Origin: Firmicutes bacterium CAG:449
Lineage (GTDB): Bacteria > Bacillota_I > Bacilli_A > RFN20 > CAG-449
Length of the DNA stretch: 38,329 nucleotides
NCBI GenBank assembly: GCA_000432895.1
Contig: FR889406.1
Span: 51,091 to 89,419 of the forward strand
Direction of reading: 5' to 3'
Position numbers and translations under genes: made by a program
Shown here: in pieces, positions 1-38,329 of the stretch
How positions within the stretch are numbered: the first letter of the stretch is position 1
Layout: every line of letters begins with the position of its first letter
The notes under the pieces: generated by a model
Told to the model about the DNA's origin: nothing
What the model saw: the letters and a program-made list of their open reading frames with translations, nothing else
Database searches by the model: none

Positions 1-1026
1 TCGATGATTCATATTTTCTATAATACAATTAATTGCATTTGTTAATTCATTAGCTTCATATAATTCACGTAATTTTCTAAAATGCAAGCCATCTTCAAAG
101 CATTTCAAACTATGTTGAATATTTCCACATATCGCGGTGTCAATATATCTTCTTGTGCTTTCATCATCACGAAAAGATACCTCTTCATCTTTTAATTCAT
201 CATCATCGAAATCAACTTCACCAATACGTAAAGTACCTCCATAACGAATATATTCATCTATTTCATCTATTTTTAAAAGACGAGAATACTCACTAAATGA
301 AATCCAAGTTGTATGAATAAAATAAGTTCTATCATATAATTCATATCTACTTGCAAACCAAATTCCTAATGAGTCAGTTCCAGATATAACAATTTTCATT
401 CCCATGGCAGCATATATATCCGACAAAATAGAAGCAGTATCAATAAAATCTTCCATAAAAGTAATTTCGTCAATAAAAATATATTTATAACCTAATCGTT
501 CTAATTTTTTTAAATCATGATCAAGCATTATCATTGATTGACCTTTTTTTATCTTAATATATACTGCTTTTTTAAAATCATCATCATTCATATCTAAAAT
601 AGCTTGAAATAACATTGTTGTTTTACCAGTTCTACGAAGTCCATATACCGAGCAAATTCTAGGAGTTACCACTCCATACAAATAATCATTAAGAATTTTA
701 TAACAATCCCTTTTATCCAGATCTTTAACATAATGTATAAGTGTTTTTAAAGATTCACCACATATAACATTAGTTTCAAACAAAATATTATTTTTAGAAA
801 TTTGTTTATTTTGCAGTGTTTTTAATTGTTTTTGTAATACTTTTCGCTTTTCAATTTCTAATTTCACTTTTTCATAATCTTCATCAGGAATATATTGGCT
901 TTTTATTTTACCATTATCTGTCCATTGTAAATAATGACGTACTTTACCACCTATAGTTTTGTTAGAAATATAACCTTTTGGTAAAGATTCTATTTTTTCT
1001 TGAAGAGTTTCAATGTCATTTTTCAT
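1..1026 (-). CDS. P-loop AAA+ ATPase (AAA_14/DUF4143-like architecture); C-terminal end lies beyond the window edge
   Basis: Missing from the ORF track only because it has no stop inside the window. My translation of the minus strand from ATG 1026..1024 stays open to base 1 (342 codons): MKNDIETLQEKIESLPKGYISNKTIGGKVRHYLQW... It has a Walker A motif (GLRRTGKTTM) and a Walker B-like motif (YKYIFIDEITFME). SD GAGGGA at 1039..1034. Confidence 0.7.
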   Translation of the reverse strand, partial: MKNDIETLQEKIESLPKGYISNKTIGGKVRHYLQWTDNGKIKSQYIPDEDYEKVKLEIEKRKVLQKQLKTLQNKQISKNNILFETNVICGESLKTLIHYVKDLDKRDCYKILNDYLYGVVTPRICSVYGLRRTGKTTMLFQAILDMNDDDFKKAVYIKIKKGQSMIMLDHDLKKLERLGYKYIFIDEITFMEDFIDTASILSDIYAAMGMKIVISGTDSLGIWFASRYELYDRTYFIHTTWISFSEYSRLLKIDEIDEYIRYGGTLRIGEVDFDDDELKDEEVSFRDDESTRRYIDTAICGNIQHSLKCFEDGLHFRKLRELYEANELTNAINCIIENMNHR

Positions 1027-1050
1027 AGTAAAGTCCCTCACATTTTATAT

Positions 1051-1100
1051 AACCTATTTTAACCTAATTTAACCTATTTATCAATATTAGATTATAGGTT
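1051..1100. repeat. Three tandem 10-bp units AACCTAWTTW (starting at 1051, 1061, 1071) plus one inverted copy TAGGTT (1095..1100)
   Basis: Read directly: aacctatttt aacctaattt aacctattta ... attataggtt. Confidence 0.85.
1056..1084 (-). promoter_or_regulatory. Sigma-A-type promoter of the AAA+ ATPase gene: -35 TTGATA (1084..1079), 17-nt spacer, -10 TAAAAT (1061..1056)
   Basis: The hexamers and spacing were read on the minus strand, about 30 nt upstream of ATG 1026. The AACCTA repeats fill the spacer and flank the -10. Confidence 0.5.
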
Positions 1101-1256
1101 ATAATTAATAAAACTTACACAACTTATTATTTATTTAGTTTTTTTATATTTTATTTAACTAGAAATTAGTTATTTATATATTAAAAAAAGTAAATAAATT
1201 CGATGTACGGTACCTTAAATTATATTTACTTTATTTTTAGCTAATCATATATTGGC

Positions 1257-1286
1257 AAAATAAAAAGGCTAGCGATCTAGCCCTTT
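1257..1286 (-). terminator. Rho-independent terminator closing the signalling operon
   Basis: The stem is GGCTAG (1267..1272) / CTAGCC (1277..1282) with loop CGAT. On the minus strand it is followed by TTTTTATTTT. It lies 160 nt downstream of the kinase stop codon (1446..1444). Confidence 0.6.
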
Positions 1287-1443
1287 ACATTATAAAGTAA
1301 AACTATATGGATAATATCTATTAAAAATAAATCCCCATAAATTCTTAATTTGCTACATATTCCATAATAGTTTTAGCCTTTAAAGACATAAATAATTGTA
1401 TCATATATAATAAATAACTCTAGAAATATGTCTAATTTTGGCA

Positions 1444-1989
1444 CTAATTTGGCACATAACGTCGAAATTTAATTATTATTTTTGTATATTCATTTTCTTT
1501 AGATGATAAGTTAACTTCACCATTATCTAATAAAGAAAATCTCTCTATTAAATTTCTTAAACCTATTGAAGTATTCTTAATATTATTAATATCAAAACCT
1601 TGACCATTATCTTCAATAACGATAGTAATAATTTGATTTTCTTCACTAGTGGATAATCTAATATATCCATTTTGTTTTTTATTAACATTACTATATTTAA
1701 TAGAATTTTCAATAATTGGTTCAATTGATAAAGGTGGAATATAAAAATCATTAACTTTTAAATCATAATCAATAACAAATTTATGTTCTTCTTTTTCATT
1801 CATTAATAAGACATAATCATTAATAATATCTAACTCTTTAGAAAACTCGACTGCTTTTTCTTTGAATATTTCGTTCGATTTACGCATTAAATTATTTAAT
1901 TGTAATAAAGCATTATCACCTTTTTGATGATCTTTCATATACAAAACATCAATCATTGTTAAACTATTAAACAAAAAATGTGGTCGCAT
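1444..1989 (-). CDS. LytS/YehU-type histidine kinase catalytic core (His_kinase H-box plus HATPase_c); probably the 3' part of a frameshifted gene
   Basis: The H-box MRPHFLFNSL sits at the very N-terminus of the ORF. The N-box is IEPIIENSIKYS, G1 is IEDNGQGF and G2 is SIGLRNL. The same frame is open upstream to 2070 (KLNIKQNETIKYNQEILRLKEETLKTQ) without any ATG, GTG or TTG. Confidence 0.85.
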   Translation of the reverse strand: MRPHFLFNSLTMIDVLYMKDHQKGDNALLQLNNLMRKSNEIFKEKAVEFSKELDIINDYVLLMNEKEEHKFVIDYDLKVNDFYIPPLSIEPIIENSIKYSNVNKKQNGYIRLSTSEENQIITIVIEDNGQGFDINNIKNTSIGLRNLIERFSLLDNGEVNLSSKENEYTKIIIKFRRYVPN

Positions 1990-2063
1990 TTGAGTTTTTA
2001 AAGTTTCTTCTTTTAAACGTAAAATTTCTTGATTATATTTAATGGTTTCATTTTGTTTAATAT

Positions 2064-2660
2064 TTAATTTTTATATTCTAAATAAACCACCTTATAAGCA
2101 TTTAAAAATAATAACGCTTCATAAAGAAAATGATAGCCAAATAAACTATACTTACAATCAATAATAGTAAATAAACAATTTAAAAGGTTTAAAAAAGAAA
2201 AAGAAGTAAATTCTTTATTAATAACTAAAATAATAAAATATCCAATAAAATAAATAATTGAAGCAATAAAAGAAGGAATAAAAATATTGATACCACTGAT
2301 GGTTAATAATCCTAAATAGCATAATATATCTTTTTTATGATAATCTTTCTTATTTAAAAATAAAAAGATTGTATAAAATAAATACATGTACTTATTTAAG
2401 AAATCAAAATTAAAATAAATAATTACATTGCTGCCTTCTTTAACACAACTTAAAAATAAAATATTAAAAATTAAAACTAAAACAAATTTAAAATTATTAA
2501 GTTTTAAAACAATATTAACTATGATTAAACCAATAGATGAAAAAAAACAAAATGCAAAAAAGAAAGATCTTGCATTTATAATATAATCAATTGCTCCATT
2601 AACAAAAGATAAACTAAAAAAAGTTAAATAACATATTAAATAAAATATTTTTTTATTCAT
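2064..2660 (-). CDS. Polytopic membrane protein (about 6 TM helices); probably the N-terminal sensor domain of the LytS-type kinase encoded at 1444..2070
   Basis: The 198-aa product is almost entirely hydrophobic helices. Its start overlaps the regulator stop (ATGAATAA). It ends at a TAA immediately after an A5 run (2068..2072), where the kinase frame opens. Confidence 0.7.
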   Translation of the reverse strand: MNKKIFYLICYLTFFSLSFVNGAIDYIINARSFFFAFCFFSSIGLIIVNIVLKLNNFKFVLVLIFNILFLSCVKEGSNVIIYFNFDFLNKYMYLFYTIFLFLNKKDYHKKDILCYLGLLTISGINIFIPSFIASIIYFIGYFIILVINKEFTSFSFLNLLNCLFTIIDCKYSLFGYHFLYEALLFLNAYKVVYLEYKN

Positions 2661-3459
2661 CCACTAAAGCTCTTTTTTTATCTAAAATTTTTTTAAAAAA
2701 TTTATTCCAAGAATACTCTTCTAAAAAATAACCATTATATAAATCATTTTCATTATTTAAATAATCATAATAATCACATTTAATTTTCGTAAAATTAGTA
2801 TTCATTTTAGTAACACCTCTTTGAAAAATTACTAGATGACCAATCCCTTTTTCATTAAGTTTTTGTCTTAATTTATAAATTGAATCACGATATAATCTTT
2901 TTGCTAAATCAAGCTCTCTTTCTGGCCAAAGAATAGAAATAGCTTTTTCCATAGTTAATTTCTTTCCTTTTAAAACCATAATAAGTGCAAGTAGTTCTTC
3001 ACTTTTCTTTGATAAAAAAGTAATCGCTTGACCATCTACTAAGCAATTAAAATCACCAAACATAGAAAATTCAACAATATGTTTATCTATTTCTAAAGCT
3101 AAAAAAGTATTTCTAATAGCCTCATAACTAAAAGGCTTATAAACAAAATCAATTATGTTATCTTTAAATCTTTCTTTGATTTCTTTTTCATCAAAATAAA
3201 AAGCAGTAATAAAAACAATTTTTAAATCTTTATTTTGTTCAATTAATCTAGCCGCTAAATCAAGACCATTAATTTTTGGCATTCTAATATCTAAATATGC
3301 ACAATCTACTGGATAATCTTTTACATACTCAATTGCATCAAGAGGATTATCATTAAAAAATTTATATCTAACATTACTCTCTTCAATAATTTGTGATAAA
3401 AAATGAACTAAAGCTTCCATTTCATCGTCGACAATAATTATCATTAAATCACTATTCAT
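2653..3459 (-). CDS. Response regulator: receiver domain plus winged-helix/SARP-like (COG3947-type) output domain
   Basis: Receiver signatures are IIIVDDE, YLDIRMP (phospho-acceptor Asp) and YKPF. The C-terminal half (LSKKSEELLALIMVLKGKKLTMEKAISILWPE...YRDSIYKLRQKL) fits the OmpR/SARP winged-helix pattern and is followed by a short BTAD-like tail. Confidence 0.85.
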   Translation of the reverse strand: MNSDLMIIIVDDEMEALVHFLSQIIEESNVRYKFFNDNPLDAIEYVKDYPVDCAYLDIRMPKINGLDLAARLIEQNKDLKIVFITAFYFDEKEIKERFKDNIIDFVYKPFSYEAIRNTFLALEIDKHIVEFSMFGDFNCLVDGQAITFLSKKSEELLALIMVLKGKKLTMEKAISILWPERELDLAKRLYRDSIYKLRQKLNEKGIGHLVIFQRGVTKMNTNFTKIKCDYYDYLNNENDLYNGYFLEEYSWNKFFKKILDKKRALVDE

Positions 3460-3465
3460 TAAATA

Positions 3466-5259
3466 CTACTCTCTTTCTAAAAGATAAAACGTTCTATCTT
3501 TTTCTTCAACAATTTTAAATTCCCAATTTAATAGTTTCATTCTCTGACATAAACTATCAATCATTTCAGATTTCTTAATTCTTTTTTTATTCATCGTAAT
3601 GACAAGCTTACCTTCATTAGCTGAAATAAAAACATCCCCATCGTCATTAAGAAAAATCTCATCAATAACTTCATTCATAAAAATTGAAGGAATTTCAAAA
3701 TTTGTTCTATCTACATCAAATATAATATTAATATTTTTATTAAAAAGCAAATTATTAAAATTAACTTTATTCAATAAAATCTTACTTTCTTCATCAAATA
3801 AAGAAAAATAATTATTTAAAGATTTAATTTCATTACGTAATGATGTAGTAAACATATAAGTTGCATTCATACCATCAATATCACTTATTTTATATTGATT
3901 CTTAATTAAATTTAATCCATTATTAATCTCTTTCGTGGATAAAGAATGAATTAACGATTTAGAAAACAAATAGTTAAATTGTTTCTTCAATTCATTATTT
4001 TTAATTGTCTTTCTTCTAATAAAATTAATATTAATCAGATAAACACTCATAAAGATAATCATGGATATTAAAACCAAGCTTTCATAAAAATTTGTCAAAT
4101 CAAAAATCAAAATACCAGTCGAACTAATCATTGAAAAATTCATTAATCCATATAAAGAAGAAACCGCAATTAAGTGAAGAAAATTAATTTTCGACATATC
4201 TTTATAAAATGTTTTTAACATTAAATAAAGAATATCTAGCATTATCAATGTTAAAAATCCATAAGAAATAAACGCATAATAAGTATTATAAGTAAAATGC
4301 AAACTACCTAAAAATAAAGCGCTTAAGATAGTAAAAATGATAATATGTTTTTTATCTTTTTTAATAATATTCTCTTTATCTAAATAAAAATAACAAACAA
4401 TAATACCAACAAAAACGCTAAATGCATTTAAATGTAAATCTAATACACTATCACGATACTTAAAGCCTAATTCTTTTAAATAAAAAGGTGTATCAACACT
4501 AGTAATATAAATTAAAAAGAATGCTAAAACCATATATATTAAATGATGATTCTTTTTGGGCAAAGCTAAAGTAAAAAATGAAAATATTAATATTATTATC
4601 ATTCCCGCTGAAAACATCAAATTAAATTGTTCTAAAAAGATTTCATAAGGATATGGTAAATTCGACGTTAAAGTAAATCCAGGCATCGTTCTAATACCAC
4701 CTATACCACAATTACCAACTTCAATAATAACCTCAATTTCACCACTTTCAGGAACAATATATGGATATGTTTTTCCTTCAAGAGGAACCAATGCACTTTG
4801 TTTTTCTTTACTAGGAGCACCTATTTCATAAGCTAATGTACCATTAAAGAAAATTTTTGATGGCATTCTCATAAAAGAAGAACTAAGTGAAATTCCAGGT
4901 GTTAAATTATAAGTATGAATACGATATGAAGCATAACCATCTCGTGGTAAGATTTTACCATCATATTCTAGACCAGTCCAAAAACTAGGTAAAGTAATAT
5001 AATGAGGCTTTAAATCTTGTTCATTATCAGTTTGAATCCAATGATTATAATAAAATTCAACTTTTCCATGTTGGCCTACATAAATATGCTCATTTTCAAA
5101 TTGATAACCTGCAAAATCAAAATAACCATGGGTATCATTATCAACCATTCCATAAATCTTTGATTCATTAATAGAAAAACCAACCGCCGCAATGCTACCT
5201 AAACAAGAAATTATAAATATAGCAATAATTGAAAGAACAAATTTAACAATACGTTTCAT
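3466..5259 (-). CDS. 7TMR-DISM-type membrane receptor with a degenerate LytS-type kinase-like cytoplasmic tail
   Basis: The protein has an N-terminal signal/TM segment and an ectodomain with a 7TMR-DISMED2-like signature (LPSFWTGLEYDGKILPRDGYASYRIHTYNL). Seven hydrophobic helices follow. The 180-aa tail is paralogous by eye to the kinase core at 1444..1989 but lacks its catalytic motifs. Confidence 0.75.
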   Translation of the reverse strand: MKRIVKFVLSIIAIFIISCLGSIAAVGFSINESKIYGMVDNDTHGYFDFAGYQFENEHIYVGQHGKVEFYYNHWIQTDNEQDLKPHYITLPSFWTGLEYDGKILPRDGYASYRIHTYNLTPGISLSSSFMRMPSKIFFNGTLAYEIGAPSKEKQSALVPLEGKTYPYIVPESGEIEVIIEVGNCGIGGIRTMPGFTLTSNLPYPYEIFLEQFNLMFSAGMIIILIFSFFTLALPKKNHHLIYMVLAFFLIYITSVDTPFYLKELGFKYRDSVLDLHLNAFSVFVGIIVCYFYLDKENIIKKDKKHIIIFTILSALFLGSLHFTYNTYYAFISYGFLTLIMLDILYLMLKTFYKDMSKINFLHLIAVSSLYGLMNFSMISSTGILIFDLTNFYESLVLISMIIFMSVYLININFIRRKTIKNNELKKQFNYLFSKSLIHSLSTKEINNGLNLIKNQYKISDIDGMNATYMFTTSLRNEIKSLNNYFSLFDEESKILLNKVNFNNLLFNKNINIIFDVDRTNFEIPSIFMNEVIDEIFLNDDGDVFISANEGKLVITMNKKRIKKSEMIDSLCQRMKLLNWEFKIVEEKDRTFYLLERE

Positions 5260-5324
5260 AAATTAATATAACATTTAGCAGTTTTATTAAAGTAAAAAAT
5301 AATGTTAAAAAAAACTACTTTCAA
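5256..5324 (-). CDS. Possible 22-codon leader ORF (TTG start) translationally coupled to the receptor gene
   Basis: SD AGGGGA (5338..5333) lies 8 nt before TTG 5324..5322. The peptide is MKVVFFNIIFYFNKTAKCYINL. Its TGA stop (5258..5256) overlaps the receptor ATG (5259..5257) as ATGA. The receptor ATG has no SD of its own. Confidence 0.3.
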   Translation of the reverse strand: MKVVFFNIIFYFNKTAKCYINL

Positions 5325-5350
5325 AATATAAATCCCCTTTTTCACAAAAA

Positions 5351-5380
5351 ATAATACTCTACTTTAATAGAATTTGTCAA
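5351..5380 (-). promoter_or_regulatory. Sigma-A-type promoter of the signalling operon: -35 TTGACA (5380..5375), 18-nt spacer, -10 TATTAT (5356..5351)
   Basis: The hexamers were read on the minus strand, about 90 nt upstream of the receptor start codon. Confidence 0.5.
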
Positions 5381-5439
5381 TATATGAAAATTTATAAATG
5401 AACGTTTATCCATTATTAATGTAAATTTATGTATATAAA

Positions 5440-5461
5440 AACCATAATTTTAATTATGGTT
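5440..5461 (-). terminator. Hairpin terminator after the prepilin-like gene
   Basis: A perfect inverted repeat AACCATAATT / AATTATGGTT lies 4 nt after the stop codon (5468..5466). On the minus strand it is followed by TTTATAT, which is only a short T-run. Confidence 0.45.
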
Positions 5462-5465
5462 ATGA

Positions 5466-7586
5466 TTAATTATCAAAAGTTGAACAATTATCTAATGTCA
5501 GTTCACCTTTATAATGAACAATAAATTTAAATTCATCAATTTTTCTTTTTTCGTGAACTTCACAATTATTAAAATATCCTTTACCTTTATAATTTACTTC
5601 TATTGCAGTATTTCCTTTAATATAAGTTGAATATCCACTTATTTTTGTGTCATTATCAATATAAATTGCTCTATCACTTACATTTATATTCAAGTCGTGT
5701 ATATATACGTTTTTACTATTTTTATTTTTAATTCCATTTTTGCCATTAATTACGCAATTATATAAATTTGTTTCACCTTTATTAACTTCAACAGCTAAGT
5801 CTTTAGAAGAAACAGTCGATTCTTTTATAGTTAATGATCCATTATCATTTACAATAGGATTTTTTCCAGTAATATTAGATTTTATAACATTAATTGTTCC
5901 TGATAATAAATCTATTGCTTTACTGCATACAATACGATCATCTGAACCAATATGTGAATCTTCAATGTTAATCGTAGATTTAGTATTTTTTATTGCATAG
6001 TGAGCAACAATATTAGATTTTTTAATTGTAACATTAGCCCCATCTTCTGTTTCAATAGAAGTACTTGTAAATTCTTTATGTATAACATTTACATTATCAA
6101 GAACTAATTTTGCCTTTTTACAATAAATTAAAGTACTTACTGCATTAGTTTTATCATTTCCCACACCAACAATTGATCCATTCATAAAAGTAATTGTGTT
6201 ATTCTCCCCACTACAATTAAAAAATGATTTTCCAGCTAAGCTTCGATACATTTCAATTGTATGTCCATTCAAATTAATAACTTTATTAGTGTTAATATCT
6301 ATTTCATTAACAGATTCACTAAAATCAATATCATCATTTAACTTAACATACTCTTTATCTTTTAATAAACTTTCAAACTCTTTTGAATCAATCGTTTTAT
6401 TAGGTGTATTATCAAAATCTTTCCAATCTTTATTGACTAATTCATTTTGACAATCAACACAAACACCATTTTCATTATAATGATGATCACTAATAGGTAA
6501 AACTTCTTGTTCAACTAAAACTTTTCCACATTCAGCACAAATTTTTCCTTCAGTTAAACCAGTTTTTAAACAAGTTGGTTCTATTCTAGGAAGAAGTTTT
6601 TCAATATGTTCATGAATAGGAATAATTAATTCTTTTTGTTGTCTAGTAAAAGCAATATTTTCAAAATTAGCTTCCACTATTTTTTCTCCACTTTCATCAC
6701 AAGTTGCTTCAACATATTTTAAAATATTTATTTTTCCTTCTTCAATTTGATCTTCAACCTTTTTATTTAAATCTTTTCTAATTGCAACGCATGTTGAATA
6801 TGTTTCATCCCAAGTATAAATAGGTTCACTCCAAATAATACATTTTGAAACATCACCATTTAAATTTGAAGATGGAATTTCTGAGCCTTCTTCACCAATA
6901 AAATGACCTTGATCAAGTTTAATACTAGATAGAACTTTCCCATGTTCAATATAAGTATGATCACTAATTGCATGAATGTTTAAATCAGTTAAATAACCAT
7001 AATGAGAAATCGTATCATATAATCCATCTATATATAAACTAGTAATGTATTCTTCACTAGTAAGAATAAGAACATCTTCTTTTTGGCTATTATTAATATA
7101 ATTAATTTGTTTAATTTTATTATTTCCAACATCTAATCCCGATTTAATATTTACTTCTTCATATTCATTAGCACCTTTTAAATAAATAGAAAAATCAGTA
7201 TCTTCTATATTATCTAAAAATTTCCAATAATAAAAATTACTTGGTGCAGTATCACCAAAAACTACCTCATCATTTTCTAATAAAACAAAATTATTATATT
7301 TTTGATTCCAAGCAATTTGACTATCTTCATTAGAGGTAATTAAATCACTCAAAGAATAACCATTATTTTTTAAAACATTTAAAGCATCTTCTGGTGTTCT
7401 AACTTTTTTATTTATTTCTTCAGTTTTTAATAATAAGTTAAGTTGTGAAACAAAACTAATATCATTACTTGCTTTAGCTTTTTTAGTAAAATTAATATAA
7501 CTTGTCGTGGTAACTGTAGCAAGCACTCCTAAAATAGCAATTACAACTAACAATTCGACTAATGTAAATCCTTTTTTCTTTTTCAT
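5466..7586 (-). CDS. Prepilin-type N-terminal cleavage/methylation-domain protein with a large Cys-motif and beta-helix-like C-terminal region
   Basis: The N-terminus MKKKKGFTLVELLVVIAILGVLATV is a canonical type IV pilin/pseudopilin signal, with G-1, F+1 and E+5. The middle carries (A/P)TCxxxG...CxxCG...H motifs (ATCDESGEK..., PTCLKTGLTEGKICAECGKVL..., CVDCQ). The C-terminal ~300 aa contains many short N/I/V/G-rich repeats (NVTIKKSNIV, TINIEDSHIG, TINVIKSNITG, LTIKESTVS) typical of a right-handed beta-helix. I prefer ATG 7586 over the track GTG at 7595. Confidence 0.8.
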   Translation of the reverse strand: MKKKKGFTLVELLVVIAILGVLATVTTTSYINFTKKAKASNDISFVSQLNLLLKTEEINKKVRTPEDALNVLKNNGYSLSDLITSNEDSQIAWNQKYNNFVLLENDEVVFGDTAPSNFYYWKFLDNIEDTDFSIYLKGANEYEEVNIKSGLDVGNNKIKQINYINNSQKEDVLILTSEEYITSLYIDGLYDTISHYGYLTDLNIHAISDHTYIEHGKVLSSIKLDQGHFIGEEGSEIPSSNLNGDVSKCIIWSEPIYTWDETYSTCVAIRKDLNKKVEDQIEEGKINILKYVEATCDESGEKIVEANFENIAFTRQQKELIIPIHEHIEKLLPRIEPTCLKTGLTEGKICAECGKVLVEQEVLPISDHHYNENGVCVDCQNELVNKDWKDFDNTPNKTIDSKEFESLLKDKEYVKLNDDIDFSESVNEIDINTNKVINLNGHTIEMYRSLAGKSFFNCSGENNTITFMNGSIVGVGNDKTNAVSTLIYCKKAKLVLDNVNVIHKEFTSTSIETEDGANVTIKKSNIVAHYAIKNTKSTINIEDSHIGSDDRIVCSKAIDLLSGTINVIKSNITGKNPIVNDNGSLTIKESTVSSKDLAVEVNKGETNLYNCVINGKNGIKNKNSKNVYIHDLNINVSDRAIYIDNDTKISGYSTYIKGNTAIEVNYKGKGYFNNCEVHEKRKIDEFKFIVHYKGELTLDNCSTFDN

Positions 7587-7606
7587 AATAATCACTTTTC
7601 GGGTTA

Positions 7607-7635
7607 ATTATACAAATATCAATATATTAATGCAA
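7607..7635 (-). promoter_or_regulatory. Sigma-A-type promoter of the prepilin-like gene: -35 TTGCAT (7635..7630), 17-nt spacer, -10 TATAAT (7612..7607)
   Basis: The near-consensus hexamers and spacing were read on the minus strand. The implied leader is under 20 nt and has a weak SD. Confidence 0.55.
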
Positions 7636-7705
7636 TTTTTTATTGTTGATTAAAATCTTTTTCTATTTCTAAAATATAAAAATTTAAATAAAATCGCTTA
7701 CAAAA

Positions 7706-7742
7706 TTAACAATTATTTAAACATTGTTAATATTTCAACAAC
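7706..7742. promoter_or_regulatory. Operator-like palindromes upstream of the ABC operon: TTAACAAT-N9-ATTGTTAA (7706..7730) and ATTGTTAA-TATT-TCAACAAC (7723..7742)
   Basis: Read directly. The 16-mer TGTTAATATTTCAACA (7725..7740) is the exact reverse complement of 18092..18107, which lies in the TetR-family divergent promoter region. Confidence 0.45.
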
Positions 7743-7809
7743 GATAATATTTATGTACTTAAATCATACATTTTTCATAATATAATTTCCATTTGAAAGG
7801 AGCAAAAAA

Positions 7810-8742
7810 ATGCACGTTATTGAAGTAAGTAACTTAACAAAAGATTATGGATCAGGTCGTGGAGTATTTGATGTCAGCATTCATGTTGATAAAGGTGAAG
7901 TATTTGGTTTCTTAGGACCAAATGGTGCAGGTAAATCCACGACAATTAGACACTTAATGGGTTTTTCTAAACCTGATAAAGGAAGTGCAAAAATTTTAGA
8001 GCAAGAAACATTTTCTAAATATTATGAAATATTAAATCATGTTGGCTATATTCCTGGTGAAATTGCTTTACCAGCAGGATTAACTGGTTATGAATTTTTG
8101 AAAATGATGCAAGATTTACAAAATATCCATAATCAAGAATATTTAAATTATTTATTAAAACTATTTGAATTAGAAGATAATGTTTTAAGTGGTGAAACAA
8201 AAAGAATGAGTTTAGGAGTCAAAAGAAAGTTAGCAATCGTCGCAGCTTTTATGTCAGATCCTGATGTATTAATTCTTGATGAACCAACAAGTGGTCTTGA
8301 TCCAGTTATGCAAGAAACATTTATTGAATTTATTCATCAAGAAAAGAAAAGAGGAAAAACGATTTTATTATCAAGTCATATCTTTTCAGAAATCGATTCA
8401 ACATGTGATAGAATTGCCATAATTAAAGATGGTCATATCGTTTCCGAATTTGTAGCTAACGATTTAAAACATGCCTCAAGAAAATACTATACTGTTGATT
8501 TTAAAGACTCAAAAAATAAAGATAAATTTTTAAAAAAGGAAAAAGAATTATCTTCATTTATACTTCTTAAAGAAGAAAATGAAAGTGTTTATATCTCTAT
8601 TGAAGATAGAGATTTAAATCACTTAATAGAAATATTATCTGATTTGGAAGTTAGTTTATTTAGCAATCGCAAAGAATCATTAGAAGATTACTTTATGAAA
8701 TTCTATAAAGAAGATAAAGACTTCAAAGGAGCGTTAAAATGA
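7810..8742 (+). CDS. ABC transporter ATP-binding protein (ABC-2/BcrA-like subfamily), copy 1
   Basis: Motifs are Walker A GPNGAGKST, signature-like MSLGVKRKL, Walker B LILDEPTSGLD and H-loop SSH. SD AAAGGAG at 7796..7802. Confidence 0.92.
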   Translation: MHVIEVSNLTKDYGSGRGVFDVSIHVDKGEVFGFLGPNGAGKSTTIRHLMGFSKPDKGSAKILEQETFSKYYEILNHVGYIPGEIALPAGLTGYEFLKMMQDLQNIHNQEYLNYLLKLFELEDNVLSGETKRMSLGVKRKLAIVAAFMSDPDVLILDEPTSGLDPVMQETFIEFIHQEKKRGKTILLSSHIFSEIDSTCDRIAIIKDGHIVSEFVANDLKHASRKYYTVDFKDSKNKDKFLKKEKELSSFILLKEENESVYISIEDRDLNHLIEILSDLEVSLFSNRKESLEDYFMKFYKEDKDFKGALK

Positions 8743-9650
8743 GCGTAATAGAAATTAAAGATTTAACTAAAGATTATGGTGATAATCGTGGAGTTTTCGA
8801 TATTAATTTAAATATTGAAAAAGGTGAAATGGTTGGTTTTGTTGGAACAAACGGAAGTGGAAAAACCACCACAATTAGAAATATTTTAGGCTTCATTAAA
8901 CCAACAAAAGGAACATGTAAAGTAAATAATTTAACTTCTTGGGAACACTCTAGTGAAATTGTAAAAGATATTGGTTATGTGCCTGGAGAAATTGCTTTTC
9001 CTGATTTACCTACAGGAATTGACTTTTTAAAAACACAAGCTGAATTCTATCATCTAGATAATATGGATTACGCTAATGAATTAATTGAAAGATTGCAATT
9101 AGATCCAAGAGCAAATTTAAAAAGAATGTCAAAAGGTATGAAACAAAAAACTGCTTTAGTCGCAGCATTAATGAACGATTCACCAATTATAATTCTCGAT
9201 GAACCAACTACTGGTCTAGATCCATTAATGAGAGCTACTTTCCTTGATATTATCAAAGAAGAACATGCTAAAGGTAAAACCATTTTTATGAGTAGTCATA
9301 GTTTTGATGAATTAGAAGCTACTTGTGATAAAGTTGCTTTAATTAATGATGGACATATTATTGATGTTTGTGATATGAACGATATAAGAAATCGCCCAAT
9401 CAAAGATTTCAAAATTGAATTTAACAATAAAGAAGATTTTGAAAAATTCTTAAAAGATAACTATACAATCACTAGAATTCAAGAACAATACAATCAAGTC
9501 ACAATTGAAATCAAAGCTAATGAAACAATAAATTTATTAAAAACATTAAAAAACTATGATGTAAAGTTTATTTCTGAATTACCTTACACTCTAGAAAAAC
9601 ATTTCAAACAAATATTATTTAAGAAAAAAGGAGAAAGTAAAAATGTTTAG
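8739..9650 (+). CDS. ABC transporter ATP-binding protein, copy 2 (paralogue of the preceding gene)
   Basis: Motifs are Walker A GTNGSGKTT, signature-like MSKGMKQKT, Walker B ILDEPTTGLD and H-loop SSH. An ATGA start/stop overlap links it to copy 1. Confidence 0.92.
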   Translation: MSVIEIKDLTKDYGDNRGVFDINLNIEKGEMVGFVGTNGSGKTTTIRNILGFIKPTKGTCKVNNLTSWEHSSEIVKDIGYVPGEIAFPDLPTGIDFLKTQAEFYHLDNMDYANELIERLQLDPRANLKRMSKGMKQKTALVAALMNDSPIIILDEPTTGLDPLMRATFLDIIKEEHAKGKTIFMSSHSFDELEATCDKVALINDGHIIDVCDMNDIRNRPIKDFKIEFNNKEDFEKFLKDNYTITRIQEQYNQVTIEIKANETINLLKTLKNYDVKFISELPYTLEKHFKQILFKKKGESKNV

Positions 9651-11457
9651 TAAAGCTTTATTTAAACAATCATGCAAAGCAAACGGAACAATGTGGACAA
9701 TTATTACTTTTGCAGTTTGCTTTATGCTTGCATGTGTTATGTTAATCAGTGGTAATGGAAATATTGGTGATGTTAAAAATGCCATTGAAGATACAATTAT
9801 CACAAAAGAAATCGATGCTCAATTAGAAAAAAGAGCAATAAATTATTATAGTAATGCTGATGATGGATTAAATCAATTTGATTACTACTTTACTTTAAAT
9901 GCAACTGATGACTTATCTTATTTAGTTTATTTAAACGCTAAACCAGATCAAAAGAACTATTCATCAACTGTAGACTATCAACAAGCATTATTAATTTGGA
10001 GTCAAAGTGCTCCTGAAATGAAAACCACTGAAGGTAAAAACTATGTTAATTCAATTAATACTTGGTTAAATAGTATGCCTCAACAAGATCAATATACTTC
10101 AGCTCAAGATTATTTAGAAGCTATCAAAAAATGGAAAGAAGAAACTCCTTCTTCCCAAGAAAAAGCTATTGCTTCAAGTTATATTGCCGCGATTAATGAA
10201 TTACAAGAATATATTTATAATAAAGCTCTTGAAATTAATTCTACTTATACAAAAGACTCCTTAGAAACTCAAGAAATGTTAGGATCAGTAATGTATTCAT
10301 TAAATCCAAATGGAATGTTTAATGAATTCTATTCTTCTCATAATGAAGATATCCCTGAAGATTATGATATTATGTCAATCATTGCTCATCTACAAACAAA
10401 TGACGCTTTAGATTATATAAAAAGCGAAGAAAGAGTTTCATATCGTTCAACAAGAAGTGAAAATGGTGCTAGTGTTTTCTTATCAGGTAATATGACTGAA
10501 GAAGAAAATGTTAACAAAATTATTGATGAATTATCCTCTTTTGGTGTTACAAAAGAAAAGTATGATAGCTTTGGATATACTTATACAAATATCAAACACT
10601 TATCAAAAACTGCAATTATTACTTATAAAAATAGATTATCTTATGAATTAGATTTACTTAAAGATAAATATAATAATGGCGAATTTACTTCTCAAGAAGA
10701 ATATCAACAAGCAATTATCGATAAAACAAATGAATTATCTAGTGAAGTTGCAAGTTCATTATTAGCTTCTTTACCTGAAAAAGTTTCTGAAGCTTTAGAA
10801 GATATTGGAAAAGCTGATTTATATACTTTAATCGTTGGTTCTATTTTCTATAAACTTGCTGGATTATTATTACCTATCATCTTTATGATTATGGTCTCTA
10901 ATAACCTTATTTCTGGTCAAGTCGATAGTGGATCAATGGCGTATGTTTTATCAACATCCACTAAAAGAAAAACTGTTAGTTTCACACAAGCAGTTTACTT
11001 AATTGGTTCATTATTAACAATGTTCATCTTAACTACTATTACTGGTAGTGTTTGCTTAGCAATTGTTGGTGATAAAGTAAGTCTTACATATGGAAAATTC
11101 ATTTTGCTTAATGTAGGTGCGTTCTTAGTCTTATTCTGCTTATCTGGACTTTGTTTCTTCACTTCATGCTATTTTGATAGAAGTAAACGTTCTATGGCAA
11201 TCGGTGGAGGTTTATCAATATTTGCTTTAGTTGCTGCCATGTTAGGATTATTTGGTAGTCAAGCAATTCCATCTGTAGTAAGATTAGATTCATTAAATTA
11301 CTTCAACTATGTAACAATTATTTCCTTATTTGATGTTATTTCTATTATTAATAATTCAACAACATTTATTTATAAATTTGCTATTCTCTTTGTACTAGGA
11401 GTAATTGGTTATATTGCTGGGTCAATAAAATTTAGAAAAAAAGATTTACCTTTATAA
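9643..11457 (+). CDS. ABC-2-type permease with one N-terminal TM helix, a ~380-aa extracytoplasmic domain and a C-terminal 5-TM bundle
   Basis: Its start overlaps the stop of ATPase 2. The hydrophobicity pattern fits this topology. The NLISGQVDSGSMAYVLSTSTKRKT motif sits after the first helix of the C-terminal bundle, as is usual in ABC-2 permeases. Confidence 0.75.
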   Translation: MFSKALFKQSCKANGTMWTIITFAVCFMLACVMLISGNGNIGDVKNAIEDTIITKEIDAQLEKRAINYYSNADDGLNQFDYYFTLNATDDLSYLVYLNAKPDQKNYSSTVDYQQALLIWSQSAPEMKTTEGKNYVNSINTWLNSMPQQDQYTSAQDYLEAIKKWKEETPSSQEKAIASSYIAAINELQEYIYNKALEINSTYTKDSLETQEMLGSVMYSLNPNGMFNEFYSSHNEDIPEDYDIMSIIAHLQTNDALDYIKSEERVSYRSTRSENGASVFLSGNMTEEENVNKIIDELSSFGVTKEKYDSFGYTYTNIKHLSKTAIITYKNRLSYELDLLKDKYNNGEFTSQEEYQQAIIDKTNELSSEVASSLLASLPEKVSEALEDIGKADLYTLIVGSIFYKLAGLLLPIIFMIMVSNNLISGQVDSGSMAYVLSTSTKRKTVSFTQAVYLIGSLLTMFILTTITGSVCLAIVGDKVSLTYGKFILLNVGAFLVLFCLSGLCFFTSCYFDRSKRSMAIGGGLSIFALVAAMLGLFGSQAIPSVVRLDSLNYFNYVTIISLFDVISIINNSTTFIYKFAILFVLGVIGYIAGSIKFRKKDLPL

Positions 11458-11467
11458 AAATCAATTG

Positions 11468-11497
11468 GGCTATGGAGTCATCCATAGTCTTTTTTTT
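11468..11497 (+). terminator. Rho-independent terminator of the ABC operon
   Basis: The stem is GGCTATGGA / TCCATAGTC with loop GTCA, followed by T8 (11490..11497). Confidence 0.8.
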
Positions 11498-11562
11498 ATA
11501 ACTATTAAATATTATTTAATATTTTCCTTTTTCGTTGTATAATCTTATCAGGTGAAAAAAAG

Positions 11563-13266
11563 ATGTCATACAAAGCGTTATATAGAACATATCGTCCAAT
11601 GACTTTTGATGAAGTCGCAGGACAAAAACATATTATTCAAACATTAAAAAATGCATTAAAAGAAAACAAAATTGCTCATGCTTATCTTTTCTGCGGTCCT
11701 CGTGGAACAGGCAAAACAACCATGGCAAGAATTTTTGCAAAAGCTTTAAATTGTGAAAAAGGATTTGGTGAGCAATGTAATGAATGCGAAAATTGCCGAG
11801 CAATAATTGAAGGTAGACACCCAGATGTTATTGAAATTGATGCTGCAAGTAATCGTGGTATTGATGATATTAGGGATTTAGTCTCTAAAGTCAAATATGC
11901 TCCTATTTTAGGTCAATATAAAGTTTATATTATCGATGAAGTTCATATGATGACTAATGAAGCGTTCAACGCTTTATTAAAAACTTTAGAAGAACCACCA
12001 GAAAAAACAGTTTTTATTTTAGCTACTACTGAACCATATAAATTAATGCCAACTATTTTATCTAGATGTCAAAGATATGATTTTACTAAAGTTAGTGATG
12101 GTGATATTTATAATCGTTTATTTGATATTTTACAAAACGAGCATATTCAAATGGATGATGACGCTCTTTCTAGTTTAGTTAAACTTGCTGATGGTGGAGT
12201 TAGAGATGCTTTATCAATGTTAGATCAAGTTATTGCTTATCAAGGAAATAATATTACTTTAAAAACAATCGAAGAATTGTATGGTTTATCTTCAAAAGAA
12301 GAAAAAATCAATTTATTAGTTGCTTGCGACAAAAAAGATATTTCTACTTTAACCTCTACTATTCAAACCTTTGCTGAAAATGGTATTGATATTAAACGTT
12401 TAACTTTAGACTTATTAGATATCTTAAAAGATTTATTGATTTATCAAACTACTAAAGATGAAAGTTTATTAAAATTTATTTCTATTAGTGATGTTGATTC
12501 ATTACCTTTACCAGTTAAAAAAATTAATTATTGGATTGATACTTTATTACAAGCTAATTCTCAATTTAAAATGGTCAACAATGTTTTATCTTTATTTGAA
12601 ATCACTCTTTTAAAACTTGCTTCTTATGAAGAAGAGAAAAAAGAAGAAGTTAAAGTTATTGAGAAAGTTGTGGAAGTTAAAAAGCCTACAATTATCCAAG
12701 AAGAGAAAAAAGAGGAAATTAAAACCGAAGAAATAAAAGAAGAAGTTTTACCTTTAACATTTACTAATGTTTCCTTTAGTTCAGTCAACACTTTTGTTGA
12801 AGAAGGAACACCAATTAATTACACTCTTGATGATATTGTAAATATTATGGTTCAAGCTACAAAAGAAGAAAAGACCAAAATTGTTAATAATTGGAAATTA
12901 CTCGATAAATTATTAACTCATCCTAAAGTTGGAAAATATGCCTCTACATTGAAAATGACAACTCCTAGAATTGTTTGTAAATCAGCCGTAGTTTTTGATT
13001 CAAACTTTAAAAGTAATGTCACAAAAATTAATTTAAAAGAAAATCAATATGGTTTTTCTAAAGTAGTCGAAGCTTTATATGGAGAAAATTGTATTGTTTT
13101 ATGTATGAGTCAACAAGATTATATTGAAGCAGTTAAAAAATTTACTAACTTACAACAAGCTAATAAATTGCCTTCAGCTAGAGAAATAACTATTGATGTA
13201 AAAATAAATTCTACACCACAAAAAACCCAAACTGAATTACTCGCAGAAGAATTAAAAGGAGAATAA
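11563..13266 (+). CDS. dnaX: DNA polymerase III subunit tau (gamma/tau)
   Basis: The N-terminus is YRTYRPMTFDEVAGQKHI. Walker A is GPRGTGKTT, the zinc module is CNECENC, and DEVHM and the SRC sensor motif are present. The -10 TATAAT is at 11538..11543 and SD AGGTGA at 11550..11555. Confidence 0.95.
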   Translation: MSYKALYRTYRPMTFDEVAGQKHIIQTLKNALKENKIAHAYLFCGPRGTGKTTMARIFAKALNCEKGFGEQCNECENCRAIIEGRHPDVIEIDAASNRGIDDIRDLVSKVKYAPILGQYKVYIIDEVHMMTNEAFNALLKTLEEPPEKTVFILATTEPYKLMPTILSRCQRYDFTKVSDGDIYNRLFDILQNEHIQMDDDALSSLVKLADGGVRDALSMLDQVIAYQGNNITLKTIEELYGLSSKEEKINLLVACDKKDISTLTSTIQTFAENGIDIKRLTLDLLDILKDLLIYQTTKDESLLKFISISDVDSLPLPVKKINYWIDTLLQANSQFKMVNNVLSLFEITLLKLASYEEEKKEEVKVIEKVVEVKKPTIIQEEKKEEIKTEEIKEEVLPLTFTNVSFSSVNTFVEEGTPINYTLDDIVNIMVQATKEEKTKIVNNWKLLDKLLTHPKVGKYASTLKMTTPRIVCKSAVVFDSNFKSNVTKINLKENQYGFSKVVEALYGENCIVLCMSQQDYIEAVKKFTNLQQANKLPSAREITIDVKINSTPQKTQTELLAEELKGE

Positions 13267-13270
13267 AACT

Positions 13271-13573
13271 ATGAATATGCAAGCATTAATGCAACAAGCA
13301 CAAAAAATGCAAAAAGAAATGCAAAAAAAACAACAAGAATTAGAAAATACTACTTTTGAAGTTTCTAGTGCAGGTGGAGCAATAAAAATTAAAATTAAAG
13401 GATCCCGTCAAATTGAACAAATAGAGATTGATAAAGACGCTATTGATCCAGAAGAAAAAGAAATGCTCGAAGATATGATTAAAGTAGCAATGAATGAAGC
13501 TAATAAGCTTGTTGATGAAGCATTTGAACAATTAAATAGCAGTATGACAAATGGCTTAAGGATGCCTTTTTAA
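13271..13573 (+). CDS. ybaB: YbaB/EbfC family nucleoid-associated protein
   Basis: The 100-aa product begins NMQALMQQAQKMQKEMQKKQQEL and contains SSAGGAIKIKIKG. It occupies the conserved position between dnaX and recR. Confidence 0.9.
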   Translation: MNMQALMQQAQKMQKEMQKKQQELENTTFEVSSAGGAIKIKIKGSRQIEQIEIDKDAIDPEEKEMLEDMIKVAMNEANKLVDEAFEQLNSSMTNGLRMPF

Positions 13574-14178
13574 TGAAAGAATTACAAACGATTGCTAATT
13601 TAACCAATGCCTTAAAAGTAATACCAGGAATTGGAAATAAATCAGCAGAAAGAATTGCTTATGAATTTATTAAAATGAATCCAGAAAAAGTTGATTCATT
13701 AATTAATAGTATTCAAGCCATTAAAAAAGATTTGTCGATTTGTCCAATATGCGGATCTTATATGGAAAATAACAAATGTCAAATTTGTTTAGATTCCACT
13801 AGAGATGATTCTCTTCTTGTAGTAGTCACCTCTTATAAAGATGTTATCGCCTTAGAAAGATTATCTTCTTTACATGCTTTTTATCATGTTTTAAATGGAA
13901 GTATTTCACCAAGTAAAGGTATTACCGCTAGTGATATTAATATTAATAAATTAATTCAAAGAATTAAAAATAATCATTTTAAAGAAATTATTTTAGCTAC
14001 TGACCCGACAATTGATGGAGAAACAACCGCTTTATATATTTCAGAAATATTAAAAGATATTTCTGATTTAATTATTTCTCGTTTAGGATATGGTTTGCCA
14101 ATGGGAGCTAATTTAGATTTCGCCGACGAACTTACTCTTTCTCATGCTTTAAAAGGAAGAACAATTTACAAAAAATAG
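13573..14178 (+). CDS. recR: Recombination protein RecR
   Basis: It has LPGIGNKSAERIAY (HhH), the zinc finger CPICGSYMENNKCQIC and a Toprim region ending in ATDPTIDGETTALY. Confidence 0.95.
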   Translation: MKELQTIANLTNALKVIPGIGNKSAERIAYEFIKMNPEKVDSLINSIQAIKKDLSICPICGSYMENNKCQICLDSTRDDSLLVVVTSYKDVIALERLSSLHAFYHVLNGSISPSKGITASDININKLIQRIKNNHFKEIILATDPTIDGETTALYISEILKDISDLIISRLGYGLPMGANLDFADELTLSHALKGRTIYKK

Positions 14179-14188
14179 GAGTTTTACT

Positions 14189-14812
14189 ATGTCAAATTTT
14201 ATTACTTTAGAAGGTCCTGAAGGATCTGGAAAGTCATCAGTAATGGAAGTAGTCTATTCTAGATTAATTTTAGAAGGCTATGAAATTATCAAAACACGTG
14301 AACCAGGTGGCACTGAAATTGGTGAACAAATACGTAATGTTATTTTAAATAATCAAAATGTTAATATGGACATTCGTGCAGAAGCTTTATTATTTGCCGC
14401 TAGTAGAAGACAACATTTAGTAGAAAAAATTTGGCCTAGTTTAAAAGAAAATAAACTTGTTTTTTGTGATCGCTACCTTGATTCATCTTTATCTTATCAA
14501 GGATATGCTCGAGGTTTAGGAATTGATGAAGTTTTAAAAATTAATTTATTTGCTACTGAAAATACCTTTCCAACTTTAACTCTTTTATTTGATGTTGATC
14601 CAGAAATTGGCTTAAATAGAATTAAAAATAATGCTTCTAGAGAAGTAAATCGTTTAGATAAAGAAAAATTAGAATTTCATAAAAAAGTTAGAGAAGGTTA
14701 TCTTATTCTACAAAAAAGATTTCCTGAAAGAATTAAAATTATTGATGCAAGTCAACCATTTGAACAAGTAGTCGAACAAGCATATAAAGTAATTAAGGAA
14801 AATTTACAATGA
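14189..14812 (+). CDS. tmk: dTMP (thymidylate) kinase
   Basis: Motifs are FITLEGPEGSGKSS (P-loop), TREPGGT and DRYLDSSLSYQG. Confidence 0.95.
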   Translation: MSNFITLEGPEGSGKSSVMEVVYSRLILEGYEIIKTREPGGTEIGEQIRNVILNNQNVNMDIRAEALLFAASRRQHLVEKIWPSLKENKLVFCDRYLDSSLSYQGYARGLGIDEVLKINLFATENTFPTLTLLFDVDPEIGLNRIKNNASREVNRLDKEKLEFHKKVREGYLILQKRFPERIKIIDASQPFEQVVEQAYKVIKENLQ

Positions 14813-15792
14813 GTTTTAAAGAATATTTAAAGAATAATCAAAGAATCGTTTATAACACATTTGCTTCTTCTATTAAAGCAAATCGTCTTTCACATGCATA
14901 TTTAATTAAAGGCAATGAAGGCGCCCCCTTACTTGAAACCGCCTTATTCTTAGCTAAATCTTTAATTTGTCCACATGCTGATCCTTTAGCGTGTGAAGAA
15001 TGTCTAACTTGCATTCGTTTTGATGAAGGAAATTATGCCGATTTTAAATTACTTAACGGGCAAGAAAAAAATATTAAAGTTTCTGATATTGAAGAATTAC
15101 AAGCTTTCTTTCAAAATACTCCAAGTGAAAAATCAAAAAAGATGATTTACATTATTCATGCTTTAGAAAACTCAAACAAAGAAAGTCTTAATGCATTATT
15201 AAAATTTTTAGAAGAACCACAAGAAAATGTATATGCTTTTATTACTACATATAATGAAGAAAAACTTTTACCAACCATTTTATCTAGAACACAACACTTA
15301 AAATTATTACCTCTAAAAAAAGGTGAATTAATTCAAAAAGTTGAAAATGAAGGAATAAGTAAAGATGATGCTGAAATTCTCTCTAACCTTTATGGAAATG
15401 TCGAAACCATTGTTAGTATTGGTTCATCGAAAACATATATTGAAATTAAAAATTTAGTATTTGATACTCTAGATGCTTTACAAAAAGATACTAAAGAGGC
15501 CCTTTTCTTTTTAGAAAATAATGCATTAAATAAATTAAAGGATAAAGTTAACGCTAGATTATATTTAGATATTCTATCTTGCGCATTTAAAGATATCTTA
15601 AATATTCAATTAAATTTACCTATTATAATTGAAAGTCAAAAATATTTATTTGATTCTTTAGCAAAGAAATTAAAAAATGTTGATTCTATTTATAAAGAGA
15701 TTATGCTAACTAGAGGAAAAATAGAATTAAATGTCAATATTGCTCTTTTATTAGAGCATATATTTATTTACATATACGAAGGAGAAAAATAA
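14809..15792 (+). CDS. holB: DNA polymerase III subunit delta prime
   Basis: It has LSHAYLIKG, a Cys cluster (CPHADPLACEECLTC) and ILSRTQ. It occupies the conserved position after tmk, with an ATGA overlap. Confidence 0.85.
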   Translation: MSFKEYLKNNQRIVYNTFASSIKANRLSHAYLIKGNEGAPLLETALFLAKSLICPHADPLACEECLTCIRFDEGNYADFKLLNGQEKNIKVSDIEELQAFFQNTPSEKSKKMIYIIHALENSNKESLNALLKFLEEPQENVYAFITTYNEEKLLPTILSRTQHLKLLPLKKGELIQKVENEGISKDDAEILSNLYGNVETIVSIGSSKTYIEIKNLVFDTLDALQKDTKEALFFLENNALNKLKDKVNARLYLDILSCAFKDILNIQLNLPIIIESQKYLFDSLAKKLKNVDSIYKEIMLTRGKIELNVNIALLLEHIFIYIYEGEK

Positions 15793-15793
15793 T

Positions 15794-16672
15794 ATGGATT
15801 ATCTTTTTGGAGTTAGTTTTAATAATCAAGGAAAACCTCAATTCTTTTTAGCTAACTATGAAATTAACCTTAACGACTCAGTGGTTTGTGAAACTCTTAA
15901 AGGTATTGAGTTAGGAAAAGTAGTTACTAATCCAAAAGAATATGTAGTTAACGAAGAAGATAACCCTTTTACATACATACTTAGACTTGCAAACACAGAA
16001 GATCTTGCTTTATATCAAAAAAATTTAAAAGAAGCTCAAGATGCTTTGAAAATCGTTCAAAACCAAGCTGATAAATTGAGTCTAGATATGAAAGTTACTA
16101 CTAGTGAATATACTTTAGATCAAAGCAAATTAACAATCTCTTATCTATCAGAAGATCGTGTTGATTTCCGTGAATTATTAAAAATACTTGCTTCTATTTA
16201 TCGTTGCCGAATCGAATTAAGACAAATTGGTCCACGTGATAAAGCTAAAATTATCGGTGGTATAGGAATATGTGGATTACCTTTATGCTGTTCAACCTTT
16301 TTAAATGAATTTGACGGAATTTCGATTACTATGGCTAAAAATCAAATGCTCGCGTTAAATATTCCCAAATTATCTGGGCATTGTGGCAAATTAATATGTT
16401 GTTTAAAATATGAAGATGAAGTCTATACTTTAGAAAAACAAAATTTACCTAAAGTTGGTTTAAGAGTAAATTATAATGATCAAGTTTATCGCATTAGTTC
16501 AATTAATATTTTAAATAAAATGGTTAGATTAGAAAATCCAGATAGTATTGTTATTGTTCCATTAAGTGCAATTGAAAATAAAATTATCACTAATTATAAT
16601 CCTAATCAACAAATGAAAAGATCAAATGACATAAAAAAGAAAAAAAAGGAAAAGAAAGATGAAGAGAATTAA
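15794..16672 (+). CDS. ricT: PSP1-domain protein, RicT (YaaT) homologue
   Basis: The PSP1 C-terminal pattern is present (IELRQIGPRDKAKIIGGIGICGLPLCCSTFL...GHCGKLICCLKYE). It occupies the conserved position after holB. Confidence 0.85.
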   Translation: MDYLFGVSFNNQGKPQFFLANYEINLNDSVVCETLKGIELGKVVTNPKEYVVNEEDNPFTYILRLANTEDLALYQKNLKEAQDALKIVQNQADKLSLDMKVTTSEYTLDQSKLTISYLSEDRVDFRELLKILASIYRCRIELRQIGPRDKAKIIGGIGICGLPLCCSTFLNEFDGISITMAKNQMLALNIPKLSGHCGKLICCLKYEDEVYTLEKQNLPKVGLRVNYNDQVYRISSINILNKMVRLENPDSIVIVPLSAIENKIITNYNPNQQMKRSNDIKKKKKEKKDEEN

Positions 16673-17498
16673 ATCATATGAACAATCTTCATTATGCTAT
16701 CTTGTTGCTACCCCAATAGGTAATTTACAAGATTTTTCTTCACGTGGAAAAGAAGTTCTTTCTAGTGTTGATATAATTGCTTGTGAAGATACTAGAACCA
16801 CTGCTTCTTTACTTTCTTATTATAATATTAAAAAAACATTAATTTCTTATCATGAACATAATGAGCAAAACGCTTCACAAAAACTTCTTGAATTATTAAA
16901 AGAAGGTAAAAAGATTGCTATTGTTTCTGATGCTGGATATCCTGGTATTTCAGATCCAGGCGAAATTATGGTTAAACACTGCATTGAAAATAATATTCCT
17001 GTTTCTATTATTCCAGGAGGAAATGCCTTTTTACCAGCTTTAATTGGCTCTGGATTAGATAATGAACATTTCTATTTTCATGGATTTTTACCATCTAAAC
17101 CTACTTTAAGAAGAAAAGAATTAGAAAAATTATCTACTTATGAAATGACAATTATTTTTTATGAATCACCTCATCGCATAAAAGAAACTTTAAATGATAT
17201 TTATGATATTTTTAAAGAAAGAAAAATGTGTTTAGTTAGAGAAATAACTAAAATCCATGAAGAATATATTTATGGCACCACTTCTGAATTAATTAATTTA
17301 GATGAAACTACTTTAAAAGGTGAAATGGTCTTAGTTATTGAAGGAAATAAAAATAAAAAAGAATATTCTGATGAAGAATTATTATCTTTAATTAATGAAA
17401 ATATTACTACAGGCTTATCAAAAAAAGAAGCATGCAAAAAAGTTGAAGAATTAACAAACATCAAAAAGAATTATTTATATCAACTTACTTTAAAATAA
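16659..17498 (+). CDS. rsmI: 16S rRNA (cytidine1402-2'-O)-methyltransferase
   Basis: Motifs are LYLVATPIGNLQD, IACEDTR, VSDAGYPGISDPG and FYESPHR. Confidence 0.92.
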   Translation: MKRIKSYEQSSLCYLVATPIGNLQDFSSRGKEVLSSVDIIACEDTRTTASLLSYYNIKKTLISYHEHNEQNASQKLLELLKEGKKIAIVSDAGYPGISDPGEIMVKHCIENNIPVSIIPGGNAFLPALIGSGLDNEHFYFHGFLPSKPTLRRKELEKLSTYEMTIIFYESPHRIKETLNDIYDIFKERKMCLVREITKIHEEYIYGTTSELINLDETTLKGEMVLVIEGNKNKKEYSDEELLSLINENITTGLSKKEACKKVEELTNIKKNYLYQLTLK

Positions 17499-18068
17499 TT
17501 ATTTTAATCTTTTTTCTTCAAAAGTTTTAAACCAATCAATTGTATACTCATATAATTCATCTAAAGTACGAGAAGAATAATTACGACAATATTTTACATA
17601 TTCACAAACTAAACCCTCAATAAATATGTTGATTTCAAGATCAACATATTTTTTTCTTTTCAATGAATAATCTTCATAGCATAACTCTAAAATTTTATTA
17701 GAAGCTAAAGAAGTAATTTTTTGCGCTGCAAATAAAAAATCATTTGATCGGCAAAGCATTTTATAATTTTCATCATTCTTTTTAAAATAATCAAAAAACA
17801 AATCAATAAACTCATAAAAGTTTTTTGACTTAATTAATTTTGTATTATCAAAAAAATACTCAATTAATTCATTTTCGTAATCTTCTGCAACTGAATAAAT
17901 ATCATCATAATGAGCATAAAATGTTCCACGATTAATCTCGGCTCTATTAACAAGTTCAGTTACAGTAATTTTATCTAATTCTTTTTTTTCAGCTAATAAT
18001 TCAGCAAACGTTTTTTTAATTATTTTTCTTGTTTTAATTGATGATTTATTAAGGTTTTTGACTTTCAT
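17499..18068 (-). CDS. TetR/AcrR family transcriptional regulator
   Basis: The N-terminal HTH reads IKKTFAELLAEKKELDKITVTELVNRAEINRGTFYAHY. Its stop codon directly abuts the rsmI stop codon (17496..17501). Confidence 0.85.
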   Translation of the reverse strand: MKVKNLNKSSIKTRKIIKKTFAELLAEKKELDKITVTELVNRAEINRGTFYAHYDDIYSVAEDYENELIEYFFDNTKLIKSKNFYEFIDLFFDYFKKNDENYKMLCRSNDFLFAAQKITSLASNKILELCYEDYSLKRKKYVDLEINIFIEGLVCEYVKYCRNYSSRTLDELYEYTIDWFKTFEEKRLK

Positions 18069-18088
18069 TATTTGTACATCCTTTTAAA

Positions 18089-18110
18089 CAATGTTGAAAT
18101 ATTAACATTG
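18089..18110. promoter_or_regulatory. Palindromic operator candidate CAATGTT-GAAATATT-AACATTG in the TetR-family divergent promoter region
   Basis: The 7-bp perfect arms were read directly. The site lies between the divergent starts at 18068 (-) and 18172 (+). Confidence 0.5.
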
Positions 18111-18171
18111 ATATTTTCATTGTAATGTAATTTATGGTAAAATACAATCATAATGATTAAGGGAGAATTTT

Positions 18172-18627
18172 ATGTTTGAATTAAAAAAATTATGTAACTC
18201 ATATGAAAATATGACGCCTCTAGAAAAAGGCAAATTATTAACTGAAAAATCAGCAAAAGTATTATTAGCACTTAAAGTTTTAGACATCCCTGGAGTTAAC
18301 CCTATTGACACACTTGCCGCTTTTATTATTGGAGCAATAGTTTCTGATGGCGTTATTAACGAAAAAGAATATTTATTTATGTATCCAGCTTTAATTAAAA
18401 CATTCGGTGATGATTTTGATTTTACAAGAATAAAAAAATCATTTGAGAAAGATAAACAAGGTCGACAAATGATAAAAGATTACACTCAAGATATGATGAT
18501 GATTTTTTCATTCATTAGTGAATCATTAAAAGAAGATATTATTGCTTTATGTTTATGTATTCTTTCTATTGATGGTAAAATCTCTCTTAAAGAAAAAATT
18601 TATATAAGAAAGTTAATAAAGGCATAA
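18172..18627 (+). CDS. Small cytoplasmic protein, tentatively TerB-like
   Basis: Two copies of the pattern xxDGxIxxKE occur (IVSDGVINEKEYLF and LSIDGKISLKEKIYI), as in TerB-family helical proteins. SD AAGGGAG precedes the start. The assignment is weak. Confidence 0.35.
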   Translation: MFELKKLCNSYENMTPLEKGKLLTEKSAKVLLALKVLDIPGVNPIDTLAAFIIGAIVSDGVINEKEYLFMYPALIKTFGDDFDFTRIKKSFEKDKQGRQMIKDYTQDMMMIFSFISESLKEDIIALCLCILSIDGKISLKEKIYIRKLIKA

Positions 18628-18634
18628 TAAACTT

Positions 18635-19342
18635 ATGGAACTATTTATACAAATATCATTTATTTTTATCTTAGGTGGTAGCATTGGCTATTTAATGGAA
18701 TTAATCTTTAGAAGAATAGTTCATAAAAAATGGATTAATCCTGGCTTTCTTACTGGTCCTTGCTTACCTTTATACGGCTCTGGATTATTATTTCTTTATT
18801 TAATTTGTTCTTTAGATTATAGTTTTATTTCTTCAACTGTTTTAAGAACTATCTTCATTATTATTTTAATCACCTTTATGATGACTTTAATTGAATATAT
18901 AACTGGAATTATCTTTATTAAAAGAATGAATGTTAAATTATGGGATTATTCTTCTAGACCAGGTAATATCCAAGGAATCATTTGCCCATTATTTACTTTT
19001 TTTTGGGGAGTAATTGGTGCTTTATATTACTTTTTATTACATCCATTTATTGCCCAAGCCGCTTTATGGATTAGTGAACATCCTCTCTTTTCATATTTTA
19101 TTGGTATGTATTTTGGAGTATTTATTGTTGATATATGCTATTCATTCCATGTTGTTAGTAAAATCAAATCATGGGCAAAAGAACACGATATTGTTGTTAG
19201 ATATGAAGAATTAAAAGAATCAATTAAAGCTAAAGCGGATCGACTAAAAGAGAAAAAACATTTCGTCTTTTCCTTCAAATCCAAAGATTCCTTTATTGAT
19301 TCATTAAATAACTATCTTGCTGAAAGAAAAGCTCGTAAATAA
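18635..19342 (+). CDS. Membrane protein of the 'putative ABC-transporter type IV' family (PF06541/DUF1113-like)
   Basis: The motifs NPGFLTGPCLPLYGSG and KLWDYSSRPGNIQGIICPLFTFFWG match the family pattern I recall (NRGFLNGPxCPIYGFG, KxWDYSxxPxNIxGxIC). Confidence 0.7.
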   Translation: MELFIQISFIFILGGSIGYLMELIFRRIVHKKWINPGFLTGPCLPLYGSGLLFLYLICSLDYSFISSTVLRTIFIIILITFMMTLIEYITGIIFIKRMNVKLWDYSSRPGNIQGIICPLFTFFWGVIGALYYFLLHPFIAQAALWISEHPLFSYFIGMYFGVFIVDICYSFHVVSKIKSWAKEHDIVVRYEELKESIKAKADRLKEKKHFVFSFKSKDSFIDSLNNYLAERKARK

Positions 19343-19369
19343 ACTGTGAAAAAACTTCACAGTTTTTTT
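19343..19369 (+). terminator. Rho-independent terminator (+ strand)
   Basis: The stem is ACTGTGAA / TTCACAGT with loop AAAAC, followed by T6. Confidence 0.8.
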
Positions 19370-19370
19370 A

Positions 19371-19402
19371 ATAAAAAAAATAGACTATCATTAAATAGTC
19401 TA
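19371..19402 (-). terminator. Rho-independent terminator (- strand) for ntdP
   Basis: The stem is TAGACTAT / ATAGTCTA (19381..19402) and includes the TAG stop codon. On the minus strand it is followed by T8. Confidence 0.7.
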
Positions 19403-19948
19403 AAAAATTTCATCTTGTTCCTTTTTTATTTGATAATAAACATTAATATATTCAAACATCTTTTTATTATCAAAAGGAAACGCTCTTTTTTTCATTAAAT
19501 TTTTTACTCTTTCAAATTCATGTAAAACTATTTTATCTATTTCATTAGAATAATGATATTTTTCTTTATGAAATAAATATTCTTTTTTATCAAGTTCAAT
19601 AATTGAATTATCTGGAAATAATTTTAAATCTAAATCATAATCAATATACTCTAAAGTCATTTTATCTTCTAAAGTAGGAGAAGCGATATTACAATAATAA
19701 CAAACATTATCACCTCTAATCATTGCGATAACATTAAACCAATTATTTAAAAAATAAATCGATACTGCTGGTTCTTTTGTATACCAAATTCTTCCATCAC
19801 ATTCAACCACTCTTGAAGCACATGAGCCAGTAACAATATAATCATCACTAACATCAATCACCATCATATTATCCCAAGTACGATGTAATGAGCCATCATG
19901 TTTATATGATCGAGTTCTAATCCATTTACCAATACTGCTCTTATCCAT
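19400..19948 (-). CDS. ntdP: Nucleoside tri-/diphosphate phosphatase (DUF402/UPF0374, YgaC/Ntdp family)
   Basis: Family motifs are SYKHDGSLHRTW, EPAVSIYFLNNWFNVIAMIR, YYCNIASP and YIDYDLDLK. Confidence 0.85.
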   Translation of the reverse strand: MDKSSIGKWIRTRSYKHDGSLHRTWDNMMVIDVSDDYIVTGSCASRVVECDGRIWYTKEPAVSIYFLNNWFNVIAMIRGDNVCYYCNIASPTLEDKMTLEYIDYDLDLKLFPDNSIIELDKKEYLFHKEKYHYSNEIDKIVLHEFERVKNLMKKRAFPFDNKKMFEYINVYYQIKKEQDEIF

Positions 19949-19951
19949 AAA

Positions 19952-21034
19952 CTAGTCTTCTTTTTTAAGATGCTCAACTATTTCTACCATTAATTCAACA
20001 TCTTTTTTATATTCTTTAATATCGTTTTTACCTACTGGATTAGTTAAAGGTACGACCATAATACCATCATTATAAGAAAAGCCAAAAGCAAGCTTACTAT
20101 TATTAATAGTAATAAACATATCCACTAAATAATCGTTAACTTCAAATTGTTCTAAAACAAGTTTTATTTCATCATTTAAAATAGTATTAACATCAAAGTT
20201 ACTATATACTACATATTTTTCTGATAAAACTTCTTCTTGTAAAGTTAAATCATCAATATCAGTTGGTCCGTTGGAACCTTTACCTTTTAAATAAATAATT
20301 GCTCTTTGTTCATCATTTACTAACTTAGCATCTAAAACAAATAACTTACCTAAAAAGACAATATAATCTTGAGTAGAGCCATTTTCTTTTTTCTCTCTAG
20401 TTTTTACACAATTGTCACCAGCTACAAAATTATATGACAATAATTTACCTTCAATATAATCTCTTGCAGTTACTTGAATAATATCTTTACAAATTTTTAA
20501 ATCTTTAAATGTATTTTCCTCTAATTTTTTAGTTTGATTAAATTTAACATCACTAAATGCTTTATTACTTGTTACATAAGAATCTAAATTAATAAAATAT
20601 TCTTCAATAACTTTATTAGAATCTTCATTTAATTTTGATTTAGTTTTTTTACTATATAATGTAATTAAAACAAAATACACTAAAACAAAACCCAAACAAA
20701 TATAAATAAAAGCTCCACTTTCTTTTGCTAAAAAGAACACAAGTATAATAACCGCTAAACAAATAAGCATAAATATTGTACTCATTTTTTTAGTTTTATT
20801 AAAATAATCCATAAATTTCTTTTGTCTAGTATTCACTAAATTAAAAAATGTGTTTTCATCAGAAAGATTAATTCTTTCGTGTAACTCTTCATTTACATCT
20901 ACAATTGATGAAGGTTCTTCCTCTACCATTTCTTCAGCAATTATTTCTTTTTTTTCTTCTTCAACATTTTCTTTGTTAGTTTCTTCAACATTTTCTTTAA
21001 CTTCTTGATTTTTTACTTCATTTTCATCTAGCAT
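19952..21034 (-). CDS. Hypothetical membrane protein: acidic N-terminal tail, two TM helices, ~230-aa C-terminal domain
   Basis: I moved the start to ATG 21034 (MLDENEVKNQEV...) because SD AGAGGTGA lies 5 nt upstream; the track start at 21103 has none. The TM hairpin is STIFMLICLAVIILVFFL...FIYICLGFVLVYFVLITL. It is probably co-transcribed with ntdP. Confidence 0.6.
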   Translation of the reverse strand: MLDENEVKNQEVKENVEETNKENVEEEKKEIIAEEMVEEEPSSIVDVNEELHERINLSDENTFFNLVNTRQKKFMDYFNKTKKMSTIFMLICLAVIILVFFLAKESGAFIYICLGFVLVYFVLITLYSKKTKSKLNEDSNKVIEEYFINLDSYVTSNKAFSDVKFNQTKKLEENTFKDLKICKDIIQVTARDYIEGKLLSYNFVAGDNCVKTREKKENGSTQDYIVFLGKLFVLDAKLVNDEQRAIIYLKGKGSNGPTDIDDLTLQEEVLSEKYVVYSNFDVNTILNDEIKLVLEQFEVNDYLVDMFITINNSKLAFGFSYNDGIMVVPLTNPVGKNDIKEYKKDVELMVEIVEHLKKED

Positions 21035-21153
21035 AAAAGTCACCTCTTCTTTAGGTATAATTATACATTTTATTATGTTCAAAATAAATAAATTTATTTG
21101 CACATAATTTTTTTTATTAATTCATATATTGAAATGTATTAAAAGGAGAACAT

Positions 21154-21567
21154 ATGGATAGAATACAACCACCACCTAATTATTTTGGTGCACCATATCC
21201 AAATAATGGTACGCCATACCAACCTAATCAAGAACCAGTAAATCCTTATCCAAATGGAACATATCCTCAACCAATGCAACCAAATATGTATCGTGATGAT
21301 ATGGATAAAACTGTTACCGAATTCTATGAATCATTTAATAAATTTGTTTCTAGCAATTTAGGAAGAAATGTTAATGTACATTGCTCATTTACTGATTCAA
21401 CTCAATGGCACGACAAAGAATTTATCGGTATTCTTGCATCTGCTGGTGATAATTACATCATTATCTTCAACAAAGAAGAAAATAAACACTATTTAATTGT
21501 AGGCGTTTATATTGATTACATTGAATTCTCTGACCAAATAACAATGGATGGCGTCACAACAAAATAA
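21154..21567 (+). CDS. gerQ: GerQ-like spore coat protein
   Basis: The P/N/Q/Y-rich N-terminus is followed by a C-terminal block (NVNVHCSFTDSTQWHDKEFIGILASAGDNYIIIFNKEENKHYLIVGVYIDYIEFSDQI). This parallels the GerQ pattern I recall (TVYMTFENSxEWxxKxFxGVxEAAGRDHIIISDPxxGxRYLLLxxYLDYIxFDEEI). Confidence 0.55.
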   Translation: MDRIQPPPNYFGAPYPNNGTPYQPNQEPVNPYPNGTYPQPMQPNMYRDDMDKTVTEFYESFNKFVSSNLGRNVNVHCSFTDSTQWHDKEFIGILASAGDNYIIIFNKEENKHYLIVGVYIDYIEFSDQITMDGVTTK

Positions 21568-21592
21568 TCACCAATAAAAAGGTGATTTTTTT
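21566..21592 (+). terminator. Rho-independent terminator after the gerQ-like gene
   Basis: The stem is AATCACC / GGTGATT with loop AATAAAAA, followed by a T-run. Confidence 0.7.
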
Positions 21593-21759
21593 ATATAAAA
21601 ATATTGAGGATGCTTCTATAAAACTATATTAAAATGTAGCAAAAATTACTTATCTTAATATTTGCACAATTTTAAAAAAATTTATATCTTTTTCTATATT
21701 TGTATTTTTTGATAAAACCATAAACGGATAATTAATAATTTTGATATAAAAAAATATGA

Positions 21760-22317
21760 CAAGAAGATGCAGATGATAACATTATTTTCCAATACATTGG
21801 TGATTCTGAAATCAAGAAAGATGATATCTATGGCGGATTTAGTATTAGTATCGAGGGAAAATTAGAAAATGTTAGACAGCGTTTTGACATCGATTTAGCC
21901 ACTGCTGATATTGTTTGCCCATATGATTGCGATTACGAGTATGAATGCTTGATTACGCGTGAAATAATTCGCTTGAAGAGTTACTCTATTGAAAGTGTAG
22001 TTGCCGAAAAAATGCAGACATTTCTTTTAAAAGGAGTCATCAATAGTCGAACAAAGGATTTGTACGATCTTTATATTTTGGAAAAGTTCATAGGAAAAAA
22101 TGATAAATTTTTGAAGGAAACATTCATAAAAACTTGTGAAAATAGGAAATTCGAAATCAATAATGAAAAAGCAATGAATACTCTGAAATCTGTTAAATCA
22201 AATATGATTCAAAGAAAGAGATGGGAAACATATGCAAAGAAAATGAGTTACGCAAAAGAAGTATTATTTGATGATATAATTTCTTCTATTAATCACCTAC
22301 TAGAAATTCTAATTTAA
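21760..22317 (+). pseudogene. 5'-truncated nucleotidyltransferase AbiEii/AbiGii-family toxin remnant (C-terminal ~185 codons only)
   Basis: The frame of track ORF 21949..22317 (TTG start) is open back to the TGA at 21757..21759. It reads QEDADDNIIFQYIGDSEIKKDDIYGGFSISIEGKLENVRQRFDIDLATADIVCPYDCDYEYECLITREIIRLKSYSIESVVAEKMQTFL...SRTKDLYDLYIL. This matches the middle and C-terminal AbiEii pattern. There is no start codon, no SD, no N-terminal NTase region and no upstream antitoxin gene. Confidence 0.65.
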
Positions 22318-22478
22318 TTAAACGATTTTACAAAATTTTCATTAATAATAGACACATTATCTAATTGTGACGCATAACAAATTAATCAAACTAGTTTATT
22401 TTATTCAATATTAGCAATTAGATTTTTTTGCTTTAATTTATTTTTTCTAATATAATAAAAGACATAGGGGAGATTTCT

Positions 22479-23681
22479 ATGAAACGATGTCAAAAATGTA
22501 ATAAAGAATTTGAAGAAGAATATTTATTTTGCCCATATTGTGGAACAAAATATTGTAAAAAAATAAAATGTCCAAATTGTCAAAAAGAAATTGACCAAAA
22601 TTCTTCTTTCTGTGGCTTTTGTGGAGCAAAAATAACTAAAGAAAAAGTTGTTAAAAACGATAATATAAGTTCAATCTTTGATTTAATTAAAAAAATATCC
22701 TTATTAGTTTTAGTTTGTTTTGCAATGATTTTCTTTTTTCTTCCAATCATTAATAATAATTCCTTTTATTTACAAACTAAAAACATTTCCTTATTAAGTT
22801 TTTTAAATTCATCATTTTTTAATCAATTATCTTATCTTTTTGATTTATTAAAAAATGAAAAACAAAACATTGTAAATTCATCAATACCTATTTTAATAAT
22901 CTATCTAACAAGTGCAATAGTTTGTTATATTGGAGCAATTATCGCTATTACATTTGGAATTATTTCTATTATAAAAATAACTAACTCATTAATTAACAAA
23001 TCAAAAATTAACACTACAATACCAGCTATTGCTATAGGAAGTTATTTTATCAGTAGCATTTGTTTATTCTTTGTTGCAGGTGGAAAAAATACATCCTTAA
23101 ATATTTCTATTGGAAATTTTTCTTTAGTTTTTATAATCTTTTTAATTGTAACTTTATTAATAAGTGTAGCAATTATTATTTTAGATTTAATAAATAATAA
23201 GCCTGTCTTTAATTCAAAAAAAATTGCTTCTTTAGTCATAAAAACAATTAATCTAGTATTAACTTTAATTATTCCATTTATCCTTATTGGAGGGATTTAT
23301 TATTTATCTGATTCATCAATAGAATATTATGTATCTGAGCCAATCTTAATGATAAGTCTTTTTGAACTATTGAACCAAGGAATATCGTCTCCAACTACTT
23401 TATATGTAATTCTTTATTACTTTATAATGGTAATTATTGTCCTTATTTTATGTAACTTTACTGCAAGTTTAAGAAATTTCAATAAAAAATTTTCTATATT
23501 TAATTTTATATTATCTATTATCCAATTTATCTCTATTTTAGTTTTATTTATCATTATGATATCAAATCAAATAGATAATGTTTCTTTAAGTTCTAATTTC
23601 TATTTTATAATTATTCTTAATATTATTAATCTTGGATTAAATATTTCTACTTTTACATTAAGTAAAATTTCTACAAAATAA
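22479..23681 (+). CDS. Double zinc-ribbon domain protein fused to a polytopic membrane domain
   Basis: The N-terminus carries four CxxC pairs (CQKCNK...CPYCG...CPNCQ...CGFCG). About 9 hydrophobic helices follow. SD AGGGGAG precedes the start. Confidence 0.75.
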   Translation: MKRCQKCNKEFEEEYLFCPYCGTKYCKKIKCPNCQKEIDQNSSFCGFCGAKITKEKVVKNDNISSIFDLIKKISLLVLVCFAMIFFFLPIINNNSFYLQTKNISLLSFLNSSFFNQLSYLFDLLKNEKQNIVNSSIPILIIYLTSAIVCYIGAIIAITFGIISIIKITNSLINKSKINTTIPAIAIGSYFISSICLFFVAGGKNTSLNISIGNFSLVFIIFLIVTLLISVAIIILDLINNKPVFNSKKIASLVIKTINLVLTLIIPFILIGGIYYLSDSSIEYYVSEPILMISLFELLNQGISSPTTLYVILYYFIMVIIVLILCNFTASLRNFNKKFSIFNFILSIIQFISILVLFIIMISNQIDNVSLSSNFYFIIILNIINLGLNISTFTLSKISTK

Positions 23682-23698
23682 TATTTATTAAAAATTAT

Positions 23699-23731
23699 AT
23701 TCTCCTTATAATAATTGTAAGGAGAATTTTT
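23699..23731 (+). terminator. Hairpin plus T-run between the zinc-ribbon gene and the DUF3810-like gene; the 3' arm contains the downstream SD
   Basis: A perfect 10-bp inverted repeat ATTCTCCTTA (23699..23708) / TAAGGAGAAT (23718..23727) has a 9-nt loop. It is followed by TTTT, then C, then ATG 23733. Confidence 0.55.
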
Positions 23732-23732
23732 C

Positions 23733-24899
23733 ATGAAAAATAAGAAAAAATATGTTTATAAATTAGTTTTATTATTTGATGTATTAGTTATATTTACTAT
23801 TTTATGTCTTATTAAAAATAACCCACATACTGCCGAAAGTTATACAAATAATGTCGCAAATAAATATATTACTTTTGCCTCTAAAATATTTTCAAACATT
23901 CCTTTTTCTATTTATGAATTCACATTAATATTCTTAATTGGAATGGTAATTTTCTACATTGTTAGTATTATTGTTAAATTATGTAAAAAGAAATACAATG
24001 CTTCTTTGCAACGTTTTATCAGTTCTTTATTATTTGTTTTTATTTGTGTTGATATTTATGTAGGTGTAGCCTCGATTTCTTATGGAAGAAATCAAGTTAG
24101 TATTCCTCAATACGAGCAAGAAATAAATAATGAATTGATTGATCAAGCCTTTGAATATTTTTTAGAAGATTACAATAATATTTCCACTCATTTTTCTCGT
24201 GATGAAAATGGACTTGTTATTTCTCCTTATACATTTGAAGAAATAAACAATATCTTAATAGAAGAATATAAAAAATTAGATGAAAATTACTTCCCATCAT
24301 TTACCCCAAAAGCCAAAAAATTATTGTTTAGTGATATTTTTTCTGAATTACATTTTACTGGTATTTTCTGGGCACCTACTGGTGAAGCTAACATCAACAA
24401 CAATCTTCATGCTGCCGAATTACCACATACTATGGCACACGAAATCGCTCATTCAAAAGGTGTGTTTAGAGAAAATGATGCTAATCTTGTTGCAATGTAT
24501 GTTACTTTAAATAGTGAAAATGAATTCTTAAGATATTCAGCGTACTATCATAATTTTTCTTCTTTATTAAGAATTTATCAACAAACAAATTATGATAAAT
24601 ATGTTGAAAGTTATTTCCGTTTAAATGAAGATATTAGAAAAGAATATGGTGTTATTAATAACTATTGGAAAGAACATGATTTGCTTTCTAAAATTGGTCA
24701 ATTATATAATGATATCTTTTTAAAACTGAATGGTAATAAAAATGGTGTTAATGATTATAATGATAATACTACATCTGAAGATTCCGGAAAAGTTGATGAA
24801 AACAATAATCCAATTTATGTTATCAAAGAATATTCTCCATACGCTAAATTATTCTTTTATCTTTACCAAGAAGCTAACTATGATACTACTATTCTTTGA
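23733..24899 (+). CDS. DUF3810-like membrane-anchored HExxH zinc-metalloprotease-like protein
   Basis: It has N-terminal TM helices and the motif PHTMAHEIAHSKGVFRENDANLVA (HExxH plus downstream E/N). Size and layout fit the DUF3810 family as I recall it. Confidence 0.6.
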   Translation: MKNKKKYVYKLVLLFDVLVIFTILCLIKNNPHTAESYTNNVANKYITFASKIFSNIPFSIYEFTLIFLIGMVIFYIVSIIVKLCKKKYNASLQRFISSLLFVFICVDIYVGVASISYGRNQVSIPQYEQEINNELIDQAFEYFLEDYNNISTHFSRDENGLVISPYTFEEINNILIEEYKKLDENYFPSFTPKAKKLLFSDIFSELHFTGIFWAPTGEANINNNLHAAELPHTMAHEIAHSKGVFRENDANLVAMYVTLNSENEFLRYSAYYHNFSSLLRIYQQTNYDKYVESYFRLNEDIRKEYGVINNYWKEHDLLSKIGQLYNDIFLKLNGNKNGVNDYNDNTTSEDSGKVDENNNPIYVIKEYSPYAKLFFYLYQEANYDTTIL

Positions 24900-26317
24900 T
24901 TCTTACTTTTAGGTTTATCAGGAATTGTATATTTTAAAACACCTTTTTCAATTAATGGTTTGATATACGTATTAAAAAAATATGATGGATGTTTTTCATC
25001 AAATCCAAATTCCTTAGCAAGAAATTCTTTAGTTCTCGGTTTTCTACATTTTTCTATAATTTGATTTGTTAAATCTTCATTTAAAGAATCAGTTATCTTT
25101 GTATTATATAATGTAACTTTAAACACTCCTCGATTATCTTCAAATTTTGGTGGAAGAAGATTTGCATTTTTCATTTCATCAATAATTGTAGGGATTCCAG
25201 AATATCTATTCTCGGTTATTTCTAAAGTTTCCAATATCGACGCAATATATGGATTTCTTACATCATATCTAACTTTTCCTAATTCATCAATGGTCAATCT
25301 TCCATATAATCCACCTGGATTACTAACTTCTATTCTATCATCATATATTTCTATTCTTATAGGATCGTTTTCAGTATATACACTATAATCTCTATGTATC
25401 AAAGCGTTAAGAATAATTTCTCTTATAGCTTTTAAAGGATATTCAGTTTTATCTTCTCTTTTTCCTGTAAGAGGATTAACATATGTTGATTTTTTTGTAT
25501 TATTTTGGATAAAAGCTAAAGATTGAATTAACATATTAGAAAGAGTTCCGTCAATTCTTTTATTATCAATAAATCTTATACCATCGTTATTTTCTTCGCC
25601 ATAATTATTAGTTGCACATCTAACAGCTATAATATCTAAATTGGGAGAAAATATTTGAGGTAAAGTACCAAAATTCATTAACCCACATAAAGTTGGAAAA
25701 TTTGATTTATCAATTATACCTTCCAATTGTAAAATTTGTTTTTTTTCAATATTAATAAGATTAGGCTTTTTACTTATTAATAGTGAAATATATCCATCAA
25801 TTGAATTATTATTTAAAAAAGAAATATCAACTCTTTCTTTGATTCGAAGTTCATCTTCAATTTTATATTTAAAAGCTTCAAAACTATGAATTTCATAATC
25901 AGTCATTGGCAAGTCCTCATCACCAATACGAATATATGATCCCTTACTTTTACCTTTACCTTTATAATAGCATGGTTTTAAAAATGGTTCTATTTCCGGT
26001 ATTTCCGCTGAACAAACTATTTTATTATCATATTGTGCTATTGTAAATAAAGGTCTTACTACTGGTTCCATAGATAAACTTTGTTCAGCAATTTTTTTTT
26101 GCAATTCTTGAGGATTATCAACACCCACAACTTTATAACCATTTTTCTCATCGATACCAAAAACAATTATTCCACCTTTAGTATTAGAAAAACTAGATAA
26201 AGTATCATATAGACTTTCTGGACAACCACATTTTGCTGATTTTAATTCTATATCTACACTTTCGCATTTTAAGATAATAATTTTATTAATTAATTCAATC
26301 AATTCATTCTCAGTCAT
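24878..26317 (-). CDS. AlbA_2 (Schlafen-like divergent AAA) plus HATPase_c_4 plus C-terminal wHTH protein (COG2865-type putative regulator)
   Basis: ESVDIELKSAKCG...TKGGIIVFGIDEK matches the AlbA_2 pattern. REIILNALIHRDYS...IEVSNPGGL matches the HATPase_c_4 pattern. The C-terminal RKPRTKEFLAKEFG...IKPLIEKGVLKY looks like a winged helix. SD GTGGAGAA at 26333..26326. Confidence 0.8.
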   Translation of the reverse strand: MTENELIELINKIIILKCESVDIELKSAKCGCPESLYDTLSSFSNTKGGIIVFGIDEKNGYKVVGVDNPQELQKKIAEQSLSMEPVVRPLFTIAQYDNKIVCSAEIPEIEPFLKPCYYKGKGKSKGSYIRIGDEDLPMTDYEIHSFEAFKYKIEDELRIKERVDISFLNNNSIDGYISLLISKKPNLINIEKKQILQLEGIIDKSNFPTLCGLMNFGTLPQIFSPNLDIIAVRCATNNYGEENNDGIRFIDNKRIDGTLSNMLIQSLAFIQNNTKKSTYVNPLTGKREDKTEYPLKAIREIILNALIHRDYSVYTENDPIRIEIYDDRIEVSNPGGLYGRLTIDELGKVRYDVRNPYIASILETLEITENRYSGIPTIIDEMKNANLLPPKFEDNRGVFKVTLYNTKITDSLNEDLTNQIIEKCRKPRTKEFLAKEFGFDEKHPSYFFNTYIKPLIEKGVLKYTIPDKPKSKNQRIVVS

Positions 26318-26337
26318 TATTTTTATTCTCCACTATT

Positions 26338-26366
26338 ATTATATATTTATAACAAAAATTTGTCAA
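26338..26366 (-). promoter_or_regulatory. Consensus sigma-A promoter of the AlbA_2 gene: -35 TTGACA (26366..26361), 17-nt spacer, -10 TATAAT (26343..26338)
   Basis: Both hexamers are perfect and the spacing is optimal, read on the minus strand 21 nt upstream of ATG 26317. Confidence 0.7.
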
Positions 26367-26367
26367 A

Positions 26368-26447
26368 TTACGAAAATATTTTTTATTTTACGAAAATTTT
26401 TCATATTTTACGAAAATATTTAAACTTTTACGAAAATATTTTATTTT
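26368..26447. repeat. Four direct repeats with an exact 20-bp period and core TTACGAAAAT(A/T)TTT (starting at 26368, 26388, 26408, 26428)
   Basis: Read directly: ttacgaaaatattttttatt / ttacgaaaatttttcatatt / ttacgaaaatatttaaactt / ttacgaaaatattttatttt. Confidence 0.9.
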
Positions 26448-26554
26448 TTATTTTAGAAAACTAAATAATTAATTTGATGAAAATTAGAAATTCTATTTCA
26501 TTAATCATAAATAAAAGTTATACTTTTGTTTGTACTCATTGAGAGGAAAAATTT

Positions 26555-27109
26555 ATGAGAAAGACTATTTTAACTATTGAAGAAATCAAAAAAATCAATC
26601 AAGACTTAGGAAAAAAATTCACCGAATTATTTAAAGATGAAGAACTTTCTCCAGTTTTCATTGGAGTTATGAAAGGCGCACTTCCATTTATGATGGATTT
26701 GATTAGAGAAATTGATTGCCCTATTCTTACTGATTATGTACAAATTTCTTCATATATGGGAACTGAATCAACTGGTGTTATTAAATTAAAAAAAGATGTC
26801 AGTATTAATTTAGAAAATAGACAAGTTGTTATTGTTGAAGATATTATTGATTCAGGAAACACTTTAAAATGGCTTAAAGAATATTTACAAAAAAATTATT
26901 GCCCAAAAAAAGTTATCACTTGTACTTTACTAGATAAAAAATGTCAAAGAAAAGTTGATTTTGATTCTGATTATGTTGGAAAAGTTATAGGAAATGAATT
27001 TATCGTGGGATATGGTCTAGATTATGATGAATATTTCCGTAATGAAAAATATGTCTTTGTGCCAAGCAAAGAAGAAATTGAAGCAATAGATAAAAAAAAT
27101 AATTTCTAG
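26555..27109 (+). CDS. hpt: Hypoxanthine(-guanine) phosphoribosyltransferase
   Basis: It has the PRPP loop VVIVEDIIDSGNTL plus FIVGYGLDYDEYFRN. SD GAGAGGAAA precedes the start. Confidence 0.92.
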   Translation: MRKTILTIEEIKKINQDLGKKFTELFKDEELSPVFIGVMKGALPFMMDLIREIDCPILTDYVQISSYMGTESTGVIKLKKDVSINLENRQVVIVEDIIDSGNTLKWLKEYLQKNYCPKKVITCTLLDKKCQRKVDFDSDYVGKVIGNEFIVGYGLDYDEYFRNEKYVFVPSKEEIEAIDKKNNF

Positions 27110-27864
27110 GATAAACTAGAAATTATTTTATTTATGAGATCTAATTCATAAAGTGCTTTAGCAATCGACCAACTATTTTCATCATTAAGTTTCATATTAT
27201 TAGTCATAAATTCATTAATACTAGGAATTACATTCATTAAATATGAAAGAACAAAATTAATGCAAACACAAATAGCAATTGCTAGAACTATACCTAATAA
27301 TGCACCTAAAAATCTATTAATAAATCCAATTACTTTTAAATGATTTATCTTTCTAGTAATCCTTTTTAAAATAGCAAAAATAATAACTGAAACAAGCCAT
27401 AGAATAACAAAGCTAATACCAAGTAAAATATAATTAGTTAATCCTTTAGCTAAAGCTAAACCTAAACTAATTTCTTCTGCAGTAATAATATTATCTAATA
27501 AAATAGTCATAGCATTATTAAATATAGAAGGAATATTTAAAGCTTGTAAAGCTTGAGGAATTAATTCATTTTTATTTTCATTAGTTACAATTTGCGAAAA
27601 TATTTCATTATTCATGCTATTTATTCCATCATAAATTCCATTTTCAATGGAACTTCCTAAAGATGTTGGAGCAAGAAAAGACGCTAAATATTTGCAAAGG
27701 AAAACCCCAATAATAAAAGGTGCAACAAAAGATAATAAAGATATTAAAGTAGAAATAAATCCCTTTTTTATACATACTAAAAGAGTAATCACTAAAATAA
27801 TAATATATGCAATAGACACATAATCAAAAATAATAGTTTGTGAAGAGGTAGGAAAAAAATTCAT
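27106..27864 (-). CDS. CvpA-family-like membrane protein
   Basis: The N-terminal pattern DYVSIAYIIILVITLLVCIKKGFISTLISLLSFVAPFIIGVFLCKYLASFL resembles CvpA (colicin V production) family proteins. There are 4-5 TM helices. Its stop codon overlaps the hpt stop codon by 3 nt. Confidence 0.5.
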   Translation of the reverse strand: MNFFPTSSQTIIFDYVSIAYIIILVITLLVCIKKGFISTLISLLSFVAPFIIGVFLCKYLASFLAPTSLGSSIENGIYDGINSMNNEIFSQIVTNENKNELIPQALQALNIPSIFNNAMTILLDNIITAEEISLGLALAKGLTNYILLGISFVILWLVSVIIFAILKRITRKINHLKVIGFINRFLGALLGIVLAIAICVCINFVLSYLMNVIPSINEFMTNNMKLNDENSWSIAKALYELDLINKIISSLS

Positions 27865-27896
27865 ATCAAACTCCTTTTTTATATCTTACCACATAA

Positions 27897-28871
27897 TTAT
27901 TTAAATAATAAATTCTCTTCTATTATTTTCTTTATTATTTGAAAAGCATTGCCTGCTGCACCTTTCCTAATATTATTAGATGTACAATAAAACATCAAAG
28001 AATTATGATTACACTTTCTAATTCTGCCTACATAAACATCATTATTATTGATATTCTCAGTTAAAGGAATTTCTTGATAAACAATTCCTTTAGAATTTTT
28101 CATTAAAGCAATAATATTATCTATTTCAATATCTTCTTCAGTTTCTACATAAACACTTACACCATGTCCATAACAAATAGGAACTCTTACACAAGTTGAA
28201 TAAACTTCTAAAAAAGGTAAATGAAGAATTTTTCTAGTTTCTAAAATCATTTTATTTTCTTCTTCTGTGAAATTATTTTCTTTTATATCACCTATTTGAG
28301 GAATACAATTCTTACTAATATCATAAGGATAAAATTCTTTTGGGTATCCTTCTAAAGAGGATTGATAATCAAATATTCCTTTTGTTCCACTTCCAGAAAC
28401 TGCTTGATAAGTTGAATAAACTATTTTATTTAAATGATATAGTTTTTTAATAACATTTAGACACATTACACATTGAATAGTCGAGCAATTAGGATTAGCA
28501 ATTAATTTTCTTTTAGTTAAATCAATATCAGAAAAATTTATTTCTGGAACCACCAAAGGAATATCTTTTTCTTGACGAAAACAAGATGAATTATCAATTA
28601 CAATCCCCTTTTTTTCCGCGATTGAAGCATACTTACTAGATACATCTTTCCCTGCTGAAAAGAAAATAAAATCAGTATTATCAAAAGAAGATGAATCCAA
28701 CTCTTCTACTTCATAATACTGATTTAAAAATTTTATTTTTTTACCTTTTGATTTTTTAGAAGCAAACAATCTAATATTTCCTATATTTAAATTATTTTCC
28801 TCTAAAATTTTTAAAAACATTGTTCCAACTAATCCAGTTGCTCCTACTAAAGCAATATTTATTTTATTCAT
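27897..28871 (-). CDS. asd: Aspartate-semialdehyde dehydrogenase
   Basis: It has the NAD fold ALVGATGLVG, the active-site motif IANPNCSTIQ and SGSG. The length is 324 aa. Confidence 0.9.
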   Translation of the reverse strand: MNKINIALVGATGLVGTMFLKILEENNLNIGNIRLFASKKSKGKKIKFLNQYYEVEELDSSSFDNTDFIFFSAGKDVSSKYASIAEKKGIVIDNSSCFRQEKDIPLVVPEINFSDIDLTKRKLIANPNCSTIQCVMCLNVIKKLYHLNKIVYSTYQAVSGSGTKGIFDYQSSLEGYPKEFYPYDISKNCIPQIGDIKENNFTEEENKMILETRKILHLPFLEVYSTCVRVPICYGHGVSVYVETEEDIEIDNIIALMKNSKGIVYQEIPLTENINNNDVYVGRIRKCNHNSLMFYCTSNNIRKGAAGNAFQIIKKIIEENLLFK

Positions 28872-28918
28872 AATATACCTCTAGATAAATTTATGAATCA
28901 AAACAAATATTTAAACCT

Positions 28919-31363
28919 TTATTTACAAGAATAACCTTCTTCAGAAACTGCTTTAATTAAATTTTCTTTATTAACATTATCTAGACACTTTATAACCGCT
29001 TTTTTATCTTTTAAAGATACTTCTACCTTTTCAACCCCATTAACGCCTTCTAAAGCCTCTTTGACGTGCTTAACGCAGTGTTCACACATCATTCCTTCTA
29101 CATTTAAAGTAATTTTTTTCATTTTCTTTTTACTCCTTTCAACTTTAAATAAATTAATAGTTAATGAATTACAAACGACAAATACACTAGAAATAGACAT
29201 CATCAATGAACTAATCATTGGATTTAATTTTAAATTAAAGGCTGGATATAATAATCCCGAAGCTAAAATAATACCAATACAATTATAGAAAAAAGCCCAA
29301 AATAAATTTAACTTTATAGTAAAGAAAACTCTTTTAGATAATAAAATAACATTTTTTACATCAAGTAAATCATTTCTTAATAAAACAATATCACTTGCTT
29401 CCTTTGCTATATCACTACCACCACCTAAAGAAATACCTAAATCACTACTTGCTAAAGCAATTGAATCATTTACTCCATCACCAACCATACTCACTAAATG
29501 CTTTTTATCTTTTTTCAATTGTTGAATGACTTTTTGTTTATCTTCAGGAAAAACTTCACTATAGACTTTATCAATCCCTACTTGTTTAGCTACATTATTT
29601 GCTACTTCTTTATTATCACCAGTAAGCATGACTACTTCTATGCCCATCTTTTTAAGTTCCGCAATAGCTTCAATTGAACTTGGTTTCAATAAATCTGTTA
29701 CAGCAATAATTCCTAAAACTTTTTTAGAAGAAGCAAAAATCATTGCCGTTTTATTTTCATATGATAACTTATCAACAATATTTTCTAATTTATCATTAAC
29801 TAAATCAAGATCTCTAATTAATCTTAAATTACCACCATAATATGTTTCTTTATTAATATTACCTTTTAAGCCTTTTCCTTCTAAAGAGACAAACTTATCA
29901 ACATTAAGTAATTTAACATCCTTATTTAAATAATAATTATTAATAGCTTCCGCTAGAGGATGTTCAGAATAATATTCTAATGAATGAGCAATTTCATCAA
30001 ATTTATCATCAAATTTAATAACATCAGTTACTTGAGGTTTTCCCATTGTTAAAGTACCAGTCTTATCTAAAACGACAGTTTTAATATATTGAGCTTTTTC
30101 TAAAACTTCCGCATTAGAAATAAGTAAAGAACATTCCGCTCCTTTTCCAGTGCCAACCATAATGGCTACAGGAGTAGCTAAACCAAGAGCGCATGGACAC
30201 GCTACTACTAAAGTTGAACAAGCAAAGTTAAAAGCTTCTTCAAAAGGATAATTCAAAATAAACTTAAAAACGACAAAACTTAATAAGCTAATCAACATTA
30301 CAATTGGTACAAAATAACTTGATACTTTATCAACTAATTTTGAAATAGGAGCTTTTGAAGAAGATGCTTCATCTACTAAACGAATAATATTACTAATTGA
30401 AGTATCTTCACCAACTTTATTTGCTTTAATTTTAATAAAACCAGATGTAACAATAGTTGAAGCATAAACTTGATCATTTATTTGTTTACTAACTGGTAAA
30501 CTTTCTCCTGTGATATTGGCTTGATTAATTGAAGCATTACCCACAACAATTTTACCATCAATAGGGATACTATCACCTTTTCGACATACAACAATATCAT
30601 TCACTTTAACTTCTTCTAAAGGAACTTCTTTTTCTAAATTATCTTTTTCTATAACGGCAGTTTTTGGGGCTAAATCCATTAATTTAGTTAATGCTAAAGT
30701 AGTTTTTTTCTTTGATTTTTTTTCAAAATATTTTCCTAAACTTACTAAAGTAAAAATCATTCCTGCTGATTCAAAATATAAATTATTATGATATTTTGCT
30801 AAGCTCTCCATATCGTGATTATTCATAGCATTTACAATATAAAATATCGTAACTAATCCATAAATTAAAGATGACATCGCTGATAAAGCGATTAAACTAT
30901 TCATATTAGGTGATAATTTAAATAACATTTTAAAACCATTAACTATATAGTTATAATATATAACCATAATAGGAATAGTTAAAAATAATTGAGTTAAAGC
31001 AATATTCAAACTATTTTCATGTCCAGATAAAAATGATGGCATTGGTAAATTTATCATATGTCCCATAGAAACATACATTAACAAAATTAAAAAAACAAAG
31101 GAAACAATTAATTTAATTAAATCATAATCTTTTTCTTTCTTACTCTCTTTTTTTTCTTTAATAGAAGCTTTATAGCCAGCTTTTTTTACAGAAGCAATAA
31201 TTTTTTCAATAGAACAATTATTTTCATCAAAATCAACTTCCATACGATTAGAAAGTAAATTAACATTAACACTATTAATACCATTTAAGTCTTTAACAGC
31301 TTTTTCAACATGACTAACACAACTTGCACATGTCATTCCTTTTACATCAAATACCTTTTTCAT
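28919..31363 (-). CDS. copA: Copper-translocating P1B-type ATPase with an N-terminal HMA domain and an extra C-terminal HMA (CopZ-like) domain
   Basis: The N-terminal HMA motif is GMTCASC. Core motifs are TGES, the CPC motif (ACPCALGLATP), DKTGTLT and GDGVNDS. The last 67 aa (MKKITLNVEGMMCEHCVKHV...) form a second HMA domain. Confidence 0.92.
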   Translation of the reverse strand: MKKVFDVKGMTCASCVSHVEKAVKDLNGINSVNVNLLSNRMEVDFDENNCSIEKIIASVKKAGYKASIKEKKESKKEKDYDLIKLIVSFVFLILLMYVSMGHMINLPMPSFLSGHENSLNIALTQLFLTIPIMVIYYNYIVNGFKMLFKLSPNMNSLIALSAMSSLIYGLVTIFYIVNAMNNHDMESLAKYHNNLYFESAGMIFTLVSLGKYFEKKSKKKTTLALTKLMDLAPKTAVIEKDNLEKEVPLEEVKVNDIVVCRKGDSIPIDGKIVVGNASINQANITGESLPVSKQINDQVYASTIVTSGFIKIKANKVGEDTSISNIIRLVDEASSSKAPISKLVDKVSSYFVPIVMLISLLSFVVFKFILNYPFEEAFNFACSTLVVACPCALGLATPVAIMVGTGKGAECSLLISNAEVLEKAQYIKTVVLDKTGTLTMGKPQVTDVIKFDDKFDEIAHSLEYYSEHPLAEAINNYYLNKDVKLLNVDKFVSLEGKGLKGNINKETYYGGNLRLIRDLDLVNDKLENIVDKLSYENKTAMIFASSKKVLGIIAVTDLLKPSSIEAIAELKKMGIEVVMLTGDNKEVANNVAKQVGIDKVYSEVFPEDKQKVIQQLKKDKKHLVSMVGDGVNDSIALASSDLGISLGGGSDIAKEASDIVLLRNDLLDVKNVILLSKRVFFTIKLNLFWAFFYNCIGIILASGLLYPAFNLKLNPMISSLMMSISSVFVVCNSLTINLFKVERSKKKMKKITLNVEGMMCEHCVKHVKEALEGVNGVEKVEVSLKDKKAVIKCLDNVNKENLIKAVSEEGYSCK

Positions 31364-31638
31364 TATTGAAACCTCTTAAATAAAGTAACTATATTATCGA
31401 TTTCTTCTAATTCATTATTTTTTATACATTCAACTAAACATGTATGCATGTGTTCATCAAGAATCACATTAGCAAGCGATTTAATTGATTTATCAATCGC
31501 TGATAATTGAATTAAAACATCATCACAATATTTATCATTAATAATCATTTTTTCAATTCCACTTACTTGTCCTTGAATTTTATGAATTCTTGCTAATAAT
31601 TTGTTTTTTTTATCATCTTCTCTTTTTTTAGTTTTCAT
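31363..31638 (-). CDS. csoR: CsoR-family copper-sensing repressor
   Basis: The 91-aa product has the RIHKIQGQVSGIEKMI helix and C-H-C ligand positions (YCDDV...HMHTC). A TAATG overlap links it to copA. Confidence 0.88.
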   Translation of the reverse strand: MKTKKREDDKKNKLLARIHKIQGQVSGIEKMIINDKYCDDVLIQLSAIDKSIKSLANVILDEHMHTCLVECIKNNELEEIDNIVTLFKRFQ

Positions 31639-31655
31639 AAATAACCTCCTTTTTT

Positions 31656-31684
31656 AATATATACCCTACTGGGGTATATTTCAA
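31656..31684 (-). promoter_or_regulatory. csoR-copA promoter: -35 TTGAAA (31684..31679), -10 TATATT (31661..31656), with a CsoR-type operator ATATACCC-N5-GGGTATAT (31659..31679) filling the 17-nt spacer
   Basis: A perfect 8-bp inverted repeat with a G/C-tract core was read directly. It resembles the TACCC-N-GGGTA operators known for CsoR regulators. Confidence 0.7.
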
Positions 31685-31686
31685 GC

Positions 31687-31720
31687 AAAAAATTTAGATA
31701 ACCGTTAATTCAGTTATCTA
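31687..31720 (-). terminator. Rho-independent terminator after the DUF2188-like gene
   Basis: The stem is TAGATAAC (31695..31702) / GTTATCTA (31713..31720) with a 10-nt loop. On the minus strand it is followed by a T6 run. Confidence 0.6.
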
Positions 31721-31729
31721 ATTTTTATG

Positions 31730-31945
31730 TTACTTATTTTTTTGGTTCTTTTTAGTTTTTGTTTGAGTTTTATTTAAAACTTCTAACTCTGCGCCTGCTT
31801 CCATTGCATATTTTCTTCCAACTTGTACCGCTTCTTTCTTAGTTGAAAAATGATTTGGAAGAACTTTTCCACCAGGAGTTTCTATCTCCCAATTGTTTTC
31901 TTCTTTGCATGGTCGACAAGTAACTTTTTTTTGAGTACTTTTCAT
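31730..31945 (-). CDS. Small basic DUF2188-like protein
   Basis: The 71-aa product has NWEIETPGGKVLPNHFSTKKEAVQVGRKYAMEAGAELEVL, which fits the DUF2188 pattern (W.v...g....f.tk.eAi..a...A...g.el.ih). SD AAAGGA precedes the start. Confidence 0.55.
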   Translation of the reverse strand: MKSTQKKVTCRPCKEENNWEIETPGGKVLPNHFSTKKEAVQVGRKYAMEAGAELEVLNKTQTKTKKNQKNK

Positions 31946-32004
31946 TTGTAATCCTTTCTAAGAGTTGCCTCCTAAAATTAGTATTATCAAATAATGAAAA
32001 AATA

Positions 32005-32184
32005 TTATTTAATTTTATTCTTACAAAATTTTTTATATTTTTTTGTACTTATTCTAAATTCTTGATTAAATGGTTCTTCTTGAGGTCCACATTGACTTTC
32101 ATCATAAATAACATCGTTTGCCATTTCGTTTAAAAGATTTTTTTCTCTTTCTAAAAAAGTGTTTTCGTATAAAGTTTTTTTCAT
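32005..32184 (-). CDS. Hypothetical 59-aa protein
   Basis: I prefer ATG 32184 (MKKTLYENTF...) with SD TAGGAGT 8 nt upstream over the track TTG at 32190. I recognised no family. Confidence 0.4.
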   Translation of the reverse strand: MKKTLYENTFLEREKNLLNEMANDVIYDESQCGPQEEPFNQEFRISTKKYKKFCKNKIK

Positions 32185-32217
32185 TTGCAAATACTCCTAA
32201 TTCTAGTATTTGCAAAT
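32183..32217. promoter_or_regulatory. 13-bp perfect inverted repeat ATTTGCAAATACT-N9-AGTATTTGCAAAT enclosing the SD and start codon of the 59-aa ORF
   Basis: Read directly. The arms are 32183..32195 and 32205..32217. In the mRNA sense the loop is AGAATTAGG. Confidence 0.6.
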
Positions 32218-32222
32218 TTTAA

Positions 32223-33113
32223 TTAATTATAAAATTTAACTACATCATCAAAAACAACTTGATGATTTTCTTCATTTAATATCTCATGTCTCATATGAGG
32301 ATAATTTATTCTTTCGATATTTTTAAATCCTGCTTTAATTAAAGTATTATAAGAATCTTCTTCACCATTTTTTCCACCTACACATGGATCATCTTCACCT
32401 CTAATTAATAACATTTTTAAATTTTCATTAACATTATGATATCTTTTTTCTTTATGCATTAAACATACTAACTTTACTAAATCAAAATAAGCTGAAGAAG
32501 TAAAACCAAATCCACATAATGGATCTTCATCAAATGAATGAACATTTTCTTTATTATAACTAATCCAAGAAGATTCGCTTTCAGGATTATCAATTTGTTT
32601 ATTAAAAGAGCCCGTTGATAAATTCTTTAACATTTTAGACTTACTCTTTTTACCTTTAAAAATAGAGATTAATTTTGCTATAGGTAAACCAAATGGAGCC
32701 ATCTTTTGATAATTAGGATAGCCACATAAAACAACTTTATCATAATAAGAAGAATACTCTTGTAAGAAAACTCTAGAAATAATTGTTCCCATTGAATGTG
32801 CAAATAAATAACAAGGAACATCATATAACTTTGAAATATATTTTCTTATTTCTAATTGATCTTGGATTAAGCGTCTATAGCCTTCTTTTTCATGAAAAAA
32901 GCCAAGTAAAGGAGCATTTTTACCATGCCCTCTCATATCCGCAATAACTACCGCAAAACCATTTTTATTTAAAAATAAACAAAACTCATCATATCTTTCT
33001 TTATGCTCTTCCATACCATGAGCAATTTGAATCACAGCTTTTGGTTTATCAATATCATAAATAGATAATGATAATAAATAATCATCACTTGCTTTTAAAA
33101 ATTCTTCTTTCAT
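32223..33113 (-). CDS. Alpha/beta hydrolase (lysophospholipase / monoacylglycerol lipase-like)
   Basis: It has HGMEEHKERYDEF...ADMRGHGKN, the nucleophile elbow AHSMGT, and a C-terminal His in MRHEILNE. Confidence 0.8.
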   Translation of the reverse strand: MKEEFLKASDDYLLSLSIYDIDKPKAVIQIAHGMEEHKERYDEFCLFLNKNGFAVVIADMRGHGKNAPLLGFFHEKEGYRRLIQDQLEIRKYISKLYDVPCYLFAHSMGTIISRVFLQEYSSYYDKVVLCGYPNYQKMAPFGLPIAKLISIFKGKKSKSKMLKNLSTGSFNKQIDNPESESSWISYNKENVHSFDEDPLCGFGFTSSAYFDLVKLVCLMHKEKRYHNVNENLKMLLIRGEDDPCVGGKNGEEDSYNTLIKAGFKNIERINYPHMRHEILNEENHQVVFDDVVKFYN

Positions 33114-33125
33114 TATAATCTCCTA

Positions 33126-33779
33126 CTAATTATTTACCCATTTTATTTCTTGTCTATTATGTTGTTTTAAAAATTCATTGGCTTTTTTAAAATGATTGTT
33201 ATTAAAAAAACCATGGTACGCTGATAATGGAGAAGGATGTGCCGAAGTTAAAATCAAATGATTTTTATTATGAATATATTTCATAACACTTTTTGCAGAA
33301 TTTCCCCATAAAATGAAAACTTTAGGATTATCATCATTATCCAAAACTTTAATAACATTTTCAATTAAAGTTTCATAACCATAATTTTGATGTGACATTG
33401 GTTCATTTTTTCTCACAGTTAATAATGAGTTTAACAATAAGACACCTTGTTTAGCTAGATATGTTAAATCACCATTATTTTTCATTTTAACATGATATTC
33501 ATTTTCAATTTCTTTAAAAATATTTTTTAAAGAAGGTGGTAGTACTTCATTTTCAGGAACTGAAAAAGCAAGCCCCATTGCTTGATGAGGATTATGATAA
33601 GGATCTTGCCCCATAATTACCACCTTAACATCATTAAAAGGTGTTAATTTAAAAGCATTATAAATAAGATTTAAAGGTGGATAAACAATTTTACAATTAT
33701 ATTCTTGTAAGACTTTTTCATGTAAATTTTGATAATAAGGTAACTCTCTTTGTGAGTTAAAAAAATCTTTCCATTCCAT
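33126..33779 (-). CDS. ung: Uracil-DNA glycosylase
   Basis: It has the catalytic motif GQDPYH, the LLLN leucine-loop region and HPSPLSA. Confidence 0.93.
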   Translation of the reverse strand: MEWKDFFNSQRELPYYQNLHEKVLQEYNCKIVYPPLNLIYNAFKLTPFNDVKVVIMGQDPYHNPHQAMGLAFSVPENEVLPPSLKNIFKEIENEYHVKMKNNGDLTYLAKQGVLLLNSLLTVRKNEPMSHQNYGYETLIENVIKVLDNDDNPKVFILWGNSAKSVMKYIHNKNHLILTSAHPSPLSAYHGFFNNNHFKKANEFLKQHNRQEIKWVNN

Positions 33780-33780
33780 A

Positions 33781-35511
33781 TTATTTCACCTCAACATCAA
33801 GTGGTTTAGTTGGTTTAGTTATTTTTTCTTCTTCAAGTTGTTGTTTTTTTGCACTTGTTAATTTTTTTGTTCCTTTTTTAATTAAAACTTTATTATTTAC
33901 TTTTCTTTTTGAAAGAGCAGATGCTTTTGTTCTATTAATATGTCTAGAAGGAATATTTTTTTCTTCTTCACTCATTGATAAACTTTCTGAATTTGAAGTT
34001 TTAACAATATATTCTTTTGTTTGTTCATTATTAATAATTTCTATTGGCTTTATTGACTTTTTTTCTTGAATCTTTTTATCAATAATTAAAGGTTTTACAT
34101 ATTCTTTTAATTTATTAACTTTTTCTTCATTATTATTTTTTAAAGTAGAAACAATAACTTCTCTATCTTCATAATCTACAATAGTTGGAACTTGTTCATC
34201 ATTATACAATTTAACATTATTGTTTTCATCAATTACATCAACATTATATTTTTTTACTTTATCTTCAATATTAAGTGTTGTTTCTACTTGATATTTTTCA
34301 AAAGTTTCTTCTTTATCATCCAATGAATCATTATAATATGAATCCTCTTCTTCAATTGTTTCAATAACTGGTTCTTCTTCTAAAATGATATCTGTTTCTT
34401 CATCACCAACAAAACGAGTTTCTCTTCTTGATAATGGTTTTTGTAATTCATTATTATCTTCTTCAATAACACCTAAATCAGTAACACCAGTTGAAATATC
34501 ATCGATATAATTTTGTTCAGGTGTTTGATTTTTTATTTCTTTATTATTTTGTTTATTTGTTGATTCAGCAATCACATCAACATGATTATCAACTTCTGTA
34601 TCAATAACATTATCATTATATAATGTCCTATTTTTTTCAGATATACGATTTTCTTTTTTACTTCTTACCCAAGCTTTATATTCAATATCTTCTAACCTTT
34701 TTACATATTTTTGTTTTGCTTTTCTTGCTCTAATTCTTGCTCGATGTTTTCTATAAAATCCAGATGGGATAGTCCCAATTAACCATAATATTGATAAAAC
34801 TAAAACTATTGCAATTGCATAAACAATAATTTCTAATATTGAATTAGTAAAAAATCTATTAGCGACATTTTTAATATATATTCCAACAAAATTAGCTAGA
34901 TGAAAACCTACACTACCTAATTTTTCACCAAAAAAAGAATAATAATCAAAATGAAATAAATTATTACTCGCATTAGCATCAACAACTTCATTAAACCATT
35001 TTAAACCTAATTCATTCCCATTAAACACTTCATCATATCTTAGAAAAAATAAACCAACTAAAAAGCACAATTCAATAAGTAAAAAAAACAGTCTCCACCC
35101 AGGAAATCTTTTTTCATATAGTCGCCATTCAAATTTTGCTTTTTCTTCTTCAGTTAAAGAAATTTGTTGATTTTGTAAAGCATTTCTTAATCTTTTTTTT
35201 CTATTATGTTTTTGAATCAAAACAATGATTCCAAAAACTAATAAATAAACAATACTAAAAGCAATAAAAATAAGTCCAGCATAAATTAAAGGATGTAATT
35301 GGTCACCAGTTAAGTTTTCTTTAATAAAATCTAAATGAACATTAGAAAACAATTGAGCAAAGTTACTATAAAAATTTCTAACACTATTTAAAACACTTTC
35401 AAAAAAGGAATTAACTCCTATTAGTGCATTATAAATAGTATTGACTTCTGCACAAATACTGATTCCAAAATAAACAATAAATATTACTATTAAACCAATA
35501 AATCTTTTCAT
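33781..35511 (-). CDS. Hypothetical polytopic membrane protein with a long K/E/N-rich C-terminal tail
   Basis: The 576-aa product has about 5 TM helices in the first 250 aa, then RKHRARIRARKAKQK, then ~300 aa of charged low-complexity sequence. Its stop codon is 1 nt from the ung start. Confidence 0.6.
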   Translation of the reverse strand: MKRFIGLIVIFIVYFGISICAEVNTIYNALIGVNSFFESVLNSVRNFYSNFAQLFSNVHLDFIKENLTGDQLHPLIYAGLIFIAFSIVYLLVFGIIVLIQKHNRKKRLRNALQNQQISLTEEEKAKFEWRLYEKRFPGWRLFFLLIELCFLVGLFFLRYDEVFNGNELGLKWFNEVVDANASNNLFHFDYYSFFGEKLGSVGFHLANFVGIYIKNVANRFFTNSILEIIVYAIAIVLVLSILWLIGTIPSGFYRKHRARIRARKAKQKYVKRLEDIEYKAWVRSKKENRISEKNRTLYNDNVIDTEVDNHVDVIAESTNKQNNKEIKNQTPEQNYIDDISTGVTDLGVIEEDNNELQKPLSRRETRFVGDEETDIILEEEPVIETIEEEDSYYNDSLDDKEETFEKYQVETTLNIEDKVKKYNVDVIDENNNVKLYNDEQVPTIVDYEDREVIVSTLKNNNEEKVNKLKEYVKPLIIDKKIQEKKSIKPIEIINNEQTKEYIVKTSNSESLSMSEEEKNIPSRHINRTKASALSKRKVNNKVLIKKGTKKLTSAKKQQLEEEKITKPTKPLDVEVK

Positions 35512-35597
35512 TTTTTATGATTCCTTATATTAAAAGTATAATAAAGAAAAACTAATTAATCAAGCAAGATTTTTTTACACTAAAAACCTTATAGCAA

Positions 35598-35623
35598 TTA
35601 AAAAGTTGTCTTTTAAAGACAAC
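35598..35623 (-). terminator. Rho-independent terminator after smpB
   Basis: The stem is GTTGTCTT / AAGACAAC (35605..35623). On the minus strand it is followed by TTTTTAATT. Confidence 0.65.
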
Positions 35624-35630
35624 CCCAAAA

Positions 35631-36092
35631 TTAATATCTATTATGATTTTTAATGCTAGAATCAACTTCTTTTTTTATTGATTTAGTTTTTTCAGTTTCT
35701 CTTTTGTCAAAAAGTTTTTTACCCTTTGCTAAAGCTATCTCAACTTTAGCTCTTCCTTTAAGTAAATACACTTTTGTAGGAACAATAGTAAAACCTTTTT
35801 CTTGAACTTTTTTTGCATATTTATAGATTTCTTGTTTATGAAGTAACAATTTTCTAGTTCTTAATTGGTCGTGATTAAAAATATTACCTTTATCATATGG
35901 AGGAATATTCATATTTAAAAGAAACATTTCTCCATTTTTACAAATAATATAAGCATCATTTAAAGAACCACCATTCTTTCTTAATGATTTAATTTCCGTT
36001 CCTTTTAAAGCAATTCCACATTCAAGAAAATCACTTAAAAAATATTCATAATGTGCTTTTTTATTGTTTACGACGATTTTTGTATCTTCCAT
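35631..36092 (-). CDS. smpB: SsrA-binding protein SmpB
   Basis: It has NKKAHYEYFL, GTEIKSLR and a C-terminal basic tail. I prefer ATG 36092 (SD AAGGTGA 5 nt upstream) over the track GTG at 36101. It overlaps the 3' end of rnr by 32 nt. Confidence 0.92.
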   Translation of the reverse strand: MEDTKIVVNNKKAHYEYFLSDFLECGIALKGTEIKSLRKNGGSLNDAYIICKNGEMFLLNMNIPPYDKGNIFNHDQLRTRKLLLHKQEIYKYAKKVQEKGFTIVPTKVYLLKGRAKVEIALAKGKKLFDKRETEKTKSIKKEVDSSIKNHNRY

Positions 36093-38157
36093 GATTATCA
36101 CCTTTAATTATATTAAACGTTATTTGATATTTTTGCAAATCAACATTACAACATATTACTTTAACTTTTTTTCCTAAAGAAAATTCTTTTCCTTTTCTAA
36201 CTCCATATGCACGATATACTTCTTCATCAAAAATATAATAATCTCCAGAAATAGAATCAAAAGGTACAAAACCTTGTAATCCATTTTCAATTTCTACAAA
36301 CATTCCTTGGTTAGAAAAAGAAACAATCGTGGATAAATATTCTTCACCTAAATGATTTGCCATATATTTACAACATAATAATGACTCAACAGTTCTTTCA
36401 ATATTTAACGCTCTTCTTTCTCTAGTGGAACATAATTGACATTTTAAAGCTAAACTCACTTTATCTTCTTCAGAAGATTGTTTATTATTATGAACAATAT
36501 ATTTATCGATTAAGCGGTGAACCATTAAATCTGGATATCTTCTAATTGGCGAAGTAAAATGCGTATATGATTTACTTGCTAAACCAAAATGATGCTTATT
36601 AGAAATTGAATATTTAGCCTTTGCTAAGCATCTTAATAATAAGCTTGATAATACCACTCTATCTTCTTCTTTAACACTATTTAAATAATTTGCTAAATCT
36701 AAAGAAGTACAACTTAATGGATCAACATTGCATGGATATCCTTTTGATAAACTAATTCTTTGAAACGATTCAAGTTTTTTTGCTTTAGGTTGTTCATGAA
36801 TTCTAAACACCATATCTAATTTCATTTTTTCAATACTAGAAGCTACTATTTCATTTGCTTTAATCATTAAATCTTCAATTAATTTTTCACCAATATCTTG
36901 TTTTCTTTTTTCGATAGAAATAGGTGTTCCTTGTTCATCAAGATGAAAACTAAGTTCAGTTGATGACAAATTAAGTCCACCTTTTTTCTCTCTTTGTTTT
37001 CTAATAATATTACTTACTTCAGAAAGATTTATTAACATTGTTTCTAAATCATTATATTCTTGTTTATTATAACGCTCTTCATTCAAAAACTTATTCACAT
37101 AATTATATGTTAAACGATATTTTGAATTAATGACACCTTTACAAATATGTGTAGTTAAAATATGGCCTTGCTCATCAATAGAAAATAAACAACTTGTTAC
37201 AAGCCTATCTACATGTGGATTTAATGAGCATATTCCATTAGATAATTCAAAAGGAAGCATTGGTACTACCCGATCTTGAACATATAAAGATGTCGCTCTA
37301 TTTAACGCTTCTTTATCAAGAGGAGAATTTTCTTTAACATAATAAGAAACATCCGCAATATGAACTCCAACATAATAAATATCATCAACTTTACTAACTT
37401 CTACAGCATCATCAAAGTCTTTTGCGTCATCACCATCAATAGTAACAATTAAATGATCTCGATAATCTTCTCTATTTTTATAATCATTTTTTTTAACTTC
37501 ACTAGGAATATTTTTTACTTCATTAATAACATCTTCATTAAATTCAAGAGGTGCATTATTAAAAAGAATGATTCTTGTAACATCCATTCCAATATCATTT
37601 TTATGTCCTAAAATATTAATAACTTCCACTACAGATGAAGAAGAAGAAATCTTCTTAATTTTTGCTTCTACTATTTGATGATTTTTTATTTGTAAATCAC
37701 TATTAATTAAAAACAAAAAATCAGGTCGAGCAATTTTATCTACTTTTAAAACTTTTGTTGAGCCAAATACAACTACTTCACCCACTAAAATACTTCTTGC
37801 TCTTTTAGTAACTTTAACTACTTCATATTCATCTTTTTCACCAAAAGAAGAGATTTTCTTTAATAAAACTTTATCATCTAAAAAAGCATTTTTTAAATTA
37901 TTAATGCTAATATATAAATCTTCATCTTCACTAACATTAGCAAAAGCAAATTTTTCTTTAATAGAAATAATGACTGCCGGAATTAAATTCAATTCACTAG
38001 TTAAATAATAACGATTTTTAACTTTTTCAATTAAACCATCTTGTTCAAGTAATAATAAATACTCATTAATTACCTTTTTTTCCACATCAAATAAACTTAC
38101 AAGTTCATCGTAAGTAGGATGATTTTCTTTAATAATTCTTTTTATATTTTCAATCAT
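36061..38157 (-). CDS. rnr: Ribonuclease R
   Basis: It has the RNB catalytic region (TIDGDDAKDFDDAV, HFGL...YTHFTSPIRRYPDL) and a C-terminal S1-like domain. I prefer ATG 38157 (SD GGGAGA at 38167..38162) over the track TTG at 38169. Confidence 0.92.
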   Translation of the reverse strand: MIENIKRIIKENHPTYDELVSLFDVEKKVINEYLLLLEQDGLIEKVKNRYYLTSELNLIPAVIISIKEKFAFANVSEDEDLYISINNLKNAFLDDKVLLKKISSFGEKDEYEVVKVTKRARSILVGEVVVFGSTKVLKVDKIARPDFLFLINSDLQIKNHQIVEAKIKKISSSSSVVEVINILGHKNDIGMDVTRIILFNNAPLEFNEDVINEVKNIPSEVKKNDYKNREDYRDHLIVTIDGDDAKDFDDAVEVSKVDDIYYVGVHIADVSYYVKENSPLDKEALNRATSLYVQDRVVPMLPFELSNGICSLNPHVDRLVTSCLFSIDEQGHILTTHICKGVINSKYRLTYNYVNKFLNEERYNKQEYNDLETMLINLSEVSNIIRKQREKKGGLNLSSTELSFHLDEQGTPISIEKRKQDIGEKLIEDLMIKANEIVASSIEKMKLDMVFRIHEQPKAKKLESFQRISLSKGYPCNVDPLSCTSLDLANYLNSVKEEDRVVLSSLLLRCLAKAKYSISNKHHFGLASKSYTHFTSPIRRYPDLMVHRLIDKYIVHNNKQSSEEDKVSLALKCQLCSTRERRALNIERTVESLLCCKYMANHLGEEYLSTIVSFSNQGMFVEIENGLQGFVPFDSISGDYYIFDEEVYRAYGVRKGKEFSLGKKVKVICCNVDLQKYQITFNIIKGDNHGRYKNRRKQ

Positions 38158-38167
38158 AATTTCTCCC

Positions 38168-38195
38168 AAAGAAAAAGGGCCTTTTTTCGACCCTT
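38168..38195 (-). terminator. Hairpin plus T-run between secG and rnr
   Basis: The minus strand reads AAGGGTC-GAAAAAA-GGCCCTT, a 7-bp stem with one G-U pair, followed by TTTCTTT. It overlaps the secG stop codon. Confidence 0.45.
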
Positions 38196-38329
38196 AGAAA
38201 TACTTAATAATTAAAGCAGCAAAGAAAAATAAAATTCCCATTATCAAGGTTAACCTTGAAACAATAACTTCACTACCTCTTTCTTTTGTTTTTGCAAAAA
38301 TATTCATTTTACTTGAACCAGTAATAGCA
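38194..38329 (-). CDS. secG: Preprotein translocase subunit SecG, 3' part only (5' end beyond the window)
   Basis: It is not in the ORF track because it is truncated. My translation is ...AITGSSKMNIFAKTKERGSEVIVSRLTLIMGILFFFAALIIKYF, ending at stop 38196..38194. The pattern and the secG-rnr-smpB synteny are typical of Bacillota. Confidence 0.7.
   Translation of the reverse strand, partial: AITGSSKMNIFAKTKERGSEVIVSRLTLIMGILFFFAALIIKYF

Follow-up and report, generated by a model that had tools for sequence, protein, structure and literature searches.

A putative 7TM receptor pseudokinase encoded together with a response regulator and a paralogous LytS/YesM-type histidine kinase in Firmicutes bacterium CAG:449

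The window analyzed in this work is a stretch of 38,329 nucleotides from Firmicutes bacterium CAG:449, whose reduced gut Mollicutes genome has 25% GC. Its minus strand carries three co-directional and tightly packed genes (n=3) that encode a large receptor, a response regulator and a small histidine kinase; these genes overlap or are separated by 6 nt, and lie between one promoter-like and one terminator-like site (Table 1). The first-pass annotation had described an operon with its own promoter and terminator, and both exist as promoter-like and terminator-like signals. The total number of promoter-like sites in the AT-rich region 1000..5600 is not above that of shuffled sequences, and the site upstream of the receptor gene should therefore be taken as a consensus match only; for terminator-like hairpins, two sites were found against 0.4 expected. 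The same trio is conserved in another species among different neighbours, with identities of 60%, 69% and 49% for the receptor, the regulator and the kinase, respectively; the adjacency to a prepilin-type surface protein that had been pointed out earlier is not conserved there. The exact receptor sequence of the window is present on at least 15 contigs.

Table 1. Features of the three-gene locus (positions counted from the first nucleotide of the window)
Feature	Position	Strand	Evidence or remark
Terminator-like hairpin downstream of the kinase, with a T-run after the stem	1263..1286	-	10-bp stem
Partner kinase, 3' fragment (core)	1444..2070	-	Frame open from 2070; first ATG at 1989 (MRPHF...); 1444..1989 = 181 aa
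Partner kinase, 5' fragment, 198 aa, multi-TM, without ectodomain	2064..2660	-	Ends at a premature TAA
Frameshift site, 1-nt deletion	2066..2067	-	TT in the window, TTT in the 99.3%-identical relative L003
Response regulator, 268 aa: REC, OmpR/SARP-like winged helix, ~40-aa C-terminal extension	2653..3459	-	Response_reg E 3.9e-18
Receptor, putative pseudokinase, 597 aa	3466..5259	-	Gene intact in the window
Receptor tail: degenerate DHp-like hairpin and lid-less CA-like alpha/beta domain	3469..4014	-	Profiles, hhalign, AF2, Foldseek
Receptor 7TM domain (residues ~203-415), probable remote homologue of the Pfam 7TMR-DISM_7TM region in P0297/P0298	4015..4653	-	AF2, profiles, hhalign
Receptor ectodomain, beta-sandwich, residues ~31-200	4660..5169	-	AF2 strands span 46-197
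Promoter-like site TTGACA-18-TATTAT upstream of the receptor gene	5351..5380	-	11/12 consensus matches, best in 1000..5600

In the AF2 model of the receptor (pLDDT 88.2) an N-terminal anchor is followed by the beta-rich ectodomain, by seven transmembrane helices (203-232, 238-263, 271-295, 303-323, 329-354, 357-381, and 391 onwards) and by a tail of approximately 180 residues. Pfam is silent on this protein: no match of any kind was obtained for it, and neither PF07695 (7TMR-DISM_7TM) nor PF07696 (7TMR-DISMED2) was found in the receptor or in 62 relatives. The family profile nevertheless finds proteins annotated with PF07695 (E 1e-17 and 7e-14), and hhalign aligns the sensor module with 7TMR-DISM_7TM proteins across the PF07695 region with a probability of 98.7%, so that the transmembrane domain looks like a remote homologue of 7TMR-DISM_7TM beyond the reach of the current Pfam model. 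The ectodomain aligns by hhalign with that of the 7TMR-DISM protein P0297, and PF07696 has no match in P0297 or P0298, which share it. Its Foldseek matches are sugar-binding-type sandwiches of GH2 beta-glucuronidase and GH3 beta-glucosidase (E ~5e-4), and the RetS ectodomain is absent from the top 50 matches of the receptor. The first-pass description of a 7TMR-DISM receptor is thus borne out for the layout of ectodomain, seven helices and tail, appears to hold for the homology of the sensor, and is abandoned for the DISMED2 ectodomain, which no profile tested could detect.

The tail is predicted by AF2 to be well folded (pLDDT 80-90), with DHp-like helices up to residue 458 and at 460-481, and a CA-like alpha/beta domain at 485-596. 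BLASTP between the receptor and the kinase proteins of the window gives nothing significant, and their similarity is therefore visible only with profiles or structure. A profile HMM built only from the cores of intact family members recognizes the tail with 42 bits (E 6e-13), and a formal alignment of the receptor family with the small-kinase family detects homology (hhalign, probability 95.3%, E 2.3e-8), placing receptor residues 434-582 on kinase residues 219-378. Foldseek matches of the tail include DesK, AgrC, ChpT and AdeS (E 4e-5 to 5e-4), the best structural TM-score being that of ChpT (4qpk, TMt 0.56); 8g3a, a BceAB-S structure, is also among the receptor matches. Two of the three blocks that had been aligned by eye (IPSIFMNEVIDEIF with IPPLSIEPIIENS, and GDVFISANEGKLVITMNKKRI with GYIRLSTSEENQIITIVIEDNGQGF) are reproduced by hhalign, while the remaining one was in the wrong register: the H-box PHFLFNSL pairs with TKEINNGL (442-449), and the block proposed before, LKKQFNYLFSKSL, lies 14 residues upstream.

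From this register it follows that K443 occupies the phospho-His position, aligned with H228 of the kinase, and that the residue at H+1 is E444. In the 60%-identical relatives the phospho-His position is D or N, and among other degenerate members it is variable. The EN of the N-box is replaced by D533-E534, with E534 at the position of the Asn, the G1 motif DNGxGFD has become MNKKRI, the ATP lid is deleted and there is no G2; the earlier statement that every catalytic signature is gone from the tail therefore stands. Judged from these profile and structural comparisons, the tail genuinely derives from a His_kinase/HATPase_c core that has degenerated, and the receptor is a predicted pseudokinase. 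Degeneration is confined to this core and spares the sensor module: the window receptor scores 209 bits against the family ectodomain HMM (intact kinases, 210-225) and 136 bits for the 7TM domain (intact members, 131-169), but 41 bits for the core, where intact members reach 266-287. The dead tail still evolves under purifying selection, with dN/dS values of 0.06 (3N/10S) and 0.15 (32.5N/37.5S), the value for the live kinase core being 0.07. Within the DHp-like hairpin, L449, I452, Y456, G463, F470 and R475 are nearly invariant in intact and degenerate members, and 12 of the 14 relatives with strong degeneration share a Glu at H+1.

The response regulator has the receiver residues D11, D12, D57 and K108, invariant across the family alignment, which agrees with the earlier remark that the acceptor Asp is retained. 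It had been described as a SARP-type regulator of REC-wHTH-BTAD organization. The receiver and the winged helix are recovered, although Trans_reg_C stays under its gathering score (E 0.003, 17.9-21.9 bits); BTAD (PF03704) is not, since only about 40 residues follow the winged helix and none of six regulator orthologues gives a match at E<=1. The affinity to SARP proteins amounts to a weak tendency among the top PDB profile matches, which are KdpE (E 0.021), EmbR (0.038) and AfsR (0.1). Aligned end to end with the regulators that accompany intact receptor kinases, this protein shows 36-41% identity; by sequence, one regulator family serves degenerate- and intact-receptor systems alike.

The third gene, whose 5' fragment overlaps the regulator gene by 8 nt, is split in the window by a 1-nt deletion; in L003 the kinase is intact, with 405 aa. 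Once the break is read across, the protein matches His_kinase (PF06580, E 2.9e-13) and HATPase_c (E 2.8e-5), and its core keeps the H-box (QMRPHFLFNSL, with H228), the N-box (IEPIIENSIKY, with N319), G1 (DNGQG, in EDNGQGFD) and G2 (TSIGLKNL). The first-pass annotation was hence right about the motifs, but it had passed over the break without mention, and its term "live" does not apply in the window because the gene is frameshifted there. AF2 predicts for an intact orthologue 7-8 low-confidence helices at residues 3-195 and a CA domain with pLDDT 85-94, and the small kinase lacks any extracytoplasmic domain. With the core HMM of the receptor family it reaches 205 bits, whereas generic YesM/LytS kinases score 68-143 bits; on these profile scores its core is closest to the receptor-kinase family, and it is a paralogue of the receptor, as had been proposed, in the broad sense that both belong to the same PF06580 subfamily. 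There is no detectable homology between its TM domain and the 7TM domain of the receptor, and a pairing at the TM level is therefore not indicated by the sequence.

The receptor belongs to a family of receptor kinases of approximately 600 aa, in which roughly one fifth of the representatives are degenerate. When the gene context was surveyed, an intact PF06580 kinase adjoined the receptor in all six degenerate lineages examined (the window clade, L005/L019, L006/L020, L007, L008 and L021-24), whereas the four intact receptor-kinase lineages examined (L009, L011, L012 and L028) have a response regulator only (Fisher p = 0.0048, from a small sample of 10 lineages in which some flanks are short contigs). 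The degenerate lineages are only 20-25% identical and each has its own conserved motifs. The gene association reported earlier thus extends well beyond the source species, and the available sequences show the pairing of a predicted dead receptor with a predicted live kinase to be conserved in relatives. Histidine pseudokinases as such are already known; this pairing has apparently not been described so far.

On this basis we favour, with moderate confidence, a three-gene module derived from an ordinary two-component system, in which a receptor pseudokinase would sense and a sensor-less paralogous kinase would supply catalysis. The ancestral system would have consisted of a REC-wHTH regulator and a receptor histidine kinase in which an ectodomain and 7TM sensor of 7TMR-DISM type were joined to a PF06580 (LytS/YesM-type) core. 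The large receptor would have kept its sensor module and the DHp/CA fold while losing both the phospho-accepting His and all of the ATP-binding site, because of which it is predicted to be unable to autophosphorylate; catalysis would be provided by the second, small multi-TM kinase of the same subfamily, devoid of an ectodomain. The pseudokinase may detect an extracellular ligand, probably a carbohydrate, which is a guess from the fold resemblance of the ectodomain. It most likely signals through the partner kinase, which it could control by touching it directly, in a DHp heterodimer or in a TM/DHp hetero-oligomer. The partner would then phosphorylate D57 of the regulator and in this way alter the transcription of its targets. 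Owing to the 1-nt deletion, the phosphorylation arm is probably inactive in the window strain; in most conspecific assemblies all three genes are intact.

It could be argued that the kinase frameshift is an assembly or sequencing artefact and that the window truly encodes an ordinary intact trio, given that several of the carrier contigs have low coverage (cov 1.6-2.0) and that the indel falls in a short homopolymer context (A5, then T2/T3). The identical split allele, with its 198-aa and 181-aa products, occurs however on 8 contigs, including one of 128 kb, from several independent samples and assemblers; an artefact is quite improbable because random errors would not recur at one site. Independent frameshifts are also found in the receptor of the L003 lineage and in that of a sister species (L015/L016), and since kinase and receptor frameshift alleles circulate in nature, the module must be dispensable in at least some hosts. 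These frameshifts, in a gut host of such reduced genome, could indicate that the operon is merely decaying, with the tail as a relic of an inactivated kinase, the frameshifts as further gene loss, and the arrangement without special function. This is highly improbable: the dN/dS of the tail (0.06-0.15) resembles that of the live kinase core (0.07), its fold is confidently predicted, the degenerate state is common to very divergent lineages with conserved motifs of their own, and the intact trio, carried by dozens of contigs, is the allele of the majority, the intact 405-aa kinase gene being found in most conspecific assemblies.

A more substantial alternative, which we nonetheless consider rather unlikely, is that the pseudokinase acts on the response regulator and not on the kinase. 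Its DHp-like hairpin would dock the receiver, so that the receptor would sequester or scaffold the regulator, sense its phosphorylated form in the manner of DivL, or serve as a dedicated phosphatase, and the small kinase would sense a membrane signal of its own. The near invariance of the hairpin residues and the Glu beside the lost His are in agreement with such a role; furthermore, ChpT, the top structural match, is an ATP-free protein of histidine-kinase fold that binds only receivers, and in the window clade the regulator gene sits between those of the receptor and the kinase. Against it, the Asn at H+4, the candidate phosphatase residue, is kept in the window clade but is S, D or A in the other degenerate members, the strict linkage is to the second kinase whereas the regulator accompanies intact receptors too, and the full conservation of the ectodomain speaks for the receptor as the input device.

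The direct evolutionary relatives of the window receptor are the canonical members of its family (for example P0100/L009, P0113/L011, P0117/L012 and P0107/L028). They have the same ectodomain, 7TM domain and DHp/CA fold and a REC-wHTH regulator of 260-270 aa from the same family, but H, N, G1 and G2 are all still present in them and a second kinase does not adjoin. Accessory sensing for kinases of this type is known: XylFII-LytS/YesN is a three-component system for xylose sensing in Clostridia, and BceAB is the accessory sensor of the intramembrane-sensing kinase BceS. In these systems a LytS-type or minimal membrane kinase without a sensory ectodomain also relies on a separate membrane or periplasmic protein for input, although the accessory sensor is a binding protein or an ABC transporter and not a degenerate kinase paralogue. 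In Pseudomonas aeruginosa, the 7TMR-DISM receptor RetS, which has a cytoplasmic part with histidine-kinase fold, controls the competent second kinase GacS by direct contact at the level of the DHp (PMC8498467; PMC4866733). Like the mechanism proposed here, RetS controls a second kinase instead of phosphorylating its own regulator; in contrast, it keeps a functional HisKA-family kinase core and receiver domains, its ectodomain is of the DISMED2 type and its gene is not linked to that of GacS, whereas the window receptor has a fully degenerate PF06580-type core, an ectodomain that is not DISMED2, and a same-operon paralogue as putative partner. In Caulobacter, DivL is a histidine kinase homologue without the phospho-His that keeps the DHp/CA fold, as does the window receptor, and regulates the kinase CckA (PMC4211667; PMC5361649). 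DivL differs in being cytoplasmic, PAS-based and of HisKA type, with a His to Tyr change in an otherwise largely intact CA; it reads DivK~P, and its partner is not in the operon. Plant subfamily-2 ethylene receptors have a degenerate histidine kinase domain as well (PMC4730734), and these dead paralogues act in complexes with competent ones; they are eukaryotic, with another sensor and another output.

A broader proposal, which we put forward tentatively and lean against rather than for, is that these loci represent a widespread new class of bacterial three-component systems. An obligate 7TM pseudokinase that has a conserved Glu next to the missing His would be the sole input and would drive a sensor-less LytS/YesM-type paralogue through a DHp heterodimer, as a genetically hard-wired counterpart of RetS-GacS encoded in one operon; the class would have arisen more than once in one receptor family, and recurrent frameshifts, one of them in a poly-C tract in the sister species, would silence it in natural gut populations.

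Histidine pseudokinases and cross-regulation between kinases are understood from a few intensively studied cases, such as RetS/GacS and DivL/CckA, in which the partners are unlinked. In the module of the window, the predicted pseudokinase and the paralogous kinase presumed to be its client are encoded next to each other. The receptor family as a whole escapes automatic annotation: Pfam does not match the receptor, and no source gives it a name. The pairing recurs across such divergent lineages, and close relatives that still have the ancestral, fully active one-kinase arrangement can serve for comparison; these loci offer a natural series to learn how a sensor kinase comes to be divided between a pseudokinase that senses and a transmitter that catalyses, which surfaces couple the two, and how frequently such splits occur.

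The three genes of the operon are tightly packed on the minus strand, in a region of about 22% GC, and are listed with the adjoining features in the table; the kinase gene occupies two reading frames. Over the whole window (1..38329) no tRNA gene was found, nor any Rfam family at the gathering threshold. A scan of genome contigs returned a sole relative, locus L004, which is fragmented, at low coverage, and belongs to the uncultured human-gut Mollicutes MAG UMGS1395.

Features of the receptor/regulator/kinase operon and of its neighbourhood
Feature	Position	Strand	Remarks
Receptor membrane protein	3466..5259	-	597 aa
Response regulator	2653..3459	-	268 aa; start 6 nt past the receptor stop
Kinase gene, membrane part	2064..2660	-	198 aa, TAA end; 8-nt overlap with the regulator gene
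Kinase gene, catalytic part	1444..2070	-	other frame, open from 2070; first ATG 1989 (MRPHF...)
Promoter-like site TTGACA-18-TATTAT	5380..5351	-	best such site in the region
Terminator-like hairpin	1286..1263	-	with the promoter-like site, flanks the three genes
Pilin-like gene	5466..7595	-	709 aa; adjoins the operon on its upstream side; N-terminal methylation motif of the prepilin type (N_methyl E 1e-9)
Two ABC ATPase genes	7810..9650	+	tandem, overlapping; 310 and 303 aa; divergent from the pilin-like gene

The cytoplasmic tail of the receptor is homologous to a histidine kinase core, as the first-pass annotation had proposed by eye. Pairwise sequence comparison cannot reveal this relationship, given that BLASTP of the receptor against the repaired kinase gave nothing significant (the best match, E 0.63, pairs transmembrane segments); a Pfam and NCBIfam scan of the receptor also gave no usable match. 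Nonetheless, three independent lines of evidence agree. When the small receptor family was used as the query of an exhaustive HMMER search, 384 relatives were collected, most of them of 590-650 aa and matched over their full length; among 62 aligned relatives, 49 match His_kinase (PF06580) and 41 match HATPase_c, and an HMM of the core generated from 39 catalytically intact members recognizes the window tail with 42 bits (E 6e-13). The comparison of the receptor clade with the small-kinase clade by hhalign aligned receptor residues 434-582 with kinase residues 219-378 (Prob 95.3%, E 2.3e-8). In the AF2 model of the receptor (pLDDT 88.2, pTM 0.76), a long helix extends from TM7 to residue 458, residues 460-481 form a second helix and residues 485-596 an alpha/beta domain; Foldseek matched this part of the model to the DHp-CA structures of DesK, AgrC, AdeS and SrrB, and to the ATP-free HK-fold protein ChpT.

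Every catalytic signature has been lost from the tail, in agreement with the earlier claim. The H-box, PHFLFNSL in the family and in the partner kinase, reads TKEINNGL with K443 at the position of the His; the E-N pair of the N-box is replaced by D533-E534, the G1 motif DNGxGFD by MNKKRI, and the lid and G2, present in the family and the partner, are absent. The second and third blocks of the by-eye alignment were correct, whereas the first was shifted by 14 residues; its conclusion, that the His is missing, nonetheless stands.

The degeneration is limited to the kinase core. With the ectodomain HMM the window receptor scores 209 bits (210-225 for intact members) and with the 7TM HMM 136 bits (131-169), so the sensor module is intact, whereas with the core HMM it scores 41 bits against 266-287. 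Between sister-species alleles the dN/dS of the tail is 0.06 (3N/10S) and 0.15 (32.5N/37.5S), similar to the value of 0.07 for the live kinase core. These values suggest that the tail is maintained, and argue against pure decay of the operon, which is disfavoured. Approximately 23 of some 100 full-length representatives are degenerate. A Glu residue directly after the lost His (H+1) is present in 12 of 14 strongly degenerate relatives, which are 20-25% identical to the window protein; in a milder class N, D or E stands in place of the His, and the G1 site holds a DHRxxY motif.

No Pfam 7TMR-DISM model matched the receptor or any of the 62 relatives. However, a profile built on the ectodomain together with the 7TM region matches proteins to which Pfam gives the 7TMR-DISM_7TM annotation and whose outputs are SpoIIE or GGDEF (E 1e-17 and 7e-14), and hhalign with such proteins covers 345 columns spanning both regions (Prob 98.7%). 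Judged by these profile matches, the sensor module would be a distant representative of the 7TMR-DISM class; the ectodomain is not of the DISMED2 type that had been given to it. By Foldseek, the fold of the ectodomain is similar to sugar-binding beta-sandwiches found in GH2 and GH3 enzymes, a likeness that hints at a carbohydrate ligand but no more. In L003, a conspecific locus, genes encoding galactokinase and galactose-1-P uridylyltransferase (L003:13541-16233) are located two genes 3' of the kinase, past the left end of the window; these could relate to a sugar-sensing role, and the arrangement is not conserved in the related locus L002.

The receptor/regulator/kinase trio is also present in L013, in L014 and in another species, the 60% relative, where it has other neighbours. 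The gene association recurs in relatives, with the exception of the pilin-like gene, which is kept in the 99% relatives and missing at the locus of the 60% relative. The body of the pilin-like protein is large, Cys-containing and beta-rich. In a relative, the ABC ATPase pair is followed by a gene encoding an ABC2-type membrane protein.

All distant degenerate receptors examined adjoin an intact PF06580 kinase. The kinase precedes the degenerate receptor in L005, L019 and L008, and follows it in L007 and in L006 and L020, the last two with the regulator on the opposite strand. In L021-L024 the first gene encodes a full-size receptor kinase whose ectodomain is divergent, the second the degenerate receptor and the third the regulator; here (e.g. 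L021:2959-7435) a dead receptor of the milder class stands in tandem with a live full-size receptor kinase, with one regulator and no small kinase. In contrast, the intact receptor kinases (L009/10, L011, L012 and L028) are each followed just by a regulator of 259-269 aa, of the same family as that of the window and 36-41% identical to it. A second PF06580 kinase is adjacent in 6/6 degenerate and 0/4 intact lineages (Fisher p = 0.0048), a clean pattern in a small sample.

The core of the window's small kinase scores 205 bits against the receptor family, whereas generic PF06580 kinases of the YesM, LytS and TPR types score 68-143 bits, and its best non-orthologous matches bear the ectodomain of the receptor family; the term paralogue, used in the first-pass annotation, is therefore justified for the core. 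For the membrane part, hhalign and HMM comparisons detected no homology to the receptor 7TM. The ectodomain is absent from the small kinase, and AF2 placed 7-8 membrane helices where 6 had been counted, in a part of the model that is unreliable (pLDDT ~50).

The regulator has a complete REC domain that keeps the acceptor Asp (D57), as had been noted, together with D11, D12 and K108. Its C-terminal half shows a weak Trans_reg_C match, and PDB profile matches to KdpE, EmbR and AfsR (E 0.02-0.1). A BTAD domain had also been proposed; none was detected in six regulator orthologues, and the C-terminus leaves no room for one.

The downstream kinase had been described as a live, single gene, but in the window its frame is broken, and the segment quoted for it (LKTQMRPHF...) spans the break. 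The operon alignment with L003 (99.3% identity) contains 29 substitutions and two 1-nt indels. One is in the kinase, where TT at 2066-2067 of the window corresponds to TTT in L003, so the L003 kinase is intact (405 aa). Exactly these 198-aa and 181-aa products are encoded, together with an intact receptor and regulator, by 6-8 contigs of up to 128 kb, which stem from several independent samples and different assemblers (ERZ1308063, GCA_900522415.1 and ERZ501746, among others). This recurrence led us to reject a random assembly error; the intact 405-aa form is far commoner, on dozens of contigs, and the window kinase is thus a circulating loss-of-function allele, not the species norm. A programmed frameshift or a phase-variable tract is unlikely, since the run, which follows A5, is just T2/T3 long and the population is dominated by the intact allele.

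The other indel, an extra A at L003:7973 (window ~4713), cuts the L003 receptor into 189 and 406 aa, with the kinase intact; the 406-aa product is present on 4 contigs, and receptor-split alleles in the population yield products of 189, 280 and 406 aa. Within one species, strains inactivate different genes of the operon. L015/L016 come from a sister species whose receptor shares 60% aa identity with that of the window; in both, the receptor gene is frameshifted within a C8 run (L015:5180-5260; ATTACCCCCCCCATTA, where relatives carry CTTCACCAAA), with identical sequence in two samples at 30-45x coverage. This poly-C run, in a genome of ~25% GC, is a candidate slipped-strand phase-variation tract.

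Histidine pseudokinases described in the literature include DivL, PsmA, RcsD and the ethylene receptors, along with the RetS/GacS multikinase case; we found nothing specific on a pseudokinase of the LytS/YesM or 7TMR-DISM type whose gene accompanies that of a paralogous kinase, and members of this receptor family had no name in any source searched. The receptor has a dead yet conserved HK fold, an intact sensor module and a shared regulator family, and in every degenerate lineage examined the degenerate receptor is genomically linked to an intact PF06580 kinase, in the trio a sensor-less paralogue that is live in most conspecifics. The main rival to contact between receptor and kinase is that the tail docks the regulator, in a DivL- or ChpT-like role (PMC4211667). 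The nearest known parallel for contact with the kinase is the action of RetS on the DHp of GacS (PMC8498467). We infer that the receptor would be the input device, controlling the partner kinase through direct contact, and that the partner would then phosphorylate the regulator.

Follow-up and report, generated by a model that had tools for sequence, protein, structure and literature searches.

What does a protein of 706 residues with a prepilin signal do in a stretch of DNA that carries no pilus genes? The question is raised by a gene on the minus strand of a 38,329-nt stretch of Firmicutes bacterium CAG:449, referred to here as the window. The original prediction described a lone protein with an N-terminal prepilin signal, a Cys motif and a C-terminal beta-helix, and proposed that it might be displayed on a pilus as an enzyme or adhesin, or that the prepilin helix might serve simply as a membrane anchor. 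The gene, the predicted structure of its product, its family and the pilus clusters of related bacteria each bear on this choice.

Gene structure and genomic context

The open reading frame call covers 5466..7595 on the minus strand and begins at an upstream GTG (709 aa); with the ATG at 7586 as the start, the product is a 706-aa protein starting MKKKKGFTLVELL. The shorter length is shared by ~58 near-identical database proteins, which confirms the 706-aa coding sequence (5466..7586, minus strand, stop codon at 5466..5468) as real. Of its 2121 nt, 13 differ from the counterpart on contig L001. The MAG GCA_964313085.1 (contig CAYBWZ010000026.1) is among those that contain the gene.

Putative transcription signals flank the gene on both sides. 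A sigma-70-type promoter (TTGCAT, a 17-nt spacer and TATAAT; 7607..7635, minus strand) was read from the sequence and may direct its transcription. It had been called near-consensus, which fits the perfect -10 TATAAT and the 17-nt spacer but overstates the -35 box, where TTGCAT agrees with TTGACA at three of six positions; because of this -35 box, the promoter is absent from the list returned by the promoter scan. At the other end, an intrinsic-terminator-like element spans 5434..5461 (minus strand). RNA folding bears out the gene's own hairpin at 5440..5461, with a 9-bp stem and a 4-nt loop (-7.5 kcal/mol, z = -2.2), followed by the U-run UUUUU. The downstream operon has a separate promoter in the promoter scan (TTGACA-18-TATTAT, 5380..5351), and a monocistronic layout of the 706-aa gene is plausible. 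An Rfam search of the window returned no RNA marker.

A functional link to the neighbouring operon (7TM, response regulator and kinase) had also been suggested. This idea is not supported: the neighbourhood is absent from all nine gene neighbourhoods of relatives that were examined and is kept only within the species (contig L001, collinear with the window). Co-regulation with the adjacent sensor operon was rejected for the same lack of conservation among relatives. The kinase of this operon is frameshifted in the window. Tetranucleotide correlation gave no discrimination between loci (0.77 between the window halves, 0.61-0.82 for other loci).

Prepilin signal and conserved N-terminal module

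Residues 1-57 (7416..7586, minus strand) comprise a class III signal and the alpha1 helix. The leader MKKKKG is followed by FTLVELLVVIAILGVLATV at the start of the mature part, and direct reading gives Gly-1, Phe+1 and Glu+5. Both Pfam N_methyl PF07963 (E = 1.2e-9, 37.8 bits, cutoff 21.2) and NCBIfam TIGR02532 (E = 3.4e-8, 33 bits, cutoff 16.3) match, establishing that the prepilin signal is a true one. AlphaFold predicts alpha1 as a helix of 49 residues in the full-length model (residues 9-57) and at residues 9-54 in a model of the N-terminal module; PDB pilins align with residues 1-50 only. The PF07963/TIGR02532/IPR012902 class is marked by a short basic leader that ends in Gly, with Phe or Met at +1, Glu+5 and some 20 hydrophobic residues behind it, and by an extended alpha1 of about 50 residues; the protein has the signal and, in the models, the helix.

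Behind alpha1, the AlphaFold model of the N-module (pLDDT 89, pTM 0.80) and family conservation point to a small pilin-like head at residues 58-125 (7212..7415, minus strand), built from an alpha-beta loop helix (65-74) and four strands (89-94, 99-104, 107-110 and 120-124). It leads into a small beta-solenoid-like stalk at residues 126-245 (6852..7211, minus strand), predicted with pLDDT 90-96 and marked in the family alignment by the invariant motifs YSxYL, GLDVGxN, IRTN, HYG and SYHExG. Foldseek with the N-module alone returned no pilin and no significant match (best E = 0.57); its non-significant matches were small beta-helices (CARP, an antifreeze protein, tapirin and ComZ). Because no pilin was returned, it is AlphaFold topology alone that underlies the reading of residues 58-125 as a pilin head. 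The three-part body described from the sequence is confirmed, with the correction that the conserved N-terminal module measures ~245 aa and not ~270.

Cys region and predicted beta-helix payload

The full-length AlphaFold model (pLDDT 82) divides the chain into five predicted parts. Alpha1 and a small sheet are followed by a small beta-solenoid and a beta module, then by a single Cys knuckle and finally by a right-handed beta-helix of 290 residues. The beta module, of the 'YTWxxxxxC(T/V)AxR' type, covers residues 246-332 (6591..6851, minus strand; AlphaFold strands, pLDDT 78-89). It contains Cys249, Cys266 and Cys296 and is also found in P0062, P0085 and P0113. The other cysteines (339, 350, 353, 376 and 379) lie in residues 333-385 (6432..6590, minus strand), read from the sequence as a Cys knuckle (PTCLKTGLTEGKICAECG...H) with a CxxC at 376-379; the knuckle region has low pLDDT (52-67). 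Neither the beta module at 246-332 nor the Cys region has a Pfam or PDB relative. The Cys units had been described as repeated, but only PTCLKTGLTEGKICAEC (residues 337-353) is a canonical unit here; the others are partial, and there is no repeat array. Arrays of 2-10 tandem units occur only in relatives; P0074, P0086 and P0113, which are surface proteins but not pilins, carry 9-10 copies of the unit. Metal (Zn) binding by this segment can only be inferred.

The remainder of the protein, residues 386-706 (5469..6431, minus strand), is predicted by AlphaFold and Foldseek to consist of N-terminal cap helices and a right-handed parallel beta-helix. Regular short strands run through residues 413-706 (pLDDT mostly 80-95) and Foldseek returns right-handed beta-helix proteins, in agreement with the beta-helix C-terminus that had been proposed; the predicted model has a pectate-lyase-like right-handed beta-helix fold. 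Searched with this predicted model, Foldseek gave E-values of 1e-4 to 5e-2. Its PDB matches include Hbp (1.2e-4), CBA120 TSP3 (3.6e-4), the Dettilon tailspike, FdlA lyase, L. reuteri SRRP, AlgE4/6 and Pel9A, and its BFVD matches are tailspike and pectate-lyase-superfamily proteins. Most of the matches to tailspikes, lyases and polygalacturonase have a Foldseek probability of 1.00, and those to the SRRP adhesin and Pel9A have 0.98-0.99. A search for homologues with the C-terminal 307 aa found same-species fragments only, and no pectate-lyase-like sequence profile (e.g. PF13229, PF12708) matched in Pfam or NCBIfam even at E<=1. A prophage tailspike was rejected as an identity, given the prepilin N-terminus and the absence of phage genes nearby.

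Many of the Foldseek matches cleave glycans (tailspikes, the fucoidan lyase FdlA, Pel9A, polygalacturonase, GH110 and the K1 capsule lyase), and modular pilins with peptidase modules are among the predictions of an InterPro census (PMC8179133). A pilus-delivered C-terminal beta-helix could on these grounds act as a depolymerase, either a lyase or a hydrolase of polysaccharides, instead of a passive adhesin. This reading is unlikely. Identity to the matches is 8-15% with E-values of 1e-4 to 1e-2, so that the likeness of the modelled beta-helix to tailspikes, autotransporter passengers, lyases and the SRRP adhesin is one of fold only. No lyase or glycoside-hydrolase model of Pfam or NCBIfam matches, no catalytic motif can be aligned, and none of the catalytic residues of the pectate-lyase-like superfamily is identifiable in the window protein. 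Non-enzymatic adhesins and passengers (SRRP, Hbp) match equally well, and the sole Pfam match of this kind within the family, in a single member, is to PF20585, the 'pectate lyase-like adhesive domain'.

A large family with a constant N-terminus

The protein had been termed an orphan, which is not true in the evolutionary sense. With residues 30-250 as the query, the prepilin helix left out, 1017 cluster representatives were found at E<=1e-3 and 504 at E<=1e-10 (clusters counted at 50% identity), so that more than 1000 representatives share the ~245-aa N-terminal module. The family defined by this conserved module is large and unnamed, occurs in low-GC gut bacteria and is covered by no model of Pfam or NCBIfam. 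Of the 150 listed matches, 147 begin at residue 28-48 of the target, which means that the carrier module almost always directly follows the prepilin helix in family members.

Family proteins are mostly 500-1350 aa long. PF07963 was found in 69 of 70 sampled members, with almost no other Pfam domain, and the C-termini are unrelated from one member to another. The genes often occur in several dispersed copies per genome, usually outside the pil operon. A contig profile scan with the N-module alignment keyed on the generic prepilin motif and brought up 80 unrelated pilins (Planctomycetota, Patescibacteria and others).

Pilus machinery in the window and in relatives

The absence of pilus genes within 38 kb holds: no Peptidase_A24, T2SSE or T2SSF is found among the window ORFs, with Pfam scans covering ORFs of >=100 aa and gene calls on the collinear contig L001 supplying the remaining ones, and a six-frame motif scan of the 38-kb window showed no second prepilin motif. 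Seven of the nine relatives' neighbourhoods resemble the window in this respect, with housekeeping genes and no pilus genes within 10 kb. In the other two (L087 and L094), a pilus cluster lies near a family member. At L087, the family member P0085 is ~3 kb upstream of the cluster on the same strand, and the cluster encodes a 151-aa pilin, minor pilins, Peptidase_A24, T2SSF and T2SSE (PilD, PilC and PilB). At L094, the cluster encodes a 151-aa pilin, a 118-aa pilin, Peptidase_A24 and T2SSF, and the locus ends after PilD and PilC; two family members are located ~6 kb upstream of this cluster.

PilD-PilC-PilB clusters are also present in the low-GC clade members L089 (GC 31%) and L091 (GC 27%, no genes shared with the window), and in the clusters linked to relatives PilB has an MshEN domain at its N-terminus and is accompanied by PilC and a PilM-like gene; the minor pilins are proteins of 127-153 aa and 126-135 aa. 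The PilD of L087 has 98% identity to a prepilin peptidase of Candidatus Caccosoma; used as a query, it retrieved a clade of ~55 PilD orthologues at 45-68% identity, none of them assignable to the window species.

Short pilins of these clusters share alpha1 with the family. The 151-aa short pilin of L087 has 52-53% identity over 64-67 residues to both the window protein (52% over 67 residues) and P0085, which extends well past the 25-residue generic motif. At L094, 30 of 35 post-cleavage residues are identical between the short pilin and a family member (counted by eye).

These comparisons bear directly on whether the class III signal might serve only for cleavable targeting and anchoring, leaving the protein tethered in the membrane by its hydrophobic helix, or in short non-pilus assemblies, and never in a long filament. 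Such a 'bindosome-like' arrangement would suit a family whose genes are mostly dispersed, often multi-copy and far from pilus operons, and whose members are so large that packing into the filament body is unlikely. It also has a documented parallel in the Sulfolobus bindosome (PMC3047682), where class III signals occur on non-pilin proteins and where, as here, a large functional surface protein is encoded outside the pilus operon; that system differs in being archaeal, in its machinery (Bas) and in consisting of solute-binding (sugar-binding) proteins. Anchoring alone, however, would need neither Glu+5 nor the whole ~50-residue alpha1, the polymerisation interface, and both are conserved. Moreover, the alpha1 of the family, unlike that of the bindosome proteins, matches a bona fide short pilin of the linked cluster in relatives, with near-identity to the short pilin that the same genome encodes, two relatives adjoin pilus clusters, and a prepilin peptidase would be needed even so. 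A role as a mere anchor is thus considered improbable.

Of the proposals made at the outset, a pilus-displayed adhesin or enzyme is the best supported, since the pilus clusters that adjoin two relatives are complete or near-complete and the short-pilin alpha1 is shared. The description as a prepilin-type protein that carries a non-pilin beta-helix payload is likewise upheld.

Comparison with known systems

Modular pilins have been described in Streptococcus sanguinis, where PilB combines a pilin with vWA and PilC combines a pilin with a lectin (Raynaud et al. 2021, PMC8179133). The window protein likewise joins a pilin N-terminus to a module that is not specific to pilus biology, which is what distinguishes this class (Raynaud et al. 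2021). Both start with a class III signal and a small pilin module, which in the window protein is a predicted one, and end in a bulky non-pilin module; both belong to single-membrane organisms, and for both adhesion from the pilus, probably its tip, is proposed. The window carrier is larger (~245 aa) because it includes the conserved beta-solenoid, and its payload has no database signature, so that an InterPro-based census would miss it. Genes of the window family also differ in location and number, as they usually lie away from the pil operon and a genome often has several of them, and the window protein is known from sequence and predicted structure alone. The gene is an unrecorded member of the known modular-pilin class, not a new kind of system.

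A second comparison is offered by Thermus thermophilus ComZ (PDB 6QVI), a competence pilin that carries a beta-solenoid at the pilus tip (PMC6561018). Both proteins combine a pilin-type N-terminus with a large beta-solenoid, and steric arguments place such a subunit at the filament tip. The solenoid of ComZ is an insertion within the pilin sheet, and its cross-section is triangular like that of an ice-binding protein, whereas the helices of the window protein follow the pilin head in series and its C-terminal helix is predicted to be pectate-lyase-like; ComZ, moreover, binds DNA and belongs to a two-membrane bacterium. That ComZ is a DNA-binding pilin with a beta-solenoid, and that NCBIfam gives weak ComGE, ComGC and ComGF matches over the N-terminus, could suggest a minor pilin of a Com (competence) pseudopilus that acts in DNA uptake, like ComZ or ComGF/ComGG. 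The scores nevertheless fall far under their cutoffs (ComGE 22 bits against 49, ComGC 18 against 75, ComGF 15 against 80) and reflect the generic helix only, and Com pseudopilin identity was rejected on this basis. In the Foldseek ranking ComZ (6qvi_B) comes 11th (E = 3.8, TM 0.13), the window offers no comG context, and the clusters linked to relatives (MshEN-PilB, PilC, PilM-like) have the layout of a type IV pilus and not of a comG operon. Hypervariable multi-copy C-termini would also be ill-suited to a DNA receptor. Overall, a part in DNA uptake is very improbable.

Finally, the fold predicted for residues 413-706 is shared with the L. reuteri SRRP binding region (5NY0), the Hbp passenger (1WXR), tailspikes (6NW9, 6F7K), FdlA and Pel9A. 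None of these has a prepilin signal or a detectable sequence relationship to the window protein (8-15% identity, no Pfam match), and their binding or catalytic residues are not transferable to it.

Proposed assembly and display

The window protein is probably a modular minor type IV pilin whose pilus is encoded elsewhere and whose beta-helix acts in adhesion or glycan binding. Its hydrophobic N-terminus would insert it into the membrane, a prepilin peptidase of the PilD type, with its gene in another part of the genome, would cut after Gly6 and methylate Phe+1, and a PilB/PilC machine would assemble it into a type IV pilus via alpha1. Because of its bulk, a tip or priming position would be its most likely location in the pilus. 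The filament would take the beta-helix through the wall and display it as an adhesin or glycan binder, either of which would be more likely than a glycan-cleaving enzyme. The 78-kDa subunit would have to cross the cell wall. Exchange of C-terminal modules on a constant carrier, often in dispersed paralogues, would diversify what the pilus binds.

A broader and quite unlikely proposal holds that the N-module might be a dedicated, exchangeable 'pilus-tip adaptor' through which a single type IV pilus receives a hypervariable, multi-paralogue set of large beta-helix payloads in small-genome gut Bacillota (RFN20-like Bacilli). If this were true, the arrangement would be the pilus equivalent of display on phage tailspikes or cellulosomes and a main route of surface-protein display in RFN20-like lineages, and some payloads might be glycan depolymerases.

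Biological significance

Type IV pili have mostly been studied in cultured pathogens. The more than 1000 clusters (50% identity) found here point to a large family of giant modular pilins in uncultured low-GC gut Bacillota. Censuses of modular pilins that rely on signatures would overlook the window family, and undercounting of this kind was predicted by Raynaud et al. (PMC8179133). Many metagenomic proteins that are labelled only 'prepilin-type N-terminal cleavage/methylation domain protein' would be better annotated with an HMM of the N-module. The constant carrier with its variable payload would be a compact example of pilus diversification and, if displayed on a pilus, the proteins of this family would be candidate determinants of the attachment of these prevalent gut bacteria to mucus, dietary glycans or other cells.

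The 706-aa protein is best supported as a modular minor pilin, in which a pilin end carries an extra, non-pilin module.

Gene organization and content of the window

The gene occupies an ORF at 5466..7595 on the minus strand (ORF listing); initiation at the ATG at 7586 gives 706 aa with the N-terminus MKKKKGFTLVELLVVIAILGVLATV. The reading frame is confirmed: ~58 database entries, each exactly 706 aa long, are 95–100% identical to the protein, and the gene copy on L001, a 180-kb MAG contig of the same species (GCA_964313085.1), differs at 13 of 2121 nt. The putative promoter consists of TTGCAT, 17 nt and TATAAT; described originally as near-consensus, it does have a perfect −10 box and a 17-nt spacing, but its −35 box matches the consensus at only 3/6 positions. 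The hairpin assigned to the gene at 5440..5461 is recovered as a 9-bp stem (−7.5 kcal/mol, z = −2.2) followed by a U-run. The downstream operon has a separate promoter (TTGACA-18-TATTAT), and these signals together make a monocistronic layout plausible.

Pfam scans of most ORFs of at least 100 aa in the window (GC ~25%), complemented at 14189..17498 by gene calls for four ORFs on the collinear contig L001, find no Peptidase_A24, T2SSE or T2SSF gene, and a six-frame scan of the window finds no second prepilin motif. The absence of pilus genes within 38 kb stands as first noted. Elsewhere in the window, a Spore_GerQ-domain protein (21154..21567) suggests a spore-forming lineage; L091, a locus of the same clade, has spoIIA, sigF, spoVA and gerA genes. 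A 122-aa AbiEii toxin fragment (21949..22317), covering profile positions 131–234 of 238, is a decayed toxin–antitoxin remnant. Next to a DUF3810 protein lies a 400-aa protein (22479..23681) that begins with a double zinc ribbon (DZR, Zn_Ribbon_1, DUF7575) and is otherwise uncharacterized.

Prepilin signal and family

The class III prepilin signal is upheld by PF07963 (1.2e-9, 37.8 bits vs a cutoff of 21.2) and TIGR02532 (3.4e-8), both above their curated thresholds. Pfam and NCBIfam return no other match along the whole protein, and PDB pilins align to residues 1–50 only.

BLAST matches fall into three layers: copies from the same species; a few relatives (P0062–P0066) aligned up to about residue 546 at 35–41% identity; and more than 50 proteins of 395–1107 aa in which similarity is confined to residues 1 to ~245 (31–52% identity), their C-termini being unrelated. 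When residues 30–250 are used as the query, so that the generic prepilin helix is excluded, an exhaustive HMMER search retrieves 1017 cluster representatives at E ≤ 1e-3 (504 at E ≤ 1e-10); in evolutionary terms the protein is not an orphan. In 147 of the 150 matches listed, the alignment starts at residue 28–48 of the target, right behind the prepilin helix; a G/A|FT(L/I)xEL motif is present in nearly all sampled members, and PF07963 matches 69 of 70 diverse ones. Another Pfam domain occurs in only 4/70 (LRR_5, Big_2, Beta_helix and a ‘pectate lyase-like adhesive domain’, one each). Invariant alignment positions include S40, D42, Q48, N50, G76, D152, G154, H195, Y196, Y212 and G216. Judged from these searches and the Pfam sampling, the conserved ~245-aa N-terminal module defines a large family that has no database model. 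The main rival to a minor pilin is a surface protein that uses the class III helix as an anchor without polymerizing, as in a bindosome; it is made less likely by the fact that Glu+5 and the entire polymerization helix are conserved.

Family genes have further arrangements in relatives. In several, two small genes lie directly upstream, the first for a ~200-aa protein and the second, which overlaps the start of the pilin gene with its stop codon, for a membrane protein of ~55 aa with a single transmembrane pass (L086 9185-9957; L093 9185-9957 and 12025-12779; L094 2951-3729). Neither gene has a Pfam match, and the pair is not present in the window. On the 402-kb contig L002, four prepilin-type (N_methyl) genes of 530–734 aa lie within ~10 kb (10001-20428), and after them comes another large gene, the fifth (516 aa), which lacks an N_methyl match; a divergent LytTR response regulator with an HATPase_c_5 kinase is found just upstream of the group.

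Predicted structure and C-terminal payload

AlphaFold models the full-length protein with a mean pLDDT of 82.3 and the N-module alone with pLDDT 89 and pTM 0.80. The predicted order is an alpha1 helix (residues 9–57), a short helix (65–74) and small sheet (89–124), a compact all-beta solenoid-like segment (126–245, pLDDT 90–96), a beta module with a ‘YTWxxxxxC(T/V)AxR’ motif (246–332), a Cys knuckle of low confidence (333–385) and a pair of cap helices, after which short strands follow one another regularly over residues 413–704. For the N-module alone, Foldseek finds nothing significant (best E = 0.57); the matches below significance, tapirin and ComZ among them, are small beta-helices.

Against the PDB, Foldseek matches to the predicted model are right-handed parallel beta-helix proteins, among them the Hbp autotransporter passenger (1.2e-4) and the CBA120 tailspike TSP3 (3.6e-4). 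Others are the Dettilon tailspike, fucoidan lyase FdlA, the L. reuteri SRRP adhesin, the epimerases AlgE4 and AlgE6, pectate lyase Pel9A and a polygalacturonase; a BFVD search agrees. The C-terminal parallel beta-helix first proposed is thus supported by the model, at the level of fold only, since identities to these matches are 8–15%. With lyases as well as an adhesin among the matches, an enzymatic payload on the same carrier is a further, less likely alternative. A homologue search finds no relatives of the C-terminal 307 aa beyond the species itself.

The Cys region, expected to hold repeated units, contains the predicted unit in a single canonical copy, PTCLKTGLTEGKICAEC...H (residues 337–372, nt ~6471..6578). 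It corresponds to a ~41-aa repeat of large gut-Bacillota surface proteins, xATCxxxGLTEGxxCxxCxxxLxxQxxIPALGH, with three Cys and one His, which occurs 9–10 times in tandem in P0074 (where BspA-type LRRs are also present), P0086 and P0113, none of them a pilin. The repeat has no Pfam model match and no PDB relative. The unit could bind Zn as a C3H site and may serve as an extracellular Zn-knuckle spacer.

Pilus machinery in relatives

Eleven loci were retrieved and duplicates merged (L004/L005, same protein; L086/L093, same flanking gene order), giving nine relatives' neighbourhoods. Housekeeping genes surround the family member in seven, as in the window species' own locus (L001), and a pilus cluster lies nearby in two. 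At L087 (GC 25%, as in the window), the gene for family member P0085 (1107 aa) precedes the cluster by ~3 kb and is read from the same strand; the cluster encodes a 151-aa pilin, additional minor pilins, a PilM-like protein, Peptidase_A24 (262 aa), T2SSF (403 aa) and an MshEN-containing T2SSE (556 aa). At L094, two members (640 and 604 aa) lie ~6 kb upstream of 151-aa and 118-aa pilins, Peptidase_A24 and T2SSF.

The L087 pilin is 52% identical to the window protein over 67 residues and 53% to P0085 over 64; the L094 short pilin shares 30 of 35 post-cleavage residues with a member at the same locus (by-eye count). By sequence comparison, the alpha1 helix of these short pilins is common to the family, far past the generic motif. 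Com models score far under their cutoffs and the linked clusters resemble type IV pilus clusters, which makes a Com or DNA-receptor role unlikely.

The peptidase of L087 shares 98% identity with a prepilin peptidase of ‘Candidatus Caccosoma sp.’, which corresponds to GTDB genus CAG-631, order RFN20 (PMC8035907), and a search with the L087 enzyme defines a distinct clade of ~55 PilD orthologues (45–68% identity). The PilD-PilC-PilB layout recurs in two members of this clade, L089 and L091. Tetranucleotide signatures did not discriminate among loci as a guide to the window species' own pilus cluster.

Neighbouring sensor operon

The adjacent operon encodes a 597-aa membrane protein, a response regulator and a PF06580 kinase. 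A functional link with the pilin-like gene had been proposed, with co-occurrence as its test; the two adjoin within the species only (L001) and in 0/9 relatives' neighbourhoods, so the link is not borne out. Compared with the near-identical L001, the window's kinase gene (1444..2660, minus strand) has a 1-nt deletion at ~2067 that splits it into 198-aa and 181-aa ORFs. The window and L001 stop being collinear near window position 1729, where the L001 kinase gene (14927..15880) is shortened to 317 aa. Each strain seems to carry its own lesion in the kinase gene, or the split is a homopolymer assembly error. LytTR-type two-component systems adjoin both the L089 pilus cluster, after PilD-PilC-PilB, and the L002 paralogue group, only a weak hint that such systems have a regulatory part in the clade.

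Proposed role and significance

As a modular minor pilin, the protein would be cut by PilD after Gly6 and methylated at Phe+1, and its alpha1 helix would dock it into a type IV pilus encoded elsewhere in the genome. The bulky C-terminal part would be displayed beyond the wall, with the pilus tip as the most probable site, and the beta-helix could bind, or possibly cleave, a glycan or other surface ligand.

The modular pilin is an established concept: an InterPro census counted more than 1200 such proteins, spread over 264 architectures, and its authors explicitly expected it to miss cases whose extra modules lack signatures (Raynaud et al., PMC8179133); ComZ is a pilin able to carry a beta-solenoid at the pilus tip (PMC6561018). 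The 706-aa protein conforms to this kind; what is new is a specific family with a conserved carrier made of a pilin head and a small solenoid, its beta-helix payloads without a database signature, and the scattering of multiple gene copies in uncultured low-GC gut Bacillota.
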